DNA of 64,000 nt, taken from the NCBI GenBank assembly GCA_035294265.1, contig DATGLK010000010.1, positions 126,858-190,857 of the forward strand. Direction: 5' to 3'. Under the pieces are notes generated by a model, which saw only the letters and a program-made list of their open reading frames with translations, made no database searches and was not told the DNA's origin. A program made the translations under genes and the position numbers. Positions 1 through 64,000 of this stretch are shown here, piece by piece. Numbering within the stretch: the stretch's first letter is position 1; the number at the start of each line of letters is the position of its first letter. Source of the stretch: Candidatus Binataceae bacterium (GTDB lineage Bacteria > Desulfobacterota > Binatia > Binatales > Binataceae).

Positions 1-32
1 TCAATCTTATCGGCAAATCCGCGGGAGGAATT

Positions 33-560
33 ATGGGTGATTTCCTGGCCGATGTCGAAGCTATCCGCCAGCATGCCCGCCAGAATATGGAGTCAGGCGC
101 CGTCACCGGCGGGTACGCGGCCGACCGCGAACGCGTGATCAAAGTGCTTAACGACGTGCTGGCGACCGAGCTCGTCTGCACCCTGCGCTACATGCGTCAT
201 TACTACATGGCGAGCGGAATCAACTCGGAATCCGTCAAGGCAGAATTTCTCCAGCACGCCAAAGAGGAAGAGGAGCATACCAATTGGGTGGCCGAGCGGA
301 TCGTGCAGTTGCGCGGTGCCCCCAACTACAATCCCGAAGGGCTGGCCACGCGCAGCCATGCCCAGTACGCCGAAGGCAACAGCCTGGTTGACATGATCCG
401 GGAGGATTTGGTCGCCGAACGCATCGCGATCGAAACCTATTCGGAGATAGTCCGCTGGCTGAGCACGGACGATCCCAGCACGCGCCGACTGATCGAGCGA
501 ATTTTGGAAGTGGAAAACAAGCATGCCGAGGACATGGTCACGCTCCTGGAGAAAGTCTGA
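33..560 (+). CDS. bfr: Bacterioferritin-family ferritin-like protein
   Basis: 175-aa ORF with GGGAGG Shine-Dalgarno upstream. Four-helix ferritin-like pattern aligns with E. coli Bfr in three blocks (VIKVLNDVLATELV / EEEEHTNWVAERI / LVAERIAIETY...ENKHAEDM). Family call is from memory, no search run. Confidence 0.7.
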   Translation: MGDFLADVEAIRQHARQNMESGAVTGGYAADRERVIKVLNDVLATELVCTLRYMRHYYMASGINSESVKAEFLQHAKEEEEHTNWVAERIVQLRGAPNYNPEGLATRSHAQYAEGNSLVDMIREDLVAERIAIETYSEIVRWLSTDDPSTRRLIERILEVENKHAEDMVTLLEKV

Positions 561-643
561 GCGGCGCCCGGCCAGGTTGGGGGCGCATCGCGTAGGTCTT
601 CGACACGGGCGAACCGCTAGAGTGTTATCCTCGAGGCGCGACA

Positions 644-1105
644 TCAGCGATAGTGCAAAGTAATTTTGCTCGAGGCCTCACCGCCGCGAAAGGTGATCGC
701 GGCGGTGGAAAACGCCGGCGGAGCGAAGCTGGAAGGGGCGTTATCCGAGAAGCCGTACCCCTCCAGCGGCATCCCCAAGAAGTTGTAGCTCATCCGCCGT
801 TCGTTGTGTTCGGCCTGAAAAGCGGCGATCGCATAGGTACCCGGCGGCAGTTTTTTGAACACGCAGGTCGCCTTTTTATCCGCGATCGAGGCGGTGGTGG
901 CGCGAAAGTAGTCGCCCTTGGGAAATTGGTCGGGATCGGAGTACAAAGCGCAGCGAACCACGCCCTTGTCGTTATGCAAGTTGGTAATCTCCACCGAAAG
1001 CGTGCCGGTGTCGTCCTTGCCTTGGGCGCAAGCGAATTTCGGCGCGATAATAACTATCGATACCAACAACAGCCCTAGCCAAGAAGCCTTTTTTCCCGCT
1101 GTCAT
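644..1105 (-). CDS. Secreted DUF2141-family protein
   Basis: 153-aa ORF with an N-terminal signal peptide (LGLLLVSIVIIAPKFACAQG) followed by a beta-rich domain resembling the DUF2141 family. Convergent with bfr. Confidence 0.5.
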   Translation of the reverse strand: MTAGKKASWLGLLLVSIVIIAPKFACAQGKDDTGTLSVEITNLHNDKGVVRCALYSDPDQFPKGDYFRATTASIADKKATCVFKKLPPGTYAIAAFQAEHNERRMSYNFLGMPLEGYGFSDNAPSSFAPPAFSTAAITFRGGEASSKITLHYR

Positions 1106-1248
1106 CGGCCTAAAATGCGTCCTGGTGGCCCGGGATGCAAGACGCTGGGCGGGTCCTTAGAAAGCAGATCGACATGAGATCCATCGCCCATTTACGCGCG
1201 GCGGGGCTTGCCGCCCGTACCGCCGAAAGCGATAATAAGCGCCTGCGT

Positions 1249-1326
1249 GGACGCATAGCTCAGCTCGGTTAGAGCGCTTGCCTCACATGCAAGAGGTCCC
1301 AGGTTCAAGTCCTGGTGCGTCCACCA
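1249..1326 (+). tRNA. tRNA-Val (anticodon CAC), CCA encoded
   Basis: Manual cloverleaf fold. Acceptor stem GGACGCA pairs with TGCGTCC. D-arm is GCTC-AGCTCGGTTA-GAGC. Anticodon stem CTTGC/GCAAG with loop CTCACAT gives anticodon CAC. T-arm is CCAGG-TTCAAGT-CCTGG (GTTCAAG motif). Discriminator A followed by CCA. Confidence 0.85.
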
Positions 1327-1385
1327 AGGAGTCCTCCCGGCCGCAGTTGCTTACCGCGCAGTGGGAGAATGCGGCAGGTTCGAGA

Positions 1386-2147
1386 GTGCTTCGCCAAACG
1401 CCAGAGCGCGCGATAATCCCTCCGCTGGACTGCCCCGATCAGAGTGCCCTCGCCGAATATTACCTCGCTTCGGTTGCCGATGCGCGTGTCAATATCGACA
1501 AGCACGTGGCCGGCTGCAGACGATGCCGCGCCCAGTTGGCGCTACTAAAAGCCGCGCACGCCCCAGCGCTGCCATCACTGCAGCGCAAGCGCGAGGGCCA
1601 CCTAGCCCGATGGTGGTTCAATCCGTGGACAGGGATGGCGGTGGCGAGTGCACTTGCCATCATCACGACGCTGGGGATGGGCCGCGAGCTGTTCGAGGCC
1701 AAGGGCCGGAGCGCGCTTCCCACTTCCACCTCCGCCACTGAGCGCCTCCAGCTCAAGCCTGACAGCGCGATCGCAACGCTCTCCGCCGAGCCGTGGGTAC
1801 GCGCCATCGCGACGACCCCCGACGGCAGGGTTCGATGGGAAGCGGGAATCGGCGGCCGGGTGGAGCGCCTCGCAGGTCCTGCGCGCGTCCAATGGATACC
1901 CAGCGGGATCGCCAGCGATCTGCTCGCGATCTCGGCTGCATCAGGTGCCGTATGCTGGATCGCTGGCCGCGACGGCGTGGTTATCCGCACCACCGACGGC
2001 GGCGCGCATTGGAAACAACTTGGGCCTCCCACCACCGCCGATCTGACCGCGATCGTTGCGCGAAATGACCGCGACGCCGCAGTCGTCACCGCGGAGGGCC
2101 GCCGTTACGCGACTGCGGACGGCGGCCTGAGTTGGCAGGTGCGCTAG
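1386..2147 (+). CDS. Membrane anti-sigma factor (zf-HC2 type) with periplasmic BNR/Ycf48-like repeat domain; start uncertain
   Basis: C-x(27)-H-x3-C-x2-C motif (CPDQ...HVAGCRRC), one transmembrane helix (MAVASALAIITTLGMG) and C-terminal BNR/Asp-box repeats (TTDGGAHW, ATADGGLSW). The longest ORF starts inside the tRNA. Candidate real starts are GTG at 1386 or TTG at 1347; neither has a good ribosome-binding site. Confidence 0.45.
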   Translation: MLRQTPERAIIPPLDCPDQSALAEYYLASVADARVNIDKHVAGCRRCRAQLALLKAAHAPALPSLQRKREGHLARWWFNPWTGMAVASALAIITTLGMGRELFEAKGRSALPTSTSATERLQLKPDSAIATLSAEPWVRAIATTPDGRVRWEAGIGGRVERLAGPARVQWIPSGIASDLLAISAASGAVCWIAGRDGVVIRTTDGGAHWKQLGPPTTADLTAIVARNDRDAAVVTAEGRRYATADGGLSWQVR

Positions 2148-2628
2148 CTGGCGTCGCGTTTCCTAAAAGGAGCGTGTCGCGCAAAAAACCGCTCCCGCTT
2201 GGTGCTTGCCTCCCATTTTTGCCGTGGATGTTACGTAAAGAGATCTCCGACAAGCATAACGGGTTAGCGCACTATCGGAAGCTCGAGCCAGGTCAAGGTC
2301 CGCTGATCTGCCAACATGGTCACCGAGGTGTAACGGCTAGGCGGAGGATCGGACGCGGCCGTGACTATACGCGCGGCGCAAAAGGAGTCTCCGAGACTTT
2401 GTAAGAAATTGCGGACACATCTAAGAATGTTTGTTGTTCCACCGCAGAATTGGTTGGGCGACAGCTTCGAGGCTGCCGCAGGTGCGTTTGCGGGTCATCA
2501 GGGCCAGGCCCCGCTTGGAAACCTTAAAGACGCGGCATTAACCCTCCATCAAAGGGCCGCGGCCGCAACCCGAATGTTCAACGACGATACTTGTGTTTGA
2601 ACCGGAGCGTTGAGATAACCGTTCTCCT

Positions 2629-3306
2629 ATGACTGCCGCAACCCCATCGGAGGCCGTTCAAGAACGCGCTCGGCTCAGTCGCGGTGCCAGCGAGGAGGCG
2701 ATCTATCGAATGGTCGCCGCCGTCCTCGCGCACCGAGCCGTTAGCGGCGGAGTGCTGATCGATGTTGGGTGTGGCGCAGGCTCCCTATGGAGCCATGTTG
2801 AGCAATCCTTCGATCGCTATATCGGTGTGGACGCCGTGCGCTACGACTCTTTCCCGCCCGCCGCCACCTTTTACCCGGCGAACCTTAACGCCGGCATGCC
2901 CGCGGTTCCGAACAACCTCGGCGACGTGGTCGTTGCGGTCGAGACTATCGAGCATTTGGAGAATCCACGGGCTCTGATGCGAGAATTGGTGCGCGTAGCG
3001 AAGCCCGGTGGATGGGTGATCGTCACGACGCCCAACCAGCTTAGCCTGAACAGCATCGGCTGCCTTTTGCTCAAACATCGCTTTGCCTATTTTCAGGACG
3101 TCCACTACCCGGCCCATCTGACTGCCCTGCTGGAAATCGATCTGATACGGATAGCGCGCGAGAGCGGCCTCGCTGATCCTCGAATCGACTATAGCGGCAG
3201 CGGTCGTATCCCCTTCACCCCGTGGCATTACCCGCCGTTTCTGAGCGCCGTCTTTGCTCGTTCCTTCTCCGATAATCTCGCCCTGGTCGGCCGCAAGCCG
3301 CTCTGA
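2629..3306 (+). CDS. Class I SAM-dependent methyltransferase
   Basis: Motif I LIDVGCGAGS. Motif post-II/III region AKPGGWVIVTTPN. Confidence 0.7.
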   Translation: MTAATPSEAVQERARLSRGASEEAIYRMVAAVLAHRAVSGGVLIDVGCGAGSLWSHVEQSFDRYIGVDAVRYDSFPPAATFYPANLNAGMPAVPNNLGDVVVAVETIEHLENPRALMRELVRVAKPGGWVIVTTPNQLSLNSIGCLLLKHRFAYFQDVHYPAHLTALLEIDLIRIARESGLADPRIDYSGSGRIPFTPWHYPPFLSAVFARSFSDNLALVGRKPL

Positions 3307-3763
3307 CGTTCGCGCAACCGATCTTAGGCGTGTTTAAGCGCTGACAGCGGTTGTTCGAACCTCATGCTCTACCCCGGGCATGCAAAACAGCGGCAGCCAC
3401 CAAAGCGATCGCGCTGGTGCAGAACTTCCACACCGCGGCATCGAGGACCTGGCCCTGGCCCACAACGTCTTAGGGCTTGTGGCGCCCCACGAATCAGCTG
3501 CGATCCGGCCTACGCGCCGCGGTGGAGAGGGAGCAGCATAACGTCAGACTTATGCACGAACGCTGAGAGCGCCGACCCGATCCCGAAGCTCTCCCGAGAA
3601 GCAACAATTCCGGCGAGCTACTGAGGGACAATTCGGCCACCTTCGAGCAGGCACTGGTACGTTCCCGCTTGGCGCAGGTGTGGTGGCAATATCGGTACGC
3701 GCGGGACCGCGGCTCGAGCATTTCCAGTAAAAGCACAGTGCGAATATGGTCGCGAGAAAGTGC

Positions 3764-6700
3764 TCAGGCGTGGGTTTCGAGCACTTCGCGTGGCGCGTGA
3801 TGGCGAAATACGCGCTTGCGCTGGCTGAGTCCCCATAGCCGCGCCTTATCCAGATACAGATAAATGACCGGAGTAGTGTAAAGCGTGAGGGCTTGGCTGA
3901 ACAATAGCCCGCCAACGATCGAGATCCCAAGCGGCCGGCGCAGTTCGGATCCGGTGCCATGTCCCAGCGCCAGCGGCAGGCCGCCGAACAACGCCGCCAG
4001 CGTGGTCATCATGATGGGCCGAAAACGAAGCAGACAAGCTTGGTAAATCGCCGCCTTGGCATCCTTGCCCTCGCTACGTTCGGCCTCCAGGGCGAAGTCG
4101 ATCATGATGATCGCGTTCTTCTTGACGATTCCGATCAGCAGGATGATTCCGATCAACGCGACCACGTTGAGATCATTATGAAACAGCAACAGGGCCAGCA
4201 GCGCGCCCACGCCGGCCGAGGGTAGCGTGGAAAGAATCGTAATGGGGTGTACGTAGCTTTCGTACAGGATGCCCAGGGCGATGTATACGCTGATCAGCGC
4301 GGCCAAGATCAGCATCGGCTCGTTACTGAGCGAGGATTGAAAGGCCTGGGCGGTGCCTTGAAAACTGGCAATGACATCTCCGGGCAGATTCAGCCCTTGA
4401 GCAGCCTTATTGATCGCATCGACGGCTTGGCCCAGGGATACCCCTGGGCGCAGGTTGAACGAGATTGTGACCGCGGGAAACTGTCCCTGGTGATTGACCG
4501 CGAGCAAGGTGGAGGTGGGTACATAATGGGTGAAGGCGCTTAACGGAACCTCACCCGCGGTCGCGCTGCGCACGTAAATCTGATTGAGCGAGTCGGGGCG
4601 TTGCCAGAAGCGCGGCGCGACCTCCATGATCACGTAGTACTGGTTGAGCGCGGTATACATGGTCGAAACCGGGCGCTGACCGAAAGCATCGTAAAGCGCG
4701 TCGTCGATCTGCTGCTGGGTGATTCCCAGCCGGCCGGCGGTGCGCTTGTCCACCACCAACGTGGCGTCCAGGCCGCGGGACTGCTGGTCGCTGTTGACGT
4801 CCATCAGTTGGGGCAGGCGACGCAAGCGCGCCAGCAGCTTGGGCGCGAAAGCGTTGAGTTCGTCCAAGTCGTCACCCTGTATCGTGTATTGATACAAGGC
4901 GTTGCTGAGCCGGCCGCCTACGGTGAGATCCTGGGCCGGCCGCATATAGAAGGCACCGCCGGCGAAATGCGTCAGCTTGCGGCGAATGCGGCCCATGATC
5001 TGCTCCAAGGTAGCATGATCGCGTCTGCGCTCGATGGGCTTGAGGGTAATAAACATGCGTGCCACGTTGGTAGATCCGGCCGAGGCACCAGCCCAACCGT
5101 TGACATGCTCGACCGCGGGATCGGTTTTAATTACGTTGATCACCTTGGTCATGGTTTTGCTCAAGGCCTGGAAGGAGGTGTCCTGATCGGCCTGCAGGAC
5201 GCCGATGATGCGGCCTGTATCCTGAAGTGGGAAAAAGCCCTTGGGGATGATGTAAAACAGGTAAATGTTGAAGGCCAGGGTAGCGATGGCTACCACCAGA
5301 ATTTGACGCGGGTGGCCCAATACCCAACTCAGGCTGCGGTCGTAACCGCGCAGCACGGCCTTGAAGCCGCGCTCGCTGAGTTGATAAAGCCGGCCGTGAC
5401 GCTGCTGGCCAGGGGCGCGCAGGAGATGCGCGCACATCATGGGCGTGGCCGTCAGCGAGATAACCATCGAAAGCAAGATCGCAACTGACAGGGTAACCGC
5501 GAACTCCCGAAAGAGCCGGCCGACAATCCCGCCCATCAGGAGGATGGGGATGAAGACCGCGCACAGCGAGATGCTGATCGAGAAAACGGTAAAGCCGATA
5601 TTGCGCGCTCCCAGTAACGCCGCCTGCATAGGCCGGTACCCGTCTTCGAGGTAACGATTGATGTTCTCGACCACCACGATCGCATCATCGACCACAAAGC
5701 CGGTGGCGATGGTCAGTGCCATCAGTGACAGGTTGTCCAAGCTGTAACCCAGCAGGTACATCACGGCAAAGGTGGCGGTTAGCGAAACGGGGACCACGAT
5801 CCCAGGAATCACGGTGGCGCGCAGGCTGCGCAGAAACAGGAATACCACCAACACCACCAACATCACCGCGATGATCAGAGTGCGCTCGGTATCGCGTACC
5901 GACGCCCGGATGGTAGTGGTGCGATCGAGCACGATGGTAGTCTTGATCGCGGGTGGGATGACGGCGTCCAGCTGCGGCAGAGCGGCGCGGATCCGATCGA
6001 CGGTTTCGATGATGTTGGCTTGAGGCTGGCGGAAAATGATGATCAAGATGCCGGGTTTGCCGTCGACGATCCCCGCGTTGCGAACGTCCTGAACCGAATC
6101 GACCACCTGGGCTACGTCTGACACTCGCACCGCCGCACCGTTGTGATAAGCGATAATCAACGGTTTGTAGAGGCTGGCACGCATGAGCTGGTCATTGGCC
6201 CCCAACTCGATCGATTCCTGGTTATTGGCTAACTCGCCCTTGGGAATGTTGGCGTTGGCCGCCGCCAAAGCCGCACGGACCTGATCTAGCCCGATGCCAT
6301 AATTAGTTAGCTGGGTCGGATTGAGCTCCACCCGCACCGCCGGCAAGGCACCACCGCCCACGATGACCTGACCCACGCCCTGAATCTGCGACAGCTTCTG
6401 GGCCATGATCGAAGAGGCCAGATCGTAGATCTGGCCGCGCGTAATAGTATCGGAGGTCAACCCCAGCATCATGATCGGCGAATCCGAGGGGTTGACCTTC
6501 CGATAGGTCGGGTTTTGCGGCAGCGTGGTGGGTAACTGGCTACGCGCGGCGTTGATCGCCGCCTCGACCTCGCGCGCGGCCGCGTCGATGTCGCGGCTGA
6601 GATCAAACTGCAACACGATGGTGGTGAAGCCCAGAGTGCTGCTGGAAGTAAGCTCGGTGAGGCCGGCGATGCGGCCGAATTGGCGCTCGAGCGGAGTTGC

Positions 6701-6889
6701 CACCGAGGAGGCCATGGTCTGCGGGCTGGCACCCGGAAGTTGGGCTTGGACCTGGATGGTGGGAAAATCGACTTGGGGAATGGGCGAGACCGGCAGATGG
6801 CGAAAAGCCAACATCCCCACCAGCATCAGGGCAATCACCAGCAGGGTGGTCGCCACCGGCTTGCGAATAAAGGGATCAGAAATTCCCAT
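3764..6889 (-). CDS. mdtC: RND multidrug efflux permease, MdtC-like
   Basis: 1041-aa protein with 12 TM helices and two large periplasmic loops. N-terminus ([64 protein letters not shown]) closely matches the MdtC/AcrB family. Overlaps the mdtB stop by 14 nt. Confidence 0.85.
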
Positions 6890-9800
6890 GCGCCCGCACC
6901 GGGACCAATTCCGGGCGCGCCACCGCGGTACGCGAGCCCGTCAGGCGGCTGGCCAGGCGATCGAAGAACAGGAAAATGACCGGAGTGGTGTACAGCGTAA
7001 GCAACTGGCTGAACATCAGGCCGCCGACGATCACGATGCCCAGGGGGCGGCGCAACTCGGCACCGGTCCCCGAGCCCAGCGCTAGCGGCAACCCGCCCAG
7101 CATCGCCGCCATCGTGGTCATCAGGATCGGCCGAAAGCGCAAAAGGCAGGCCTGAAAAATTGCCTCTCGCGCCTCCTTGCCCTCGCTACGCTGAGCGTCG
7201 AGAGCAAAGTCTATCATCATGATGGCGTTCTTCTCGACTATACCGATGAGCAGGATGACGCCGATAAGCGCGATGATGCTGAAGTGCAGGCCGCATATGA
7301 GCAAGGCCAAGATCGCGCCCACTCCCGCCGACGGCAGCGTGGAGAGGATCGTGATCGGATGGATGTAGCTCTCGTAGAGCACACCCAGAACGATGTAAGT
7401 GGTGATCAAAGCGGCCAGGATCAGCAGTACCTCGTTGGCCAGTGCGGCTTGAAAGGCTTGCGCTGTGCCCTGGAACTGGGCCTCGATACTGGCGGGCATG
7501 CCCAGTTCTTGCTCAGCCTGCTTGATCGCGGTCACCGCGTCACCCAGAGCGTAGCCCGGCGCGGTGTCGAAGGAAATGGTGACCGCAGGAAATTGACCTT
7601 GATGATTGATCACCAAGGGAGCGTTGCTCCGTTCGATGTGGGAGATGGCGCTAAGTGGAACCTCGGTGCCACTGCTGGAGGTCAGATAGATATCACTGAG
7701 GTCCTTGGGAGTGACCTGAAAGCGCGGATCAACCTCCAGCACCGTGTGATACTGGTTGAGCTGAGTAAAAATCGTGGTAACTTCACGCTGGCCGAAGGCA
7801 TCGTACAGAGTATTGTCGATTTCCTGCGGCGTGATTCCCATCCGCGCGGCGGTAGCGCGATCGATGATCAACTCGGCTTTCAACCCGTGATCTTCCTGGT
7901 CACTGGCAACATCACGCAATTGCGGTAGGGTGCGTAGTTTGGCCACCAGCCGCGGCGCCCAACTCTCCAGTTCCTTGGCCTTAGGATCCTCCAGGCTGTA
8001 GTTGTATTCGGTGCGACTGGTCCGATCCTCCACCGTCAGATCCTGGACCGGCTGCATGTACAGAGTGATGCCCTCGATCGCGGCTAGGCGAGGCTGGAGT
8101 CGATCGATCACTTGGCGCACTCCCACCTTGCGCACGTCCAGCGGCTTGAGATTAATCAGGAAGCGGCCGCTGTTGACGGTGGTATTGGTGCCATCGATCC
8201 CGACGAACGAGGTCAGGCTCTCGACCGCCGGATCCTGTAGTATCACCCGCGCTAACTCCTGCTGGCGCTCCACCATGGCGGGAAACGAGATGGTCTCGGG
8301 CGCCTCGGAAATCCCCTGAATTACGCCGGTGTCCTGAACCGGGAAAAAGCCCTTGGGCACGATCATGAATAGCGCGATGGTCAGGGCCAGGGTGGCCAGC
8401 GCCACCAGCAGGGTCGCGGTCTGATGTCCCAGCACCCATTCCAGGCTGCGCCCGTAGGCGGCGATGGTGGCCTTGAACCAGCGCTCGGAAGCGCGGAAGA
8501 GCCGGCCCTGCCGCTCGGGCGGAGTGTGGTGAAGCAATTTGGCGCACATGGTCGGAGTTAGGGTCAGCGAAACCACGGCTGAGACCAGGATGGTGACGCT
8601 CAGGGTAATGGCAAACTCGCGGAACAGGCGACCCACGATATCGCCCATGAACAACAGCGGAATCAGCACCGCGATCAGCGAGACGGTCAAGGACAGAATA
8701 GTAAAGCCGATCTGCTCCGAGCCCTTGAGCGCAGCCTCCAGCGGTCGCATCCCATCCTCGATATAGCGCGCGATGTTTTCGATCATCACAATCGCGTCGT
8801 CGACCACGAATCCGGTGGAAATGGTCAGCGCCATCAAGGTCAAGTTGTTGAGCGAAAAGCCGAACAAATACATCGCGCCGAAGGTACCCACCAGTGACAG
8901 TGGCACCGCTACGCTGGGTATCACGGTGGCCGACAGGGTGCGCAAAAACAGGAAGATAACCATCACGACCAGGGCCACGCACATCATCAATTCGAATTCA
9001 ACATCGCGTACCGAGGCCCGGATCGTGGTGGTGCGGTCGGTCAGCACTGCTACCTTGACCGAAGAGGGCAGCGAAGCTTGCAATTGTGGCAGTAGTTTCT
9101 TGATGCGGTCGGCGACCGCGATGATATTGGCGCCGGGCTGGCGCTTGATGTTTAGAATGATCGCCGGGGTAGTGTTCACCCAGGCCGCCTGCTTGATGTT
9201 TTCGGCGCTATCGACCACCCGCGCCACGTCGGAGAGTTGCACCGGGTTGCCGTTGCGGTAAGCCACGATCAGATGGGCGTAGTCGCGGCTGGTCAGGAGC
9301 TGATCGTTGGCGTCGATAGTATAGCCCTGAGCCGGGCCGTCAAAGGCACCCTTGGCCTCGTTGACGTTGCCCGCCACAATCGCGTTGCGCAAATCCTCCA
9401 GACTCAGGCCGTAGGCCGCCAACTGGGTCGGATTGGCCTGGATCCGCACCGCCGGCTTCTGCCCGCCGCTGACGCTGACCATCCCCACCCCGGGAAGCTG
9501 GGCTATTTTCTGGGCGAAGCGCGTGTCGGCCAAATCCTCCACCTTGGCCAGCGGCAGGTGTTGCGAGGTCAGGGCCAGGGCGAGGATTGGCGCGTCGGCG
9601 GGGTTGACTTTGCTGTAAACTGGCGGGGTCGGCAGATCGGGCGGCAAGTAGGTCGCGGCCGCGTTGATGGCGGCCTGGACCTCCTGCTCGGCCACGTCAA
9701 TGTTGAGATCGAGCGCGAATTGCAGGGTGATGACGGAGCTGCCAAAGGAGCTGTTGGAGGTCATCTGGTTGAGGCCCGGGACCTGCCCGAACTGCCGCTC

Positions 9801-10001
9801 CAGCGGCGCCGTGACGTAAGAGGCCATCACGTCAGGGCTAGCTCCGGGGTAGAAGGTCATCACCTGGATGGTGGGATAATCCACCTCAGGTAGGGCCGAG
9901 ACCGGCAGCTCGCGGTAAGCAAATAGGCCCGCAATCAGCAGACCCACCATCAGCAGTGAAGTCGCTACCGGGCGCAGAATAAAGGGGCGCGACGGACTCA
10001 T
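6876..10001 (-). CDS. mdtB: RND multidrug efflux permease, MdtB-like
   Basis: 1041-aa protein. N-terminus ([67 protein letters not shown]) is near-canonical MdtB. The stop abuts the mdtA start. Confidence 0.85.
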
Positions 10002-10007
10002 CGTGCC

Positions 10008-11399
10008 TCATGCACCGTGATGATGGCCACCCCCACGACGGTGCGAACCACCCTGCCAATTGCCTGCCGCGGGCGCGTTCCCACCGAGGGCGCCCCCCGG
10101 CGTTTGCGCGGCGAAGTTGGGGCTGCTCGCTGGGCTCGTGACTTTCGCCATCTGCACGTTGACTTTGGCCCCGGGATAGAGCCGGTCGAGATTTCCGGTA
10201 ACCACTAGCGAAGCGGCGGGCGGACCACTGCTGGCAGCGGTAAAGTCGCCCTGAGTTCCCAACACCTTGATGGTGACAACCTGGGCGGTTTTTTGCGGCG
10301 TCACTACATAAACGAAAGCGCCCTGAGAACCATGCTGCACCGCCGCCGAGGGTATCAGCAGGACATCCTGATGAGTGGCGACCAGGAGACGGACGTTAAC
10401 GAACTGATCGGGAAACAATTCATTGTGAGTATTGGCGAAGCGCGCCTTGAGCCGAATCGTGCCGGTCGTCTGATCGATCTGGTTATCCAAGGTGAGCAAT
10501 TCGCCGTCGGCCAACTTGGTCGTGAAGTCGCGATCCCAGGCCTCCACCGGCAGCGTCTCGCCCTGGCGCAGATCGCTCAGGACTTTGGGCAGGTCATCTT
10601 CGGGAATATTGAAGAGCACCGCAATCGGCTGCAATTGAGTAATGACCGCCAGGCCCTGAGTATCAGTGGCATGAATGATGTTGCCAGGGTCGATCAGGCG
10701 CAAGCCGATGCGCCCGGTCAGCGGCGCGGTAATTCGGCTGTACAGCAGATTGACCTGCGCGTTGTCCAGCATCGCCTGGTCGGCCAGCACCGTGCCCTGA
10801 TCGGCATCGGCGGTAGCCTGCTGCACATCGAGTTGCTGTTTGGGGATAACGTGACCGGCGTATAGAGCCCGGTCACGCTGCAAATCCAGTTTGGCTTCCG
10901 CCGCCGTGGCCCGGTCGCGCAGCAACTGCCCCTTGGCTTGGTCCACGGCTGCCTGGTACGGACGGGGATCGATTATCGCCAAGAGTTGCCCCGCCTTGAC
11001 CATCTGTCCTTCACGGAACGCCACTCTCATCAATTGGCCGTCCACCCGGCTCTTGACAACCACGGTTTTGAACGGCGTCACAGTACCGATTGCGCTGAGA
11101 TACTGACTGAAGGCTCCCTGCTCAATCGGGCTGGCCTCGACCGCCACCGGCGGTCGACGGCGAGTGGCGCTAGCCGCTGCCGCCGCATGTTCGGCCTGCG
11201 AACTGGGATAGAGTCGGTAGCCCACCAGCGCCGCCACCAACAGTATCGCCAGCAGCCAGAACCAACGCCAACCACTCTTGGGGGGTTGGGGTGCCGGCTG
11301 CGGCCCGGCGTATCGATTGTGATGGGGCTCCCTGGCCTCGACATTCACGTCCATTACTTGTTTACGCTCCGCTGCGCGAAACCGTTCCCAAATTGGCAA
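10008..11399 (-). CDS. mdtA: RND membrane-fusion (periplasmic adaptor) protein, MdtA-like, with Gly/His-rich C-terminal tail
   Basis: Alignable with E. coli MdtA (SRVDGQL..VKAGQLLA.IDPRPYQ..., ITAPLTGRIGL, AWDR...KLADGELLTLDNQIDQTTGTIRLKARF). One N-terminal TM segment. The start may be the internal Met (MDVNV). Confidence 0.8.
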   Translation of the reverse strand: MPIWERFRAAERKQVMDVNVEAREPHHNRYAGPQPAPQPPKSGWRWFWLLAILLVAALVGYRLYPSSQAEHAAAAASATRRRPPVAVEASPIEQGAFSQYLSAIGTVTPFKTVVVKSRVDGQLMRVAFREGQMVKAGQLLAIIDPRPYQAAVDQAKGQLLRDRATAAEAKLDLQRDRALYAGHVIPKQQLDVQQATADADQGTVLADQAMLDNAQVNLLYSRITAPLTGRIGLRLIDPGNIIHATDTQGLAVITQLQPIAVLFNIPEDDLPKVLSDLRQGETLPVEAWDRDFTTKLADGELLTLDNQIDQTTGTIRLKARFANTHNELFPDQFVNVRLLVATHQDVLLIPSAAVQHGSQGAFVYVVTPQKTAQVVTIKVLGTQGDFTAASSGPPAASLVVTGNLDRLYPGAKVNVQMAKVTSPASSPNFAAQTPGGALGGNAPAAGNWQGGSHRRGGGHHHGA

Positions 11400-11697
11400 T
11401 CAACCCCGAGCCGCGCGACAGTTCAACGCGGATCCCGTGGTCTTGCCCAGCTGTCCGGTTCAGGACCACGCTCGCTGGGTCGCACTATTGCGCGGCCTGA
11501 GCGGAATCACAAGCGAGCACCAGCCCGTTTGGCAAACCTCACACTCGCACGACGCCATCGCCGGGCACCGTTTTCTATGCCTGCTCTGGGTCGCCATGAA
11601 TCAGGACGGATCGGTCAACAGTTTGGTTGACACTGGCCAAGGCGAGATTGGATCACCTCAAAGCTAAGAGCTATGCGCTCCAAAAATGCCGGCAAAA

Positions 11698-13065
11698 TTA
11701 AGGGGCGGGATAGCTGACCCTCCAAACCGAGTTGGATGCGTCGTCAGATACCAGCAGCGCACCGTCGTGGGCCACGGTTACCCCCACCGGCCGGCCCCAC
11801 ACTCGCCCCTTGCCATTGTTACCGGGAGCCACGAAGCCAGTGACAAAGTCCATATAGTCTCCCACCGCTGCACCGTCTACCACCGGCACGAAAATAACTT
11901 TGTAGCCGGTAAAGCGGGAGCGATTAGAGGAGCCATGCTCGGCCGCAAATAGGCTGTGGCGATACTCGCGCGGAAACTGTTTACCCTCATAGAAGGTAAG
12001 TCCAAGGGAGGCGGAATGAGGCGCGATTAGCACGTCGGGCAGCAGGGTCTTGCTCTTCATCTCCATCCGCGGACTAGGCGAACGAGGATCCTGGAAGCCG
12101 CCGGTAAAAAACCAGGGCCAACCATAAAAGCCACCTAACTTGACCTTGGTGACGTAATCCGGCGGCAGGTTGTCGCCCAAGCCGTCGCGTTCGTTGGTCG
12201 AGCACCATAGGCTACCGGTGCGCGGATCGACCGCCAGACCCACCGCGTTGCGAATCCCGCTGGCATAGACCCGAACGTCGGTCCCGTCCGGCTTCATGAT
12301 CAGGATGTCCGCACGTCGAGTTTCGTTATCGGTCTTGGGATCTCCCCCGTAATTGGTCCCCGAACCCACCGAGACATATAGCTTGCGGCCATCGCGGCTG
12401 AAAACCACGTCACGACTCCAGTGAGCACCCAAGGGAGGAAGATCAAGCAGTTTTTGCGGTGCGCCGGAGGCCTTCAAGTCGCCATTGTGGTAGGGCAAAC
12501 GTAGCAAGGCATCGGTGTCACCGACGTAAAGCCAGCGCGGATTGGGCCCGGGCGGGTAAAATGCCAGACCGAAGGGTTCCTTCAAGCCGGTGGCGAAGAT
12601 TTCACTACGGGCGGCATGGGTGGCACCATCGCTGGCTCGTAGCACGCGGATACGGCCCCATTGGCTGTCGGCAATAAAAATGTCGCCGTTGGGAGCGGTC
12701 TTCATTTGACGCGGGTTGCCCAATTTTTCCGCGAACAAATCAACTTTGAAGCCGGCGGGTGCCTGCGGCCAAGCCCCGGCCGGACGCGGATAGATACGCG
12801 CTACGTTATCGCTCGGATCGCTGGAAAAGGGCGCAGGAACATCAGCACGAACGATCCGCCGGCGCACCAGCGGGGCGTTATCATGCCAATCGGTGAGGGC
12901 TGCTTGACCAGTCAACACAGGTTTGGAAGTGGTTTGCTGGGCCAACTGGCCGCGTGCCCCAATCGCCGACCAAACCAGTAGCGCCAACATGACGCATGCG
13001 CCGGTTAAGAGACGCCCGGTGCGTTTCCTAAGAAAGGAAAAACCGCTCTCATCGCAGGCTTCCAA
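11698..13065 (-). CDS. PQQ-dependent sugar (glucose/sorbosone) dehydrogenase, soluble beta-propeller type, secreted
   Basis: Signal peptide present. Motifs typical of sGDH/YliI family (GLAFYPPG, YVSVGSGTNYGGD, NERDGLGDNLPPD, GGFYGWPW). Confidence 0.75.
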   Translation of the reverse strand: MEACDESGFSFLRKRTGRLLTGACVMLALLVWSAIGARGQLAQQTTSKPVLTGQAALTDWHDNAPLVRRRIVRADVPAPFSSDPSDNVARIYPRPAGAWPQAPAGFKVDLFAEKLGNPRQMKTAPNGDIFIADSQWGRIRVLRASDGATHAARSEIFATGLKEPFGLAFYPPGPNPRWLYVGDTDALLRLPYHNGDLKASGAPQKLLDLPPLGAHWSRDVVFSRDGRKLYVSVGSGTNYGGDPKTDNETRRADILIMKPDGTDVRVYASGIRNAVGLAVDPRTGSLWCSTNERDGLGDNLPPDYVTKVKLGGFYGWPWFFTGGFQDPRSPSPRMEMKSKTLLPDVLIAPHSASLGLTFYEGKQFPREYRHSLFAAEHGSSNRSRFTGYKVIFVPVVDGAAVGDYMDFVTGFVAPGNNGKGRVWGRPVGVTVAHDGALLVSDDASNSVWRVSYPAP

Positions 13066-13329
13066 CTTGCTGCTTCCTCCCGTTAATCACAGGCTTCTTT
13101 CGCATCGTCAATCAAAAGATTAATATGCCGCAGCCGGTATCGATACCAGATCGCCCCGCCCGGCTCCTTGATGAGTTTTAGCTGTTTTGCCGCTAACCGC
13201 CGGTTCTATAGTCAAGACGGCGCAACGCCGCTTTCGGTTTACAATCCCCACGCGCCGTGCAATCCGTAAACCGGGGTGGTGAGCACCAAAGTTTGCCAGC
13301 GCAAGCCACCTTACTGCTCATTAGGCCGA

Positions 13330-14058
13330 TTAGCTGGCCTTTTGAGGGGTGGATCCTGCCAGCGCCTGCTGGCGGATGCGGCACGCCGCCTCGCCGTCGC
13401 CGCGTTCAAGGGCGCGGAAAATCTGGAGGTAGGTTGGTACTGCCTCGCGCGGCTGGGACGCCAGGCGCTGGGCAAAAGCCAAGGTTGCTGGTTCTAATTC
13501 CGCCACTTCCAGGAGCTGATCGATGAAGCCCCACGCCAGCAGCCGCTCGGCATCGATCGGCTCGCCCTCCAGCACCAGCCGCTTGGCATTGTTGAGTCCC
13601 ACCAGTGCGCTCAGCCGTTCCAGTCCCGCGACGGGGTAGTAGCGGCGCATCTTAAGCGCCGGTATGGCAACCTTCAGCGCTCGGTCAGCGAAGCGAAAAT
13701 CCGCCATCAGCGCCAGATTGACACCGCCGCCGTAACAAATTCCGTGCAACATCGCGACAGAGGGAAAAGGCAGCTTCGCCATGGTGCGACGCAGCGGCTC
13801 GATATGTTGTTCTAGGGCTGCAAAAGCCGCCGCGCGATCGCCATATTCGGCGATAAATTTGAGGTCATTGCCGGCGCAGAAGGCCCGCGTGCCGGCGCCG
13901 CGTATAATCAGCGCACCTACCTCGGGACGCTCGGCGATGGTGGCGATAGTCTCGGCCAACCCGCGCGCCAGGGTTTCATCGATCGCGTTGAGCCGGCGCT
14001 GGTTGTCAAAGCTGACCACCGCGATCGACTCGCGCATTTCCCAGTTCACCTCGGCCAT
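13330..14058 (-). CDS. Enoyl-CoA hydratase/isomerase (crotonase) family protein
   Basis: Crotonase-fold oxyanion region (AFCAGNDLK, ICYGGGVNLALMADFRFA). Confidence 0.75.
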   Translation of the reverse strand: MAEVNWEMRESIAVVSFDNQRRLNAIDETLARGLAETIATIAERPEVGALIIRGAGTRAFCAGNDLKFIAEYGDRAAAFAALEQHIEPLRRTMAKLPFPSVAMLHGICYGGGVNLALMADFRFADRALKVAIPALKMRRYYPVAGLERLSALVGLNNAKRLVLEGEPIDAERLLAWGFIDQLLEVAELEPATLAFAQRLASQPREAVPTYLQIFRALERGDGEAACRIRQQALAGSTPQKAS

Positions 14059-14092
14059 GGCTCAAGTATCCACTGGATGCGGCGCACCAGCC

Positions 14093-14962
14093 TCAAGCCT
14101 CGAGCTTGAGTACCCGCCGCGCGTTTTCCAACATGATCTTGGGGCGAACCTCGTCGCGGAAGGCCGCGGCTTCGAAATCCTTCAGCCAGCGCTCGGGACT
14201 GATGACCGGAAAGTCCGAACCGAACATCACTTTGTTCTGCAGCAGGGTGTTGGCGTACTGGATGAGCGCGGGCGAAAAATATTTGGGCGACCATCCCGAC
14301 AGATCGATGAAGACGTTGGATTTATGCAAGCAGATGGAGAGCATCTCGTCCTGCCAGGGCCATGAGGGATGGGCTCCGATAATGGTAAGGGTGGGAAAAT
14401 CAGCCGCCACGTCATCCAGATGAATGGGCTGGGCGTACTTCAGCTTGAGCCCAGTCCCACCCGGACCGCCTGAACCCACGCCGGTGTGGCCGGTATGAAA
14501 GACCACCGGCACACCCAATTCCGCCGCCTTGGCCCACAGCGGGTAAAAGGCCTGATCGTCGGGGAAAAAGGCTTGAGTGATGGGGTGGAGCTTAAGCCCG
14601 CGCAGCCCTAGCTCCTTGACCGAACGCTCCAGCTCCTGCACCGCCAACTTGCCCTTGTGCGGATCGACACTGGCCCAGCCGATGAACACATCGGGATAGC
14701 GACGCTGGATGTCGGCCACATAATCGTTGCCGTCAAATGGCACGCCCGAGACGGTTTCCGCGTCCACGCTAAAGGTAACCGCCAACAAATCCATGCGCCG
14801 ATATAAATCGGCCATTTCTTCGATGGTGCTGCTCTGGATGGTGCTTTGAAAGTAACGCGCCATCTGCTGGCCGCTAGCGGAAACCGCCAGGCCCGGGCGG
14901 CGCGGCACGTGAGTATGAACGTCGATCCCGCAAATGTTTCGGCCCTGATAGCTGAAGCTCAT
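14093..14962 (-). CDS. Amidohydrolase-2 family (TIM-barrel metal-dependent hydrolase/decarboxylase)
   Basis: Metal-ligand pattern (GIDVHTH ... HTGHTG ... GSDFP). Start set at the ATG preceded by GGAGGA (mRNA ggaggagcatgctATG) rather than the upstream GTG of the longest ORF. Confidence 0.7.
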   Translation of the reverse strand: MSFSYQGRNICGIDVHTHVPRRPGLAVSASGQQMARYFQSTIQSSTIEEMADLYRRMDLLAVTFSVDAETVSGVPFDGNDYVADIQRRYPDVFIGWASVDPHKGKLAVQELERSVKELGLRGLKLHPITQAFFPDDQAFYPLWAKAAELGVPVVFHTGHTGVGSGGPGGTGLKLKYAQPIHLDDVAADFPTLTIIGAHPSWPWQDEMLSICLHKSNVFIDLSGWSPKYFSPALIQYANTLLQNKVMFGSDFPVISPERWLKDFEAAAFRDEVRPKIMLENARRVLKLEA

Positions 14963-15180
14963 AGCATGCTCCTCCAAATCCCGCACCGGCCAATCTTGAC
15001 GGCTCGCCGCATCTCAACGCCGCATCGACCGCCTTTAAATCAGGTTTTTCGCTACCCCGCTAGGATCACCATGCCAAACGTGCGGCCGTCAACCCCCTTG
15101 TAGGAGCGCGTACTTCGCCGCAGGCCTTTCACGTTCGTTAGCGGTATTATGAAACTAAGCTGCGAGAGTCGCTGGCGCAT

Positions 15181-16170
15181 ATGCGAAGCGATTTTACAAA
15201 TCTGACACGCCGGCGATTCCTAATCGCGACCGCCGGCATCCTGAGTTGGGGCTTTCCGGTGCCGGTCAGTGCCGGCTACGGCGGAATCACGCCCAATGCT
15301 CAATTCTACGTGACCACTTACGCGGTCACCCCGCGCGTGGACCCACAAAGCTGGCGCCTGCGTATCGGCGGTCTGGTGAAGCAGCCGCTGGCGCTGGATT
15401 TTTTCAGCCTGCAACAGCTTCCCCACGTGCGCCAAGAGATGACCCTGGAATGTATAGGCAATCCGCCTAACGGCAGTTTGATCGGGAATGCCTGGTGGGA
15501 AGGAACCAATCTAGCCGCGCTGTTGGAACGTGTCGGCATCAAGCGCCAGGCGGTCTATGCCGTCCTGCGCGCGGCCGATGGGTACTCTACCGGAATTGCG
15601 CTGGATGAGCTTCTACGCAAACAAAACTTCATCGCCTATCGAATGAACGGCGTTCCGCTGCCGGCCGCGCACGGTTACCCGGCACGCATATTCATCCCCG
15701 GCAAATTCGGCATGAAACAGCCCAAGTGGCTGACCGAGATCGAGCTGGTCGATCGACCGTACCTCGGCTATTGGGAGAAGCGCGGCTGGAGCAACAGCGC
15801 TTGGCGCAAACTCAACAGCGGTTTTTTCTACCCACCCACCGCCGCCGATGCATCCTTAATCACGCGACTGACCCAGCCCCATCGAGTCCGCACTCCGGTC
15901 GAATTGTCCGGGTGGGCGATCAACGGACCCGCAGGCGTGCGCCGTGTCGAGGTTCGAGCCGCAGGCGCAAGCTGGCATCAGGCAACTCTGGTCCGCAACC
16001 ACTCGCCCTACATCTGGACGGTATGGAAATATCGCTTCACGGCAAAGCCGGGGCGCTATGAGATTAGCGTCCGCGCTACCGGAGGCGACGGGGCAGTGCA
16101 ACCCGCAGCTCATCCCGCCGATAACAGCGGCACCGAGGCCCAGGCCCGCATCGTTTTAGACGTGCTCTAA
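15181..16170 (+). CDS. Sulfite-oxidase-family molybdopterin oxidoreductase (YedY/MsrP-like), Tat-exported
   Basis: Twin-arginine signal (TRRRFLIATAG). Moco-binding region (ECIGNPPNGSLIGNAWWEGTNLAALL...YPARIFIPGKFGMKQPKWL). Confidence 0.7.
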   Translation: MRSDFTNLTRRRFLIATAGILSWGFPVPVSAGYGGITPNAQFYVTTYAVTPRVDPQSWRLRIGGLVKQPLALDFFSLQQLPHVRQEMTLECIGNPPNGSLIGNAWWEGTNLAALLERVGIKRQAVYAVLRAADGYSTGIALDELLRKQNFIAYRMNGVPLPAAHGYPARIFIPGKFGMKQPKWLTEIELVDRPYLGYWEKRGWSNSAWRKLNSGFFYPPTAADASLITRLTQPHRVRTPVELSGWAINGPAGVRRVEVRAAGASWHQATLVRNHSPYIWTVWKYRFTAKPGRYEISVRATGGDGAVQPAAHPADNSGTEAQARIVLDVL

Positions 16171-16207
16171 GGTTGGCGCGCCCGGGTCAGGCCTTTTCGC
16201 GGTCAGC

Positions 16208-17461
16208 TTAGACGATCATCGAGGCCGGCGGCGCCAGTGGGTCACATTGGCGCCAGTCGTAACCCTTGGGGTTGCGCAAGGTGACCGCGCGGATTTTGCT
16301 GTAATCGATCTCCTGCTCCTGTCCCAGTGCCGGCTGTCCCGCCATGTGAGCGCGAACTGCCGCCAGCATCATGCGCCGATAGCGAATCAGAGTACTGTCG
16401 GAGGAGCCCAGGTACTCGCGGCTGCGATCGGCGATCGCGCCCGGCGCTTCGGCTACCGCGAAGTCCTCGATATTGAGGCTACGCAGCCCGCTCCAATGGC
16501 CTTCTTTCATGGCCTTGCGATCCTGACCCCAGCGGTTGTCGATTCCGCCCAAGCCACTCGCGACATTGTCGGGATCGTGCGAGTAGCCGCGAATCTGAAA
16601 CAACTCTTCGGGCGTGAGCGGCTTATGCAAATCGAAGCGCCAGTACCAGATCGAGGTCCATTCGTCGTCAATCGGCACGGGAGCCAAGGTCAGGTTGGAC
16701 ACGCTGGAGTCCATCGGCACAAAGGAATAAAACGGGGCAACAACTTCGCGGATCCGAGTGTACACGGTGCCATCGAATAGATCGCGCAAAGCGGCCTCGC
16801 GAAAACCCCAAGGCTGACCGAGGACTTCGTAGGTTGGGCCGTTATTGGCCGCCGCCAGCGGGGTACCCGCCGCCTCCCGTCCAGTGCGTAACCAGTACGA
16901 ATGCAACACGCCGAGATGCGAGGAGTCGATAGTGGTTTCCATCACCTGAAACCAGTTCGAATGAAGGATCCCGCGATAAACATCGATGTGGGAGGGGGGA
17001 AGCAGATTGAACTCGAACCTGGGAAAATTAGGTGGCTGTTCACGACGGCCAAGATAAACCCAAATCGCGCCGCCGGCCTCGCGCACCGGATAATGGCGCA
17101 CCCGCACCTTGGCGGCGAATTCGGCGCGCCGCTCGGGCGGCTCGGAAGGCACTTCCACCACTTTGCCCGAGACGTCGATTTTCCAGCCGTGAAAGATGCA
17201 AGTAAGCGCGTTGTCTTCGTTGCGCGCCAGCGCCAGCGAGGTGCAGCGATGGGGGCAACCTTCGTCGAAGAAACCAACCCGGCCATCGGTCGCACGAAAA
17301 GCGATAAAGTTTTCGCCCAGCAGGCGCACTCGTGCCGGTGCGCCATCGGCCTCAAGCTTGCTGGCGAGCACGGCGGGCATCCAGTACTCGCGCAACATCT
17401 CGCCCATGGGCCGGCCTGCGCCAACCTGGGTGACAAGTTGATTGTCTGCCTGTGTCAACAT
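16208..17461 (-). CDS. Rieske non-heme iron oxygenase alpha subunit, phthalate-dioxygenase (class IA) family, paralog A
   Basis: Rieske motif CPHRCTSL-x-CIFHGW (CXH-X16-CXXH). Mononuclear Fe motif DSSHLGVLH. Start matches the phthalate dioxygenase N-terminus (LREYWMP). GAGGAAG ribosome-binding site. Confidence 0.8.
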   Translation of the reverse strand: MLTQADNQLVTQVGAGRPMGEMLREYWMPAVLASKLEADGAPARVRLLGENFIAFRATDGRVGFFDEGCPHRCTSLALARNEDNALTCIFHGWKIDVSGKVVEVPSEPPERRAEFAAKVRVRHYPVREAGGAIWVYLGRREQPPNFPRFEFNLLPPSHIDVYRGILHSNWFQVMETTIDSSHLGVLHSYWLRTGREAAGTPLAAANNGPTYEVLGQPWGFREAALRDLFDGTVYTRIREVVAPFYSFVPMDSSVSNLTLAPVPIDDEWTSIWYWRFDLHKPLTPEELFQIRGYSHDPDNVASGLGGIDNRWGQDRKAMKEGHWSGLRSLNIEDFAVAEAPGAIADRSREYLGSSDSTLIRYRRMMLAAVRAHMAGQPALGQEQEIDYSKIRAVTLRNPKGYDWRQCDPLAPPASMIV

Positions 17462-17506
17462 CCGATGCTTCCTCGAGGTGGAAACTGTCCCGGGCTAAAG
17501 CGCCGG

Positions 17507-18805
17507 CTAGTCGTTATCCAGCGACTGGGGCGGTTTAAAAGCGTCGATCTCGCGCCAGTCCTCGCCCTGCCGATTGCGCAACGCTATGGCGCGAATCGCG
17601 CCATAGTCGATAGTGCGGTCCAGGCCGCGCGCGGCCTGTCCGCTGGCGTGAGCGCGCACGGCCTCCAACATCATGCGTCGGTAGCGAATCACGGTGCTGT
17701 CAGAAGAGCCCAGATACTCACGGGTGCGATCGGCGATTGGTCCGGTGGACTCGGCCACCGCAAAGTCCTCGTGGCCCAGGGTACTTAGGCCGCTGAAGTG
17801 CCCCTCCTTCATGGCGGCCCGGTCCTGATGCCAAACCTGGTCGCGACCGCCAAGCTCGGCTGCCACGTTGTCCAGCGCCGCCGCCAGTTGCTCGTCATCC
17901 AGCGCCGCCAGCCGCTCAGTGCTCCACGGCCGGTAATTGTTGAGCAGCTCCAGCCGGGTCTGGCGAGTCAGCGGCTTGTTGAGGTCGTACCAGACGTACC
18001 ATTGGGCATGCCATTCGTCGTCGATCGGAATTAACATCACCGTCAGATTGGGTGAAGTATTTTCCATCGCCACAAAAGAATAAAAGGGCATCACCACTTC
18101 GCGGATCCGCGTATAGACCGTGCCGTCGAACAGGTCGCGCAGAGCGGCTTCGCGGAAACCATAAGGCTTCATCACATAATCGAAAGTGGGGCCGGTGTTA
18201 AAGGTTGCCAGCGCATTGCGCCCGCTGCGGCGAAGCCAATACGCGTGCAGCACACCCAAGTGGGAGGAATCGATGGTGGTTTCCATCCCCTGCAGCCAAC
18301 TGGCATGGACCACCGCTCGATGGGCCTGAGAATGGCTGGGCGGCAACTGATTGAACTCGAACTGGGGAAAGCGCGGTGGCTGCTCGTCCTGGCCCAGGTA
18401 AACCCACACCATGCCACCGGCCTCATGGACCGGATAATGGCGCACCCGCACCTTGGCGGCGAATTCGGCGCGCCGCTCAGGCGGCTCGGAAGGCACTTCC
18501 ACCACTTTGCCCGAGACGTCGATTTTCCAGCCGTGAAAGATGCAAGTAAGCGCGTTGTCTTCGTTGCGTGCCAGCGCCAGCGAGGTGCAGCGATGGGGGC
18601 AACCCTCGTCGAACATGCCGACGCGACCGTCGGTGGCGCGGAAGGCGACAAAATTCTCACCCATCAAGCGAACCCGCCGCGGCGCGCCATCAGCCACAAG
18701 CAGCCGCGAATGGACCGCGGGCATCCAAAACTCGCGCATGTAAGCGCCCATCGCGGTATCGCGACCGATGCGCGATAAGAGTTCGTTTTCTTCTCGGGTC
18801 AGCAT
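17507..18805 (-). CDS. Rieske non-heme iron oxygenase alpha subunit, phthalate-dioxygenase family, paralog B
   Basis: Same Rieske and Fe motifs as paralog A. N-terminus MLTREENELLSRIG mirrors the PDO ENELLTRVGPGT signature. Start placed at the ATG after GGGAGGG. Confidence 0.8.
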   Translation of the reverse strand: MLTREENELLSRIGRDTAMGAYMREFWMPAVHSRLLVADGAPRRVRLMGENFVAFRATDGRVGMFDEGCPHRCTSLALARNEDNALTCIFHGWKIDVSGKVVEVPSEPPERRAEFAAKVRVRHYPVHEAGGMVWVYLGQDEQPPRFPQFEFNQLPPSHSQAHRAVVHASWLQGMETTIDSSHLGVLHAYWLRRSGRNALATFNTGPTFDYVMKPYGFREAALRDLFDGTVYTRIREVVMPFYSFVAMENTSPNLTVMLIPIDDEWHAQWYVWYDLNKPLTRQTRLELLNNYRPWSTERLAALDDEQLAAALDNVAAELGGRDQVWHQDRAAMKEGHFSGLSTLGHEDFAVAESTGPIADRTREYLGSSDSTVIRYRRMMLEAVRAHASGQAARGLDRTIDYGAIRAIALRNRQGEDWREIDAFKPPQSLDND

Positions 18806-18897
18806 CTGGCTCCCTCCCACAGATTGTTCACCGAGCCCGCCAAACCCTGTCGGCCCGAGGGCTTAGATGCTCCGGCGCTTGGCAGCGGCAGTTCTGT

Positions 18898-20160
18898 TCA
18901 CTCCGCCCGATGGCGTAAAGCTAGCGTTTCGGGAGGATTGAGCGGATCGATTTCACGCCAGTCAACCCCCTTCTTAGTCCGCACCGTGACCGCGCGAATA
19001 CTGGAGAAATCAACCGTTCCGTCCAGCCCCATCGGTGGCTTGCCAGCCTGATGGTCACGCACGGCTTGCAGCATCATGCGCCGATAGCGAATCAGAGTAC
19101 TGTCGGAGGAACCCAGGTACTCACGGCTGCGATCGATCAGGATGCCCGGGGCCTCGGCGACCGCGAAGTCCTCGAAATTGAGGGTCGCCAGGCCGCTCCA
19201 ATGCCCTTCTTTCATCGCCTTGCGATCCTGGCCCCAGACCTGCTCGCGGCCGGGCATATCTGCCGCGATGTTGCTGGGGTCGGGATACTGGCGATGGTAG
19301 CGCATGAAGTCTTCGGCGATCGGCGCCTCGCTCTGATAGCGAATGTACCACTGCGCGTGCCAGTCGTCATCGATCGGGATTAGGCAGATGGCTAGGCGCG
19401 GCACGAAGGAGTCCATCGGCACGAAGGAATAGAAGGGCGCCACCACCTCGCGAATGCGCATATAAACGCTACCGTCGAACAGATCGCGCGCAGCCACTTC
19501 GCGGAAGCCGTAGGACTTCATCCATTGATCGTACACCGGTCCATTATTGGCGGTGGCCAGCGCGCCGCCGGAGTTGCTGCGGTTCTTAAGCCAATAGGAA
19601 TGCAGCACTCCCAAGTGGGAGGAATCGATAGTAGTCTCCAAGCCCTGCACCCAGTTGCTGTGCACTACCGCGCGATGAATCGCGCAATGGGTGGGAGGCA
19701 GGTTGGTAAATTCAAATTCGGGGAAGGCCGGGGCGGGATCGCGTTTGCCCAGGTATACCCAGACCATGCCGCCACTTTCGTGCACCGGGTAATGGCGCAC
19801 CCGCACCTTGGCGGCAAACTCGGCGCGCCGCTCGGGTGGCTCGGAAGGCACCTCGACCACTTTGCCCGAGACGTCGATCTTCCAGCCGTGAAAGATGCAG
19901 GTAAGCGCGTTGTCTTCGTTACGCGCCAGCGCCAGCGAGGTACAGCGATGGGGACAGCCTTCGTCGAAGAAACCCACGCGGCCGTCAGTGGCGCGAAAAC
20001 AAACGAAGTTCTCGCCCATCAAGCGCACCCGCAGCGGCGCGCCGTCGGCTTCCAGCTGCGAGGTGAGCGCGGCCGGCATCCAATACTCGCGCAACAATTC
20101 GCCCATCGGCGTTCCCACGCCGACTCGACACAGCAATTCGTTGTCTTCACGCGTCAGCAT
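18898..20160 (-). CDS. Rieske non-heme iron oxygenase alpha subunit, phthalate-dioxygenase family, paralog C
   Basis: Same motifs. The longest ORF extends to 20301, but the ATG at 20160 (MLTREDNELL, RBS GTGGAGGA) matches the other paralog starts. Confidence 0.8.
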   Translation of the reverse strand: MLTREDNELLCRVGVGTPMGELLREYWMPAALTSQLEADGAPLRVRLMGENFVCFRATDGRVGFFDEGCPHRCTSLALARNEDNALTCIFHGWKIDVSGKVVEVPSEPPERRAEFAAKVRVRHYPVHESGGMVWVYLGKRDPAPAFPEFEFTNLPPTHCAIHRAVVHSNWVQGLETTIDSSHLGVLHSYWLKNRSNSGGALATANNGPVYDQWMKSYGFREVAARDLFDGSVYMRIREVVAPFYSFVPMDSFVPRLAICLIPIDDDWHAQWYIRYQSEAPIAEDFMRYHRQYPDPSNIAADMPGREQVWGQDRKAMKEGHWSGLATLNFEDFAVAEAPGILIDRSREYLGSSDSTLIRYRRMMLQAVRDHQAGKPPMGLDGTVDFSSIRAVTVRTKKGVDWREIDPLNPPETLALRHRAE

Positions 20161-20246
20161 CGCCAAGTCCTCCACTCGCTGCAGCCCGGAGTATCCGCCG
20201 GGCGCAAAATTCGACGTTTCGCTACATTGGCCGCCTGGCCCTCGCG

Positions 20247-21506
20247 TCAGCCTAAGAAGGGCAATGAGGGGGGCGGATTGAACGGATCGACGTCCTTCCA
20301 ATCCATATCTTTGGGGGCGCGCAGCGTGATCGCGCGAATCTTGCCAAAATCCACGGCTTGCTCGCGATGATACACCGGCTTGCCCTGCTGATGGGCACGG
20401 ACCGCGGCCAGCAGGAGGCGGCGCAAGCGAATCAACGTGCTGTCACTGCTGCCCAAGTACTCACGGGTACGATCCATGATCACGCCCGGGGCCTCACCCA
20501 CCGCGAAGTCTTCATAGTTGAGGGTTTGGAACCCGCTCCAATGCCCTTCCTTCATCGCCGCGCGATCCTGGCCCCAATTGTCTTCGCGATGGCGAAAGTT
20601 GGCGGCGACGTTATCGCGTGTGCCCGTCCCGCCCATCATGCGCAGACGCTGCTCTTCGCTCAGCGGCTTGTCGGGATAAAACCAGATGTACCATTGCCAA
20701 TGCCACTCGTCGTCCACCGGCACCACGATGATGGTCAGATGCGGCATGAAGTGGTCCATCGGCACGAACGAGAAAAAGGGCAGCATCACTTCACGGATGC
20801 GCTGATAAACGGTGCCGTCGAACAGGTCACGCAGAGCCGCCTCGCGGAAGCCGTAGGGTTTGGACAGATATTCGTAGGTTGGGCCGTTATTCATACTGGC
20901 CATCGCGCTGCCCGAGGTGGTGGTCATCTTTTTCAGCCAGTAGGCATGCAACACGCCCAGATGGGAGGAATCGATGGTGGTTTCCAGCCCTTGCAGCCAA
21001 TTGCTGTGCACCAAGGCGGGAAAGGGCTCGACGTTCTCGCGCGCGATGGTGTTGAGCTCGAAATCCAAAAACCGCGGCGGCTGCTCCTCCTTACCCAGAT
21101 AGACCCACACCATGCCGCCCGCCTCGCGCACGGGATAATGGCGCACCCGCACCTTGGCCGCGAATTCGACCCGTCGCTCGGGCGGCTCGGAGGGCACCTC
21201 GACCACTTTGCCCGAGACGTCCATCTTCCAGCCGTGGAAAATACACGTCAGGGCATTGTCTTCATTGCGCGCCAGCGCCAGCGAAGTGCAGCGATGGGGG
21301 CAACCTTCATCGAAGAATCCCACCCGTCCATCGGTGGAACGAAAGGCGACGAAGTTTTCGCCCATCAAGCGTACCCGCCGCGGCGCACCGTCGGCCTCCA
21401 AACTTTCGCTGCGCAACGCCGGCATCCAGAATTCGCGCATGTAGTCGCCCATCGGGCTACCCGGACCGACCCGAACCAGCAACTCATTTTCTTCGTGTGT
21501 GAGCAC
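20247..21506 (-). CDS. Rieske non-heme iron oxygenase alpha subunit, phthalate-dioxygenase family, paralog D (GTG start)
   Basis: Same motifs (MLTHEENELLVRVGPGSPMG). GTG start preceded by GAGGAGGG. First gene of the co-directional array. Confidence 0.8.
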   Translation of the reverse strand: MLTHEENELLVRVGPGSPMGDYMREFWMPALRSESLEADGAPRRVRLMGENFVAFRSTDGRVGFFDEGCPHRCTSLALARNEDNALTCIFHGWKMDVSGKVVEVPSEPPERRVEFAAKVRVRHYPVREAGGMVWVYLGKEEQPPRFLDFELNTIARENVEPFPALVHSNWLQGLETTIDSSHLGVLHAYWLKKMTTTSGSAMASMNNGPTYEYLSKPYGFREAALRDLFDGTVYQRIREVMLPFFSFVPMDHFMPHLTIIVVPVDDEWHWQWYIWFYPDKPLSEEQRLRMMGGTGTRDNVAANFRHREDNWGQDRAAMKEGHWSGFQTLNYEDFAVGEAPGVIMDRTREYLGSSDSTLIRLRRLLLAAVRAHQQGKPVYHREQAVDFGKIRAITLRAPKDMDWKDVDPFNPPPSLPFLG

Positions 21507-21683
21507 GGACTTCCCTCCTCGAAAGGGAGACGGGCCAGCCGCTTTGTACGAGCTGCCTCCCAGGTTGGACCGTCCCTATCAAGCGCCGGCCTAGCGTGGG
21601 AATATCGCCGCCAAACCCATCTAATTGTTTAGCTTCCTGGTCAAACAAATAACTCCGGACGGGGCGAATTACAAGCTCTCGCT

Positions 21684-21713
21684 AAAGCCGTTTTCTACAA
21701 AGCCGTTCTCTAC
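21684..21713. promoter_or_regulatory. Tandem 15-bp direct repeat AAAGCCGTT(T/C)TCTAC x2 in the divergent intergenic region
   Basis: Directly visible: aaagccgttttctac followed by aaagccgttctctac. A third AAGCCGTT core occurs at 21797-21804. Sits in the AT-richer 400-bp region between Rieske paralog D and the beta-propeller gene. Confidence 0.45.
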
Positions 21714-21825
21714 GTCGCCCAGGGCCCGAAAACCACCGCCGAGCGCAGGATCGTTCGGATTGACCCAACCCCGCCGCAGTGGTAGCCGAGCTTTCGAAGC
21801 CGTTCACCGCTATAAGCGTCTAACT

Positions 21826-21846
21826 GGTAAATCGCGTAAATTTACC
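21826..21846. promoter_or_regulatory. Dyad element GGTAAAT-N7-ATTTACC (core palindrome GTAAATTTAC) about 60 bp upstream of the beta-propeller start, flanked by an outer inverted repeat
   Basis: Seen in sequence. The outer inverted repeat is TAGCCGA (21783-21789) and TCGGCTA (21852-21858). A TATAAG -10-like hexamer lies just upstream. Could be a DNA operator or a 5'-UTR RNA structure. Confidence 0.35.
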
Positions 21847-21906
21847 GCAATTCGGCTAGCGCTCGAAGTGCGCATAAACGCTCCGAGCGAGAATCGAGGG
21901 TTTGGA

Positions 21907-23211
21907 ATGAAGATAGTTACTATCATAGCAGTCTCGGCCGCGACGCTGGCCCTGCTGGTGACGAGTCCGTCGGTGGGACGATGGGGGCGCGGACTGGAGG
22001 CGGCTTATGCCCAAAGCGGCAGCGATGCCGACCATCCGGCACCCAGCGCCGGCGGACAACGCCGGCCGGTGCGCCACACCTTGGCCGAACTGGGCTCGCC
22101 GCGCACGGTGTACACGATGCCCGCGCAGTTCACCAAAATTCTTGCCACCATTCCCGGCGGTCCGATAGCGCCCTGCTCCGAGCTGTCCGACCCCTATCCC
22201 GAGTTCAACGGTATCGCGCTGGATCCCAAGGCCGGGATCGTGGTCATGAGCGACACCAATCTGAAAAGCGCGCTGATTTATTCAACCGACGTCAAGGCCA
22301 ACCCCTCGGATCCCGACGTCACGCCGTACAAGGCCTGGGTCAAAGGGCCTGACACCTTTCTTTCCTTCGCCGCGGGTGTGGCAGTCGATCCGGTGCGGCA
22401 CGAATTCTACACTACTGAAAACGACGTCGGTGACGACGTTGCGGCCTTCCCATACAGCGCCAGCGGCGATTACGCCTCGCGGGTGCTAGCCGTGCCTCAC
22501 GGCTCCTACGGAATCGCGATCAGCCAACATTACAAGCAGATTGCGGTGGCGATTCAGCACAACGCCGAGATCATCTTTTATCGCGTCCAAGCCAAGGGCG
22601 CCGACCGGCCCCTGCGCTCAATTCGGGGCCCGCGCACCGGCCTGGCCGATCCGCATGGAGTGGTCTGGGACGAGCCCAATCGCGAAATCTTCGTCTCCAA
22701 CTATGGTAACTGGAACCAGGGCTACTGGGATCCCGATTACATGGGAGGCGGGCACTATTATCCTCCCTCCATTCGAGTCTTTCGTGACGACGATGAGGGC
22801 GACGCCACGCCGGTGCGAGTCATCAGCGGCCCCAAGACTCAATTCAACTGGCCCACTGGAATCGCGGTTGATGACAGCCACGGCGAGCTGTTCGTGGCCA
22901 ACGAGGCGGGCAATCAAGTGCTGGTTTTCCCGCGCAACGCTAACGGCGACGTGGCGCCGATTCGGGTGCTAGGCGGACCGCACACCGCTATTCGCCAGCC
23001 CATGGGGGTAGCTTACGACCCGGTCCACGATCAGATCTGGGTGGCTAACTTCGGCCATAACGCCGAGGTCTTCGATCGCACTCAAGAGGGTGACGTCGAG
23101 CCCCGCAAGATCGTGCGCAACGCGCCCGAGGGCAGCCCGGCAGCGGGCTTCGGCAATCCGATGGCGCTAGGCTACGACTCCAAGCGCGACCAACTGCTGG
23201 TACCCAATTGA
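21907..23211 (+). CDS. Secreted beta-propeller repeat protein (NHL/YVTN-like ~45-aa repeats), N-terminal portion ending at an in-frame TGA
   Basis: ATG after GAGGG. Signal peptide MKIVTIIAVSAATLALLVTSPSVG. Repeated units of the form ..GDVAPIRVLGGPHT...P.GIAVD...ELFVAN.. Confidence 0.6.
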   Translation: MKIVTIIAVSAATLALLVTSPSVGRWGRGLEAAYAQSGSDADHPAPSAGGQRRPVRHTLAELGSPRTVYTMPAQFTKILATIPGGPIAPCSELSDPYPEFNGIALDPKAGIVVMSDTNLKSALIYSTDVKANPSDPDVTPYKAWVKGPDTFLSFAAGVAVDPVRHEFYTTENDVGDDVAAFPYSASGDYASRVLAVPHGSYGIAISQHYKQIAVAIQHNAEIIFYRVQAKGADRPLRSIRGPRTGLADPHGVVWDEPNREIFVSNYGNWNQGYWDPDYMGGGHYYPPSIRVFRDDDEGDATPVRVISGPKTQFNWPTGIAVDDSHGELFVANEAGNQVLVFPRNANGDVAPIRVLGGPHTAIRQPMGVAYDPVHDQIWVANFGHNAEVFDRTQEGDVEPRKIVRNAPEGSPAAGFGNPMALGYDSKRDQLLVPN

Positions 23212-24087
23212 GTGAGTGATCCCCGCATTGCGACGTTTGCCCGGGTGGCAAGCGGCAACATTCCAGCCAAGCGGATCATTGAGGGACAAAACACCAAACT
23301 AACCCGCGTCGCTCACGGGATTACCTATGACCCGGTCCACGATCTGATTATTGCCACGGAACCGCTGGCTGCGTCAATTGTGTTTTTTAGGGGCGGCGCG
23401 CATGGCGATGTGCCGCCGGTGCGGGTAATTCAGGGCAACAAAACGCTGATTCACTCGCCCTACGAACCCTCGGTGGACAATCAACACAACGAGCTGTGGA
23501 TCGCCGATATCACTAGCGGGGCCCTGCGGGTCTATCCGCTGGAGGACAACGGCAACATCGCGCCGCTGCGCAACATCCAGGGACCCAAGACCCAGCTCTT
23601 CAGCATCACTGGAGTGGCAGTCGACCCGGTCCACGATCTGGTAGTGGCAGCCGGGCTAAACCGGCAGTATCGGCCCTGCATTTTCATTTTCCGTCGCACC
23701 GACAACGGTGATGTGGCGCCGCTGCGGGTAATTAGCGGCCCGACCACGGGGCTGGAATACATCTGGCATGTGCAGGTGGCAGGCCAGCGCATTTTCGCTA
23801 CCGCTTCCAACTTCTACTACATCCCACCCTACGATCCGGGTGGCCACGAGCCGCGCAAGGATTGCACCGGACCGCCGCTGCCCTTCCCCGGGCCGCTGGG
23901 CTTTATCGGGGTATGGAACGAGAGCGATAACGGCGACGTGGCGCCGCGGGCGATCATTCGCGGGGCGCAGACCGATTTGCTCCATCCGGTGGGATTAGTG
24001 CTTGATCCCGCTCATGGCCAGGTCTTCGCCAGCGACAGCGTGCGCAACGGCGTGTTCGGCTTTCTGGTCCCCAACTTTTTTAAATAG
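23212..24087 (+). CDS. Beta-propeller repeat protein, C-terminal portion (same frame, continues the repeat register after the TGA at 23209-23211)
   Basis: Immediately downstream of the TGA and in the same frame. Carries the same repeat family (GDVPPVRVIQGNKT..., GNIAPLRNIQGPKTQLFSITGVAVDPVHDLVVA, GDVAPLRVISGPTTG). No own signal peptide and no convincing ribosome-binding site. Likely one gene split by a nonsense codon or sequencing error. Confidence 0.5.
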   Translation: MSDPRIATFARVASGNIPAKRIIEGQNTKLTRVAHGITYDPVHDLIIATEPLAASIVFFRGGAHGDVPPVRVIQGNKTLIHSPYEPSVDNQHNELWIADITSGALRVYPLEDNGNIAPLRNIQGPKTQLFSITGVAVDPVHDLVVAAGLNRQYRPCIFIFRRTDNGDVAPLRVISGPTTGLEYIWHVQVAGQRIFATASNFYYIPPYDPGGHEPRKDCTGPPLPFPGPLGFIGVWNESDNGDVAPRAIIRGAQTDLLHPVGLVLDPAHGQVFASDSVRNGVFGFLVPNFFK

Positions 24088-24093
24088 CCACTT

Positions 24094-24130
24094 GGCGGGT
24101 ACAGGGCACCTGAAGCGCCTTGTGCCCGCC
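24094..24130 (+). terminator. Possible hairpin terminator downstream of the beta-propeller gene
   Basis: GGCGGG-taca-GGGCAC-loop-GTGCCC-GCC imperfect GC-rich hairpin. No downstream U-run, so not a canonical intrinsic terminator. Confidence 0.25.
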
Positions 24131-24463
24131 AAGCCAATAACCGTTCCACAGTCAACTGTTCAAGCGCGTATCGATAGAAACCCGCTCCTCTTTGTGTTTC
24201 TGAAATATCGCGAACGTAGTACTGTCATAGTGTCTATCCCGGCGCGACCAGGACCGTCCTCAAGTCCTAGTCAGGGCCGCAGGTCGCGATCACTTCCTTC
24301 GCGAGCGAGCCGTCGCCGGTGCTATACGCACGTCGACCAGACGAAGGCTAAACTGGAAGGGTCGGTCAGTACGAGCCCGGAAATCCAAAGTCTTGATATT
24401 GAGAAGAAGGAAATAGGCTTTGGCTGCTAGCTTCGGGCACTGCCTGCGCTAAGGAGGCAGCGG

Positions 24464-25684
24464 ATGGCGGCACAATCAGCTTGGCCCGCGGTAATCGCCC
24501 ATGCCGACATGGATGCGTTCTACGCCTCGGTGGAACAGTTGGACCATCCCGAGTTGCGCGGCCTGCCGGTAATTGTCGGTGGACGCAGCGCGCGCGGCGT
24601 GGTCGCCTCGGCCTCCTATGAAGCACGCCGCTTCGGGGTGCGCGCCGCGATGCCTGGAGCACAGGCGATGAAGCTCTGTCCGCAGGCCGTCTTCGTGGCC
24701 GGGCGGATGACACGCTATAGTGAAATCTCACGCCAGATCCGCGAGATCTTTTACAGCTTCACACCGCTGGTCGAACCCCTGTCGCTGGACGAGGCGTTCC
24801 TTGACCTCACAGGCACCGAGCGGCTGCTGGGCTCGCCCCAGGAGATCGGCCGGGCGCTTCGTCGCCGCGTGCGCGAACAAACCGGGCTGGTGGTGTCGGT
24901 GGGAATCGCGCCGATTAAGATGGTCGCCAAAATCCTCAGCGACATGTCCAAGCCCGACGGCTTGTTGATGCTCGGACCGGAGTACTTAGACCGGTTTCTG
25001 CAGCCATTGCCGGTGGAGCGACTATGGGGCGTGGGGCGCGTCACGCTGGAGCGCTTGCAGGCCGCAAACATACGAACGATCGGCGATTTGGCCCGCGCGG
25101 CACCGGGGCTACTGGCCAACCGGCTGGGCTCTTTGGGCGCGCACCTGGCGGAATTGGCGCGGGGTAGCGACCCACGGCCGGTCAATCCTGATTGGCAACG
25201 TAAATCTTACGGGGAAGAGAGCACCTTTGAGCGCGACCTGGCGCTGAATGAACTGGAGCTCAAGCGCACTTTAATTGCGCATGGCGAAGCTTTAGCCCGC
25301 CGCCTGCGCGCCGATTCGGTCCAGGCACTTACCGTCACCCTCAAGCTCAAACTGGCTCGTCCGCTGGGCGGGGGCCGTTATCCAATACTGACCCGCAGCC
25401 ACACCCTGACCAGTCCCACAGCAGACGGCGACCGGATTACGCGCACCGCCCTCGCCCTGTTAGGCGCGCTCAAGCTGGCTGAGCGAGTGCGGCTGGCGGG
25501 AGTCCAGGTCCATAACTTGCGCCGCGCTAGCGCCAGTCAGTTGGATTTGTTCGCCGAAGGCACCAACAAGCGCGCGCGGCTCAACGATGCGCTAGATGAG
25601 CTGGCGCACCGCTTTGGCGAAGACGCCGTGGTGCGGGGTTTGGCCCGCGCCACGCGCGCCTCGCCGACCACCCGCATCAAGTAG
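24464..25684 (+). CDS. dinB: DNA polymerase IV (Y-family translesion polymerase)
   Basis: N-terminal IAHADMDAFYASVEQLDHPELRGLPVIVGG and SLDEAFLDLTG catalytic motifs typical of DinB. Confidence 0.85.
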   Translation: MAAQSAWPAVIAHADMDAFYASVEQLDHPELRGLPVIVGGRSARGVVASASYEARRFGVRAAMPGAQAMKLCPQAVFVAGRMTRYSEISRQIREIFYSFTPLVEPLSLDEAFLDLTGTERLLGSPQEIGRALRRRVREQTGLVVSVGIAPIKMVAKILSDMSKPDGLLMLGPEYLDRFLQPLPVERLWGVGRVTLERLQAANIRTIGDLARAAPGLLANRLGSLGAHLAELARGSDPRPVNPDWQRKSYGEESTFERDLALNELELKRTLIAHGEALARRLRADSVQALTVTLKLKLARPLGGGRYPILTRSHTLTSPTADGDRITRTALALLGALKLAERVRLAGVQVHNLRRASASQLDLFAEGTNKRARLNDALDELAHRFGEDAVVRGLARATRASPTTRIK

Positions 25685-25847
25685 CATTGCCCTGAGGGTA
25701 CTAGCGCGGCCGTTGAGCAAGCGCGTGCACAGGCGCGCTCGCGCCAATGGCGGCTTAAACTGGCGGTCAGGCATGTTAGGGGCGAGTTCGGCCATCTTTA
25801 TTCGGGAGCGCTAAAAGCGCTATTACTGCTGAGGAAGGAATTCTCGC

Positions 25848-27248
25848 ATGGCCCAGACATTATTCGAGAAAATTTGGCAAAACCACGTGGTTTATCAGGA
25901 GCCGGGCCGGCCGGCCCTGCTGTATATCGACCTGCATTTGATTCACGAGGTGACCTCGCCCCAAGCCTTCGAGAGTTTGCGCAACAGCGGGCGCAAGGTG
26001 CGCGAGCCGGGTCGGACCTTCAGCACCCTTGACCATAACATTCCCACCACTGACCATCGTTTGCCTATCGCCGAGCCCAACTCGCGGCTGCAAGTCGAAA
26101 CGATGCGTCAGAATTGCAAGGACTTTGGCCTGAGCCTTTTCGACCTGGGTTCGGAAAATCAAGGTATCGTGCATGTCATCGGCCCTGAGCTGGGGCTGAC
26201 CCAGCCCGGGATGACGGTTATCTGTGGCGACAGCCACACCTCCACCCACGGTGCGATGGGCGCACTGGCGATCGGCGTGGGCAGCAGCGAGGTCGAGCAT
26301 GTGCTGGCCACCCAATGTTTGTGGCAGGAAAAATGCCCGACCCTGGAAATTCGCGTGGATGGGCAGCGTGGCCGTGGGGTGAGCGCCAAAGATATTATCC
26401 TGGCGATTATCGGCAAGATCGGCACCGGCGGGGGAATCGGCTACGCGGTGGAATTCACCGGCAGCGCGATCCGGACACTGTCGATGGATCAGCGGATGAC
26501 GGTGTGCAACATGACGATCGAGGCCGGGGCACGCGCCGGCATGATCTCACCCGACCAGACCACGATCGAATATCTGCGCGGTCGCCCTTACGCGCCGCAA
26601 GGGGCAGAGTTCGAGCGCGCCGCCGTGCGCTGGCTAGCGTTGGCCACCGAGCCGGGCGCCCGCTTCGATCGCACCGTTACCCTGGATGCCAGCGCGATCG
26701 CGCCACAGGTGACTTGGGGCACCAATCCCGGGATGGTCACCGAAGTCACCGGCCGAGTGCCCGATCCCAAACAAATCGGGGATTCGGCCCAGCGCGCCGC
26801 CACCGAGCGGGCACTAGCCTACATGGGGCTGGAAGCGGGCACGCCGATCACGGAGATCAAGCTGGACCGCGTGTTTATCGGCTCCTGCACCAATTCGCGC
26901 CTGGACGATCTGCAGGCTGCGGCCCGCATTGTAAAAGGACACAAAGTCGCGCCCAACATTCAGGCGCTGGTAGTGCCGGGCTCGCAGCGAGTCAAAGCCG
27001 CGGCCGAGAAACTGGGGCTGGACCAGATCTTCCGCGAGGCTGGCTTTCAGTGGCGAGAATCGGGATGCAGCATGTGCCTGGGGATGAACCCCGATTTTCT
27101 GCTCCCCAAGGAGCGCTGCGCCAGCACCTCCAATCGCAATTTCGAGGGACGCCAGGGTAAGGACGGCCGTACCCACCTGGTCGGGCCCGAGATGGCGGCG
27201 GCGGCGGCGATCGCCGGCCATTTCGTCGACGTGCGGAGCTGGCGCTGA
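25848..27248 (+). CDS. leuC: 3-isopropylmalate dehydratase large subunit
   Basis: Near-collinear with E. coli LeuC ([10 protein letters not shown]..., [46 protein letters not shown]). Confidence 0.9.
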
Positions 27249-27266
27249 ACTTTCGAGGATAGATCA

Positions 27267-27872
27267 ATGCAGGCATTCAAGACTTTTACCGGCTTGGTGG
27301 CGCCGCTGGATCGGCCCAATGTCGATACCGATGCGATCATTCCCAAACAGTTCCTCAAGGCAATCGTGCGCAAGGGGATGGGAGAAGGCTTATTCTTTGA
27401 TTGGCGGCGTAATCCCGACGGCTCACCCAATCCGGACTTCATCCTCAACCAACCGCGCTACCGCGAGGCCACCATACTGTTGGCGCGGGCCAATTTCGGG
27501 ATTGGCAGCTCGCGCGAGCATGCGGTATGGGCACTGGCGGACCAAGGCTTTCGTGCCGTGATTGCACCTTCCTTCGGCGACATCTTTCATAACAACTCGC
27601 TCAAGAACGGTTTTTTGCCGATCAAACTGAGCGAGGATCAAATCGATGGGCTGTTTGCCCGCACCGCCCGGCAGGATCTCCGGCTGACTATCAACCTGGA
27701 AACTCAGACCGTCAGCGATGACGCCGGCTGGAGCGCATCTTTTGAGATCGATACGCAAAGCCGCACCTGCCTGCTCGAAGGGCTGGACGATATCGCCTTG
27801 ACCCTGCGCCATGAAGCCGCGATCACGGCCTACGAAAAGGCCCATCCAGTCCCCTACCGGGCACATGCCTGA
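27267..27872 (+). CDS. leuD: 3-isopropylmalate dehydratase small subunit
   Basis: LeuD signature ([27 protein letters not shown]) immediately downstream of leuC. Confidence 0.9.
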
Positions 27873-27952
27873 AGCCCAAGGGTTGTAGGAACCCTTGGGC
27901 TAAGCATACGCGAAGGCCAGCCTGTCGCGCCTGTTGTCGCGGGTGGCGCCGG

Positions 27953-29071
27953 TCAGCCGGCTTGGAAACGCGTGAAGAGCTGATGGGCGTTGCGATACTC
28001 GATGTCGGCAACCTGGTCGTCGGTGAGGTTGAGGCCCACCAATTGCCGCTCGGTGGGTCCGATCAGCCCCCAAGGATAGTCGCTGCCGAACAGCACCTGG
28101 CTGGCCGGCACCATCTTGAGCAAAGCCGTCATCGCAGGCGGATTGGTGATGCTGGCGGTGTCGTAATGCAAGCGACGCAGCTCGGGCGGAAAGCCCTGAT
28201 CGCTAGGCTTGAGCCGATGCTGTCCTTCCAGGCCGCCGAAGATGCGATGAGCCAACATCGGCATCGAGCCGCCGCCATGGGAGAAAATGAACTGAATGTT
28301 GGGATAGCGGGTAAGCGTGCCGCTATAGATGAGATCGGTAATCGTGCGCGTGGTGTCGGTGGGAAATTCGATCAGCGCGATCGTGGTGCCCGGCACCGGC
28401 GTCATGCAGCCGGCCAGCGAGGTGGGATGGACATAGACCACCGCCTTACGCCGATTCAGCTCCTCGTACACCGGCCAGAATTTGCGATCGCCCAAATGCT
28501 TGCCGTCGTAGTTGGTGAGTAATCCCACCCCGTCGGCGTGCAGGCTGTCCATCGCATACTCGATCTCGCGCAGGCTGCCTTGGGTATCGGGTAAAGGGGT
28601 CGCGGCGAACAGGCCGAAGCGGCCCGGATGGTCCTGCCCTAGCTTGGCGCCGTACTCGTTGCATTCGCGCGCCAAGCGACGGGCCTGCCCGACGTTGTCG
28701 AACCACACGCCGGGGGTGGAAACGGAGATTACAGCGGTGGCGACGCCGTTGCGATCCATCTCCTCCAGCGAATGGGCCGGAGTCCAATTCATCACTCGCG
28801 GAATCGGCGGAGTCTCGTGGCTAAGGGCTTGATGGACGGCCTTGACGTATTTGGGCGGCAACATGTGATGATGGACATCGATGATGCGCCCGTGCTGCGC
28901 CGCGCCTGTGCCGGCGGCCGCCGACTGCGCGCGAGCGCGGCCCACGGCGCCGAGCGCGGTCGCACCCAGCGCGGCCATCCCGGCCAACATCTGCCGGCGC
29001 GAGATGCGTCCCCGCTCCGTGGGCGCCGGCGCGAGCGTGGGCTGTTGGCTTGAAATCTGGCTGCACTTCAT
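27953..29071 (-). CDS. Amidohydrolase-2 family enzyme with twin-arginine (Tat) signal peptide
   Basis: ATG after GGGAGGAG. SRRQMLAGMAALGATALGAVGRARA Tat motif. Amidohydrolase-2 metal-ligand motifs (IIDVHHHM ... HGGG ... GSDYPW). Confidence 0.7.
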   Translation of the reverse strand: MKCSQISSQQPTLAPAPTERGRISRRQMLAGMAALGATALGAVGRARAQSAAAGTGAAQHGRIIDVHHHMLPPKYVKAVHQALSHETPPIPRVMNWTPAHSLEEMDRNGVATAVISVSTPGVWFDNVGQARRLARECNEYGAKLGQDHPGRFGLFAATPLPDTQGSLREIEYAMDSLHADGVGLLTNYDGKHLGDRKFWPVYEELNRRKAVVYVHPTSLAGCMTPVPGTTIALIEFPTDTTRTITDLIYSGTLTRYPNIQFIFSHGGGSMPMLAHRIFGGLEGQHRLKPSDQGFPPELRRLHYDTASITNPPAMTALLKMVPASQVLFGSDYPWGLIGPTERQLVGLNLTDDQVADIEYRNAHQLFTRFQAG

Positions 29072-29244
29072 TACGTCTCCTCCCGTGGGTCTTCGGCGAC
29101 CGCATCCCCGCTGGTGGGTTTGGCGAGGAACTAGCACGAACGGCAGGCTTATCGCCAGCGCCGCGCACCGAAGCGCACGCCGATGGCGCCGCCGGTCGCG
29201 GAGTGCTAAGCAACATCGGACAGTTGGCTTCGGAGGCGGTCATC

Positions 29245-30240
29245 ATGAGCCAGACCATGAAGGCGCTCTACAACGTGCCCGGACCCGAGGGCGCGATACC
29301 ACAGTGGCGCGAGGTGCCGATTCCCACCCCTGGGGTGGGCGAGGTGTTGGTGCGAATTCACGCCAGCGCGATCAACCGCGGTGAATTGATTCGACGTCCT
29401 GAGCTGCGGCTGGACAATCCCAACGCCAAGCCGGGCCGCGGCGGGACGGAATTCGGCGGCGAGATCGCGGCGGTGGGCGCGGGCGTCAGTCAGTGGAAGG
29501 TGGGAGATCGAGTAATGGCACGAGCCCACGGCTGCTATGCCCCCTTCACGGTAGTGGATCAGCGCGCCCTGATGGCGATTCCCGCCGGCTTAAGTTGGGT
29601 GGCAGCGGCGGCCATTCCCAACGTCTTTATCACCGCCCATGATGCTCTTGTCAGTAACGCCCGCCTGGCCGCGGGTGAAGCGGTGATGATAACCGCGGGC
29701 TCCTCGGGCGTGGGCACCGCCGCGATTCAGATCGCACGCTGCCTGGAAGCCCATCCCGTGCTCGCCACCACCCGTTCAGCAGCCAAGAGCGAGGCCTTGC
29801 GATCGCTTGGTGCCGATCAGGTGATTAATACCACCGAGCCAGGCTGGACCGAGGCAGTACTTAAAGCCACCGGCGGACGCGGTGTGGATGTAATCATCGA
29901 TCATGTGGGCGGCTCGATGTTACCCGACAACATCAAGGCGCTGGCGATCAAGGGGCGCCTGGTCAGCGTAGGACGCAACGACAGCAAGGTTGGACCGTGC
30001 GATTTGGACGAGGTCGCGCGCAAACGCATCTCGATTATCGGAGTAACCTTCCGCACCCGCAGCGCCGAGGAAGCTCTGCAATGCAGCCAACGCTTCGCCG
30101 AACAAATGCTGGGCGAATTCGAACGCGGCCGGATGCATCCCGTGGTCGATCGCACCTTTGCCTTCGAGCAGATCAATGATGCCCATGCCTACATGCTGGG
30201 CAATGCTCAAGTTGGTAAAATCGTCCTTACCATGGACTGA
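29245..30240 (+). CDS. Zn-dependent alcohol dehydrogenase / NADPH:quinone oxidoreductase family (MDR superfamily)
   Basis: ATG after GGAGG. GroES-like N-domain followed by a Rossmann region (AGSSGVGTAAIQIA). Confidence 0.75.
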   Translation: MSQTMKALYNVPGPEGAIPQWREVPIPTPGVGEVLVRIHASAINRGELIRRPELRLDNPNAKPGRGGTEFGGEIAAVGAGVSQWKVGDRVMARAHGCYAPFTVVDQRALMAIPAGLSWVAAAAIPNVFITAHDALVSNARLAAGEAVMITAGSSGVGTAAIQIARCLEAHPVLATTRSAAKSEALRSLGADQVINTTEPGWTEAVLKATGGRGVDVIIDHVGGSMLPDNIKALAIKGRLVSVGRNDSKVGPCDLDEVARKRISIIGVTFRTRSAEEALQCSQRFAEQMLGEFERGRMHPVVDRTFAFEQINDAHAYMLGNAQVGKIVLTMD

Positions 30241-30251
30241 AAGTAGGACCG

Positions 30252-30614
30252 ATGGCAACTCTGATTGGCAGCCCCACGGTAGTGGCGGCAGCGGGCAACA
30301 AGCCCAAGCGGATCGAAGAATATGTGGGATTGGTCAATACGCCGGGCGCGCCTGTGAGTATCGCTCGGATGACCAGTCCGGCGGGCTGGGTAGAACCCGG
30401 TCAGCGGCCCGCCTTCGACGAGTACAGCCTAATTCTGAGCGGAGCATTGAGGGTCGAAAGCGAGGCCGGCACTTTCGAGGCGCGGGCCGGGCAGGCGGTG
30501 TTGGCACCGCGCGGCGAATGGGTGCGCTACAGCACGCCCGAGGGGGCGGAATACATAGCGGTCTGCCTGCCCGCTTTTTCTCCCGCCACGGTCCATCGCG
30601 ATCCCCAACCCTAG
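30252..30614 (+). CDS. Small cupin-domain protein
   Basis: 120-aa ORF with a cupin-like two-motif layout (G..V...GEW..Y). Weak call. Confidence 0.45.
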   Translation: MATLIGSPTVVAAAGNKPKRIEEYVGLVNTPGAPVSIARMTSPAGWVEPGQRPAFDEYSLILSGALRVESEAGTFEARAGQAVLAPRGEWVRYSTPEGAEYIAVCLPAFSPATVHRDPQP

Positions 30615-30913
30615 GAAGCCGCGGAAAAGGCCCAAGGGCGCTCGAACGTCGCAGGTTCCAATAGGGGGGGCATGGCGGCTCCCTATTAAAACGCTATCAG
30701 TCGTGCGCAATCGCGAAGCGCTACGCTTACTTAGGGAAGAGGCATCGGATTTCGCTCCGCCGCACGGACGCCGCAATTGCTGCGGCAGAGCGATAGGGAT
30801 GGGAAGCGCAGCCTGGCACGTGCTAAAAATCAAAGGAAGTTGCGAACGCCGCGGGAGGAAAATCACGAGGCCCGGGCCTTTTTGACCTTCGGACCGCTCG
30901 ATTACTTGAAATC

Positions 30914-31528
30914 ATGATCGCCATTATTGATTACGGCGCCGGCAACCTGGCCAGTGTCGCCCGTGCCCTGGAACATTTGGGCCACCAATGTGTGGTCACT
31001 GCGGAGACGGGCGTGATTTCCGGTGCGGAGCGGGTAATTTTACCGGGGGTGGGAGCGGCCGGCGCGACGATGGAGAATTTGCGCCGGCTAGGGCTGGAAG
31101 AGGTGCTGCGCGAGCAGGTAATCGCGGCCGGGAAGCCGTTTTTGGGAATCTGTATCGGAATTCAGATCCTGCTGGAGCGCAGCGAAGAGGATGACACGCG
31201 CTGCCTGGGCCTAATCGCCGGCACGGTGCGCCGATTTCATTCCGAGCAAGCCAATCCGCTGAAAGTGCCCCAGATCGGCTGGAACCAGGTCCATCAAGTA
31301 CGGCCCCATCCGATTTTCGATGGTGTCCCCGACCAGACCCATTTTTATTTCGTAAATTCCTATTATCCCGTGCCCACCGACCCGGACGTGACCATCGCCA
31401 TCGCAGATTATGGCGTCAGCTTCACTGCGGCACTGGCGCGCGGTCGGCTAGTCGCTACTCAGTTTCACCTGGAGAAGAGCGGCGCGGCAGGATTGCGGCT
31501 GCTGGATAATTTCTGCCGCCTGGTATAG
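30914..31528 (+). CDS. hisH: Imidazole glycerol phosphate synthase, glutamine amidotransferase subunit
   Basis: MIAIIDYGAGNLASV, GICIGIQIL (catalytic Cys), and the His/Glu triad region. Confidence 0.85.
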   Translation: MIAIIDYGAGNLASVARALEHLGHQCVVTAETGVISGAERVILPGVGAAGATMENLRRLGLEEVLREQVIAAGKPFLGICIGIQILLERSEEDDTRCLGLIAGTVRRFHSEQANPLKVPQIGWNQVHQVRPHPIFDGVPDQTHFYFVNSYYPVPTDPDVTIAIADYGVSFTAALARGRLVATQFHLEKSGAAGLRLLDNFCRLV

Positions 31529-31534
31529 AGGCCG

Positions 31535-32332
31535 ATGCTGTCTAAACGCATTATTCCCTGCCTGGATGTCAGGGCGGGTAAGGTCACCAAGGGAATTGCC
31601 TTCGAAGGCAATGTCGATGTGGGCGACCCGGTGGCGATGGCGCGCCATTACTACCACGAGGGCGCCGACGAAATGGTCTTTTACGATATCACCGCCTCCA
31701 ACGAGCAGCGCGGGATCATGCTGGAGGTGGTGCGCGCGGTAGCGCGTGAAATCTTCATCCCCTTTACAGTAGGCGGCGGCTTGCGCACCCTCGAGGATAT
31801 GCGAGCGGTGCTGTTGGCAGGCGCGGAGAAGGTTTCCGTCGACTCCGGCGCCGTGCGTACCCCCGAGATCATCAGCCAGGGGGCACGCGCTTTTGGCCGC
31901 CAATGCATCGTACTGTCAATGCAGGTCAAGCGCACCGGCGCACGGCCTTCACTGCCTTCGGGCTACGAGGTCGTGATCGACGGCGGACGCCTGCCCACCG
32001 GCCTAGATGCGATTGCCTGGGCACGCCGTGGCGAGGACTTGGGTGCGGGTGAACTATGTATCAACTCGATCGATCGCGACGGTACCAACCAGGGCTTTGA
32101 ATTGGAATTGACCGGCCAGATCAGTGCCGCCGTCACTATTCCGGTGATCGCCTCTGGCGGGGCAGGTGCGCCCGAGCATCTGCGCCAAGCCTTCGTCCAA
32201 GCCGGCGCCGACGCCGCCATTGTAGCTTCGATCGTCCATTACGGCGAACATTCGATCGGCGAGATCAAGCGCTACCTGCGCGCCCATGGCGTCGCGGTGC
32301 GCGAGGTGGGAATGGAGGCAGGGTGCAAGTGA
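31535..32332 (+). CDS. hisF: Imidazole glycerol phosphate synthase, cyclase subunit
   Basis: [14 protein letters not shown](M/L)[14 protein letters not shown] and SGGAG motifs. Confidence 0.9.
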
Positions 32333-32757
32333 AGTTAGGATTACTGGTGGCCGATTTCAACGGCGAAGTGACCGGGCCGATGGCGGCGCGGGCGCGCGCG
32401 CAGGCCAGCGCATTGGGCGCAGAAATCGGCGCCGAATGCCACGTCGCGGGCATCTTCGACATGCCGGCAATAATCAAAAAACTGCTGGAGCGTAACGACA
32501 TCGACGCGGTGGTATTGATCGGCGCGGTAATCCAGGGCGAGACCCGACACGACGAGGTGATTACTCACGCCGTAGCCCAGGTTGCGGCCCGCCTGGCCGC
32601 CACTAGCGGCAAGCCGGTGGCGCTGGGGGTTACCGGACCGGGGATGACCGATGCCCAGGCCGCCGCGCGGCTGGATTACGCCGCCAACGCAGTCGGGGCG
32701 GCCGTGCGCAGCCTGACGGTGCTGGCCGAGCTGGAACGCACGACGCCTTCCAGGTGA
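32323..32757 (+). CDS. 6,7-dimethyl-8-ribityllumazine synthase family protein (GTG start overlapping the hisF stop)
   Basis: RibH-like pattern ([61 protein letters not shown]). Confidence 0.55.
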
Positions 32758-32831
32758 ACACCGGTGACGGCCCACAGAGCATGGATGTGAGCAATTGCGT
32801 CGGTCCTGTGCAAAACCGCACGGGCCTGTGA

Positions 32832-33692
32832 TTGATGGGATATTCTCGGCGACCCTATACTGAACCTGCGATGGAGCGGCGGGGTGGGATGGCGGCACAG
32901 AGTTTCTCGACCCGGATGGCGGCGCGAATTCTGGCGATATCGCCGGCGCGCATTCGCTATTGGGTCAAGCGCAAGCTGGTTACCCCCACCGCCACCCACG
33001 GCCGCAACTATCAATTCAGCTTCGAAGACCTGCTGCGCATGCGGCTTACCAAAGAGTTGCTACCAAGCGGCGGTCGCATCCTGGCCCTCAAGCAATGCTT
33101 CGATCGCCTCGGCCGAGTTATCGACCAAAGTCGCCCGCTGACGTCGCTTAAACTCTACCAACGCAACGGCCATATTCTGGCCCGCGACGGCACCGCCCAA
33201 TTCGAGGCCGACAGCGGCCAACTTCTGCTCGCGTTGGCTCCGGACACCGGCCAGCCGCTGGGCAAACTGGAGGAACCAGCACGCATGCGGCGCTTGCTGC
33301 AAAACGCGGCCGAGCTGGAGGAAACCGACCCGCTGCGCGCGCTGAAGCTCTATCACGAGTATGTGGAACACGAGCCCGAGGACAGCGCGATCCATCGTCG
33401 GCTCAGTCGTCTATTCGAGACTTGCGGTGATCTCGCCGGTGCTATTCGCCATCTGGAAACGGTGGCGCGGCTGGAACCGGGCGACGCCGAGGTGCATTTC
33501 GATCTTGGAGTAATGTATCGCAAGCAATCGGACTTGGCCCGCGCGGAGGAGAATTTCCTACGTGCGCTGGAGTGCGATGCCGACCTTATCGAAGCCCATC
33601 TGCATCTGGCCGAGCTTTACGAACGCCAAAACCGGCCGCGCGATTCTTTCCGCCATCTCAGTGCCGCTCATCGTCTGATGAACAATCCCTGA
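32832..33692 (+). CDS. MerR-type HTH domain protein with C-terminal TPR repeats
   Basis: N-terminal HTH (FSTRMAARILAISPARIRYWVKRKLV). C-terminal TPR-like repeats (AIRHLETVARLEPGDAEVHFDLGVMYRKQSDLARAEENFLRALECDADLIEAHLHLAELY). Start uncertain. Confidence 0.55.
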   Translation: MMGYSRRPYTEPAMERRGGMAAQSFSTRMAARILAISPARIRYWVKRKLVTPTATHGRNYQFSFEDLLRMRLTKELLPSGGRILALKQCFDRLGRVIDQSRPLTSLKLYQRNGHILARDGTAQFEADSGQLLLALAPDTGQPLGKLEEPARMRRLLQNAAELEETDPLRALKLYHEYVEHEPEDSAIHRRLSRLFETCGDLAGAIRHLETVARLEPGDAEVHFDLGVMYRKQSDLARAEENFLRALECDADLIEAHLHLAELYERQNRPRDSFRHLSAAHRLMNNP

Positions 33693-33916
33693 AAAGCCGC
33701 CTCAACACCCCGCTTTGACAACTGCGGGCTCGGCCGCCCACATTCGAGCACAGAGCTGACGTGGGCCCGTTATTAACCAAGCAAACTAACAAAGCGGGGT
33801 AGGAAGCGTTGCCGCAACGGCCTTCCGGTCGGCTCCACAGAACAGAGAACTTGTCAAGCTTCGCAGGCGCCGGCGACCCGCTCAAGCTGGCCGCCGTGCC
33901 CTTGCCGATGGCAACA

Positions 33917-34636
33917 TTATTTGGTGGTCGGAGCCGAGGGTTTCATGTTCCTCAGATCACGGTACTTCTGAACTAACACACTGTTGTCATAAGGACGGGC
34001 ATATACCACGAAGTAGCGGTCGTCATAGATGCCAAAATGCTGGGCGGGATAGAAGCCAATCGCCGCCATCCAGCTATCCACGTCGGACTGCTTAAGCCAC
34101 ATCCAGCTGTTAAGCGAATCCTGCGGATTCTTATCGATCACCACGATCCGGCCACCGGGCTTGAGGTATTTGGCGGCATTGTCCAGGTAGGCTTGGCGGT
34201 GTTCGATCATGTGGAGAACGCGATGGAAAAACACCACGTCAACGTCCTTGACCGGCAGCTTGGGATCGTCGTATTGCCCGACTACCGTCTTGAGGTTCGT
34301 AACCCCAGCTTCCTTGGCGCGATTGCGAACGTACGCCAGCATCTTGGGATCGATGTCCACTGAGTACACCGTCCCGTTGGGCGCGACGGCCTTGGCGAAG
34401 GGAATAGAGAAGGAGCCACTGCCCGAGCCGATGTCAGCCACGATATCGCCCGACTTCAGCCCCAGCTTCTGGATGACCTGGTTTACTTTGAGGTCGCGCC
34501 CGGCCTGATTCATTCGCGCGATGTACTTGTCGGCCGGGAGCTGCTGGAGCTGCGCAGACGCGGTGGTCACCCCAGACTCGAGCAACAAGACGAGCAGTAG
34601 CAAGAAGCCCAGCAGTTTGAAGTAAACAATTCTCAT
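33917..34636 (-). CDS. Secreted class I SAM-dependent methyltransferase
   Basis: ATG after GGAGG. Signal peptide MRIVYFKLLGFLLLLVLLLESGVTTASA. Motif I VADIGSGSG. Motif II/III region LKPGGRIVVID. Confidence 0.65.
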   Translation of the reverse strand: MRIVYFKLLGFLLLLVLLLESGVTTASAQLQQLPADKYIARMNQAGRDLKVNQVIQKLGLKSGDIVADIGSGSGSFSIPFAKAVAPNGTVYSVDIDPKMLAYVRNRAKEAGVTNLKTVVGQYDDPKLPVKDVDVVFFHRVLHMIEHRQAYLDNAAKYLKPGGRIVVIDKNPQDSLNSWMWLKQSDVDSWMAAIGFYPAQHFGIYDDRYFVVYARPYDNSVLVQKYRDLRNMKPSAPTTK

Positions 34637-34833
34637 AGCTTTCAGCCTCCGGTTAGCCGTTGCGATTAAGCTGCTCGGCCCGCCTCTTTGATCCATCAGA
34701 TCTGCTGGCAGCGCGCAAGTGCGGCGGGAAGCCTGCGCGCCCTTCGCCAGCAAACTCAGGAAAAATTAGGCACTTGACGGCGTGCCGCAAAGTAATCAAG
34801 AATTCAATGAAATTATTGAAAAGGAGACGGCCA

Positions 34834-35061
34834 ATGTCTTTGGAACGATGGGTTCGATTGTTGGCGGGAAGTCTCGTAATCCTGAGCTTGGGGTTGGCGC
34901 AATTTTATAGTCGCGGCTGGCTGTTATTGACGCTCTTCGTGGGGCTCAATCTTTTCCAATCCGCCTTGACCGGCTTCTGCCCGGCCGAGGCCATCCTGAA
35001 ACGCTTTGGGCTTGGGGCGACCGCCTGTTCGCTTACCAGCCAAACGCCGTCCAAGGCCTGA
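34834..35061 (+). CDS. DUF2892 (YgaP-like) small inner-membrane protein
   Basis: ATG after AAGGAGA. Two TM helices and the conserved GFCP motif (LTGFCPAEAILKRFG). Confidence 0.6.
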   Translation: MSLERWVRLLAGSLVILSLGLAQFYSRGWLLLTLFVGLNLFQSALTGFCPAEAILKRFGLGATACSLTSQTPSKA

Positions 35062-35145
35062 AGCATGCTCCAGTCGCGAGTTGACGCAGTTCGCGCTTCC
35101 CGGCCAAGCGGCGGCGCGACTTGGGCGACGTTCAGGGAGGGACGA

Positions 35146-36519
35146 ATGAGCGCTCAGGGTTGGAGCAGGTTGGTGCTCAGCGTGCTGCTCGCCGGCCTGA
35201 TGGTAGGCGGGGCAAGCGCCGCGGAAGCGCCACCCAAGCGGATTTCGTTGGCCCAAGCCATCGCGATCGCTTTGAGGTCCAATCGCACGTTGCTAGCGGC
35301 CTCGTACGCGCAAGACGCGGCGCAAGCCACGGTAGGGGTGGCGCGCGGCGCGATGTTGCCGCGGTTGGATGCGATCGAAAATTATTCGGCCACGGATAAT
35401 CCGGTACTAGTATTTTCCGACCTCTTGCTCCAACAGGACTTCAGTCAGAGCGATTTTGCGCTTTCCAGCCTCAACCACCCTGGAACCTTGTCTAATTTTC
35501 AGAGCCAGATTCAATTGTCGTTCCCGGTCTATGCCGGGGGCAGACTTTTGGCCAGCTTCAAAGCGGCCAAGTTTGGCGCCGAAGCCGCGACCTGGCGTCA
35601 GGCGCGCACGCGCGAACAGATCGCGTTTGCCACGATCAAGGCCTATTTCACCGCGGTGCTCGCCGAAGAGCGCGTGGGCGTGATCGAGCGTGCCAGGGCC
35701 GCCGCCGACGCGCACCTAACCCAGAGCCGCAATCTGTTCGCCGAAGGGATGGCGGCCAACGCGGACATCTTGCGGACTGAGGTTTTGACCGGGGGCCTGG
35801 AGGAAGAAGACACCGACGCTCGAAGCCAGATGCAAATTGCCTGGGCGGCGCTGGCGCATGTCTTGGGTGATGAGAATGAGCGCCTCGCGCCGCTACCCAT
35901 GGCGCAGAGTGCCCTTGGCGTCGGCCCGACCGGGTCTCTCGACTTGGCCGAACTGAACCGCCAGGCCATCGCCTCACGCCCGGAGATGGGCATCGCGGCG
36001 GCCAACGTTGGGCAAGCCGAGCAAGCGGTGACAATCGCGCGCGCAGATTATTTACCTAGCGTCGGCGTGGCCACCACCTATGAAAACGATTCCGAGGAGT
36101 TGGTCCGGGCGGGGAATAATTATGCGGTTTTCGTTTACGCGCGTCTTAACCTGTTCAACGGCCTGGCGACCAAGAACAAGGTCGATGAAGCTCTGGCGCA
36201 ACTAAATCGCGCCAAGACTCTGGCCGAGGACCTTAAGCACGCCATCGGGCTGGAGGTGGAACGGGCTTACCGAACCCTGGCCGCCGCGCAACAGAATGTG
36301 AGCGTGGCGCAGCGCAACTATTCGTATGCAAGCGCCGCCTTGAAAATCCTGGAAGATCGTTATGGCGCGGGATTAGCAACTAACGTCGCGGTCCTCGACG
36401 CCCAAACTACCCGGCAGCGAGCCGACATGGAGCGGATTCGAGCGCATATAGCCCTCGCGGTTGATCGCGCCGCGCTGGAGCTGGTGGTGGGCCGGATGCC
36501 GATGGCGAACGGCCAATGA
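35146..36519 (+). CDS. Outer-membrane efflux protein (TolC/OprM family)
   Basis: ATG after GGGAGGG. Signal peptide. Duplicated OEP repeat architecture. Stop overlaps the MFP start (ATGA). Confidence 0.75.
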   Translation: MSAQGWSRLVLSVLLAGLMVGGASAAEAPPKRISLAQAIAIALRSNRTLLAASYAQDAAQATVGVARGAMLPRLDAIENYSATDNPVLVFSDLLLQQDFSQSDFALSSLNHPGTLSNFQSQIQLSFPVYAGGRLLASFKAAKFGAEAATWRQARTREQIAFATIKAYFTAVLAEERVGVIERARAAADAHLTQSRNLFAEGMAANADILRTEVLTGGLEEEDTDARSQMQIAWAALAHVLGDENERLAPLPMAQSALGVGPTGSLDLAELNRQAIASRPEMGIAAANVGQAEQAVTIARADYLPSVGVATTYENDSEELVRAGNNYAVFVYARLNLFNGLATKNKVDEALAQLNRAKTLAEDLKHAIGLEVERAYRTLAAAQQNVSVAQRNYSYASAALKILEDRYGAGLATNVAVLDAQTTRQRADMERIRAHIALAVDRAALELVVGRMPMANGQ

Positions 36520-37613
36520 CCCCAAAAGCGAACACTGCAAGTCTGCGAATACCACGCTGGATACTGTTGATCGGCGGCGTGGCTGTGATTGGCCTGCTGA
36601 TCTGGTGGAACGGCGCCGGCAAAATCGCACCTGGCTTGGTTAACCAGCGCCCCTCCTATCTTCCAAACCAAGCTGTTGTCGTGGTGTCCGAACAAACGGT
36701 GCCACAGATCTACAATCTGGTGGGGACCGTCGAGTCGGTGACGCCCGTGGAAGCCGCCAGCCGAGTGTCAGCCCGCGTAATCGCGGTTCCAGTCCATGCG
36801 GGACAGCTGGTACATCAGGGCGCGGTGTTGGTGCGACTGGACCCAAGCGGGCTGAAAGCGCAGGTGGCACAAGCGACCGGTGAGCTTGGGATGGCGCAAG
36901 CCGAACTGACAAGGAGCCAAGCAGACTATCGACGCTTTGCGGCATTGGTTAAGCGCGGCTCGGTGACCCCGCACGAATTTGACGCAGCCACCGCGGCCTA
37001 TCACGCGGCCCTGGGTAATGTGAGCCGCGCGACGGCCGCCCTGGCGGTCGCGCGCTCGGCTTTAACGTACGCCACGGTGCGCGCGCCGGTGGACGCGATA
37101 GTGGTGGAGCGGCTGGTGCGCACCGGCGACATGGCCCTACCGGGCCAACCATTGGTAAGGCTCTATGACGACAAGGCGCTTCGGGTTGAAGTGGCAGCAC
37201 CAGAAGAGCTGGCGCGGCAAATCAGGGTTGGCTCGCCGCTTAAGGTCGTGGCCGGCGACGGCGCGCTGGAGCTATCGACCCGGGTCAACGAAATTGTGCC
37301 AGCGGCTGATCCGAGCACGCGCAGCTTCAGCTTGCGAGCTCCCCTGCCTGTTGACCCTGATCTCAAGCCCGGCATGTTCGTCCGGGCGCAGTTCGTTTAC
37401 GGCACCCAAAATATGATTACCCTGCCGCGCTCAGCCATACGGCTTATCGGCCAGCTTGCAACGGTGAACGTCCTGACGCCAGGCGCAGTGCAACTGCGGC
37501 CAGTGGTTCTGGGGCGCGAGTTCAACGACCGCGTAGAAGTCCTAGCAGGTCTTAAGTCCGGCGATCGGGTAATCGCCGGCACTGCGCCGATGGTGGGCAA
37601 TGGCAACCGCTAA
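36516..37613 (+). CDS. RND efflux membrane-fusion protein (HlyD family)
   Basis: N-terminal TM anchor. Coiled-coil hairpin (QAELTRSQADYRRFAALVKRG). Lipoyl and beta-barrel MFP domains. Overlaps neighbouring genes on both sides. Confidence 0.8.
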   Translation: MTPKANTASLRIPRWILLIGGVAVIGLLIWWNGAGKIAPGLVNQRPSYLPNQAVVVVSEQTVPQIYNLVGTVESVTPVEAASRVSARVIAVPVHAGQLVHQGAVLVRLDPSGLKAQVAQATGELGMAQAELTRSQADYRRFAALVKRGSVTPHEFDAATAAYHAALGNVSRATAALAVARSALTYATVRAPVDAIVVERLVRTGDMALPGQPLVRLYDDKALRVEVAAPEELARQIRVGSPLKVVAGDGALELSTRVNEIVPAADPSTRSFSLRAPLPVDPDLKPGMFVRAQFVYGTQNMITLPRSAIRLIGQLATVNVLTPGAVQLRPVVLGREFNDRVEVLAGLKSGDRVIAGTAPMVGNGNR

Positions 37614-40600
37614 CGACGGGCCCGGATTTACCGCCAGGATTGTCGATCTCTTCCTGGGCTCCAATTTGTCGCTCCTATTATTGGTGGCCTCGCTGGCCGC
37701 CGGCGTGGTTGCGCTTGCCGTCACGCCACGCGAGGAAGATCCGCAGATTTCTGTACCGATGGCGGACGTCATCGTGCAGATGCCCGGAGCAAGCGCAGCC
37801 GAGGTCGAAAATCTGGTCACCACCAACCTCGAAAAGCGCCTGTGGGAAATGGACGGCGTCAGTCACATTTACTCGGCCTCGCAGCCCGGGGTGGCGATGG
37901 TGACCGTGCGGTTCAGCGTTGGCTACGACCGCACCAAAGCACTGGTAGAAATTTACAACAAGCTGGAGTCCAACCGCGATGCGGTACCCACCGGCGTAAC
38001 CGGTTGGATTGTCAAACCAGTAAGCATCGACGACGTCCCCATTCTCAGCGTTACCCTATACAGCGCCGAGGTCGATGACGCCATGCTGCGCCGGATTGCC
38101 GACGAAATTATGGAGCGGATGCAGGAGGTGCCCGACACCGGTCGCTCCTTTGTGGTCGGGGGGCGGCCGCGGCAGGTGCGGGTGCTGCTTGACGCCCAGC
38201 GGCTTGCCGCCCATAACCTCAGCGTCCAGGCGCTGCAACAAGCCCTCCAGGGGGCTAACACGAACCTGCGAGTCGGAAGTTTCGCGCGCGACGATCGCCA
38301 GTTCGTGATGGACAGCGGGCCTTTCCTGCGCAATGCCGAGGAAGTGGCCAGCCTGGTAGTGGGGGTGTCCGCTGGCAGGCCGGTCTACCTGCGCGATGTG
38401 GCCCAGGTGATCGACGGCCCTGCCGAGGCCACGACCTACACCAACATCGGCTTCGGCCCAGCGCGCAAATTGCTCTTTGAGGAACCCGGACAATTAAAGC
38501 TTGCGCGACTCGGAGAGCGTAGCGCGATTTATCCCGCGGTAACCATCGCTTTTGCCAAACGCCAGGGCACCAATGCAGTCGCGGTGGCCCAGGGCTTGCT
38601 CGCCAAAATCCAGGCGCTACGCCCGCTGATGCTTCCCTCCAACGTCGGGCTCTTGGTTACGCGCAACTACGGTCAGACCGCCGACGAAAAGGTCAACGAG
38701 CTGGTGCGCGAACTTCTGATCGCCGTGGCAATCATCGCCGTGCTATTGGCCTTTTCGCTCGGTGCGCGCGAGGCCTTGATCGTTGCCATCGCGGTACCGG
38801 TAACCCTGGCAGTGGCGCTATTGGGCAATCTGTTGGCCGGCTACACCATCAATCGCGTCACCCTGTTTGCCTTGATCCTTTCGCTCGGCCTGCTGGTGGA
38901 CGATCCTATTGTGGACGTCGAGAACATTCATCGTCATTTCAAGCTCCGCGAGGTACCGGCGCGCGAGGCCACCCTGATCGCGGTGGACGAGGTCCGCCCG
39001 CCCACCATTCTGGCCACTTTCACGGTGATTGTGGCCTTCATTCCGATGCTGTTCGTGGGCGGCATGATGGGACCGTACATGCGGCCGATGCCCTTCAACG
39101 TACCGCTGGCGATGCTGATGTCACTGATTGTCGCGTTCACGATCACGCCGTGGGCGGCCTTTCACCTGCTCAAGCACGAGTATGACACGCCCCCGGGAGA
39201 CGCGGCCGGCGAGGAGGGTGCGAGCATACGGCGCTGGTACAGGCGGCTGTTGCAGCCGTTGCTGGAGAGTCGGCGCCGCGCGTGGCTGTTTATCTTGGGG
39301 ATAGGTGGCGCATTCGTGCTCTCGATATTGCTGGTTATTGTGGGGCTGGTGCCGGTCAAGATGCTGCCGTTCGATAACAAAAACGAACTCGATCTGGTGA
39401 TCGACATGCCGCAGGACACGCCCCTGGAGGCGACTAACGCAGTCACCCTCGACTTCGAACGGCTACTGGCACGCGTCAACGAGATCACCGACTACGAAGC
39501 TTACGTCGGGACCAATTCGCCTTTCGACTTTAATGGCATGGTTCGGCACTACTATCTGCGTCAGGCGCCATGGCAAGCTGATATCCGAATCCAGCTCGCG
39601 CCTAAAAGCAACCGCCAGCAGTCCTCGCATGAAATCGCGCTGCGGCTGGAACCGTTGGTGCGCGCGATCGCCCGGCGCGATCATGTCCGCCTGGCTAAAA
39701 TAATCGAAGTCCCGCCCGGCCCGCCGGTGCTGGCCTCGGTGGTTGCCGAAATCTACGGCCCGCCGTATGCGGAATACACTCAGCTAATCGAGTATGGACG
39801 CCAACTCAAAGGCGTGTTCGCCAACACCGCGGGCCTGGTGTCGCCCGATGATTTTTCCATAACCCGTGCTCCACGGCTGAAGTTTGTCGTCGATCGGCAG
39901 AAAGCGGCGCTCAACGGCATCACCACCGCCGCCGTCGCCCAAGCGCTGGCGATCGCGCTCGGCGGTCAGTCCGCCGGTACCATCCACGCCGAATCCGAAC
40001 GCGCCCCATTGCTGATCGAAATTAGAATGGCGCGCGCCGCGCGCTCTTCGCTGCAGGGGCTGTTGGCGCTCAAGCTGCGTGGATCCGCCGGTCAGCTAGT
40101 GCCGCTCTCGGAACTGGGTGAAATTGAGCAGACCACCGATGAGCAGCCGATTTATCATAAGGATCTGCGGCGGGTCGCGATGGTAATGGCGGGCACGGCT
40201 GGAATCAGCCCGGTCAACGAAGTGTTATGGCTCGAGGGCCGCACCGCTCGCATGCTCCCCCGCGGCTACTCGATTGTGTGGACCGGGGAAGGCGAATGGC
40301 ACATTACGGTCCAGGTCTTCCGCGACCTGGGCGTGGCCTTCGCCGCCGCACTCTTCTTCATCTACATCCTGCTGGTGGGGCAAACCGGATCGATGGCCAT
40401 GCCGTTGATCATAATGGCGGCAATACCCTTGACACTGGTGGGTATCATGCCGGGGTTCTTTGTCCTGAACCTGCTGACCAATCATCCTGTCGCCGGCTAC
40501 TCCGACCCAACCTTCTTTACCGCCACCGCGATGATCGGAATGATCGCGCTGGCCGGGATCGTGGTTCGCAATTCCATCATCCTGATCGACTTCATCCATC

Positions 40601-40848
40601 TCGGTCTCGCCCGCGGACTCAGCCTGGAGGAAGCCGTGCTGGAGGCTGGTGCCGTGCGCTTTCGCCCCATTGTGCTGACCGCTAGCGCGGCGGTGCTGGG
40701 CTCGATCGTAATTACGCTGGATCCGATCTTCTCGGGGCTGGCCTGGGCCTTTATCTTTGGGATTTTCGCTTCCACCGGCTTTACCCTGCTGGTGGTGCCA
40801 CTGATTTACTACCTCGTTTACGGCGAACCTCGTACAGATGTCCGGTAG
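37600..40848 (+). CDS. RND efflux permease (AcrB/CusA superfamily; subfamily not resolved)
   Basis: 1082-aa protein with 12 TM helices and two large periplasmic loops. Last gene of the OMF-MFP-RND operon. Confidence 0.8.
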   Translation: MATANDGPGFTARIVDLFLGSNLSLLLLVASLAAGVVALAVTPREEDPQISVPMADVIVQMPGASAAEVENLVTTNLEKRLWEMDGVSHIYSASQPGVAMVTVRFSVGYDRTKALVEIYNKLESNRDAVPTGVTGWIVKPVSIDDVPILSVTLYSAEVDDAMLRRIADEIMERMQEVPDTGRSFVVGGRPRQVRVLLDAQRLAAHNLSVQALQQALQGANTNLRVGSFARDDRQFVMDSGPFLRNAEEVASLVVGVSAGRPVYLRDVAQVIDGPAEATTYTNIGFGPARKLLFEEPGQLKLARLGERSAIYPAVTIAFAKRQGTNAVAVAQGLLAKIQALRPLMLPSNVGLLVTRNYGQTADEKVNELVRELLIAVAIIAVLLAFSLGAREALIVAIAVPVTLAVALLGNLLAGYTINRVTLFALILSLGLLVDDPIVDVENIHRHFKLREVPAREATLIAVDEVRPPTILATFTVIVAFIPMLFVGGMMGPYMRPMPFNVPLAMLMSLIVAFTITPWAAFHLLKHEYDTPPGDAAGEEGASIRRWYRRLLQPLLESRRRAWLFILGIGGAFVLSILLVIVGLVPVKMLPFDNKNELDLVIDMPQDTPLEATNAVTLDFERLLARVNEITDYEAYVGTNSPFDFNGMVRHYYLRQAPWQADIRIQLAPKSNRQQSSHEIALRLEPLVRAIARRDHVRLAKIIEVPPGPPVLASVVAEIYGPPYAEYTQLIEYGRQLKGVFANTAGLVSPDDFSITRAPRLKFVVDRQKAALNGITTAAVAQALAIALGGQSAGTIHAESERAPLLIEIRMARAARSSLQGLLALKLRGSAGQLVPLSELGEIEQTTDEQPIYHKDLRRVAMVMAGTAGISPVNEVLWLEGRTARMLPRGYSIVWTGEGEWHITVQVFRDLGVAFAAALFFIYILLVGQTGSMAMPLIIMAAIPLTLVGIMPGFFVLNLLTNHPVAGYSDPTFFTATAMIGMIALAGIVVRNSIILIDFIHLGLARGLSLEEAVLEAGAVRFRPIVLTASAAVLGSIVITLDPIFSGLAWAFIFGIFASTGFTLLVVPLIYYLVYGEPRTDVR

Positions 40849-41635
40849 GCGCGCATTAATCAGACCAGCTCCAGCCAAGCGCGAATCGCACGGCTTGGAA
40901 ATCGCCGATGCGGCGCGGCTCATCGTTGCGGGGGATGAAGCCTCGGCCGCAATTCAGGACCGGCTGTTCGAGCAGCTCGCAATCGTGGGTAAGGCGGTCG
41001 CCAGCAAGCAGCGGCTCAAACTGCTGGAGCTGCTGGCCCAAACCAATCGCACAGTTGAGGCGCTGGCCCGCGAAGCTAATCTGTCCGTGGCCAACGTGTC
41101 GCAGCATCTTCAAGTGCTGCGCGCCGCCGGCATCGTCGAAGCAAACCGAGCGGGCCTTTTCGTCTCGTACCGGTTGGCGGGTCCCGACGTGCTCGCATTA
41201 CTTACAGCTATTCGCTCAGTCGCCGAGAAGCGCCTGGGAGAGATCGATCGCTTGATGCGCTCTTACTTGGCCAATGCCGACGATCTTGAGCCGCTGACCA
41301 ATGCCCAATTGCTGCGAAGACTGCGTACCGGCGACATCATCGTCATCGACGTCAGGCCGGCGGAGGAATACGCCGCAGGCCACTTACCCGGAGCAATCTG
41401 CATGCCGCTCCCTGAGTTGAAGGAGCGCCTTAAGGAACTTCCAACCAACAAAGAGGTGATCGCCTATTGCCGCGGCCCCTACTGTCTGCTCGCACATCGC
41501 GCAGTTGCCCTGTTGCGCCACCGGGGCAGGCGAGCACGCCGTTTGCGCGAAGGATTTCCGCAGTGGCAGGCCGATGGCATGCCAGTCAACAGTGGGCTCG
41601 AACCCGCCGACGACCATAAACGGCCAACTCTCTGA
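40838..41635 (+). CDS. ArsR/SmtB-family HTH regulator fused to a rhodanese domain
   Basis: ArsR HTH (LKLLELLAQTNRTVEALAREANLSVANVSQHLQVLRAAGIV). Rhodanese active-site loop (AYCRGPYC). ATG overlaps the RND stop by 11 nt. Confidence 0.7.
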   Translation: MSGRRALIRPAPAKRESHGLEIADAARLIVAGDEASAAIQDRLFEQLAIVGKAVASKQRLKLLELLAQTNRTVEALAREANLSVANVSQHLQVLRAAGIVEANRAGLFVSYRLAGPDVLALLTAIRSVAEKRLGEIDRLMRSYLANADDLEPLTNAQLLRRLRTGDIIVIDVRPAEEYAAGHLPGAICMPLPELKERLKELPTNKEVIAYCRGPYCLLAHRAVALLRHRGRRARRLREGFPQWQADGMPVNSGLEPADDHKRPTL

Positions 41636-41639
41636 CGCT

Positions 41640-43094
41640 TCAGGGCTCGGCGGGCGGGGCGGAATTGCGCGCGGGAGGCTCGCCTGGAGGCGTCATGGTT
41701 TGCAGAAAATCCACGATCGCATCGACTTCCGACGGACTCAAGTTGCTGCCATAGGCGGGCATGTTACCACCGCCCTGCAGAATTTGACGAATCAGTTCGT
41801 TGCGCGTAAGCCGAGTGGCCACGTTGTCGAGCATCGGACCGCGTTTGCCGCCTTGACCGCCCAGCGCATGGCAGTTGCGACACTGTTTATCCTGGATGAG
41901 CAGCGCCCCCTGCAGTTGCAGCGGTGTGCGCCCCTTGACGTAATCCACAGGAGTTGGCACCGCGCTCCAGGCATCCATCACCGGCGACCAGGGCGAACTG
42001 AGGCCCAGCCAGGTCATCGTGGCAAAGAGCAGAAAGGCCAGAATCACGAAGACCACCGCGAAGGGGCGGCGGCGAAAGCTTTTTTCCCCAGTGCCGGAAT
42101 AAAATGGCAGGCCAATCAGAATGGCAATCAGCACCACCGGCCCGACCAGGATCAAAAAAGTCTCGGTCCAGGGCGGAAGTAGGGCGAAGAGGGCGAACAA
42201 CCACAGAAAAAAAATGTCAGGGCGGGGCACGGTTTCGATGATCGACGGATCGGGCCGCCCGTTGGGGCCAATCGGGCCGGCCAGCGCCGCCACAATCAGC
42301 AAAGCCAACACGATCAGCCCGGCAAAAATCAGATCTTTTTGCGCCGCCCAAGGAAAAAAGCTCTCGCCGTCGCGCTCCACCAGCTCGTGATATTCCCGGA
42401 GATAGGTCTCGCGCTTAACCACCCGACCCGGTACCGGCCACTCATTGATCCCTAGGCGCAAAACCAAAAACAAGTGCAGGCCGACAAAGCCCAGCAAGAT
42501 GCCGGGAATCACGAAAACGTGCAGGGCGAAGAAGCGCGACAACGTCTCGCCCGCGATAATCGGACCGCCCAGCAGCAGATGGACAAGACGCGGTCCAAGC
42601 AGCGGCACTCGTCCCATGATCGCGGCCGCGATGCCCAGTCCCCAGTAGGCGTCTTGGTCAAAGCGCAGCACCTGCCCGGTGAAGGCCATCCCCAGCGTGC
42701 ACAGCAGCAGAACCACGCCAGCCAGCCAGGTCAGCTCGCGCGGATACTTGTAAGCGCCGAATAGGAAGACCTGGATCAGATGGATGAACATCAGGGCCAC
42801 CATGAAATTAGAGCCCCAACCATGCAGCGCACGTAGGTACCAGCCCAGCGGCTCCTGGTAATTGAGATAAATCAAGCTGTTCCAGGCGCGGTCGGCGGCA
42901 GGTACGTAAACCGTGGCCAGGCAGATCCCGGTGACGATCTGCAGGATCAGTACGGTAAAGGTCGCGCTACCAAAGACATACCACCAACTGGCCGAGTTGC
43001 GCGGTACTCGATGGCGGGCGGCTTCCTCGATCGCCCCCGCCAGATGGGTACGTTCCTCGAGCCATCCGCCGATCGCTCTTAACCAGCGCTGCAT
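41640..43094 (-). CDS. qcrB: Cytochrome b of a bc-type complex with fused C-terminal mono-heme cytochrome c domain
   Basis: Cytochrome b fold with conserved heme-ligand His residues across 8+ TM helices. C-terminal CRNCH heme-c motif. Confidence 0.8.
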   Translation of the reverse strand: MQRWLRAIGGWLEERTHLAGAIEEAARHRVPRNSASWWYVFGSATFTVLILQIVTGICLATVYVPAADRAWNSLIYLNYQEPLGWYLRALHGWGSNFMVALMFIHLIQVFLFGAYKYPRELTWLAGVVLLLCTLGMAFTGQVLRFDQDAYWGLGIAAAIMGRVPLLGPRLVHLLLGGPIIAGETLSRFFALHVFVIPGILLGFVGLHLFLVLRLGINEWPVPGRVVKRETYLREYHELVERDGESFFPWAAQKDLIFAGLIVLALLIVAALAGPIGPNGRPDPSIIETVPRPDIFFLWLFALFALLPPWTETFLILVGPVVLIAILIGLPFYSGTGEKSFRRRPFAVVFVILAFLLFATMTWLGLSSPWSPVMDAWSAVPTPVDYVKGRTPLQLQGALLIQDKQCRNCHALGGQGGKRGPMLDNVATRLTRNELIRQILQGGGNMPAYGSNLSPSEVDAIVDFLQTMTPPGEPPARNSAPPAEP

Positions 43095-43109
43095 TCTCTC
43101 ATCCGTCCG

Positions 43110-43640
43110 CTAAACCTGAGTCTGACCCAAGGTGGGCAACTCGCCCGCACGCACCCAGAGCTGCCCATTGCTAATTTTGTAGGAATAGCGATAGAGCGGG
43201 CGCGGGGGCGGTCCCGAAGCCCGCCGGCCGTCGGCGTAATAGACTCCGCCATGACAGGGGCACATGAACAACTGGGATTCCTGGAACCAGCGCACCGGAC
43301 AGCCCAAATGGGTGCAATTGATGGCAAAGATTTGAAATTTATCCTGCGACAGGCGGCGCACCCAGCAGGGAATGTCAGCGGTGGAACCGTCCCAGGGTTT
43401 GACGAAGGGATTGCGATAGGTCGCCAGAAGGGTTTGGCCAAGGGGAAAATTCGTGACCGGCCCCAGCGCGATCCAGGTCAAGTAAGTGCGGCGCAAAGCC
43501 GGCGCCAGGAGATAACCCAGCACTGGAATGGCGAACAACAACGCAACGCCCGCGTTGAGCAGCGCCGCCAGCTTGAGCAACGCGCGTCGGGTGGGTTGTT
43601 CGTGCCGCTGGCCGTCGTGGGCCTGGGTCTCCTCACTCAT
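43110..43640 (-). CDS. qcrA: Rieske [2Fe-2S] iron-sulfur subunit of a bc-type complex
   Basis: CTHLGC ... CPCHGG boxes. N-terminal TM/Tat-like region (RRALLKLAALLNAG). ATG overlaps the upstream diheme cytochrome c stop (ATGA). Confidence 0.8.
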   Translation of the reverse strand: MSEETQAHDGQRHEQPTRRALLKLAALLNAGVALLFAIPVLGYLLAPALRRTYLTWIALGPVTNFPLGQTLLATYRNPFVKPWDGSTADIPCWVRRLSQDKFQIFAINCTHLGCPVRWFQESQLFMCPCHGGVYYADGRRASGPPPRPLYRYSYKISNGQLWVRAGELPTLGQTQV

Positions 43641-44368
43641 CTGCTGCTCCTGGAAAGTTGCGCGCCGACATCGCTGCTGCCTAGCGCTGGCGGCCGTTGG
43701 GCGGCCAGCCAAGTCACGATATCGGTGACTTGCGTCGCGTCGAGTGGATGGCCCGCTGAATAGCCGCGCCAATTAGGATGGCCCAAATCGGGACGCCCTG
43801 CCACGATAACGGCAGCCAAATGCCGGTCGCTGACCAGGGTCAGATAGTCGGGATTGACAATCGCGCCGGGAGTGGCGCCACCGCGCCCATCTGGTCCGTG
43901 GCAGGAGGCGCAAAAGGCGAGATAATCCTGGCGCCCTTGCCGCGGATTGCCTTCGGCGCCGGCGAAAACCGGCGCACCGACCGCCGAGCTACCTTGCCCC
44001 CACCGCTGGCTAATCCCCTCGACCAGAATAGCGATTTGGCGGTCAGTGAGCGTACCGCCGGCGGCAAGCGAAAACCCGGGCATCGCCGTTCCGGGCCGGC
44101 CGCGCGCGATTAAATCGCGCAGCACCGAGGTTCCGAGCCAATTCACCAGCACCGGATTGTCCAGCGCCATCGCCGCGCCGAAGCGGCCATCCACACCGTG
44201 ACATCCAGCGCAATTTTCGCCATAGAGCTGAGCGAAGTCGGAAACTGCGCTGGGCTGAACCGGCCGCTGGCTGGGACGCGGGCGGCCAGGCATCCCGTTG
44301 CACGCGCCCAACGCCAGCGCCCACAGCAGTGCCGCGATTCGCGAAACAACAGAGTAAGGATGGTTCAT
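43637..44368 (-). CDS. qcrC: Diheme cytochrome c (QcrC/cytochrome cc-like)
   Basis: Two CxxCH motifs (CAGCHG, CASCHG). Signal/lipobox-like N-terminus (LALGAC). Start taken at MNHPY. Confidence 0.65.
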   Translation of the reverse strand: MNHPYSVVSRIAALLWALALGACNGMPGRPRPSQRPVQPSAVSDFAQLYGENCAGCHGVDGRFGAAMALDNPVLVNWLGTSVLRDLIARGRPGTAMPGFSLAAGGTLTDRQIAILVEGISQRWGQGSSAVGAPVFAGAEGNPRQGRQDYLAFCASCHGPDGRGGATPGAIVNPDYLTLVSDRHLAAVIVAGRPDLGHPNWRGYSAGHPLDATQVTDIVTWLAAQRPPALGSSDVGAQLSRSSR

Positions 44369-45198
44369 CACTGCTGGGGCCCGCGCAAGCCCGGGGCCTC
44401 CAATCCGCTGCGAACCGCGAACGGCATGAATTGAAGCGTATGAATCCGTTCGGCGCGGGCCGTGACCAATCCCGCGGTTAGGCCAAAGCCGAATTGGCAG
44501 AGCACGAACCACCCCCAGTCGATGCGCTGATCGAGCACTGGGTTAATCACGCTCAGGCTGGCCCACAGAAAGCCGCTCCACATCAGCGGCGCGATAACCC
44601 CACCGAAGAGCACTGGTCGGCGCGGCAGCATCGGGAGCAGTACGCCGTAGAGCAGGCCAACCAGCAGCGAGACCAGGGCGTGAATCAGCGTGGCGATGAG
44701 CAGAATTTCCAGATTGAAACGCGCCAGCTCCGAGAACCTGGCGTTGGCCAGTCCGGGCATCACGCTGGCGGCCAGAATGTTGATCGGATACCAGAGGCTG
44801 CCGTAACGCGCCCAGCCGTACAGCCCTGCCATCACCGCCATGACCACTCCGCCAGCCAACCCGCCTTTGATTCCCGCCGAATATGGATAGATCTCTAGCG
44901 GGAGGACCGCGCGATTGCCCGCCTCGCCGATTTCCAGCCGCGCCGCCGCCGGATGCGGCTGCCAGGCAATCGCCGGCTGGCGTGGGAGTTCGATCGCCTC
45001 GCAATGCTCTTGCGGTATCACCTCGCGCGCCCAACCCACCGCCCCGGCAATCGCCAAGACCGCGCCCACCAGGCTCACACTCAAGTTGAGGACCAAACCA
45101 GCGAAAAGGAACGCCAGCCCCAGCGCCATGAGCATCGGCCAAGCGGTAGGCGCCGGCACCTCGATTGTTGGCTGGGTCTGTGCTTCTCGTTCGGCCAT
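44368..45198 (-). CDS. Polytopic membrane protein of unknown function inside the oxidase-bc cluster (possible caa3 assembly/accessory subunit)
   Basis: 277 aa with at least 6 predicted TM helices. No recognisable cofactor motifs. Position between ctaE and qcrC. Confidence 0.45.
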   Translation of the reverse strand: MAEREAQTQPTIEVPAPTAWPMLMALGLAFLFAGLVLNLSVSLVGAVLAIAGAVGWAREVIPQEHCEAIELPRQPAIAWQPHPAAARLEIGEAGNRAVLPLEIYPYSAGIKGGLAGGVVMAVMAGLYGWARYGSLWYPINILAASVMPGLANARFSELARFNLEILLIATLIHALVSLLVGLLYGVLLPMLPRRPVLFGGVIAPLMWSGFLWASLSVINPVLDQRIDWGWFVLCQFGFGLTAGLVTARAERIHTLQFMPFAVRSGLEAPGLRGPQQ

Positions 45199-45211
45199 CG
45201 CCTTGTCCCCT

Positions 45212-45814
45212 TCAGCGGCCCACCACGTAGACCGTAAGGAAGACCACCACCCATACGCAATCGACAAAATGCCAGTACCACGAGAGCATCTCGATCCGCT
45301 CAGCGTGGCGGCGCTCCACACTGCCGCGCAAGGTAAGCAGCAAGACGATGGCCAGACCAATCAGTCCCACGCTGACATGGAAAGCGTGCAAGCCGACCAG
45401 CGAATAATAGGTGGTGCCAAAGAGGTTGGTGTGGATGGTCAAGCCGTCGCGGTATATCAGCTCGTACCATTCACGCGCAGTGCCCAGGAGGAATTCCAAT
45501 CCCAACAACCAGGTTATCAACCACCACATTGCGAAGCGGTCGCGCGCACCGGCCCGCAAATTGCGCATCGCCAGCACGATCGTCAGGCTGCTCGAGAGCA
45601 GACAGATAGTGTTGACGATCGGTGGGCTGAGCACATCACGCGGATAGGGACCGGTCAGGCTTTTGCCGATATAAAACACATAGGCCGCAACGAAGATCGA
45701 GAAGAAGGCGCTCTCGGTCAGGATGAGGCAAAGCATCCCAACCCGCCCGCGCGCCGGACGCTCTGACTCGGTGAACGCGTACACCGCCATCGCTGGTGCC
45801 GCTGACACGCTCAT
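45212..45814 (-). CDS. ctaE: Cytochrome c oxidase subunit III
   Basis: COX III helix pattern (WWLITWLLGLEFLLGTAREW, GLHAFHVSVG, WYWHFVDCVW). ATGA overlap with the ctaD stop. Confidence 0.8.
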   Translation of the reverse strand: MSVSAAPAMAVYAFTESERPARGRVGMLCLILTESAFFSIFVAAYVFYIGKSLTGPYPRDVLSPPIVNTICLLSSSLTIVLAMRNLRAGARDRFAMWWLITWLLGLEFLLGTAREWYELIYRDGLTIHTNLFGTTYYSLVGLHAFHVSVGLIGLAIVLLLTLRGSVERRHAERIEMLSWYWHFVDCVWVVVFLTVYVVGR

Positions 45815-47490
45815 TCGTATCTCCAATCGGGGTCGTCGGGATGTTTCAAATCCCACAGTGGGCGGCGACTTTGAACCACCGGCAGCTGCGCGAAATTGTA
45901 TTCAGGCGGGGGCGAGCTGGTGGTCCATTCTAGGGTCCAGGCATCCCAGGGATCGTCGCCAGCCAGAGTCCCGTCGTACAACGAGTGGACAACATTAATC
46001 AGAAACAACAACACTGCCACGGCTTGAAAAGCCACGCCGATACTGGCGATCAAATTGAACAGCTCCAAGCCGCGGCCGGCCTGATAAATATAGATTCGCC
46101 GCGGCATCCCATACATCCCGGCCAGATGGAGCGGATCGAAGGTCAGATGGAAGCCGATCAGGAGCAGCCAGAAGTGCCATCGCCCCAGCCGCTCGCTTAG
46201 CATTCGCCCGGTCGCCTTGGGAAACCAATAGTAGATGGCGGCGAAGATCATGAAGAGGATTGCGCCGACCAGGACGTAATGGAAATGGGCGACGACAAAG
46301 TAGGTATCGGTAAGCTGCCAGTCGAAGGGCGCCACCGCCAGAATGATGCCGGTCAAGCCGGCGATCAGAAACTGAAAGAGAAAGCCCAGACAGAATAGCA
46401 TGGGCACCCGGAATCGCAGCTTACCGCCCCAGATCGTGGCCAGCCAATTGAAGATCTTAATCCCGGTTGGCACGGCGATGAGCATCGTCGAGGTGACGAA
46501 AAAAGCGTTGCCCGCCGGGCTCATCCCGACCGCGAACATATGGTGAGCCCACACCCCCAGGCTGATGAAGCCGATCGCGACCGAGGCCGCGACCATCGCC
46601 TGGTAACCGAAGATCACCTTGCGCGAGAAAACTGGGATTATCTCAGAGGCAAAGCCGAACGCGGGTAAGACCAGGATGTAAACCTCGGGGTGGCCGAAGA
46701 TCCAGAAGAAATGCTGCCAAAGCAGGGCCGAGCCACCGGCCTGAGTGTCGAAGAAATGCGCGCCCAAGTAGCGATCCAGCAGCAGCATCACTTGGGCCGC
46801 GGACAGCGGCGGCAACGCGACCAACATCAGGAAAGCGGTCACCAGGCTCAGCCAGACCAGCACGGGCATCTTGTTCAGACTCATTCCCTCGCAGCGCAGG
46901 CTCAAGGTGGTCGCGACGATGTTAATCGCGGCGGCCGTCGAGCCCACGCTGGTCAGGAAGATGCTCAGAATCCAGTAATCGGTACTGTTGCCGCGCGAAA
47001 ACGCACGCTCGGTCAGCGGCGCGTACGCAAACCAGCCTACGTTGGGCGCACTGCCCGCGCCGTACAGCCCTTCGGCACCCAGGTAGCTGAAATACAGCAG
47101 CAGCGCGCCGAACAACCACAACCAGAAGCCGAAGGCGTTAAGCCGGGGAAAGGCCATGTCCCGCGCGCCGATCATCAAGGGTAGCAGGTAGTTGATGAAG
47201 CCGATAAGAATCGGCATCCCCACCAGAAATACCATCGAGGTGCCGTGCATCGTCAACAGGCGATTGAAGACCGCGGGCGGGACCAGATGATTGTCGGGTA
47301 GCGCCAACTGCATACGCATCGTCGCCGCCTGCAATCCGGCGATCACGAAGAACAGCAGCCCCCCGCCGATATACATCAAGCCTAGCCGCTTATGATCGAC
47401 CGTCACCACCCATTGGTGGATACGCTCCAAGCGGGGCAAACGGACCGCCTCCGCCTCCAACGTCAGCGCGGGTTCGAAACTACCGGCCAT
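45811..47490 (-). CDS. ctaD: Cytochrome c oxidase subunit I (heme-copper oxidase catalytic subunit)
   Basis: 559 aa with 12 TM helices. Canonical His ligands (WFFGHPEVY, HHMF, VAHFHYVL). Confidence 0.9.
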   Translation of the reverse strand: MAGSFEPALTLEAEAVRLPRLERIHQWVVTVDHKRLGLMYIGGGLLFFVIAGLQAATMRMQLALPDNHLVPPAVFNRLLTMHGTSMVFLVGMPILIGFINYLLPLMIGARDMAFPRLNAFGFWLWLFGALLLYFSYLGAEGLYGAGSAPNVGWFAYAPLTERAFSRGNSTDYWILSIFLTSVGSTAAAINIVATTLSLRCEGMSLNKMPVLVWLSLVTAFLMLVALPPLSAAQVMLLLDRYLGAHFFDTQAGGSALLWQHFFWIFGHPEVYILVLPAFGFASEIIPVFSRKVIFGYQAMVAASVAIGFISLGVWAHHMFAVGMSPAGNAFFVTSTMLIAVPTGIKIFNWLATIWGGKLRFRVPMLFCLGFLFQFLIAGLTGIILAVAPFDWQLTDTYFVVAHFHYVLVGAILFMIFAAIYYWFPKATGRMLSERLGRWHFWLLLIGFHLTFDPLHLAGMYGMPRRIYIYQAGRGLELFNLIASIGVAFQAVAVLLFLINVVHSLYDGTLAGDDPWDAWTLEWTTSSPPPEYNFAQLPVVQSRRPLWDLKHPDDPDWRYE

Positions 47491-47505
47491 CGAGTTCTCT
47501 CCCCG

Positions 47506-48645
47506 CTAGCGCAGGCTCGCCAAGTAGGCGACCACCTGATTCAGATCGGCGGGCGACAGGTTCATCGCCGGCATTAGCACGTCGGGCTTGATGGTAGCTG
47601 GGTTGTCAACCCACACATGCAGATGGGCCGGGCTATTGAGCGCAGCGCCCGCGCCAATGGTGGCACGACTCATAAGGTGAGTCAGATCGGGACCAAAACG
47701 GCCATTGGCAACGGTGCCACGGATAGTATGGCAATTGACGCAGGCGGTGTGAAGGAACAGTTGGCGACCCGCCGCGGTACTGGCATCACGCAACGCCGGA
47801 CGCTGCTGCGCCGCCACCCACTGAGCGAACTGGGCGGGCGGCTGCGCGACCACCCGGATCAGCATCAACGCGTGCTCGCTGCCGCAAAACTCCCCGCATT
47901 GCCCCAGGTAGGTCCCCGCCCGATGGGGATCGATCCACATCTCATTGCGCCGATTGGGGATAACGTCGGTCTTGCCCGCCAACCGCGGCACCCAAAAGCT
48001 GTGCGCGACGTCAGCCGACTCCAAGGTCAGCAAGGTCGGCCGAGGATGGGCCGGATCGCTCACTGGAACGTGCAACTCGTTGGCCGTGACAATCCCCAGG
48101 CTGGGATAGCGAAATTCCCACCACCATTGATGGCCGATCACACGCACCCGCAACGCATCGGTCGGTTGCGGCGCCGCGTGCACGATGTAGATGGTGCGCC
48201 CGGTGATCAAAGTCAGCACAAACGCAATCAGCACCGGCAGCGTGGTCCAGGCAAGCTCGATCGGATTACTGCCGTAAACCTGGGGCGGCTCGCGACCGTC
48301 ATCGCCGGCGCGCTGGCGGTAGCGAATAATCGCGTAGCTCAGCAGGCCAGCCACCACCAGAAAGATTGCGCCGGTAATACTGAGTACGAAATAGGCCAGA
48401 TGCGCGATCGCCGCGGCCGGGGTCGCAACTGGCGCAAAGATGTTGTTGGGCATCAGCTTGGCGTTGGCGGCGCCGGTGCCCCAATCCTGGCCCCAGGCCA
48501 TCGCCACCCGCGCCAGGATGGTCATGCTCGCAAGCGCGGCGGCGGCCCGCCTTCCAAACCCACGCGCCGTCAAATCACGCTCCGCTGGCGCCCCGGATCC
48601 GCGCCCGGCTGTCGGGCCATTGCTCGCCGCGGTTGGAGGTCGCAC
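47506..48645 (-). CDS. ctaC: Cytochrome c oxidase subunit II with C-terminal cytochrome c domain (caa3-type); start uncertain
   Basis: CuA site (H...CGEFCGSEHALM). C-terminal CVNCH heme-c motif. The longest ORF starts at a GTG; an internal ATG (48525) is an alternative. Confidence 0.8.
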   Translation of the reverse strand: MRPPTAASNGPTAGRGSGAPAERDLTARGFGRRAAAALASMTILARVAMAWGQDWGTGAANAKLMPNNIFAPVATPAAAIAHLAYFVLSITGAIFLVVAGLLSYAIIRYRQRAGDDGREPPQVYGSNPIELAWTTLPVLIAFVLTLITGRTIYIVHAAPQPTDALRVRVIGHQWWWEFRYPSLGIVTANELHVPVSDPAHPRPTLLTLESADVAHSFWVPRLAGKTDVIPNRRNEMWIDPHRAGTYLGQCGEFCGSEHALMLIRVVAQPPAQFAQWVAAQQRPALRDASTAAGRQLFLHTACVNCHTIRGTVANGRFGPDLTHLMSRATIGAGAALNSPAHLHVWVDNPATIKPDVLMPAMNLSPADLNQVVAYLASLR

Positions 48646-48776
48646 GGCACCGCAACGAAATTACCGCATAGCAGCCGCATTGCCTCTGAATCTAATAGGA
48701 CCAGCGTTGTAACGCCAGCCGCAGTCAAAGGAATTGTCACAACCAAAGCACGGCGCGGCTCGGCTGGGCTCGATTG

Positions 48777-49736
48777 TCAGGCCGCGAACATCTCTTCGGG
48801 CTCGTACAAGCGGCTCACCAGTCCCTGCTCGTAGGCATAATGCAGTCCCATCGCGATCGCCTTGCGATTATCGGGCACCTGCAGGCCGTATTCGTCGGGA
48901 AACAGGTCCAATTCGCGCAGCAAGCGGGCCGCTGTTCCCATGTGCTCGTGCTCCTCGCCGCGCTCGAACTGGGCGTGATAATGACGGCGTGCCTGTTGGC
49001 AAACGGCCAGGAGATCGCGGGCCAAGTCGGGATATTCGCGCAGCGCCGATTGCTTGAGTGTGATTAAGGTGTTGAGGGGAAAGACCCCGGTGGCTCGCAC
49101 ATAGGCGCGAATCTCGGCGTCGGGGTCGGCGAACAGGCGCGCGGTCTGTGCGGTGGGAGGTGGACCACCGCCAGCGGCGGCGATCGCATCGACCTCGCCG
49201 CGCTCCAGCGCCCTATGAGCGTTGGGCAGACCGCGCACCGGCCGCTCCACGATCGCGCTCTTTTCGATCCAATAACGGCGCGGCCGCGGGTACTCCAGCC
49301 CGCTCATGTCCTCGTGATCCTCCACCCAGTGAATGCGCTCGCACGCGATGTCGTACTGATGGGTCAGGATGCCGCGCAACCACATCGCGTAGTTGACCCC
49401 GAAGCTGACCATCCCAATTCGCTTGCCCACCAGGTCGGCGGGCGTGTGGATATTGGCGCTCTTGTGCACCATCAGGCCGTAATGAGGAAAGAAGCGGCTG
49501 GGGAAGGCCGCGATCGCGGTCAGCGGCTGGCCGCGGTCACGCGCAATGACGTAGTTGCTAAAGCTCTGCTCGGCGATATCGTGCGAGAGCTTGGTGATCA
49601 TATCGACGAACAACGGCCAGGGGGCGGGACCAATCTCGGAGAGCTCGAGCACGTCGGGCACCTTGACCGTGCCGTCGAGCAGGAAGCGAGTGTCGTAACG
49701 ACGGGCAAGGGGAAAACTAAGTTTCGTCATCGGCAT
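48777..49736 (-). CDS. 4,5-dihydroxyphthalate decarboxylase family protein (NMT1/THI5-like fold)
   Basis: Resembles Pht5/PhtD-type decarboxylases (TKLSFPLARRYDTRFLLDG, AAFPSRFFPH, NYAMWLRGIL, EEMFA). Assignment from memory, not searched. Confidence 0.55.
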   Translation of the reverse strand: MPMTKLSFPLARRYDTRFLLDGTVKVPDVLELSEIGPAPWPLFVDMITKLSHDIAEQSFSNYVIARDRGQPLTAIAAFPSRFFPHYGLMVHKSANIHTPADLVGKRIGMVSFGVNYAMWLRGILTHQYDIACERIHWVEDHEDMSGLEYPRPRRYWIEKSAIVERPVRGLPNAHRALERGEVDAIAAAGGGPPPTAQTARLFADPDAEIRAYVRATGVFPLNTLITLKQSALREYPDLARDLLAVCQQARRHYHAQFERGEEHEHMGTAARLLRELDLFPDEYGLQVPDNRKAIAMGLHYAYEQGLVSRLYEPEEMFAA

Positions 49737-49855
49737 ACTCCAAGTCGGGGCTAAGCGCCGTACCAGACAGTCATTTCTACTTACGCAGGAACCGGCGGCT
49801 TGGCAAATCCGTGGACCGTTGACACCTTGTCAGGCTTTGCACACAGTTGCACATC

Positions 49856-51382
49856 ATGCGCTACGGCTTCGTGATCGACCAGGAACGCTGCATCGGATGC
49901 CATGCCTGCACGGTGGCCTGCAAGGAAGAGCACAACGTCCCGGTGGGCGTGTTTCGGACCTGGGTCAAGTACATCGAGAAGGGAACTTTCCCCGCGGTAC
50001 AACGCCATTTCGGCGTGATGCGGTGCAATCACTGCGACAACGCGCCCTGTATAGAGATCTGTCCGACCAAGGCGCTCTTTCGCCGCGACAACGGTGTGGT
50101 CGATTTCGACTCGCAGCGCTGCATCGGCTGCAAAAGCTGCATGCAAGCCTGTCCCTACGACGCCCTCTATATTGATCCAGCAAGTCACACCGCCGCCAAG
50201 TGCAATTTCTGCGCTCATCGCCTGGAGCTCGATTTGGCGCCCGCCTGCGTCATCGTCTGTCCCACCCATGCGATTATCGCCGGTGATTTGGACGCGCCCG
50301 AAAGCGAGATCGGCCGCACCGTCGCCAGCCGCCAGGTGGTCAGCCGCAAGCCCGAAAAGGCCACCCAGCCCAAGCTTTTTTACATAGGGATCGACGGCGA
50401 CCTGCTCAACCCCGGCGCGCCCGCGGCGCAGCCTACTTACCTGTGGGCCGACAAACAAAAAGATGGAAATATCTACACTTTGTCGACTGACGAGGCGACG
50501 CTGCCGCCCGCCGGCTCGCGTGAAGTCTATAACGTCTCCCATCCAGCCCCCTGGGGCGCCAAAATCGCCGCCTACCTGTGGACCAAGTCGATCGCGGCGG
50601 GTGTCACGCTGGTGGCGGCCCTGCTGATGGGGCTTAAGGTCGCAGACCAGGCGCGGCTGTTTGGAATCGCCACCCCCGCGCTGGCCTTGGGATGGAGCGC
50701 GCTCACCGGATTGCTGCTTACCATCGACCTCAAGCGGCCCGAACGCTTTTATTTCCTGCTGACGAAATCGAATTTCAGATCCTGGCTGGTCCTGGGAGCT
50801 TATTTTTTGGGCGGTTACGGCCTGTGCGCCATGGCATGGCTGATTGTAGGGCTATTCGCTCTCGAACCTCCCGCTTGGCTGATCGGACTGACGGCGTTGA
50901 TGGCGATCGGCACTGCGGCTTATTCGGGCTTCCTGTTCGCTCAGGCCAAGGGGCGCGATTTGTGGCAATCGCCGCTTTTCCCCTGGCATCTGGTGATCCA
51001 GGCGCTGGTCGCGGGCGCCGCGATGCTCATCATGTTCGCGGTCGCCGTCGGTTCGGACCGCTTGCTGGGAGCATTGCAAGCCGTCCTGGCCACGGCGCTG
51101 GTGCTGGACCTGCTGATGGTTCTAACCGAAGTCTACGCCGTGCCGCATAACCAGGACGCGCGCCTCGCGGTAGATTTGTTGAAGAGCGGCACGCTGGCCA
51201 AGCGGTTTTGGGGCGGCGCAGCCGGTTTGGGCGTGGTTGTGCCGCTGTTTGCGATGGCGATGGGCGCGAGCTTCGGCGGCGCGGTAGTGGCCGCGCCGCT
51301 CGCCGCCGCTGCCGCGTTGGCCGGCCTGTGGCAATACGAATTACTGTGGCTGGCGGCCGGGCAGGCCGCACCCTTGAGCTAG
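49856..51382 (+). CDS. 4Fe-4S ferredoxin-type electron-transfer subunit fused to an NrfD/PsrC-like integral membrane anchor (CISM family)
   Basis: Four Cys clusters (CIGCHACTVAC, CNHCDNAPCIEICP, CIGCKSCMQACP, CNFCAHR...CVIVCP) followed by about 8 TM helices. No signal peptide. ATG at 49856 preferred over the ORF-finder TTG at 49847. Confidence 0.75.
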   Translation: MRYGFVIDQERCIGCHACTVACKEEHNVPVGVFRTWVKYIEKGTFPAVQRHFGVMRCNHCDNAPCIEICPTKALFRRDNGVVDFDSQRCIGCKSCMQACPYDALYIDPASHTAAKCNFCAHRLELDLAPACVIVCPTHAIIAGDLDAPESEIGRTVASRQVVSRKPEKATQPKLFYIGIDGDLLNPGAPAAQPTYLWADKQKDGNIYTLSTDEATLPPAGSREVYNVSHPAPWGAKIAAYLWTKSIAAGVTLVAALLMGLKVADQARLFGIATPALALGWSALTGLLLTIDLKRPERFYFLLTKSNFRSWLVLGAYFLGGYGLCAMAWLIVGLFALEPPAWLIGLTALMAIGTAAYSGFLFAQAKGRDLWQSPLFPWHLVIQALVAGAAMLIMFAVAVGSDRLLGALQAVLATALVLDLLMVLTEVYAVPHNQDARLAVDLLKSGTLAKRFWGGAAGLGVVVPLFAMAMGASFGGAVVAAPLAAAAALAGLWQYELLWLAAGQAAPLS

Positions 51383-51388
51383 GTGCCA

Positions 51389-54229
51389 ATGAAGACCAGC
51401 GACTATCCCGCGCCTCTCAATCCCGCAGTAAGCGATCTGGCGCCAGCCAACGAGTTGGCAAATTTTCCGCCCTCCTCGCGTTGGGAGGATTGGAGCGAAT
51501 ACGACCCCGCGAGTTGGCCGCGCAAGGTCAAGCGCGCCTACACCCTGGTGCCGACCATCTGTTTTAATTGCGAAGCCGGATGCGGCCTGCTGGCGTATGT
51601 CGATCCGGCGGCGATGAAGATCCGCAAGTTCGAGGGCAACCCCGAGCATCCCGGCAGCCGCGGCCGCAACTGCGCCAAGGGGCCGGCGACCCTTAACCAG
51701 GTCACCGATCCCGAGCGCATCCTGTATCCGATGCGCCGGGCGGGCGCACGCGGCACCGGCCAATGGGAGCGGGTCAGTTGGAATGAGGTGCTCGACGATC
51801 TGGCGGCGCGCATTCGCAGCGCACTGATCGAGAAGCGCCACAACGAAATCGTCTATCACGTTGGGCGGCCCGGCCATGAGCTGATTTACAACCAGCGCAT
51901 CCTTCATTCATGGGGGATCGACGGCCACAACAGCCACACCAATGTCTGCTCGGCGGGCGCGCGAACCGGTTACGCCTTCTGGCACGGTATCGATCGCCCT
52001 TCGCCCGATCATGCCAACGCCCGCTTTATCCTGCTGCTGAGCTCTCATCTGGAGGCCGGCCATTATTTCAATCCCCATGCCCAGCGGATTATCGAGGGCA
52101 AGCAGCGCGGCGCAAAGGTGTGCGTGATCGACACCCGGCTGTCCAACACCGCGGCCAAGGCCGATTACTGGCTGGCAACCTGGCCCGGCAGCGAGGCGGC
52201 GGTGCTGTTGGCAATGTGCCAGGTGCTGCTCAGCGAAGGGCTCTACGATCGCGACTTCGTGCGCCGCTGGGTCAATTGGGAAGAATTCATGCGCGAGGAG
52301 CGGCCCCATGTGCCGCCCACCTTCGACAATTTCATCGCCGAGATAAAGCAGCTTTACGCCGAATTCACCCCGGAATTCGCCGAGCGCGAATCGGGCGCGG
52401 CGGCGGCGACAATCGTCGCGGTGGCGCGCGAGATCGGCCGCGCCGGCTCCGCCTTCGCCACCCATGTCTGGCGCAACGCGGCGGCGGGAAACCTAGGCGG
52501 ATGGCAGGTGGCGCGGGCGCTGGAATTTCTGGTCGTGTTGGTGGGCGCGGTGGCCACTCCGGGCGGTACCCATCCGGCCGCAGCCAACAAATTCATCCCG
52601 ACGCCGCCGCTGATGCCGCCGCCGCCCAAAATCTGGAATGAAACGATGTGGCCGCGGGAGTTTCCTCTGGCCTTCTTCGAGATGAGCTTCCTGCTGCCCC
52701 ATTTCCTCAAAGATGGGCGCAGCAAGCTGGCGATATACTTCTCGCGCGCCTACAACCCGGTGTGGACCAATCCCGACGGCCTGTCCTGGATCGAGGCGCT
52801 CAGCGACGAAAGCAAGGTCGCACGCCACGCCTGCCTGACGCCGATTTGGAGCGAAACTGCCTGGTTTGCCGATTATGTCTTGCCGATGGGCCATGCCTCG
52901 GAGCGCCACGATCTGCTCAGCCAGGAGACTCATGCCGCGCGCTGGATCGGCTTTCGCCAGCCCGTCCTGCGCGTGGCCTTGGAACGCCAGGGCAAGCGCT
53001 TTCCCACCACTTGGGAAGCCCATCAGGCGGCCGGCCTGGGCCAGGTGTGGGAAGAGGACGAATTCTGGATCGAGCTGTCCTGGCGGATCGACCCCGACGG
53101 CGCCCTGGGCATCCGCCGCTACTTCGAGTCGCCCTACCAACCCGGAGTCAAGCTCACGCTGGATGACTACTATAGCTGGATCTTCGAGAACAGCGTCCCC
53201 GGCCTACCCCAAGCCGCGGCCAAGCAGGGACTGACGCCGCTTGGCTACATGCGCAAGTACGGCGCCTTTCTGGTCGAGGACCAGGTTTATAGCACCCACG
53301 AAACCGCGCCGGCCGCGCATGGCGAAACCGAGGTCGATCGAACCACCCGCATAGTCACCCAAGCCGGCACACCGATCGGCGTTGAGATCGACGGCGCGCG
53401 CCATGTCGGTTTTCCCACTCCCTCGCGCAAGCTGGAGTTTTATTCCAAGACGCTGAAGGACTGGAAGTGGCCCGAGTACTCGGTCCCGACCTACATCCGC
53501 AGCCATGTCCATTGGTCGCAGATCGATGCCGCAAAGGGCGAGATGCTGCTGCTGCCCACTTTTCGCCTGCCCACCCTCGTCCACACCCGCTCGGCCAACG
53601 CCAAGTGGTTATACGAAATTTCCCATAAAAACCCGCTGTGGCTGCATCCGCGCGACGCTATCCGCCTGGGTGTGCGCACCGGCCATCTGCTCAAGGTGCA
53701 AACCGAGATCGGCTATTTCGTCGATCGAGTGTGGGTCACCGAGGGTATCCGCCCCGGCGTCATTGCCTGTTCCCATCACCTCGGCCGTTGGCGGCTGGCA
53801 GCCGATAAGGGAGGCGAGCGCTGGGCCAGCGCGCTGGTGGATCTGAAGCAGGCCGAGCCTGGGCGCTGGCTGATGCGCCAAATAACGGGCATCCAGCCCT
53901 TTGCCAGCGCCGATCCTGATTCGCAGCGGGTGTGGTGGCAGGACGCCGGGGTCCATCAAAATCTGACCTTTCCAGTGCAGCCCGACCCCGTCAGCGGCCA
54001 ACACTGCTGGCATCAGAAGGTCGTGGTAACGCGACCCGCACCCGAGGACCGCTACGGCGATGTCTTCGTCGATACCGATCGCGCCCATGAAGTGTATCGG
54101 CGTTGGCTCAAGCTGGCGCGCCCGGCGCCCGGCCCCGACAACCTGCGCCGCCCCTTATGGCTGGCGCGGGTCTATCGGCCCGACGCTTCCGCCTTCGTGA
54201 TTCCAACAACCGGCAGCGAGGCCCCGTAG
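51389..54229 (+). CDS. Molybdopterin (bis-PGD, DMSO-reductase family) oxidoreductase catalytic subunit, no Tat signal
   Basis: N-terminal FS0 cluster motif (CFNCEAGCG...NCAKG). MopB domain. About 60-aa N-terminal extension without an RR motif. ATG with AGGTG ribosome-binding site, immediately after the Fe-S/NrfD gene stop. Confidence 0.8.
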   Translation: MKTSDYPAPLNPAVSDLAPANELANFPPSSRWEDWSEYDPASWPRKVKRAYTLVPTICFNCEAGCGLLAYVDPAAMKIRKFEGNPEHPGSRGRNCAKGPATLNQVTDPERILYPMRRAGARGTGQWERVSWNEVLDDLAARIRSALIEKRHNEIVYHVGRPGHELIYNQRILHSWGIDGHNSHTNVCSAGARTGYAFWHGIDRPSPDHANARFILLLSSHLEAGHYFNPHAQRIIEGKQRGAKVCVIDTRLSNTAAKADYWLATWPGSEAAVLLAMCQVLLSEGLYDRDFVRRWVNWEEFMREERPHVPPTFDNFIAEIKQLYAEFTPEFAERESGAAAATIVAVAREIGRAGSAFATHVWRNAAAGNLGGWQVARALEFLVVLVGAVATPGGTHPAAANKFIPTPPLMPPPPKIWNETMWPREFPLAFFEMSFLLPHFLKDGRSKLAIYFSRAYNPVWTNPDGLSWIEALSDESKVARHACLTPIWSETAWFADYVLPMGHASERHDLLSQETHAARWIGFRQPVLRVALERQGKRFPTTWEAHQAAGLGQVWEEDEFWIELSWRIDPDGALGIRRYFESPYQPGVKLTLDDYYSWIFENSVPGLPQAAAKQGLTPLGYMRKYGAFLVEDQVYSTHETAPAAHGETEVDRTTRIVTQAGTPIGVEIDGARHVGFPTPSRKLEFYSKTLKDWKWPEYSVPTYIRSHVHWSQIDAAKGEMLLLPTFRLPTLVHTRSANAKWLYEISHKNPLWLHPRDAIRLGVRTGHLLKVQTEIGYFVDRVWVTEGIRPGVIACSHHLGRWRLAADKGGERWASALVDLKQAEPGRWLMRQITGIQPFASADPDSQRVWWQDAGVHQNLTFPVQPDPVSGQHCWHQKVVVTRPAPEDRYGDVFVDTDRAHEVYRRWLKLARPAPGPDNLRRPLWLARVYRPDASAFVIPTTGSEAP

Positions 54230-54480
54230 CCTCAACTCTGCCGTTCTTAACCGAGCCGTGGCGCAGCCGGCGTGGAACTTATATCGGCCAGCCGCAATTG
54301 CACGGATGGGAGGAGGTTGGGTGAGGCGGCCGAGCTATCGGCGGGCTCGCTGATACCGGTCAGTTCTTCGACCGCTTCTTCGCCCACGGCCAGAACTGCG
54401 ACCGTTCCGAAAATCAAGATTGCTACAAGTAAGAAGGCGGCGCCGGCAGACAACTCGCCGGACATCAGATTGCGCCAAAA

Positions 54481-56043
54481 TTGCTTCATAACGCTGGCTA
54501 TCCCTGCCCTCAAAACTATCTCTTGCGCGCGGGACAGAAAACCCACCCCTTGGTGCGCGCTTCCCAGCTTGTGCCCGGCGGCGAAACGGAGCATGTAACG
54601 GAGACAGGCGCGCGGATTGCGGCCGTAGCCAGCGCGTTGGAAAGGGTCAACCTTACGGTGGAAGCGGGATCGACGCCGCGCGCGCAGCCGGCACATGATT
54701 ACCAAATCGCGGCACGCCTGGAGCGGCTGCCGATTGCCAGGTGGCATACCCGGGTCCGCTTGGTGGTGGGTTTTGCCTGGTTTTTCGACTCCTTCGATGC
54801 GCTGGCGATCGCTTACGTCTTGCCAGTGTTGGTGCCGCTATGGAAGCTCAACCCGGTTCAGATCAGTAGCCTTATCGCAATTGGTTATGCCGGCCAGGCA
54901 CTGGGCTCGGTCTATTTCGGTTATACGGCGGAGCGGCGTGGCCGGATTCCGGCCTTGCTGTGGTCGGTTGCGCTCTTTTCGGTCACCAGTCTGCTGTGTG
55001 CCGCGGTCTGGAGTTACACGTTACTGTTGACCATTCGCTTCGTGCAGGGCCTGGGGCTGGGCGGCGAAATCCCCGTTGGCCATTCCTACATGAACGAAAT
55101 CGCCAAGGCCAGTCAGCGCGGCCGCTTCATTTTGCTCTATCAACTATCGGCGCCGCTGGGCATCAGCGCGTCAGCCCTGGCCGGGGTCTGGATCGTTCCC
55201 AATCTGGGTTGGCAATGGATGTTCGTGCTGGGCGCGGTCCCGGCCCTGATTATGCTGCCCTTGATCGCGGGCTTGCCCGAATCACCCCGTTGGTTGGCCA
55301 GCCGCAGTCAAGTGGTCGAAGCCGACCGCGTGCTGAGCAAGATAGAAGCCGCGATTTCCGACCACGGCCTCCGCCCTTTGCCGCCGATTCCCGAGCGGGC
55401 GCCCGCGGTCGTAGCCGCCTCCACTCGCTTCAGCGATCTGCTCCGAGGGATATATCTGCGCCGCACGCTGGTGGTGTGGTCGATCTATTTCTGTACCTAC
55501 CTGGTAACTTACGGACTGACCGGCTGGCTGCCCACGATTTACCGGACGGTCTATCACCTATCGGTTCGCCAAGCACTCAATTTCAGTTTCATCACGACGC
55601 TGGTCTCGTTGGCGGGATCGCTGGCGGTCGCGCTTCTGATCGATCATACCGGCCGCAAGCCATGGATTAGCGCTGCCCTCATCCTGGGTGCGCTCCCGTT
55701 GTTCGTCCTCACCGGCAGCGCTTCGATGAGCGCAAACCGGGTGCTGATCCTGGTGGCGTTGGGACTGACAGGAGTGAACACGGTGGCGCTTGCGATGGGC
55801 ATGTACACGGCGGAAAACTACCCCACCCACTTGCGCTCGCTGGGTGGCGGCGTGGCCGCGGCATGGTTGCGCGTGGCCGCGATGATCGGTCCCTACGTGG
55901 TGGGATTTGTGCTGCCGGCGGCCGGGATGGGCGCGGTGTTCTCTGTCTTCGGCGGCTCGGCGTTGCTAGGTGGGCTTATCTGCATGCGGTTTGCGATCGA
56001 GACTCGCAACCGCGTGATGGAAGAGCTGGCGCCGGTAGTTTAG
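54481..56043 (+). CDS. MFS transporter (aromatic-acid/H+ symporter-like); start uncertain
   Basis: 12-TM MFS layout with motif A-like GRRGRIP. The ORF-finder start is TTG. The true start is probably an internal GTG around 54598-54658. Confidence 0.65.
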   Translation: MLHNAGYPCPQNYLLRAGQKTHPLVRASQLVPGGETEHVTETGARIAAVASALERVNLTVEAGSTPRAQPAHDYQIAARLERLPIARWHTRVRLVVGFAWFFDSFDALAIAYVLPVLVPLWKLNPVQISSLIAIGYAGQALGSVYFGYTAERRGRIPALLWSVALFSVTSLLCAAVWSYTLLLTIRFVQGLGLGGEIPVGHSYMNEIAKASQRGRFILLYQLSAPLGISASALAGVWIVPNLGWQWMFVLGAVPALIMLPLIAGLPESPRWLASRSQVVEADRVLSKIEAAISDHGLRPLPPIPERAPAVVAASTRFSDLLRGIYLRRTLVVWSIYFCTYLVTYGLTGWLPTIYRTVYHLSVRQALNFSFITTLVSLAGSLAVALLIDHTGRKPWISAALILGALPLFVLTGSASMSANRVLILVALGLTGVNTVALAMGMYTAENYPTHLRSLGGGVAAAWLRVAAMIGPYVVGFVLPAAGMGAVFSVFGGSALLGGLICMRFAIETRNRVMEELAPVV

Positions 56044-56198
56044 TTCTGCTTGCCGGCGCGCGCGCTTTTTCTGCATCCAATCCAGTTGGCGCAGCGCTTG
56101 AGAGGGCGCTACTGTAGGCAGAGTTTTCGCTGTCCGCCGCGCGCGGTGGACACAAGCTATTTCTCAATCCACCGCTGACCAAGGAGAGCGAAGGACGC

Positions 56199-57236
56199 AT
56201 GAAAGTAGATGTTTATCCGCATATTTTTCCGCGGGCCTTCTTTGACAAGATGGTCGAAGTCGCACCCGACAAAAACGCAATCAAGCGCTGGCTGAATATC
56301 CCGGTGCTCTATGATCTGGACGCCCGCCTGCGGATGATGGACGAGTTCCAGGAGTACCAGCAAATCCTGACCCTGTCCCTGCCCGCCATTGAATTCATCG
56401 CGCCGCCTGACGGCTCGCCTGAGCTGGCGCGAATCGCCAACGACGGGATGGCCGACATCTGCCGCCGTTATCCCGACCGCTTCCCGGCCTTTGCCGCTTC
56501 GCTGCCGATGAACAACGTGCCTGCGGCACTGGCCGAGATGGAGCGCGCGATCGATCAGCTGGGTGCGCGCGGCATCCAGATTTTCACCAACGTCAACGGC
56601 CGGCCCCTCGACGACCCCGAATTCGCCCCCATCTTCGAGCGCATGCAGGCCTACGACCTGCCTATCTGGATGCATCCCACGCGCGGGCCGGGCATGACCG
56701 ATTATGCCAGCGAGCCCAAGTCCAAGTACGAGTTGTGGTGGCTATTCGGCTGGCCCTACGAAACCTCGATCGCAATGGGGCGGATGGTGTTCTCGGGCTT
56801 CTTCGATCGCTGGCCCAACATGAAGCTGATAACCCATCACCTGGGCGCGATGGTGCCGTTTTTGGAGCAGCGCATCGCCTTGGGAATGGATCAGCTTGGC
56901 ACCCGCACGGCGGAAGTGGATTATACCACCATCGTCAAGGAGATGAACGCCAAGGGCAGACGGCCGGTGGATTACTTCCGCATGTTCTACAACGATACCG
57001 CGGTCAATGGGTCTCGGTCGGCGATCCGTTGCGGGCTGGATTTCTTCGGCGACGACCATGTCCTGTTCGGCACCGATTGTCCCTTCGATCCCGAGGGTGG
57101 CCCCACTTTCATCCGCGAGACCATTCGCGCGATCGACGGGCTCAAGCTCAAGAAGGCGGAGCTGGCCAAACTTTACAGCGACAATGCCTACAAGTTGCTC
57201 AAAATGGCGCCGCCCAAGCGGCGAGGCAGGAAGTAG
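56199..57236 (+). CDS. Amidohydrolase-2 family enzyme (ACMSD/LigW-like decarboxylase/hydrolase)
   Basis: ATG after AAGGAG. Collinear with ACMSD-type proteins (MKVDVYPHIFP ... HHLGAMVPF ... FGTDCPFD). Confidence 0.75.
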   Translation: MKVDVYPHIFPRAFFDKMVEVAPDKNAIKRWLNIPVLYDLDARLRMMDEFQEYQQILTLSLPAIEFIAPPDGSPELARIANDGMADICRRYPDRFPAFAASLPMNNVPAALAEMERAIDQLGARGIQIFTNVNGRPLDDPEFAPIFERMQAYDLPIWMHPTRGPGMTDYASEPKSKYELWWLFGWPYETSIAMGRMVFSGFFDRWPNMKLITHHLGAMVPFLEQRIALGMDQLGTRTAEVDYTTIVKEMNAKGRRPVDYFRMFYNDTAVNGSRSAIRCGLDFFGDDHVLFGTDCPFDPEGGPTFIRETIRAIDGLKLKKAELAKLYSDNAYKLLKMAPPKRRGRK

Positions 57237-57338
57237 TCTGGCGCGGGCCGCGGATGCCGACATCCCCGGCCCACCCTTTTTTGCCTCGGCTGGCGACGCG
57301 CATTAGACTGAACGGACCAATATTCCGAGGTGGGCGCC

Positions 57339-58340
57339 ATGGCTCGAATTGTCGCTGGTATTGGCACCTCTCACAGCCCGGTCCTGGTTATCAAACCGCA
57401 ACTTTGGCCCGAGCGGGTCAAGCGTGAGATGAACAGCCAAGATCTCTACGACCGCACCGGCCGGCGCGTGAGCTATGTCGAACTGGAGCGCCAAGTAGAG
57501 CGCCGCTACGCGCCACTGGCGACGGTGGAAAATTTCGTCGGCTTGGACAGTAGCGCGCAGCGCGCGCTCGACCGTTTGGCTGACGACATGGCCGAGATCG
57601 ATCCAGATGTAGTGGTGATTATCGGCGACGACCAGGACGAGTTATTCGGGATGGACAATCTGCCGGCGTTGGCTATCTGTTATGGCTCGACCATTAGCAC
57701 CGAATGGTCGTCTTTTCCGCCCGGCGACGAGCAATGGGTGCTCGACGTCAAGCGAGGTTACGGCGTGGACGGCCATCATGAATTCGCCGGTGCGCCCGAG
57801 GCCGCGCGAAGTCTAATCGAACATCTGATCGAGCAGGGAATCGACGTTGCCGCCAGCAGCGGGGTGCCGCCAACCTCCAAACATGGCGGCTTCGGCCACG
57901 CCATCACCTTTCCGATCATCCGCCTGATGCGCAAGCGGCAGATTCCGGTGGTGCCGGTTCTGCTCAATACCTATTATCCACCCAACCAGCCCACTCCGGC
58001 GCGTTGCTTCGATATCGGGCGGGCGATGCGAACGGCGCTCGAAGCCTGGCCTGAGCCGGCACGCGTGGTGGTGATGGCTTCAGGCGGCCTGAGCCATTTT
58101 GTCACCGACGAATGGCTGGACCGAACGCTATTGGACGCGCTGCGCGACGGCGACGAGTACACTCTGCGTACCATCCCGGCCAAGCTGCTCAATTCGGGCA
58201 ATTCCGAAATTCGCAACTGGATCATGATGGCGGGCGCGATTGCTGGCCTGAACTTCACCATGCGCTGGCACGAGTACGTGCCGATCTATCGCAGCCCTGC
58301 GGGCACCGGAATCGGCCTGGGCTTCGGCCGCTGGAACTAA
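57339..58340 (+). CDS. Extradiol ring-cleavage dioxygenase, class III (LigB family)
   Basis: N-terminus MARIVAGIGTSHSP matches the LigB-type MARVTTGITSSHIP. Motifs VVIIGDDQDE and SGGLSHF. ATG after GAGGTG. Confidence 0.75.
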   Translation: MARIVAGIGTSHSPVLVIKPQLWPERVKREMNSQDLYDRTGRRVSYVELERQVERRYAPLATVENFVGLDSSAQRALDRLADDMAEIDPDVVVIIGDDQDELFGMDNLPALAICYGSTISTEWSSFPPGDEQWVLDVKRGYGVDGHHEFAGAPEAARSLIEHLIEQGIDVAASSGVPPTSKHGGFGHAITFPIIRLMRKRQIPVVPVLLNTYYPPNQPTPARCFDIGRAMRTALEAWPEPARVVVMASGGLSHFVTDEWLDRTLLDALRDGDEYTLRTIPAKLLNSGNSEIRNWIMMAGAIAGLNFTMRWHEYVPIYRSPAGTGIGLGFGRWN

Positions 58341-58353
58341 GGCCGGCCCGCGG

Positions 58354-59379
58354 CTACTTCAGCCCGTACAGGGTGCGGGCGTTGGTGGCAAACAGCTTGC
58401 GCTTGCTCTGCTCCGACAGGTCGGTGCGCTCGGCCAACTCATGGATGTTCTCCGGGTACTCGGAGTCCCAGTGTGGGATGTCGGAGGCAAAAACCAGGAT
58501 CTCGTCACCGAAGCGGCGCACCATCTCGGCGATCGATTGCTCGCCCGCCTCCAGGCCGAAGTAAATATTGCCCTGGCGCAGATAATCACTGGGCTTGCGC
58601 CGGCATTTGGGTGCCTCCAGCTTCCCTCGCAGCTCCCATTCCTCGTCCATCCGATCGATCCAGAAAGGCACCCAGGTACAGCCAGCTTCCATGAAGCCCA
58701 GCTTGAGTTTGGGAAACTGCTCGGGTACGCCGCGAAAAATCATCGAGGCGAACTGGGTCATCTGGGCAAAAGCGTGGGAGAGAGTGTGGACTTCGATGAA
58801 ATTGTCGAAGATATCGGCGCCGAAGTATTGAGGTCCGCGCACGGTGGCATGCGAGGCCAGCATGCAGTTAAGCCGCTCGGCCTCGGCATATACCGGCCAG
58901 TACATTTCGTGACCCAGGGGATGACGTAGACCCACCGAGGGCAGCATCGCGCCCACCATCCCAAGCTGCTCAACCGCACGGCGCAGTTCGCGCACGGCGG
59001 CGGAAACATCCTGCATCGGCAGCAGAGCGATCCCCTTCAGACGTGAATCGCGTCGCGTGTACTGTGCGTGGAAGAAATCGTTGTAGGCGCGGCACAAGGC
59101 AGCGGCAAAATCGGCCTCTCGAATCCAGCCGATGCTCAGCCCCTGGGTGGGAAAAAGCACCGCTATTTCCATCGGTCCGCGCTTCATCGCCTCCAGCCAA
59201 TCCTCGGGCGTGCGCACATTGTGGCCTAGGCTGCCCCGCACCGAACGATCCCAGGCGTCGGTGGGATAGTAGGAACGAAACCCCTGCGATGGGCCGTACT
59301 CGCGAAAGGCGGGCTCCATGTATTCGGCCAGTGCCGCGGTGCCCTCGTTGATATGGCCGTCAGCATCAATTATTTCCAT
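58354..59379 (-). CDS. Amidohydrolase-2 family enzyme
   Basis: ATG after GGAAGGA. MEIIDADGHINE ... HAT ... FASDIPHWD motif set. Confidence 0.75.
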   Translation of the reverse strand: MEIIDADGHINEGTAALAEYMEPAFREYGPSQGFRSYYPTDAWDRSVRGSLGHNVRTPEDWLEAMKRGPMEIAVLFPTQGLSIGWIREADFAAALCRAYNDFFHAQYTRRDSRLKGIALLPMQDVSAAVRELRRAVEQLGMVGAMLPSVGLRHPLGHEMYWPVYAEAERLNCMLASHATVRGPQYFGADIFDNFIEVHTLSHAFAQMTQFASMIFRGVPEQFPKLKLGFMEAGCTWVPFWIDRMDEEWELRGKLEAPKCRRKPSDYLRQGNIYFGLEAGEQSIAEMVRRFGDEILVFASDIPHWDSEYPENIHELAERTDLSEQSKRKLFATNARTLYGLK

Positions 59380-59548
59380 CGCTGTTTCCTTCCAATTGAG
59401 GTGGTTGCGGCGCCGAGCCGGCTTGGTTTGACGCTAATCCGCCCTCGCGCGCGCCGTCAAGAGAGTCGGCATGCTTGGGGCGGCGCTCGACGCGGCGGTC
59501 ATCGGCAACTAAGGTTCCCAATGAGCACAGCGCTGCGGAGGTTCGAAC

Positions 59549-60409
59549 ATGGCGCTATTTTTGGACTACGAGCAGGAAGCCCTCGATCGCCAACTCGAGC
59601 CGCGCACGGGGGTGGCCGATTTGGAGCGCGCGATGGCGCGTAATGGCGAGCTCGCGGCAGCGGCCTTGCGGCTTCGCACGGCGGTTGATGTAAGTTACGG
59701 CCCCCGCGAATTGGAGAAATTAGACCTCTACGCTGCCTCTCGGTCGGGCGCGCCGATCTTGATTTTTTGCCATGGTGGCGGTTGGCAGGCGCGCAGCAAA
59801 GAGGACGCTGCTCTGCTGGCGCCAGCCTTGATGGCGGCCGGGATAAGTCTGGTCACCCTCGACTTCGAGCCGGTCTCGGCGCACGGCCTGGAGCAGATGG
59901 TCGCCCAGATCCGCCGCGCGATCGCCTTCATCTATGCCAACGCCGCGGCCTGGGGCGCCGACCCGTCCAACTTGCATATCGCCGGCCATTCCTCGGGCGC
60001 CCACCTGGCCGCGATGCAATTGGCGGACGGTTGGCAGGCGGCATTGGGCTTGCCTACCGATACCATCAAAAGCGCTGTATTGCTCAGCGGCCTATACGAT
60101 CTCGAGCCGGTGCGACTGAGTTTTCGCAACCAGGCCTTGAAACTCGACGCGCAAAGCGCACGCAGCTTGAGTCCGCTGTACCAGCTCGGACATCCTCGCC
60201 CGCTCATCGTAGCCTGGGGAGATTTGGAAACCGAGGAATTTCAGCGTCAGTCACATGTGTTGGCCGCAGCCGCCACTAGCGTCGGCTTCACGGTGGACTC
60301 GGGCGCCCAGCCACACTGCCATCACTTCAATATCATGCAGGCCGTAATCCAACCCGACGGCTCTTTGTACCGGCGTCTGCTGACTCAGCTCAACATTTCT
60401 CGGTTATGA
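59549..60409 (+). CDS. Alpha/beta-hydrolase fold-3 esterase (HGGG / GxSxG serine hydrolase)
   Basis: FCHGGGWQ oxyanion motif. Nucleophile elbow GHSSG. ATG after GGAGG. Confidence 0.7.
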   Translation: MALFLDYEQEALDRQLEPRTGVADLERAMARNGELAAAALRLRTAVDVSYGPRELEKLDLYAASRSGAPILIFCHGGGWQARSKEDAALLAPALMAAGISLVTLDFEPVSAHGLEQMVAQIRRAIAFIYANAAAWGADPSNLHIAGHSSGAHLAAMQLADGWQAALGLPTDTIKSAVLLSGLYDLEPVRLSFRNQALKLDAQSARSLSPLYQLGHPRPLIVAWGDLETEEFQRQSHVLAAAATSVGFTVDSGAQPHCHHFNIMQAVIQPDGSLYRRLLTQLNISRL

Positions 60410-60566
60410 AGTCGGAATCAAAAAGCCCGGAGCAGCCCACAAGCATCGTTTGTGGTTGTCCTGCGTAAAAGCTGGCCGCCTTTCTCAGTCTTTCCCGCTG
60501 ACCGGGCGAGTTAAGAGCGAGCAGATTTTTTGCCAGCCCGCTAGACCTTGGACGAGCACGTTGCAT

Positions 60567-62942
60567 TCACGCCGCTGAGCGGGCCTTACGCGCCTGCCCG
60601 CGAGTCACGAAGCTCACCCCCAACCAGGTGATAAAGGCGGGAACCACCACTACCCCGGCGATCAGATTGAGCAGCATCAATAGCGCCAGCAGCAAGCTCA
60701 TGTTGGCATGGAACTGGGCGGGCGAAAACATCCATGGCACGAGCGCGCCGATCATAATGGCGAAGACCATCAGAACCGTACCACCAGTACTCTGTTTGGC
60801 CAAAATCGCAGCGTTGATCAGCCCCATGCCGCCTCGCACTTCGTCGCGCAGGCGCGAAACCGTATAGATTCCATAATCCACCCCCAGACCGATGCCGAGA
60901 GAAATGACGGGCACGGTATCGATGGTCAAGCCAATGTGGCGCAATTGCAAATAAACGAAAGCACCGAAATTGGCCAGGATGCAGGCGCCCACGAACAACA
61001 GCCCGGCACTGAAGGAGCGAAACGCCACGGTGCAGAATACAAAAACGCACGCCAAGACGAAAAAGATGTTGCGCATGTCCAGCCGAAACAACACGTCATT
61101 GGCGGCGGCGTAGAGCCCGGCGATCCCGCCCAAACACTCCAGCCTGAGCCCGCGCAGATCGGGATGATGCGCCAGGTAACCACGCTGGAAATCCCCTAAC
61201 GCGCGTAGCAGATTATCGAGGCTGGCGGCGGTGTGATCTTTAAGGATGACGCGAATGCAGGTGGTGTTGCGATAGGAAAACTGCTCGAGCGTGGCCCGCG
61301 CCTTTCCATGCATAAACATCATGACGCTGTACAAGACAATGCGATTGCCGCTGGGCAGCCCATGGAATTTGGGATGGCCGTCGTAAAGCAGCGGTTGCGA
61401 AGGGATAATTGCGTCATTAGCCAGCGTTTGCACATCCCGCACTACCGGGTCGTTCAGCAAGAAATCGCGCAGGGCGACCTGCATGCGCAGCACTTTGAGA
61501 TCGTTGATGCGCAATGCGGGCGGGTTCGAAGAATTGGGCACGGCCGCAACGGCCCAGCCCTCGTCGGTGGGGAAATTGCGCTCTACTTGAACCAGGTCCC
61601 GATTAACCTTGGCGGTAGCCTTGTACAACGGCGTGCCCGGCGCGAAATATCCCACCCGCGCCCGCAACCCGCTGACCACGCCCCAGACCAAAAAGACAAG
61701 CGCGCCGAGTATAAGCGCGGCCCGGCCGGGGCCCGGCTCGGTGCCCCAATGAGCCAGCCGGTAGCCGAGTTCACGCACACGGGGATAGGTTCGGGCCGGC
61801 GCAACGAATTCGCGTACCGGTAAATAGCTCATCAATACCGGCTGAAAGACGAACACCATCGTCAGGCTGGCAGCCAACCACACCGTGCCGGCCTGGGCGA
61901 TATGTTCCAGAGCAGGAATCCCGCAAAAAGAGATAAAGATGATTCCGGCGACATCGGCCATGATGGCGAGCAGGCCAGCGGGGAGCATGTAGTTGGTGGT
62001 CAGAATGCAGGCTTGGGTCGAATCGCCGAGCTGCCCGCGCAGGTAGTAATAACGCCGCTGCCACTGCACGCCATGACTGATGTCGCGCGCAGTCAAGAGC
62101 AAGGGCACCACCAGCATCAACGGATCGAAATCGTAACCCCGCAGTCCCACCCAACCCAGGCCCCACAAGGCCGAGAAAGTACCGGTAACGGCCGGCACCC
62201 ACCATGAGCCCGCCCGTCTTAGGCAGAGGTACAGTGCCAGCACCATCAAGCCGATGGAGAGGCAAAATATCCCTTTAATTACACCAAAATAATGGTAGCC
62301 ATAGCCGCGGACCACCGGTTCACCCGCGACATAGATTGCGTTGTTGGCGTTTTGGTAGCGCTTAACGATAGCCTGGATGGCGGCGAACAGCGCGGTATAG
62401 TCTTCGGCGTTGCTCTGTAGCAAGGTCCCCACGACCGCCACGCTCTTGTCGTCGGGGCTGATCAAGTTGCGCACCTCGTTGCGATGGACCCGCACCAACT
62501 CGCGTAGGTGTGCAATCTCCTTGGGAGTCTCGGGCACTTGCGGATCGATGTAATTGCGCCAGCGGATCCCACCCGGAACCGCAGAAGCGTAGCTGGTCAT
62601 GTAAGAAGCCAGCGAGAAGACCATGTCGTGGTCAATCCGGGGCAGCCGTTCGGTGTCGTCCTGGATATTCTCTAGGCGGGCCAAGGTGTCGGGGTTGAAG
62701 ATGTCGCCATGCCGGACGTGGAGCACGAACACCACCTTTTCGGCCGATCCGTAATGTAAGTAGCGTTCGTACAGCTTGACGTAGGGGTGATCGCTGGGAA
62801 ACAAGTCAATGAAATTGGTGGCGATTCTAACCTTGAGGGCCGCCATCGCCATCAGCGCGGTCGCTACCAACAAAATCGCGCCAATCCAGTGGCGCTGGTT
62901 GAGAATCAGGCGGCCGAGGCCCCCAGCTTCTGGGTCGTTCAT
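60567..62942 (-). CDS. MMPL/RND-superfamily transporter (HpnN-like, sterol-sensing-domain type)
   Basis: 791 aa with two TM bundles of about 6 helices separated by soluble loops. Typical MMPL topology. Confidence 0.7.
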   Translation of the reverse strand: MNDPEAGGLGRLILNQRHWIGAILLVATALMAMAALKVRIATNFIDLFPSDHPYVKLYERYLHYGSAEKVVFVLHVRHGDIFNPDTLARLENIQDDTERLPRIDHDMVFSLASYMTSYASAVPGGIRWRNYIDPQVPETPKEIAHLRELVRVHRNEVRNLISPDDKSVAVVGTLLQSNAEDYTALFAAIQAIVKRYQNANNAIYVAGEPVVRGYGYHYFGVIKGIFCLSIGLMVLALYLCLRRAGSWWVPAVTGTFSALWGLGWVGLRGYDFDPLMLVVPLLLTARDISHGVQWQRRYYYLRGQLGDSTQACILTTNYMLPAGLLAIMADVAGIIFISFCGIPALEHIAQAGTVWLAASLTMVFVFQPVLMSYLPVREFVAPARTYPRVRELGYRLAHWGTEPGPGRAALILGALVFLVWGVVSGLRARVGYFAPGTPLYKATAKVNRDLVQVERNFPTDEGWAVAAVPNSSNPPALRINDLKVLRMQVALRDFLLNDPVVRDVQTLANDAIIPSQPLLYDGHPKFHGLPSGNRIVLYSVMMFMHGKARATLEQFSYRNTTCIRVILKDHTAASLDNLLRALGDFQRGYLAHHPDLRGLRLECLGGIAGLYAAANDVLFRLDMRNIFFVLACVFVFCTVAFRSFSAGLLFVGACILANFGAFVYLQLRHIGLTIDTVPVISLGIGLGVDYGIYTVSRLRDEVRGGMGLINAAILAKQSTGGTVLMVFAIMIGALVPWMFSPAQFHANMSLLLALLMLLNLIAGVVVVPAFITWLGVSFVTRGQARKARSAA

Positions 62943-63052
62943 TCAGCGTACCCCATGTATGTTCATCAGGCGGGCGCAGGCGTCCCGGGCCACCCAAAGA
63001 GCGCAAGCGACCAGCGGCGCGCTCAGGCCAGCGCGGAAATGGGTAATAGTGC

Positions 63053-63787
63053 TCAAGTGGGAATCTCGGCGCGGGGTAGCTGGTCGCCAGCCGCACCGAT
63101 GCCGTTCAGGTAATGTTCCCAGACCACCAGGTTGATGCGACAGGCTTCTACTACCGCCTCCTCCATCTTCAAGTCGGCGGCATATTGCGCCACTGCATTC
63201 CAGCCCAGGTTGGAATGCTCGATGTCGGCGGCCTCGTGCAGGCCGAAAAAGTGCAATTCATGCTCTCGCAGGCCAAACAATTTGCCCCAGCGCCGCCGCT
63301 CCAGCCCAAACCAGCCTAACTCGCGCATCAGGCCGCGCCCGTAGCCGGGGACGTTGATTCGCTCCGCGCAGGTGTTGGCCACCAGTCCCTCCAGCCAGTG
63401 GCGGTTTTTCATCAACGCTTCCCACGCCAACCAGCACATGCGGGTGGAATCCAGCGCAGGATAGGTCAGGATGCGCTCCAGCGACAACCCTATCCGCACC
63501 CCCAATTCTTCCAGAATTCGCCAATGTGGCTTGCCCCCGCCATGGGCGTGATCGGCGATTATTTCCTCGGCGCTGGCACCGATGATTCGGAGGCGCAGGT
63601 CCCAATCCGGGGTGTTGGTGGCCACCGCCAGCTTAAGCACCGAATTACGCTGGCGCGTGTTGAGGCGATGTTGAAACACGAACATCGCCGCACGGCCGCG
63701 GCTGAGTGGTTCATTGAAGAACCGCGTGCGCACAACGAAATCGCTGACAACTTGGTCCATCCGCTTGACCACGGTTGAACTCTTCAT
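63053..63787 (-). CDS. TenA/PqqC-like (heme-oxygenase-like fold) protein
   Basis: All-alpha 244-aa protein with a TenA_THI4/PqqC-type helix pattern. Weak family call. Confidence 0.45.
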   Translation of the reverse strand: MKSSTVVKRMDQVVSDFVVRTRFFNEPLSRGRAAMFVFQHRLNTRQRNSVLKLAVATNTPDWDLRLRIIGASAEEIIADHAHGGGKPHWRILEELGVRIGLSLERILTYPALDSTRMCWLAWEALMKNRHWLEGLVANTCAERINVPGYGRGLMRELGWFGLERRRWGKLFGLREHELHFFGLHEAADIEHSNLGWNAVAQYAADLKMEEAVVEACRINLVVWEHYLNGIGAAGDQLPRAEIPT

Positions 63788-64000
63788 CGAATGATCACCG
63801 CTTTCAGGCTTGCCGTGGTTGCCCGAAATGTTTGTACACTTCCGTCGCTTGCATAGCGCCCAACGGCCGCCAGTTGCAAGCAGCGCGAAATTTTGGCTCA
63901 GAAAAGCGGACAGGCGGCGGGTAAAGCGCGGCTGTCAATTCCTTCGCAACCGTTGACAACCGTCAAATTGCCCCGATGGTCCAGACGCACGGTCCAGATG

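Follow-up and report, generated by a model that had tools for sequence, protein, structure and literature searches.

In Sphingobium SYK-6, the DDVA cluster contains ligZ, ligY, ligXa, and ligW together with the transporter gene ddvK (PMC6874591; PMC12997858). Among NrfD-type complexes, SoeABC is the only one described with its peripheral subunits on the cytoplasmic side (review, PMC8076601), and the hallmarks of the arylformamidase AFMID are an HGGXW motif and a Ser/Asp/His triad (PMC5848607). Here, we report that eight genes at positions 48777–60409 of a 64,000-nucleotide stretch of a Candidatus Binataceae chromosome (the window, i.e., the whole stretch analyzed) are best explained as several separate units rather than as a single aromatic-acid pathway, their juxtaposition being lineage-specific; we give this reading a probability of about 0.6.

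Gene content and order

All eight genes named in the initial annotation are present, each with a significant family match. They had been placed on alternating strands; both strands are indeed used, but the series is − + + + + + − +, which is not a strict alternation. Downstream of the MFS gene the order is Amidohydro_2, LigB, Amidohydro_2. The term "island" finds no compositional or mobility sign: GC is flat across the stretch, and the interval at 48–61 kb is free of Rfam and tRNA matches. No regulator, ferredoxin, or reductase gene was found within 48777–60409, and promoter and terminator scans of the stretch were at chance level, with no shared promoter detected. Domain content, motifs, fold, Tat-signal absence, and neighbor statistics are what the analysis shows directly. 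Only one relative (L004, 92% identical) retains the complete series Mo pair–MFS–Amidohydro_2–LigB–ARO–esterase.

A cytoplasm-facing molybdoenzyme module

Unit 1 (49856–54229, plus strand) is the molybdoenzyme pair. The gene at 49856–51382 (+) encodes a 508-aa fusion (Pfam Fer4_11 and NrfD) in which a PsrB/TtrB/SoeB-like ferredoxin subunit with four [4Fe-4S] clusters is joined to a membrane anchor of the NrfD/PsrC type that interacts with quinone, and it has four Cys groups and ∼8 hydrophobic segments at residues 240–490; the gene at 51389–54229 (+) encodes the 946-aa bis-MGD catalytic subunit (Pfam Molybdop_Fe4S4, Molybdopterin, and Molydop_binding), in which the N-terminal [4Fe-4S] (FS0) motif spans C58..C95. 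Two ORFs of 253 and 152 aa that overlap the fusion were rejected as the Mo partner, having no family matches and low third-position GC. The pair had been listed as a "Mo-hydroxylase"; Pfam and PDB matches instead assign it to the bis-MGD (DMSO reductase) type and not to the xanthine-oxidase type. The top PDB matches of the catalytic subunit are ArrA and PsrA/thiosulfate reductase, and neither transhydroxylase nor xanthine-oxidase types occur among its best PDB matches. A twin-arginine (RR) motif is found in 0 of 120 Mo-subunit homologs, and the fusion matches the TtrB profile only from profile position 43, indicating that the Tat leader is missing. Since both proteins are without Tat signals, the active site is predicted to face the cytoplasm.

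The catalytic subunit has a 100% identical match in a Candidatus Binataceae MAG and many homologs at 75–80%, and it is 58% identical to a pRHL3 protein of Rhodococcus jostii RHA1. The pair is present as annotated. It is found repeatedly as a two-gene module of its own, the fusion adjoining the Mo subunit at 57–87% identity in L001–L006, and its flanks change: the gene after the pair is of the CMD family in L001, L005, and L006 and is replaced by other genes in L003. On pRHL3 the order is DsrE/DsrF/DsrH-like, TusA, FeS/NrfD, the Mo homolog, and then Mrp/NBP35. The surroundings, with persulfide-dioxygenase-like genes, include three MBL-fold hydrolases, two ArsR regulators, one thioredoxin, and one CMD gene. 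The Thermomicrobium module is immediately preceded by a gene for a CsoR-like regulator. No DsrE/TusA or persulfide dioxygenase gene adjoins the module in this window. By analogy, the module is probably a SoeABC-like sulfite:quinone oxidoreductase with a SoeA-like catalytic subunit. Electrons would pass from the bis-MGD subunit through FS0 and the four [4Fe-4S] clusters to the NrfD-type anchor and quinone; the most likely reaction would oxidize sulfite, or else a related sulfur oxyanion, with quinone to give sulfate and quinol, and the quinol could supply the adjacent bc-aa3 chain.

An orphan PhtD-family gene

The gene at 48777–49736 (minus strand; Unit 4) encodes an NMT1/THI5-like protein (Pfam NMT1, E 2.7e-9), whose membership in the 4,5-dihydroxyphthalate decarboxylase (PhtD) family, as first annotated, holds: its sole significant PDB match is 9jp7, a 4,5-dihydroxyphthalate decarboxylase (E 1.2e-21), over the full length (residues 6–317 versus 26–339). 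The protein has no signal peptide and is cytoplasmic. The gene is divergent from the molybdoenzyme module, lies upstream of same-strand cytochrome oxidase genes, and has a 91% identical ortholog in L004. Relatives at 26–28% identity are found 83 bp (L062) and ∼1.8 kb (L088) from LigB-like genes; neither a phthalate dioxygenase nor a dihydrodiol dehydrogenase lies near the gene here. We regard it as an orphan candidate, its product being a putative non-oxidative hydroxy-aromatic-acid decarboxylase.

A candidate aromatic-acid operon

The MFS transporter gene (MFS_1/Sugar_tr; 54481–56043, plus strand; Pfam MFS_1, E 1.6e-46) scores 218 bits against TIGR00895 (aromatic acid/H+ symporter), under the cut-off of 418, and 123 bits against the PcaK model; as judged from sequence, the product is related to aromatic acid/H+ symporters. 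Its counterpart in L004 is a 467-aa gene call, 94% identical, and the real start codon probably lies close to 54.6 kb. The first amidohydrolase-2 gene follows (56199–57236, plus strand; PF04909, E 1e-35). Its product falls in the ACMSD/LigW/resorcylate-decarboxylase branch, in line with the initial mention of the LigW/ACMSD superfamily, and matches PDB entry 3ij6 at 5e-49 and LigW, γ-RSD, and ACMSD all at ∼1e-28 to 1e-29. Its family comprises 669 representative clusters at E<1e-30; the invariant residues are D4, H8, R43, H159, W185, H213, R225, and D293, with F/Y at the position of the first HxH histidine. We read the protein as a putative non-oxidative decarboxylase, with a hydratase as the other possibility; its step would come before or after the ring is cleaved.

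The third gene (57339–58340, plus strand; Pfam LigB, E 3e-22) encodes a single-subunit class III (LigB-fold) extradiol dioxygenase of ∼330 aa. The three genes share one strand with gaps of 155 and 102 bp. Structural modeling, which had been proposed as a check, produced an AF2 model with a pLDDT of 90.6, and Foldseek returned LigB (1bou_B; E 6e-18, TM 0.73) and DesB; among solved structures, those closest in fold are LigB, DesB, MhpB, and aminophenol 1,6-dioxygenase. The conserved residues are H12, H187, H253, and E290; Gln99 takes the position of LigB His61. We then considered the four-gene neighborhoods of LigB-family relatives in 80 genome loci, 74 of which were analyzable. At least one of three neighbor types was present in 45 of these 74 (LigXa-like oxygenase, 26; RraA-like aldolase, 26; LigY/LigJ-like Amidohydro_2, 20), and the Amidohydro_2 adjoining the relatives matches LigY (5vn5, E 7e-90). 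Orthologs of the window's first Amidohydro_2 were absent from the 80 loci, which gave only ∼26%-identity matches. Fold matches and neighbors in the 80 genomes thus back the aromatic, ring-cleaving clade originally assigned to this gene; by sequence and model, the protein is a predicted class III extradiol ring-cleavage dioxygenase with a LigZ/DesZ-like genomic context.

Four tandem oxygenase paralogs (16208–21506, minus strand, outside 48777–60409) all carry Pfam Rieske and LigXa_C domains and have an identical Rieske stretch in common. On another Binataceae contig (L007), a 66% LigB-like ortholog directly adjoins three oxygenases with 60% identity to this array, and the paralogs are 58–61% identical to the L007 oxygenase at 7113–8372. 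This synteny makes the proposed link to the upstream array reasonable, but ∼27 kb, occupied by genes for housekeeping, efflux, and respiration that are unrelated to such a route, lies between the array and our stretch.

Substrates, reaction order, operon structure, and coupling between units are what we infer from these data. Unit 2 (∼54.6–58.3 kb) would form a small operon for aromatic-acid use, in which the MFS symporter may take up an aromatic acid bearing hydroxyl or methoxyl groups, the ACMSD/LigW-type Amidohydro_2 may decarboxylate it before cleavage (LigW-like) or act on the ring-fission product (ACMSD-like), and the LigZ/DesZ-like dioxygenase would cleave the ring. The window has no genes for the later steps, which would call for a hydrolase or hydratase of the LigY/LigJ type and an aldolase of the RraA/LigK type; Unit 3 or the four LigXa-like paralogs 27 kb upstream could carry out prior oxygenation or O-demethylation.

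An amidohydrolase-related oxygenase and an esterase

The second amidohydrolase-2 gene (58354–59379, minus strand; Pfam Amidohydro_2, E 8e-34) is convergent with the LigB gene and divergent from the esterase gene. The best PDB matches of its product are the ARO structures 8sm9, 8sm7, 8sm8, and 8sm6, AibH2 (6m1w), and PtmU3; N-terminal D7-G-H9 and C-terminal D300-I-P-H-W-D305 agree with the published ARO motifs, and H177 and E231, invariant in 20 subfamily members, align to the remaining ligand positions. By this complete signature the protein is not a hydrolase or decarboxylase, the role given to it in the initial annotation, but a dinuclear (Fe2 or Mn/Fe) oxygenase of the amidohydrolase-related type (ARO), putatively an O2-dependent C-H hydroxylase or dealkylase. 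ARO-subfamily loci contain a D-2-hydroxyacid dehydrogenase (53 of 84) and a class II aldolase (32 of 84), neighbors which indicate aliphatic chemistry; together with the signature, they place this gene in a non-aromatic clade.

The serine hydrolase/esterase gene (59549–60409, plus strand; Pfam BD-FAE, 1.3e-18, and Abhydrolase_3) is present as annotated, with a CHGGGW motif containing the HGGGW oxyanion element, a GHSSG nucleophile elbow (GHSSGAHLAAM), and HFNI. Its best NCBIfam match is the HSL-type HaHSL_fam (110 bits, under the model cut-off), and alignment with an approximate reference sequence of mouse AFMID gives 33% identity (121 bits). The product is likely an HSL-type esterase or possibly, as a lead only, an AFMID-type arylformamidase.

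In four other Binataceae-type lineages (L090/91/98/99, L096, L097, and L102), a LigB-superfamily gene of 260–265 aa adjoins the ARO ortholog, and in three of the four (not L097) an HGGG esterase is also there; these LigB and esterase genes are not orthologous to the window's copies. This repeated adjacency is our best lead. The divergent pair (Unit 3, 58354–60409) is probably accessory to Unit 2, i.e., ARO may hydroxylate or dealkylate the substrate and the HGGXW serine hydrolase may de-esterify or deformylate a precursor. The tie of Unit 3 to Unit 2 is the weakest step, and the restriction of the full gene order to the 92% relative means that conservation cannot prove their cooperation.

Alternative explanations

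The initial annotation joined the whole stretch and the upstream array into one aromatic-acid island with a phthalate-, gallate-, or protocatechuate-type route comprising a Mo-hydroxylase, the PhtD-like protein, LigB, and two amidohydrolase-2 enzymes. Its genes are all adjacent with their order kept in L004, the PhtD-family assignment stands, PhtD-like genes occur close to LigB-like genes in two loci, and the LigB family is tied to LigXa-like oxygenases; the LigB clade, the first Amidohydro_2, and the array link survive from it. The molybdoenzyme pair, the second Amidohydro_2, and the PhtD context do not: the Mo enzyme is bis-MGD, NrfD-anchored, and cytoplasm-facing, unlike xanthine-oxidase-type hydroxylases or pyrogallol transhydroxylase, and its pair is separate in other Binatia and sits among sulfur genes in RHA1, one Amidohydro_2 is an ARO oxygenase, and 27 kb of unrelated genes lie between the oxygenase array and the stretch. 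Phthalate dioxygenase and dihydrodiol dehydrogenase genes were not found in the stretch. For the Mo pair this proposal is largely refuted, and as a whole we hold it to be highly improbable.

Aminophenol and 3-hydroxyanthranilate dioxygenases cleave o-aminophenol-type acids, and in a kynurenine-like route an arylformamidase would deformylate an N-formyl precursor to an aromatic amine, ARO would hydroxylate this amine, the LigB-fold enzyme would cleave the resulting o-aminophenol-type acid, and the first Amidohydro_2 would be an ACMSD-like decarboxylase of the ring-fission product. The esterase motifs and AFMID similarity agree with this scheme, as do the aminophenol 1,6-dioxygenases among the fold matches and the first Amidohydro_2, which matches ACMSD as strongly as LigW or RSD and retains two invariant Arg, one Trp, and the HxGG His. 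We nevertheless find it quite unlikely: the AFMID comparison used an approximate reference sequence, the esterase's best NCBIfam match is HSL-type, the LigB-family context is LigXa/LigY/RraA and not amn or nba genes, and none of the window genes covered by the Pfam scans encodes a tryptophan dioxygenase, kynureninase, or deaminase. Somewhat less doubtful, yet still unlikely, is that the MFS, Amidohydro_2, LigB, ARO, and esterase genes are independent chance neighbors in a catabolically rich soil bacterium. The exact arrangement occurs in one close relative only, each gene's orthologs have different contexts elsewhere, and the scans gave neither regulator nor shared promoter; on the other side, the first three genes lie close together on one strand, LigB–Amidohydro_2 pairing recurs at family level (20–30 of 80 loci), and ARO–LigB-superfamily–esterase adjacency recurs in the four other lineages.

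Comparison with known systems

The preferred reading, several separate units brought together in one lineage, has likenesses in two described systems. The module of Unit 1 resembles SoeABC in being both NrfD-anchored and, as predicted, cytoplasm-facing. The LigXa, LigY, and RraA neighbors of the LigB-family relatives resemble the pattern LigX-LigZ-LigY-LigW seen in the biphenyl pathway of Sphingobium SYK-6; the window's enzyme differs from LigB itself at the second iron-ligand position, Gln99 here versus His61 in LigB, and its metal site and reaction may thus differ from those of LigB.

Gene content and surroundings of the stretch

Eight genes were called in 48777-60409 from a codon-position GC screen combined with the ORF list: a PhtD-like protein (48777-49736, minus strand), a fused 4Fe-4S/NrfD protein of 508 aa (49856-51382, plus), a molybdopterin subunit of ~946 aa (51389-54229, plus), an MFS transporter (54481-56043, plus, with its actual start near 54.6 kb), a first Amidohydro_2 protein (56199-57236, plus), a LigB-like protein (57339-58340, plus), a second Amidohydro_2 protein carrying the signature of an amidohydrolase-related dinuclear oxygenase, or ARO (58354-59379, minus), and an HGGG hydrolase (59549-60409, plus). 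By Pfam and NCBIfam, all eight match the families that the initial annotation had named, and none reaches the curated cut-off of an NCBIfam equivalog. Two further ORFs of 253 and 152 aa overlapping the FeS/NrfD gene gave zero family matches and are spurious. Promoter and terminator scans of the stretch returned matches at or below the shuffle expectation and hence are uninformative. A horizontally acquired island was considered and dropped on the flat GC level across the window, the absence of any mapped tRNA or Rfam family in the stretch, and the absence of an integrase; given the flat GC and the lack of Rfam or tRNA matches, "island" is to be understood as a cluster, not a mobile element.

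On the 5' side, a compact bc-aa3-type respiratory cluster (41640-48645, minus; cytochrome b/c fusion, Rieske, dihaem cytochrome c, COX3, COX1, and COX2-cytochrome c fusion) directly adjoins the PhtD-like gene and the putatively quinone-reducing Mo module. Farther upstream are genes for RND efflux, histidine, riboflavin and leucine biosynthesis, and DinB, and in total ~27 kb of unrelated genes lie between the stretch and an array of four tandem oxygenase paralogs of 417-467 aa with Rieske and LigXa_C domains in Pfam (16208-21506, minus). The same 23-residue Rieske stretch (CPHRCTSLALARNEDNALTCIFH) occurs unchanged in each of the four, which suggests recent duplication or gene conversion. A sulfite-oxidase-family molybdopterin-domain protein (15181-16170, plus; PF00174, E 2.6e-42) adjoins this array and is a second, unrelated Mo enzyme. 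The window also holds a third Amidohydro_2 paralog (27953-29137, minus), whose twin-arginine-like leader (SRRQMLAGMAALGATALG) suggests a periplasmic enzyme, and a fourth (14093-14986), which resembles the uncharacterised BB4693 (PDB ID: 3irs). Just downstream of the esterase, an HAE3/MMPL-type RND transporter (60567-62942, minus) and a heme-oxygenase-like Haem_oxygenas_2 protein, possibly a diiron oxidase (63053-63787, minus), are both kept in the 92%-identical relative; a TENA/Haem_oxygenas_2 protein is also found near the Mo module in another homologous locus (L003).

A putative dinuclear oxygenase next to the LigB-like gene

All components of the stretch are new members of known families, and discovery potential resides only in the association of ARO, LigB-like protein and hydrolase. 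AROs are defined by O2-dependent C-H hydroxylation at an Fe2 or Mn/Fe site; to our knowledge, few have a known function. The best solved relatives of the protein at 58354-59379 are the ARO structures 8sm6 to 8sm9, AibH2, and PtmU3. The ARO signature consists of an N-terminal D-x-H on strand 1 and a C-terminal D-x-P-H-x-[D/E] loop (PMC13154177). Both parts are present: IIDAD7-G-H9 aligns to IIDVDVH of 8sm7, with the D-x-H invariant in an alignment of 20 subfamily members, and in D300-I-P-H-W-D305 the D, P, H, W, and D are likewise invariant. H177 (ASHAT) and E231 (MEAGC), i.e., the mid-barrel His and the bridging carboxylate, fall at the AiHpg and vEGG positions when aligned to 8sm7, 8sm9, and 8sm6 and are invariant among the same 20 members. 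The DxPHxD motif was looked for, by test or alignment, in the window's three other Amidohydro_2 proteins and is missing from each. Because the ARO motifs and ligand positions are conserved, we annotate 58354-59379 as a putative dinuclear oxygenase. The initial annotation had read both amidohydrolase-2 enzymes as possible decarboxylases or ring-fission-product hydrolases; this stands for the first, which falls by PDB scores in the ACMSD/LigW decarboxylase branch, but not for the second, with its full oxygenase signature. A Rieske ferredoxin gene for the ARO was found nowhere in the window, where Rieske motifs are confined to the array of four LigXa-like oxygenases and one subunit of the bc complex; such a neighboring ferredoxin is typical of low-potential AROs, not of all AROs.

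The gene neighborhood of this clade varies. A divergent D-2-hydroxyacid dehydrogenase gene lies beside the ARO in 53 of 84 loci and a convergent class II aldolase gene in 32 of 84. A tight three-gene unit, in which a D-2-hydroxyacid dehydrogenase gene diverges from the ARO gene and a class II aldolase gene converges on it, is abundant in soil metagenomes, being seen in loci L118 and L140 (6808-9017) and ~50 other ARO loci, and may be a clue to the substrate class on which the clade first acted. In four other lineages whose AROs are 63-64% identical, a LigB-superfamily gene of 260-265 aa adjoins the ARO, accompanied by an HGGG esterase in three of the four and by luciferase-like monooxygenases nearby in some. 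Neither these LigB genes nor the esterase genes are orthologs of the window's, and orthologs of the window's LigB, esterase, MFS, and Amidohydro_2 genes were found among 80 ARO metagenome loci only on the contig of the 92% relative. That the same three families recur around the ARO clade is suggestive, not conclusive. Hydantoinase/oxoprolinase A and B genes adjoin a 67% ARO homolog in locus L095 (20-5599), and a Hydantoinase_B gene lies ~5 kb from a 63% homolog in locus L090 (13041-15065).

The LigB-like dioxygenase and its neighbors

The LigB-like protein (PF02900, E 3e-22) belongs to a family of ~330-aa single-subunit proteins with homologs of 44-66% identity in Proteobacteria, Actinobacteria, Chloroflexota, and Binatia. 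An extradiol dioxygenase of LigB type had been proposed, and structural modeling bears out the fold: an AlphaFold model built from 18 sequences (pLDDT 90.6, pTM 0.92) adopts the LigB fold, and its best Foldseek matches in the PDB are LigB, DesB, MhpB, homoprotocatechuate dioxygenase, and aminophenol dioxygenase; of the top 31 matches, all but the uncharacterised LigB-fold protein 5hee are ring-cleavage dioxygenases of LigB fold or the LigB-fold subunits of such enzymes. We take the iron site of LigB to be His12, His61, and Glu242, with His195 as the catalytic residue. In a profile alignment to LigB, His12, Glu242, and His195 correspond to H12, E290, and H253, all invariant in the LigB-like family. 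The His61 position is occupied by Gln99 and is Gln or Glu across the family, within a GDD[QE]xELF motif whose D97, D98, and E101 are invariant. Given this substitution, the metal site of the family may differ from the classical 2-His-1-carboxylate triad.

For neighbor statistics, genes within four positions of a LigB homolog were clustered, 74 of the fetched loci being analysable. LigXa-like Rieske oxygenases were found in 26/74 loci, or in as many as 36 at distances of up to 10 kb, RraA-like aldolases also in 26/74, LigY/LigJ-like Amidohydro_2 proteins in 20/74, and RidA-like proteins in 11/74; at least one of the LigXa-like, RraA-like, and Amidohydro_2 neighbors was present in 45 of the 74. 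The neighboring Amidohydro_2 proteins match LigY at E 7e-90 and LigJ at 1e-72. Three of 120 listed homologs, ~50% identical, carry a JGI label as 3-O-methylgallate 3,4-dioxygenase (two) or OH-DDVA oxygenase (one). On a further Binataceae contig (L007), a 66% LigB ortholog adjoins three oxygenases, the closest of which is ~60% identical to the window's array. The cluster for 5,5'-dehydrodivanillate (DDVA) in Sphingobium sp. SYK-6 contains ligZ, ligY, ligXa, ligW, and ddvK (PMC6874591, PMC12997858). With this pattern at the family level and the synteny on the second Binataceae contig, cleavage of an aromatic ring by the LigB-like gene product is well supported as a prediction. The proposed link to the upstream array is reasonable on the same synteny and the ~60% identity. 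A literature search for residue-level data on LigZ/DesZ found none.

The first Amidohydro_2 protein, PhtD-like protein, transporter and hydrolase

The first Amidohydro_2 protein (56199-57236; PF04909, E 1e-35) is equidistant from LigW, gamma-RSD, and ACMSD (E ~1e-28 to 1e-29), with IDCase also in the 1e-24 to 1e-29 range, and LigJ and LigY match at 1e-5 to 1e-6 only. Its closest solved relatives are thus decarboxylases, as expected of the ACMSD/LigW branch. The mononuclear metal site of that branch presumably comprises H/E-x-H on strand 1, a His on strand 5, and an Asp on strand 8, with the catalytic His on strand 6. The family of the window's protein (669 representative clusters at E<1e-30) keeps H8, H159, H213, D293, two Arg, and one Trp, and its first strand reads D-x-[FY]-x-H where H-x-H is expected, i.e., the first ligand position is Tyr or Phe. 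By analogy, the enzyme's step may precede ring cleavage, as for LigW, or follow it, as for ACMSD. In 80 LigB-family genome loci, the window's Amidohydro_2, MFS, esterase, and ARO genes have effectively no orthologs. The pairing of LigB with some Amidohydro_2 protein is common at the family level; the lack of an ortholog of 56199-57236 in these loci makes the pairing with this protein lineage-specific. The Amidohydro_2 gene beside a 59% LigB paralog (locus L008) gave no tblastn match at E 1e-5 to 56199-57236, and membership of both in one family was dropped.

The PhtD-like protein matches 4,5-dihydroxyphthalate decarboxylase (PDB ID: 9jp7) over its full length (E 1.2e-21, residues 6-317 versus 26-339), and its lack of a signal peptide is more in keeping with an enzyme of the cytoplasm than with a binding protein. 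Family membership, as claimed initially, is therefore supported, but phthalate genes are absent around it, its neighbors being COX2/COX1/COX3 and the Mo module. Weakly related PhtD copies lie 83 bp from the LigB-like gene in locus L062 and ~1.8 kb away in locus L088. Residue-level data on PhtD were sought in the literature, and none were found. For the MFS transporter, the top-scoring model is TIGR00895 (aromatic acid/H+ symporter) at 218 bits, below the cut-off of 418.55.

The hydrolase at 59549-60409 contains HGGGW, GHSSGAHLAAM (nucleophile GHS148SG), and HFNI motifs. It is 33% identical (121 bits) to a provisional reference sequence for mouse arylformamidase; in that alignment the acid position corresponds to Glu226, with Asp224 two residues off. 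AFMID hallmarks are the HGGXW motif and a Ser/Asp/His triad (PMC5848607). Curated models gave sub-threshold matches to HSL-type esterases, a loose placement, and a single-sequence AlphaFold model was unusable (pLDDT 43); for these reasons the arylformamidase-like assignment is only a lead.

The molybdoenzyme pair

The initial annotation had counted a Mo-hydroxylase in the pathway. This does not hold for the xanthine-oxidase type: the large subunit shows only the bis-MGD-type Pfam domains Molybdop_Fe4S4, Molybdopterin, and Molydop_binding, its partner has Fer4_11 and NrfD, and all PDB matches belong to the DMSO-reductase family, with ArrA and polysulfide/thiosulfate reductase closest. Among 48 PDB matches of the Mo subunit, neither a xanthine-oxidase-type enzyme nor pyrogallol transhydroxylase appeared, and ethylbenzene dehydrogenase was a weak partial match. 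An aromatic-acting enzyme of the pyrogallol transhydroxylase, resorcinol hydroxylase, or ethylbenzene dehydrogenase type was dropped because the transhydroxylase is missing from these matches and the synteny of the pair is independent of aromatic genes.

The pair has the makeup of a complex iron-sulfur molybdoenzyme, i.e., an FS0 motif (C58-x2-C-x3-C...C95), four Cys groups, and ~8 hydrophobic segments, the 508-aa partner joining a four-cluster ferredoxin domain to an NrfD domain of about eight such segments. Tat leaders are absent from both proteins: 0 of 120 homologs of the catalytic subunit carry an RR motif within their first 60 residues, and the TtrB profile match of the FeS/NrfD protein starts at profile position 43. 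Lack of Tat signals on the catalytic and FeS subunits marks the cytoplasmic orientation of SoeABC, the only NrfD-anchored complex that one review describes with its peripheral subunits at the cytoplasmic face (PMC8076601); both proteins agree with this. Instead of being two of three separate subunits, the SoeB-like and SoeC-like parts are fused, into a 508-aa protein in the window and likewise in all homologous loci that were inspected. NCBIfam holds no SoeA model, and the best match of the Mo subunit is PhsA (197 bits, below cut-off). A literature search on SoeABC in Binatia gave nothing useful. Based on these features, the pair is probably a SoeABC-like oxidoreductase that transfers electrons from sulfite, or a related oxyanion, to quinone and whose SoeB and SoeC portions are joined in one chain.

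A Candidatus Binataceae MAG encodes a protein 100% identical to the Mo subunit. The pair is intact in all five other Binatia contigs (MoA 75-92% identical, FeS/NrfD 57-87%) and its flanks vary, with a CMD-family gene next in three loci and other genes in a fourth; the window's gene order around it is kept only in the 92% relative among the five. Replicons of Thermomicrobium roseum, Rhodococcus jostii RHA1, and haloarchaea carry homologs of 52-63% identity. In RHA1 (L174, plasmid pRHL3, record 213189-234011; locus tags of the pair RHA1_RS43840/43835) the order is DsrE/F/H-like, TusA, FeS/NrfD, Mo subunit, and Mrp/NBP35, surrounded by three MBL-fold hydrolases, two ArsR regulators, a thioredoxin, and a CMD-family gene, and we read this neighborhood as one of putative sulfur oxidation or detoxification. 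In Thermomicrobium, a CsoR-like regulator gene is immediately 5' of the module, a suggestive sign of a sulfur context. Mrp/NBP35 also lies 3' of the module in Natrinema (L176). RHA1 is a known lignin and aromatic degrader with the same fused module, which makes it a tractable host for testing module function. Near the window's own module, sulfur-gene association is limited to an ArsR-family HTH-rhodanese fusion 8 kb off. This fusion (40838-41635, plus) is weakly similar to the sulfite-sensing BigR and may be a sulfur-responsive regulator. The Mo pair is unrelated to the aromatic genes of the stretch and is to be removed from the pathway.

Overall reading

A single aromatic pathway, as first proposed, survives in part. 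The credible part is a ring-cleavage core of LigZ/DesZ type together with a transporter and an ACMSD/LigW-type partner, but the Mo enzyme leaves the set on its DMSO-reductase family and independent synteny, and one amidohydrolase is a putative oxygenase by its ARO motifs; the pathway is incomplete within the window. Beyond this, we give a chance of roughly one in five to a wider reading. The Binataceae ARO clade (D-G-H, DxPHWD, without a Rieske ferredoxin partner) would be a hydroxylase or O-/N-dealkylase that prepares aromatics for LigB-superfamily cleavage, with an HGGXW hydrolase acting upstream. Separately, the fused FeS/NrfD and Mo module would be a widespread, uncharacterised sulfite dehydrogenase of SoeABC type in Actinobacteria, Chloroflexota, Binatia, and haloarchaea.

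If the wider reading is true, it would be the first aromatic-catabolism role for amidohydrolase-fold dinuclear oxygenases, and ring-cleavage substrates would be supplied by a route independent of Rieske, P450, and flavin enzymes. The ARO-LigB-hydrolase adjacency is a concrete lead to a natural ARO substrate class. The label "amidohydrolase family protein" hides a probable O2-activating two-metal oxygenase, and "molybdopterin-dependent oxidoreductase" hides a probable respiratory sulfite dehydrogenase; metabolic reconstruction in the uncultured soil phylum Binatia would go astray if either gene were taken as an aromatic-pathway part. The LigX/LigZ/LigY-type pattern in Alpha-, Beta-, and Gammaproteobacteria, Actinobacteria, Chloroflexota, and Binatia points to a spread of lignin-dimer-like cleavage modules far beyond the Sphingobium model.

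Comparison with known systems

The DDVA pathway of SYK-6 comprises the LigXa/c/d O-demethylase, the extradiol dioxygenase LigZ, the hydrolase LigY, the decarboxylases LigW/LigW2, and the transporter DdvK, clustered in that strain (PMC6874591, PMC12997858). The window resembles it in having Rieske and LigXa_C oxygenases, a ~330-aa LigB-fold dioxygenase, Amidohydro_2 proteins, and an inner-membrane transporter. LigXa-like and LigY-like neighbors as in SYK-6 are seen at the family level and on the second Binataceae contig, and the likeness to LigZ/DesZ is one of context. Unlike the SYK-6 cluster, the window lacks a LigY/LigJ-type Amidohydro_2, its oxygenases are 27 kb off and fourfold duplicated, and the adjacent Amidohydro_2 is distant from LigW (E 1.6e-29) with the first His of HxH lost. 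The PhtD-like protein shares the N-terminal YD-x-(T)R-x-L-x-DG-x-V motif with PhtD/Pht5/OphC, but similarity is low (E 1e-21), and genes for phthalate 4,5-dioxygenase, its reductase, and the dihydrodiol dehydrogenase are not nearby. By the same provisional reference, the esterase is like AFMID, an alpha/beta-hydrolase kynurenine formamidase, in HGGXW, the GHSxGAHLAAM elbow, the C-terminal HF(D/N)I His, and length, and differs from it in the acidic triad residue, which aligns as Glu or sits two residues away.

Like SoeABC of Allochromatium vinosum, Ruegeria pomeroyi, and Aquifex aeolicus, the Mo module combines a Mo-bisPGD subunit with one [4Fe-4S] cluster, a four-cluster FeS part, and an NrfD-like anchor, lacks Tat signals, and has a catalytic subunit of ~946 aa; unlike it, the FeS and NrfD subunits are fused. 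In Acidithiobacillus, soeABC is clustered with rhd-tusA-dsrE, which the RHA1 module with DsrE/TusA resembles. SoeC has been catalogued in Proteobacteria and Aquificae (PMC8076601), whereas homologs of the present module are found in Binatia, Thermomicrobium, Rhodococcus, and haloarchaea.

The window's ARO shares with SfbO, AibH2, PtmU3, and DitZ the PF04909 TIM barrel, D-x-H, D-x-P-H-x-D, the mid-barrel His, and the bridging Glu. A Trp follows the motif His, as in low-potential AROs, and a Ser lies two positions after this Trp, at the proposed ferredoxin-contact position. An invariant Gly between the N-terminal Asp and His sets its clade apart from the characterised AROs, which have Val/Ile, Ser, or Asp there, and its neighbors are a LigB-fold dioxygenase and a serine hydrolase.

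Follow-up and report, generated by a model that had tools for sequence, protein, structure and literature searches.

Two adjacent genes on the forward strand of the 64,000-nucleotide stretch analysed here (hereafter, the window) encode what, from sequence, is predicted to be a membrane-bound complex iron-sulfur molybdoenzyme facing the cytoplasm. Both genes are present, and each matches, at 100% identity, an entry from a Candidatus Binataceae MAG. The first (49856–51382, 508 aa) is a fused Fe-S/NrfD-type membrane anchor, referred to below as the BC fusion, and its identical entry is named "NrfD/PsrC family molybdoenzyme membrane anchor subunit". Its start is likely the ATG at 49856, as the longest possible reading frame begins only 3 codons earlier. 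Pfam identified Fer4_11 (residues 54–144) and NrfD (residues 226–504, E 1.5e-26) in the single polypeptide. Residues 1–180 (49856–50395) form a four-cluster ferredoxin (PsrB/NrfC-like) domain without a signal peptide, and 16 of its cysteines were invariant in an alignment of 103 homologues, which fits four [4Fe-4S] clusters. Thermus PsrB (2vpw_B) aligned end to end with residues 2–178 (1.7e-51, 46% identity), and an ArrAB/ArxAB-type Fe-S subunit was the second PDB match of this domain. A poorly conserved linker follows (residues ~181–225, 50396–50530), variable and gapped in alignments and with pLDDT <50. The remaining NrfD/PsrC-like domain (50531–51382) is predicted N-in and contains eight TM helices, found both by hydropathy and in the AlphaFold model, at residues 236–259, 266–291, 310–335, 340–363, 375–397, 401–427, 448–473 and 476–504. 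Confidence of the model was high in this region (pLDDT ~85–98 over residues 236–504). Foldseek matched the domain structure to PsrC (2vpw_C, TMt 0.74) and ActC, and the fusion fits the NrfD/PsrC class of anchors, haem-free proteins with eight TM helices in two four-helix bundles.

The second gene (51389–54229) encodes the catalytic Mo/W-bisPGD (MopB) subunit, also without a Tat signal. The first-pass annotation had listed it as 948 aa from 51389; the gene itself stands, but those figures mixed two starts, as the product is 946 aa from the ATG at 51389 and 948 aa from a GTG at 51383. Three Pfam domains scored above their cut-offs: Molybdop_Fe4S4 (PF04879, residues 53–105), Molybdopterin (PF00384) and Molydop_binding (PF01568). 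The FS0 [4Fe-4S] motif, C58-x2-C61-x3-C65-x29-C95 (51560–51673), had all four cysteines invariant among 46 family sequences, as was Cys187 (codon 51947–51949), the predicted protein ligand of Mo. This residue lies in "HTNVCSAG" and aligns with the region of the ligand Cys of ArrA and Thermus PsrA, which we take to be the ligand in those two structures. It is followed by Ser instead of forming the Sec/Cys-His motif found at the Mo ligand of formate dehydrogenases. Domains, FS0 motif and Cys ligand position are those of the DMSO reductase (MopB) family and of complex iron-sulfur molybdoenzymes. The structure model of the subunit had a pLDDT of 57, too poor for viewing the active site.

Orientation in the membrane was assessed from targeting signals and charge. 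The first-pass annotation had described a Tat-less MopB subunit paired with an Fe-S/8-TM NrfD fusion, and had read the pair as an inward-facing, quinone-linked enzyme with a cytoplasmic substrate; the domains and motifs bear out the former, and the following observations support the latter. In the window sequence, upstream extension of either reading frame is impossible, so there is no room for a signal peptide. A search for cryptic Tat signals in 120 MopB and 120 BC fusion homologues found none: an RR motif with a hydrophobic region occurred in 0 of the 120 MopB homologues, and the first cluster Cys was residue 12 in 114 of the 120 fusion homologues. The NCBIfam TtrB and NrfC matches of the Fe-S domain start at profile positions 43 and 37, respectively, indicating that the signal-peptide part of these profiles is missing from it. 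The NrfD domain of the window has 13 K/R residues on the Fe-S side vs. 3 on the opposite side, and fused NrfD domains from five phyla have 10–13 vs. 0–3. In NrfDs adjoining Tat-bearing relatives the counts were 2–8 on the Fe-S side vs. 3–5 opposite, so that the nearest unfused relatives with Tat export show a weak bias, none or an opposite one. By this positive-inside charge bias, the Fe-S domain is predicted to be cytoplasmic. The Tat signal on the A and/or B subunit that defines Psr/Phs/Ttr/Nrf-type complexes is thus lacking from the pair, which combines Tat-less A and B moieties with a charge bias placing the peripheral subunits in the cytoplasm, as in SoeABC.

Upstream of the pair is a divergent gene matching 4,5-dihydroxyphthalate decarboxylase (9jp7_A, 1.2e-21); downstream of the MopB gene lie an MFS transporter, Amidohydro_2, LigB, Amidohydro_2 and an esterase. 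These neighbours had been described correctly. A gap of ~250–450 nt, depending on the true start of the transporter, follows the MopB stop codon and may contain a convergent small ORF, and for this reason the BC-A module looks distinct from the MFS transporter and the genes for ring cleavage. Amidohydro_2 or Rieske oxygenase genes occur about every 10 kb throughout the window, so their adjacency to the pair may be chance. A cytochrome bc/aa3 oxidase operon also lies next door in the window. The TTGACA reported upstream of the pair is present (49819–49824, forward strand), but finds no support as a promoter element: it is a lone hexamer without a paired −10 passing the scan, which found no sigma-70-like site in 49600–54700. 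The best −10 candidate, CACAGT, lies 17 nt downstream and would, speculatively, yield an almost leaderless mRNA. The hexamer adds nothing to the interpretation.

No sulfur-oxidation gene adjoins the pair in the window, where the only hint of sulfur metabolism is a gene 8 kb upstream of the pair (40838–41635, forward strand) encoding an ArsR-rhodanese fusion regulator (Pfam HTH_5 and Rhodanese). It shares 50% identity with RHA1_RS43815, a gene within a Rhodococcus sulfur cluster that also has an orthologous BC-A pair, and in one further locus (L010) a homologue of 55% identity immediately precedes BC-MopB-CMD. Such a gene was linked to the pair in none of the other 80 loci, and we only tentatively regard the protein as a regulator of the module or of sulfur stress.

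The BC-A pair was found in at least 600 species, with hosts including Binatia, Acidobacteriota, Methylomirabilota, Chloroflexota, Rhodococcus jostii RHA1, Thermomicrobium roseum and haloarchaea. MopB homologues number >8000; the top 120 listed are 74–92% identical, and identity to those of Chloroflexi, Actinobacteria and haloarchaea is 53–63%. This very high conservation suggests one constrained substrate, and the same low diversity has been noted for the cytoplasmic bSreA/SoeA lineage (Wells et al. 2023). In 77–78 of 82 related loci the BC fusion immediately precedes the MopB gene, and the pair is the sole constant feature of these loci. It is a self-contained module.

Sulfur genes recur around the relatives, with persulfide dioxygenase (PDO)-rhodanese, TauE, YeeE, FccAB, SoxYZ, TusA/DsrE and sulfur-type regulators among the neighbours. 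At least one such gene was present in 30 of the 82 loci and none in 52. The commonest immediate neighbour, TauE (the "sulfite exporter" family), was found just upstream in 17 of the 82. In the Rokubacteria loci (72–75% identity), the genes PDO-rhodanese, YeeE, FccB, cytochrome c, TauE, BC, MopB, SoxY and SoxZ-like are co-directional and mostly tightly packed. The homologue on pRHL3 of Rhodococcus jostii RHA1 (58% identity) lies in a locus with two ArsR-family regulators, three MBL-fold (persulfide-dioxygenase-like) genes, DsrE-like, TusA, BC fusion, MopB, Mrp/NBP35, trxA and CMD. Thermomicrobium roseum (63% identity) carries a CsoR/RcnR-family (Trns_repr_metal) repressor directly upstream, and a locus from Myxococcota (P0245, 44% identity) contains a sigma-54 activator, Lactamase_B-rhodanese and two Sulf_transp genes together with the BC fusion and MopB. 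Sulfur-oxidation genes beside relatives make sulfite or a close sulfur compound a likelier substrate than an aromatic to be hydroxylated.

We consider it somewhat better than an even bet that the pair is a sulfite:quinone oxidoreductase of the SoeABC kind, turned towards the cytoplasm, in which B and C are fused and the genes run BC-A; what it acts on, which way electrons flow and where quinone binds are inferred. Its nearest solved relatives, ArrA and PsrA, are Cys-ligated S/As enzymes, which favours this reading. The MopB subunit would carry Mo-bisPGD on Cys187 together with the FS0 cluster, and would oxidise an inorganic sulfur oxyanion in the cytoplasm, most probably converting sulfite to sulfate. 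The resulting quinol would feed the ordinary respiratory chain. With sulfite oxidation and quinone reduction on one side of the membrane, the step would probably be electroneutral, energy being conserved downstream. The enzyme may serve to remove or exploit intracellular sulfite from persulfide dioxygenases, organosulfonate cleavage or cysteine catabolism.

Points against the sulfite reading include the lack of an adjoining sulfur-oxidation gene in the window, the 52 loci without a sulfur neighbour, a gene order and a fusion unlike those of soeABC, and nearest full-length outgroups that are Tat-exported enzymes. It is possible, although we hold it to be clearly the less probable view, that the family is a non-SoeA lineage that came to face the cytoplasm independently, from a Tat-exported B-C-A ancestor of the P0247 type, and serves as the main route for oxidation of sulfite or another sulfur compound. 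On the way, both signal peptides would have been lost, the Fe-S subunit would have become joined to the anchor's N-terminus, and the charge bias of the anchor would have been reversed. No Tat-less, unfused protein of ~950 aa occurred among the best 150 representatives, which would place SoeA either inside the family's own 50% clusters or below ~30% identity. SoeA (Alvin_2491, aq_1234) had no PDB structure among the matches and no NCBIfam model, and plasmids yielded no SoeA sequence. In JGI the family carries a COG name instead of the KEGG soeA term, which weakly hints at a place outside the soeA group of KEGG.

A different sulfur substrate is a doubtful but serious alternative, in which an inward-facing, quinone-linked enzyme would act on another inorganic or carrier-bound sulfur species, either oxidising it or reducing it with quinol. 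Candidates are thiosulfate, polysulfide, persulfide handed over by TusA/DsrE/rhodanese, and tetrathionate. The TusA and DsrE-like genes of RHA1, directly upstream of the pair and co-directional with it, favour this, as do the YeeE/Sulf_transp, PDO-rhodanese and SoxYZ genes adjoining relatives; neighbours of the PDO-rhodanese, YeeE and TusA/DsrE kind are as compatible with thiosulfate or sulfane sulfur as they are with sulfite. The best NCBIfam match was the thiosulfate reductase PhsA, and PsrA was second among the 53 PDB matches of the MopB family profile (2.5e-44). Substrates of complex iron-sulfur molybdoenzymes are, moreover, unreadable from sequence (PMC12998232). The NCBIfam scores, however, all fell far below their cut-offs (PhsA 197 of 694 bits, ArrA 124 of 1600, TtrA 88 of 1750, TtrB 191 of 416), and no close grouping with the characterised enzymes of the Ttr, Psr or Nar type, which would have spoken for a known inorganic substrate, was found. 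Quinol-driven thiosulfate reduction is endergonic, and Salmonella relies on an outward-facing, pmf-using arrangement for it, which an inward-facing enzyme would not have. The frequent TauE neighbour, of a sulfite or sulfonate exporter family, also argues against this alternative.

Detoxification of a non-sulfur oxyanion (arsenite, arsenate, selenite, tellurite or nitrate) by a cytoplasm-facing oxidoreductase is improbable. ArrA was the top PDB match of the MopB profile (2e-45), and RHA1, L010 and the window all have ArsR-family regulators in the vicinity; yet these ArsR proteins are fused to or lie beside rhodanese and PDO genes, which points to sulfur sensing, and the family loci examined contained no ars, arr or arx genes. 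A single Arx-like cluster came to light, in Azoarcus KH32C; it is only 31.7% identical, unfused and accompanied by a TorD chaperone.

The role proposed in the first-pass annotation, hydroxylation or transhydroxylation of a hydroxy-aromatic without oxygen, with the product passing to the decarboxylases and LigB dioxygenase encoded nearby, is the least probable of all: the flanking genes in the window, the Amidohydro_2 or LigB homologues in about 10 of the 82 loci (mostly Binatia-type) and the Tat-less nature of known aromatic-acting MopB enzymes speak for it, but the neighbourhood is not conserved beyond close relatives and chance adjacency is expected in this window, the pyrogallol transhydroxylase large subunit (4v4c_A) was the last of the 53 PDB matches (2.4e-5, 25 bits, residues 237–371 only) with ethylbenzene dehydrogenase far behind ArrA and PsrA, a Cys Mo-ligand with an FS0 cluster is typical of the S/As clade, and enzymes of 53–63% identity in haloarchaea, Thermomicrobium and Rhodococcus sulfur clusters make a role in a Binatia-specific aromatic pathway unlikely. 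No new kind of chemistry is implied.

The module, present in thousands of soil metagenome clusters besides the species counted above, is currently labelled only "molybdopterin-dependent oxidoreductase". If the assignment to sulfite oxidation is right, it would be a major cytoplasmic sulfite sink in aerobic soil bacteria that metagenome surveys for soeABC, sorAB or sox genes miss. If the separate-lineage view is true, it would be the main and so far unrecognised route in the abundant uncultured soil phyla Binatia, Acidobacteriota and Rokubacteria as well as in actinobacteria and haloarchaea. The same Fe-S/NrfD module occurs as two proteins facing outwards and as a single fused protein facing inwards, with the charge bias differing to match, a natural experiment in membrane-protein topology that bears on whether NrfD modules conserve energy. 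Cultured, partly tractable hosts are available in Rhodococcus jostii RHA1, Thermomicrobium roseum and Natrinema.

Among known systems, SoeABC (Allochromatium vinosum Alvin_2491-2489; Aquifex aeolicus; Ruegeria pomeroyi) is the closest in proposed function and predicted orientation. Like the pair, it combines an FS0- and Cys-ligand-bearing MopB subunit with a four-cluster Fe-S protein and an 8-TM NrfD, all without Tat signals, and SoeA (~109 kDa) is similar in size to the 946-aa MopB of the window. The two may also share a connection with cytoplasmic sulfite production and SoxYZ; Dahl et al. (2013) reportedly link SoeABC with SoxYZ in sulfite oxidation. SoeABC consists of three separate subunits in the order A-B-C, whereas the pair has B and C in one polypeptide. 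The peripheral subunits of SoeABC are thought to face the cytoplasm with NrfD inverted (PMC8076601, PMC4378227), those of the other NrfD complexes discussed alongside it being on the P-side and SoeABC facing the N-side (PMC8076601). SoeC hosts are Proteobacteria, Aquificae and a few Clostridia (PMC8076601), unlike the Binatia, Acidobacteriota, Methylomirabilota, Chloroflexota, Actinomycetota and Halobacteria carrying BC-A.

The closest full-length relatives outside the family are P0247, P0293 and P0275, which unlike the pair carry twin-arginine signals. The P0247 MopB is 40% identical over residues 23–931, shares the N-terminal "(F/Y)PP..W" and C-terminal "SGxHCWHQKV...RPAPGP" motifs, and lies in a locus with the same B-C-A order. 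B and C are encoded separately in the loci of P0247 and P0275 (FeS-NrfD-MopB), whose NrfDs do not show the marked charge bias on the Fe-S side seen in the fused domains; the P0247 locus adds a TorD/NarJ chaperone and an extra polyferredoxin. PsrABC/PhsABC (Thermus thermophilus 2VPW; Salmonella) provide the best or second-best solved relative for all three modules, with the same cofactor set and Cys ligand, but are Tat-exported, periplasm-facing and built of three separate subunits with an A of ~760 aa. ArrAB/ArxAB differ in being periplasmic, in arsenic gene contexts and in having TorD chaperones. Pyrogallol-phloroglucinol transhydroxylase and resorcinol hydroxylase share with the pair a cytoplasmic, Tat-less MopB and a small subunit of the ferredoxin type, the Fe-S domain being matched by BthL at 3.7e-20. 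The transhydroxylase is not known to carry an NrfD anchor, and its ligand is Ser instead of Cys. Finally, ActB of alternative complex III, a MopB-like/Fe-S fusion, is a precedent for fusion within CISM/NrfD modules, although it joins A to B, has lost the Mo cofactor and faces the periplasm, whereas the pair in the window joins B to C.

The fused BC gene (49856–51382, + strand) encodes 508 aa and combines, in one polypeptide, a Fer4_11 dicluster domain with an NrfD domain (Pfam; residues 226–504, E 1.5e-26). Thermus PsrB aligned end to end with residues 2–178 (1.7e-51), and 16 cysteines invariant across 103 homologues fit four [4Fe-4S] clusters. Hydropathy indicated eight transmembrane segments, and an AlphaFold model built from 103 sequences placed eight helices within residues 236–504 (pLDDT ~85–98). 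The NrfD domain alone gave no match in a phmmer search of the PDB, and the profile of the whole fusion was swamped by ferredoxins. The anchor fold was settled using Foldseek on the model, where one half resembled PsrB (46% identity) and the other PsrC and ActC (TMt 0.74 for 2vpw_C). The first cluster cysteine was residue 12 in 114 of 120 homologues. The longest possible ORF begins only three codons before the ATG, which leaves no room for a signal peptide. The haloarchaeal fusion of Natrinema halophilum (L006, 6107–7930) was ~100 aa longer (607 aa) and carried between its Fe-S and NrfD domains an acidic linker insert holding a Cys-rich stretch (GGCACGGNCGCQ).

The gene for the catalytic molybdopterin subunit MopB (51389–54229, + strand) begins 7 nt past the end of the BC fusion gene and encodes 946 aa from its ATG, with three MopB Pfam domains. 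The window derives from a Candidatus Binataceae metagenome-assembled genome (MAG), and database entries 100% identical to both proteins exist. The FS0 motif (C58/C61/C65/C95) was invariant, as was Cys187, which aligned with the Mo-ligand Cys region of ArrA and PsrA. Formate dehydrogenase was rejected, since the residues that follow the ligand Cys do not match its motif. For MopB, the AlphaFold model was poor (pLDDT 57.5; shallow alignment, 74–92% identity) and was excluded from the fold search and from active-site reading.

No combination of a twin-arginine motif with a hydrophobic stretch was found in the window MopB or in any of 120 homologues, which bears out the Tat-less enzyme described in the first-pass annotation. 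Since the BC fusion also lacks a signal peptide, its N-terminal Fe-S domain should remain cytoplasmic, and the direct fusion places this domain on the same membrane side as the anchor N-terminus. The window anchor has 13 K/R in its N-flank and loops 2–3, 4–5, and 6–7 vs. 3 in the loops on the other side. For its fused counterparts in Rhodococcus, Thermomicrobium, Natrinema, and a myxobacterial MAG, the counts are 10–12 vs. 0–2, and NrfDs encoded beside Tat-bearing relatives have 2–8 vs. 3–5, a bias that is weak, absent, or reversed. Under the positive-inside rule, the charges of the fusion agree with a predicted cytoplasmic Fe-S domain. SoeABC has been described as facing the N-side with an inverted anchor, and the other NrfD complexes discussed in the same work have peripheral subunits on the P-side (PMC8076601). 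The proposed inward-facing architecture is thus well supported by the missing signals, the charge bias, and the SoeABC precedent. Our literature search found no description of a fused SoeBC or of an inward-facing NrfC-NrfD fusion.

MopB homologues numbered >8000 proteins, with 74–92% identity among the top 120 listed, and BC-fusion homologues followed the same pattern (57–87% among the matches listed). Scanning a single genome for each species recovered the module, the BC fusion plus MopB, in at least 600 species. The best 80 of these at least 600 loci (65–78% identity) belonged to Binatia, Acidobacteriota/Terriglobales, Rokubacteria/Methylomirabilota, Chloroflexota, Planctomycetota, Nitrospinota, and others. 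Cultured carriers, identified by tblastn against plasmids, were Thermomicrobium roseum (63%), Rhodococcus jostii RHA1 on pRHL3 (58%), and several haloarchaea (52–55%). The fused BC gene lay directly upstream of MopB in 77–78 of 82 loci, and the exceptions may be truncated contigs. Apart from this pair, no gene was kept in more than about one fifth of the 82 loci. With a constant pair and no other widely kept gene, the module is self-contained, and the aromatic neighbourhood of the window is not part of it. A CMD/AhpD-like gene was rejected as a constant third subunit, as it was present in only 3 of the 82 loci and in RHA1 and was absent from the window. An NMT1-type binding protein was likewise rejected as a conserved partner, being confined to 7–8 Binatia-type loci; the window "NMT1" match is a gene that really encodes a PhtD-like decarboxylase. 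An Mrp/NBP35 Fe-S carrier gene lies directly 3' of MopB in RHA1 (L004, 11841–13010) and in N. halophilum (L006, 10966–12126) and may encode a dedicated maturation factor. Neither the window nor the 82 MAG loci carried it.

Genes associated with sulfur metabolism recurred around the module. The RHA1 cluster contained two ArsR-family regulators, three MBL-fold (persulfide-dioxygenase-like) genes, DUF202 genes, and genes for DsrE-like, TusA, thioredoxin, CMD, and Mrp/NBP35 proteins. In T. roseum, the module is preceded by a CsoR/RcnR-family (Trns_repr_metal) repressor, and in the myxobacterial MAG (44% identity) by genes for a sigma-54 activator and a Lactamase_B-rhodanese protein plus two Sulf_transp genes. 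In Rokubacteria, an array of genes that all run in one direction and are for the most part tightly packed had the order PDO-rhodanese, YeeE, FccB, cytochrome c, TauE, BC, MopB, SoxY, and a SoxZ-like ORF, and looks like a complete sulfide-to-sulfate route. This array was seen in L051, L058, L065, and L045 (about 3000–13700). At least one such sulfur gene was present in 30 of the 82 loci, and TauE was immediately upstream in 17. The window pair has no adjoining sulfur genes. The window encodes an ArsR-type HTH fused to a rhodanese domain (40838–41635, + strand), which is 50% identical to RHA1_RS43815, inside the RHA1 sulfur cluster; in L010, the gene immediately preceding BC-MopB-CMD encodes a homologue with 55% identity. 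The window fusion may act as a regulator that senses persulfide or sulfite. An OEP/HlyD/AcrB efflux operon (35065–40848, + strand) ends right at its gene.

The most economical reading, towards which we lean slightly, is that the module is a SoeABC-like sulfite:quinone oxidoreductase, with the substrate suggested by gene context. The Mo centre of MopB would oxidise sulfite formed in the cytoplasm by persulfide dioxygenases, by cleavage of sulfonates, or by catabolism of cysteine. Electrons would run from FS0 through the four clusters and reach quinone on the cytoplasmic side of the fused anchor, and quinol would be re-oxidised via a bc/aa3 chain. The window encodes such a chain next door: a bc-aa3 operon (41640–48645, − strand) adjoins the molybdoenzyme genes and comprises genes for a cytochrome b that carries a fused c-type cytochrome domain (484 aa), a Rieske protein, and a dihaem cytochrome c, then a 330-aa ORF with no Pfam match, COX3, COX1, and a COX2–cytochrome c fusion. 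The same sulfur-gene contexts would also suit thiosulfate or carrier-bound sulfane sulfur as the substrate, an alternative we regard as unlikely, if worth keeping in mind. An enzyme acting on a non-sulfur oxyanion seems improbable.

Consistent with the first-pass view, the window MopB did not group tightly with characterised reductases and reached no NCBIfam equivalog cut-off (PhsA 197 vs. 694, ArrA 124 vs. 1600, TtrA 88 vs. 1750). Against the PDB, the module MopB-family profile placed ArrA (2e-45) and PsrA (2.5e-44) on top, with ethylbenzene dehydrogenase at 1e-23. Among 50%-identity representatives the family was compact, with scores dropping sharply outside it. P0241 scored 1200 bits (58% identity) and the Myxococcota protein P0245 786 bits (44%). 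A few further matches, the Tat-bearing P0247 among them, had 46–48% identity over the matched stretch, and the remaining full-length proteins had 33–37% identity (about 280–410 bits). All of the nearest full-length outsiders (P0247, P0293, and P0275) carried Tat signals, and the P0247 and P0275 loci had the gene order FeS-NrfD-MopB with B and C unfused. The P0247 context (L097, 2169–8720) encodes a cytochrome c, FeS, NrfD, a ~1115-aa MopB, a TorD/NarJ chaperone, and a polyferredoxin; this Tat-exported sister group was also seen in L007 and L091. P0247 and the window MopB shared 40% identity across residues 23–931, with N- and C-terminal family motifs in common. As P0247-type relatives are Tat-bearing and unfused yet carry these motifs, sequence comparison suggests that the inward-facing fused and outward-facing unfused forms are sister arrangements within one clade. 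No Tat-less, unfused relative of ~950 aa was found among the best 150 representatives. SoeA had no entry among the PDB matches and no NCBIfam model, and a plasmid tblastn for it gave only other MopB types: ~710-aa proteins with a ferredoxin and an FAD oxidoreductase in Thioclava, Agrobacterium, and Methylophaga, a 732-aa protein in Caballeronia, a 1142-aa fusion in Phaeobacter, and unannotated matches in Ralstonia and Bradyrhizobium.

The neighbouring genes named at first pass were confirmed, and the window as a whole is rich in aromatic catabolism. Four tandem LigXa-like Rieske oxygenase paralogues (16208–21506, − strand; 417–467 aa each) lie beside Amidohydro_2 and enoyl-CoA hydratase genes. 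With five Amidohydro_2 genes and these four oxygenases within 64 kb, chance adjacency to the pair is expected, and homologues of the window Amidohydro_2 or LigB genes occurred near the pair in ~10 loci. The aromatic hydroxylation or transhydroxylation first proposed is therefore very improbable, as the aromatic neighbours are not conserved and the pyrogallol transhydroxylase large subunit came last of the 53 PDB matches (2.4e-5). A promoter role of the TTGACA hexamer was also rejected: the hexamer is present (within 49819–49858, followed by a 17-nt spacer, CACAGT, the ATG 8 nt on, and no Shine-Dalgarno), but it stands alone, and the promoter scan called no site. A promoter at TTGACA/CACAGT would yield a nearly leaderless mRNA. 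After the MopB stop there is a gap of ~250–450 nt, depending on where the MFS gene truly begins; a possible small ORF there (54250–54490, − strand; ~80 aa, one hydrophobic segment, MKQFWRNLMSGELSAGAAFLLVAILIFGTVAVLAV...) is convergent with MopB and precedes the MFS transporter gene. Elsewhere, an Oxidored_molyb (Pfam) enzyme of the sulfite-oxidase fold (15181–16170, + strand) has a clear twin-arginine signal (LTRRRFLIATAG) and is a candidate periplasmic sulfite dehydrogenase or MsrP-like enzyme. Two adjacent putative RND-type ORFs (3764–10001, − strand) encode 1041 aa each.

The module is widespread and unannotated, and R. jostii RHA1, T. roseum, or haloarchaea could serve as hosts for experiments on it. 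Judged by its descriptive features, it would work similarly to SoeABC and face inward. SoeABC differs in having three separate subunits in A-B-C order, whereas the module has a BC fusion followed by A. Three hints speak against membership of the SoeA clade, the decisive feature: the best 150 representatives hold no Tat-less, unfused relative of ~950 aa, JGI names the module family by COG and not by the KEGG soeA term, and the published SoeC distribution (PMC8076601) does not include the phyla of the module. A hint in favour is that the conservation pattern of the module family, very high across phyla, resembles that of the cytoplasmic bSreA/SoeA lineage (Wells et al. 2023).
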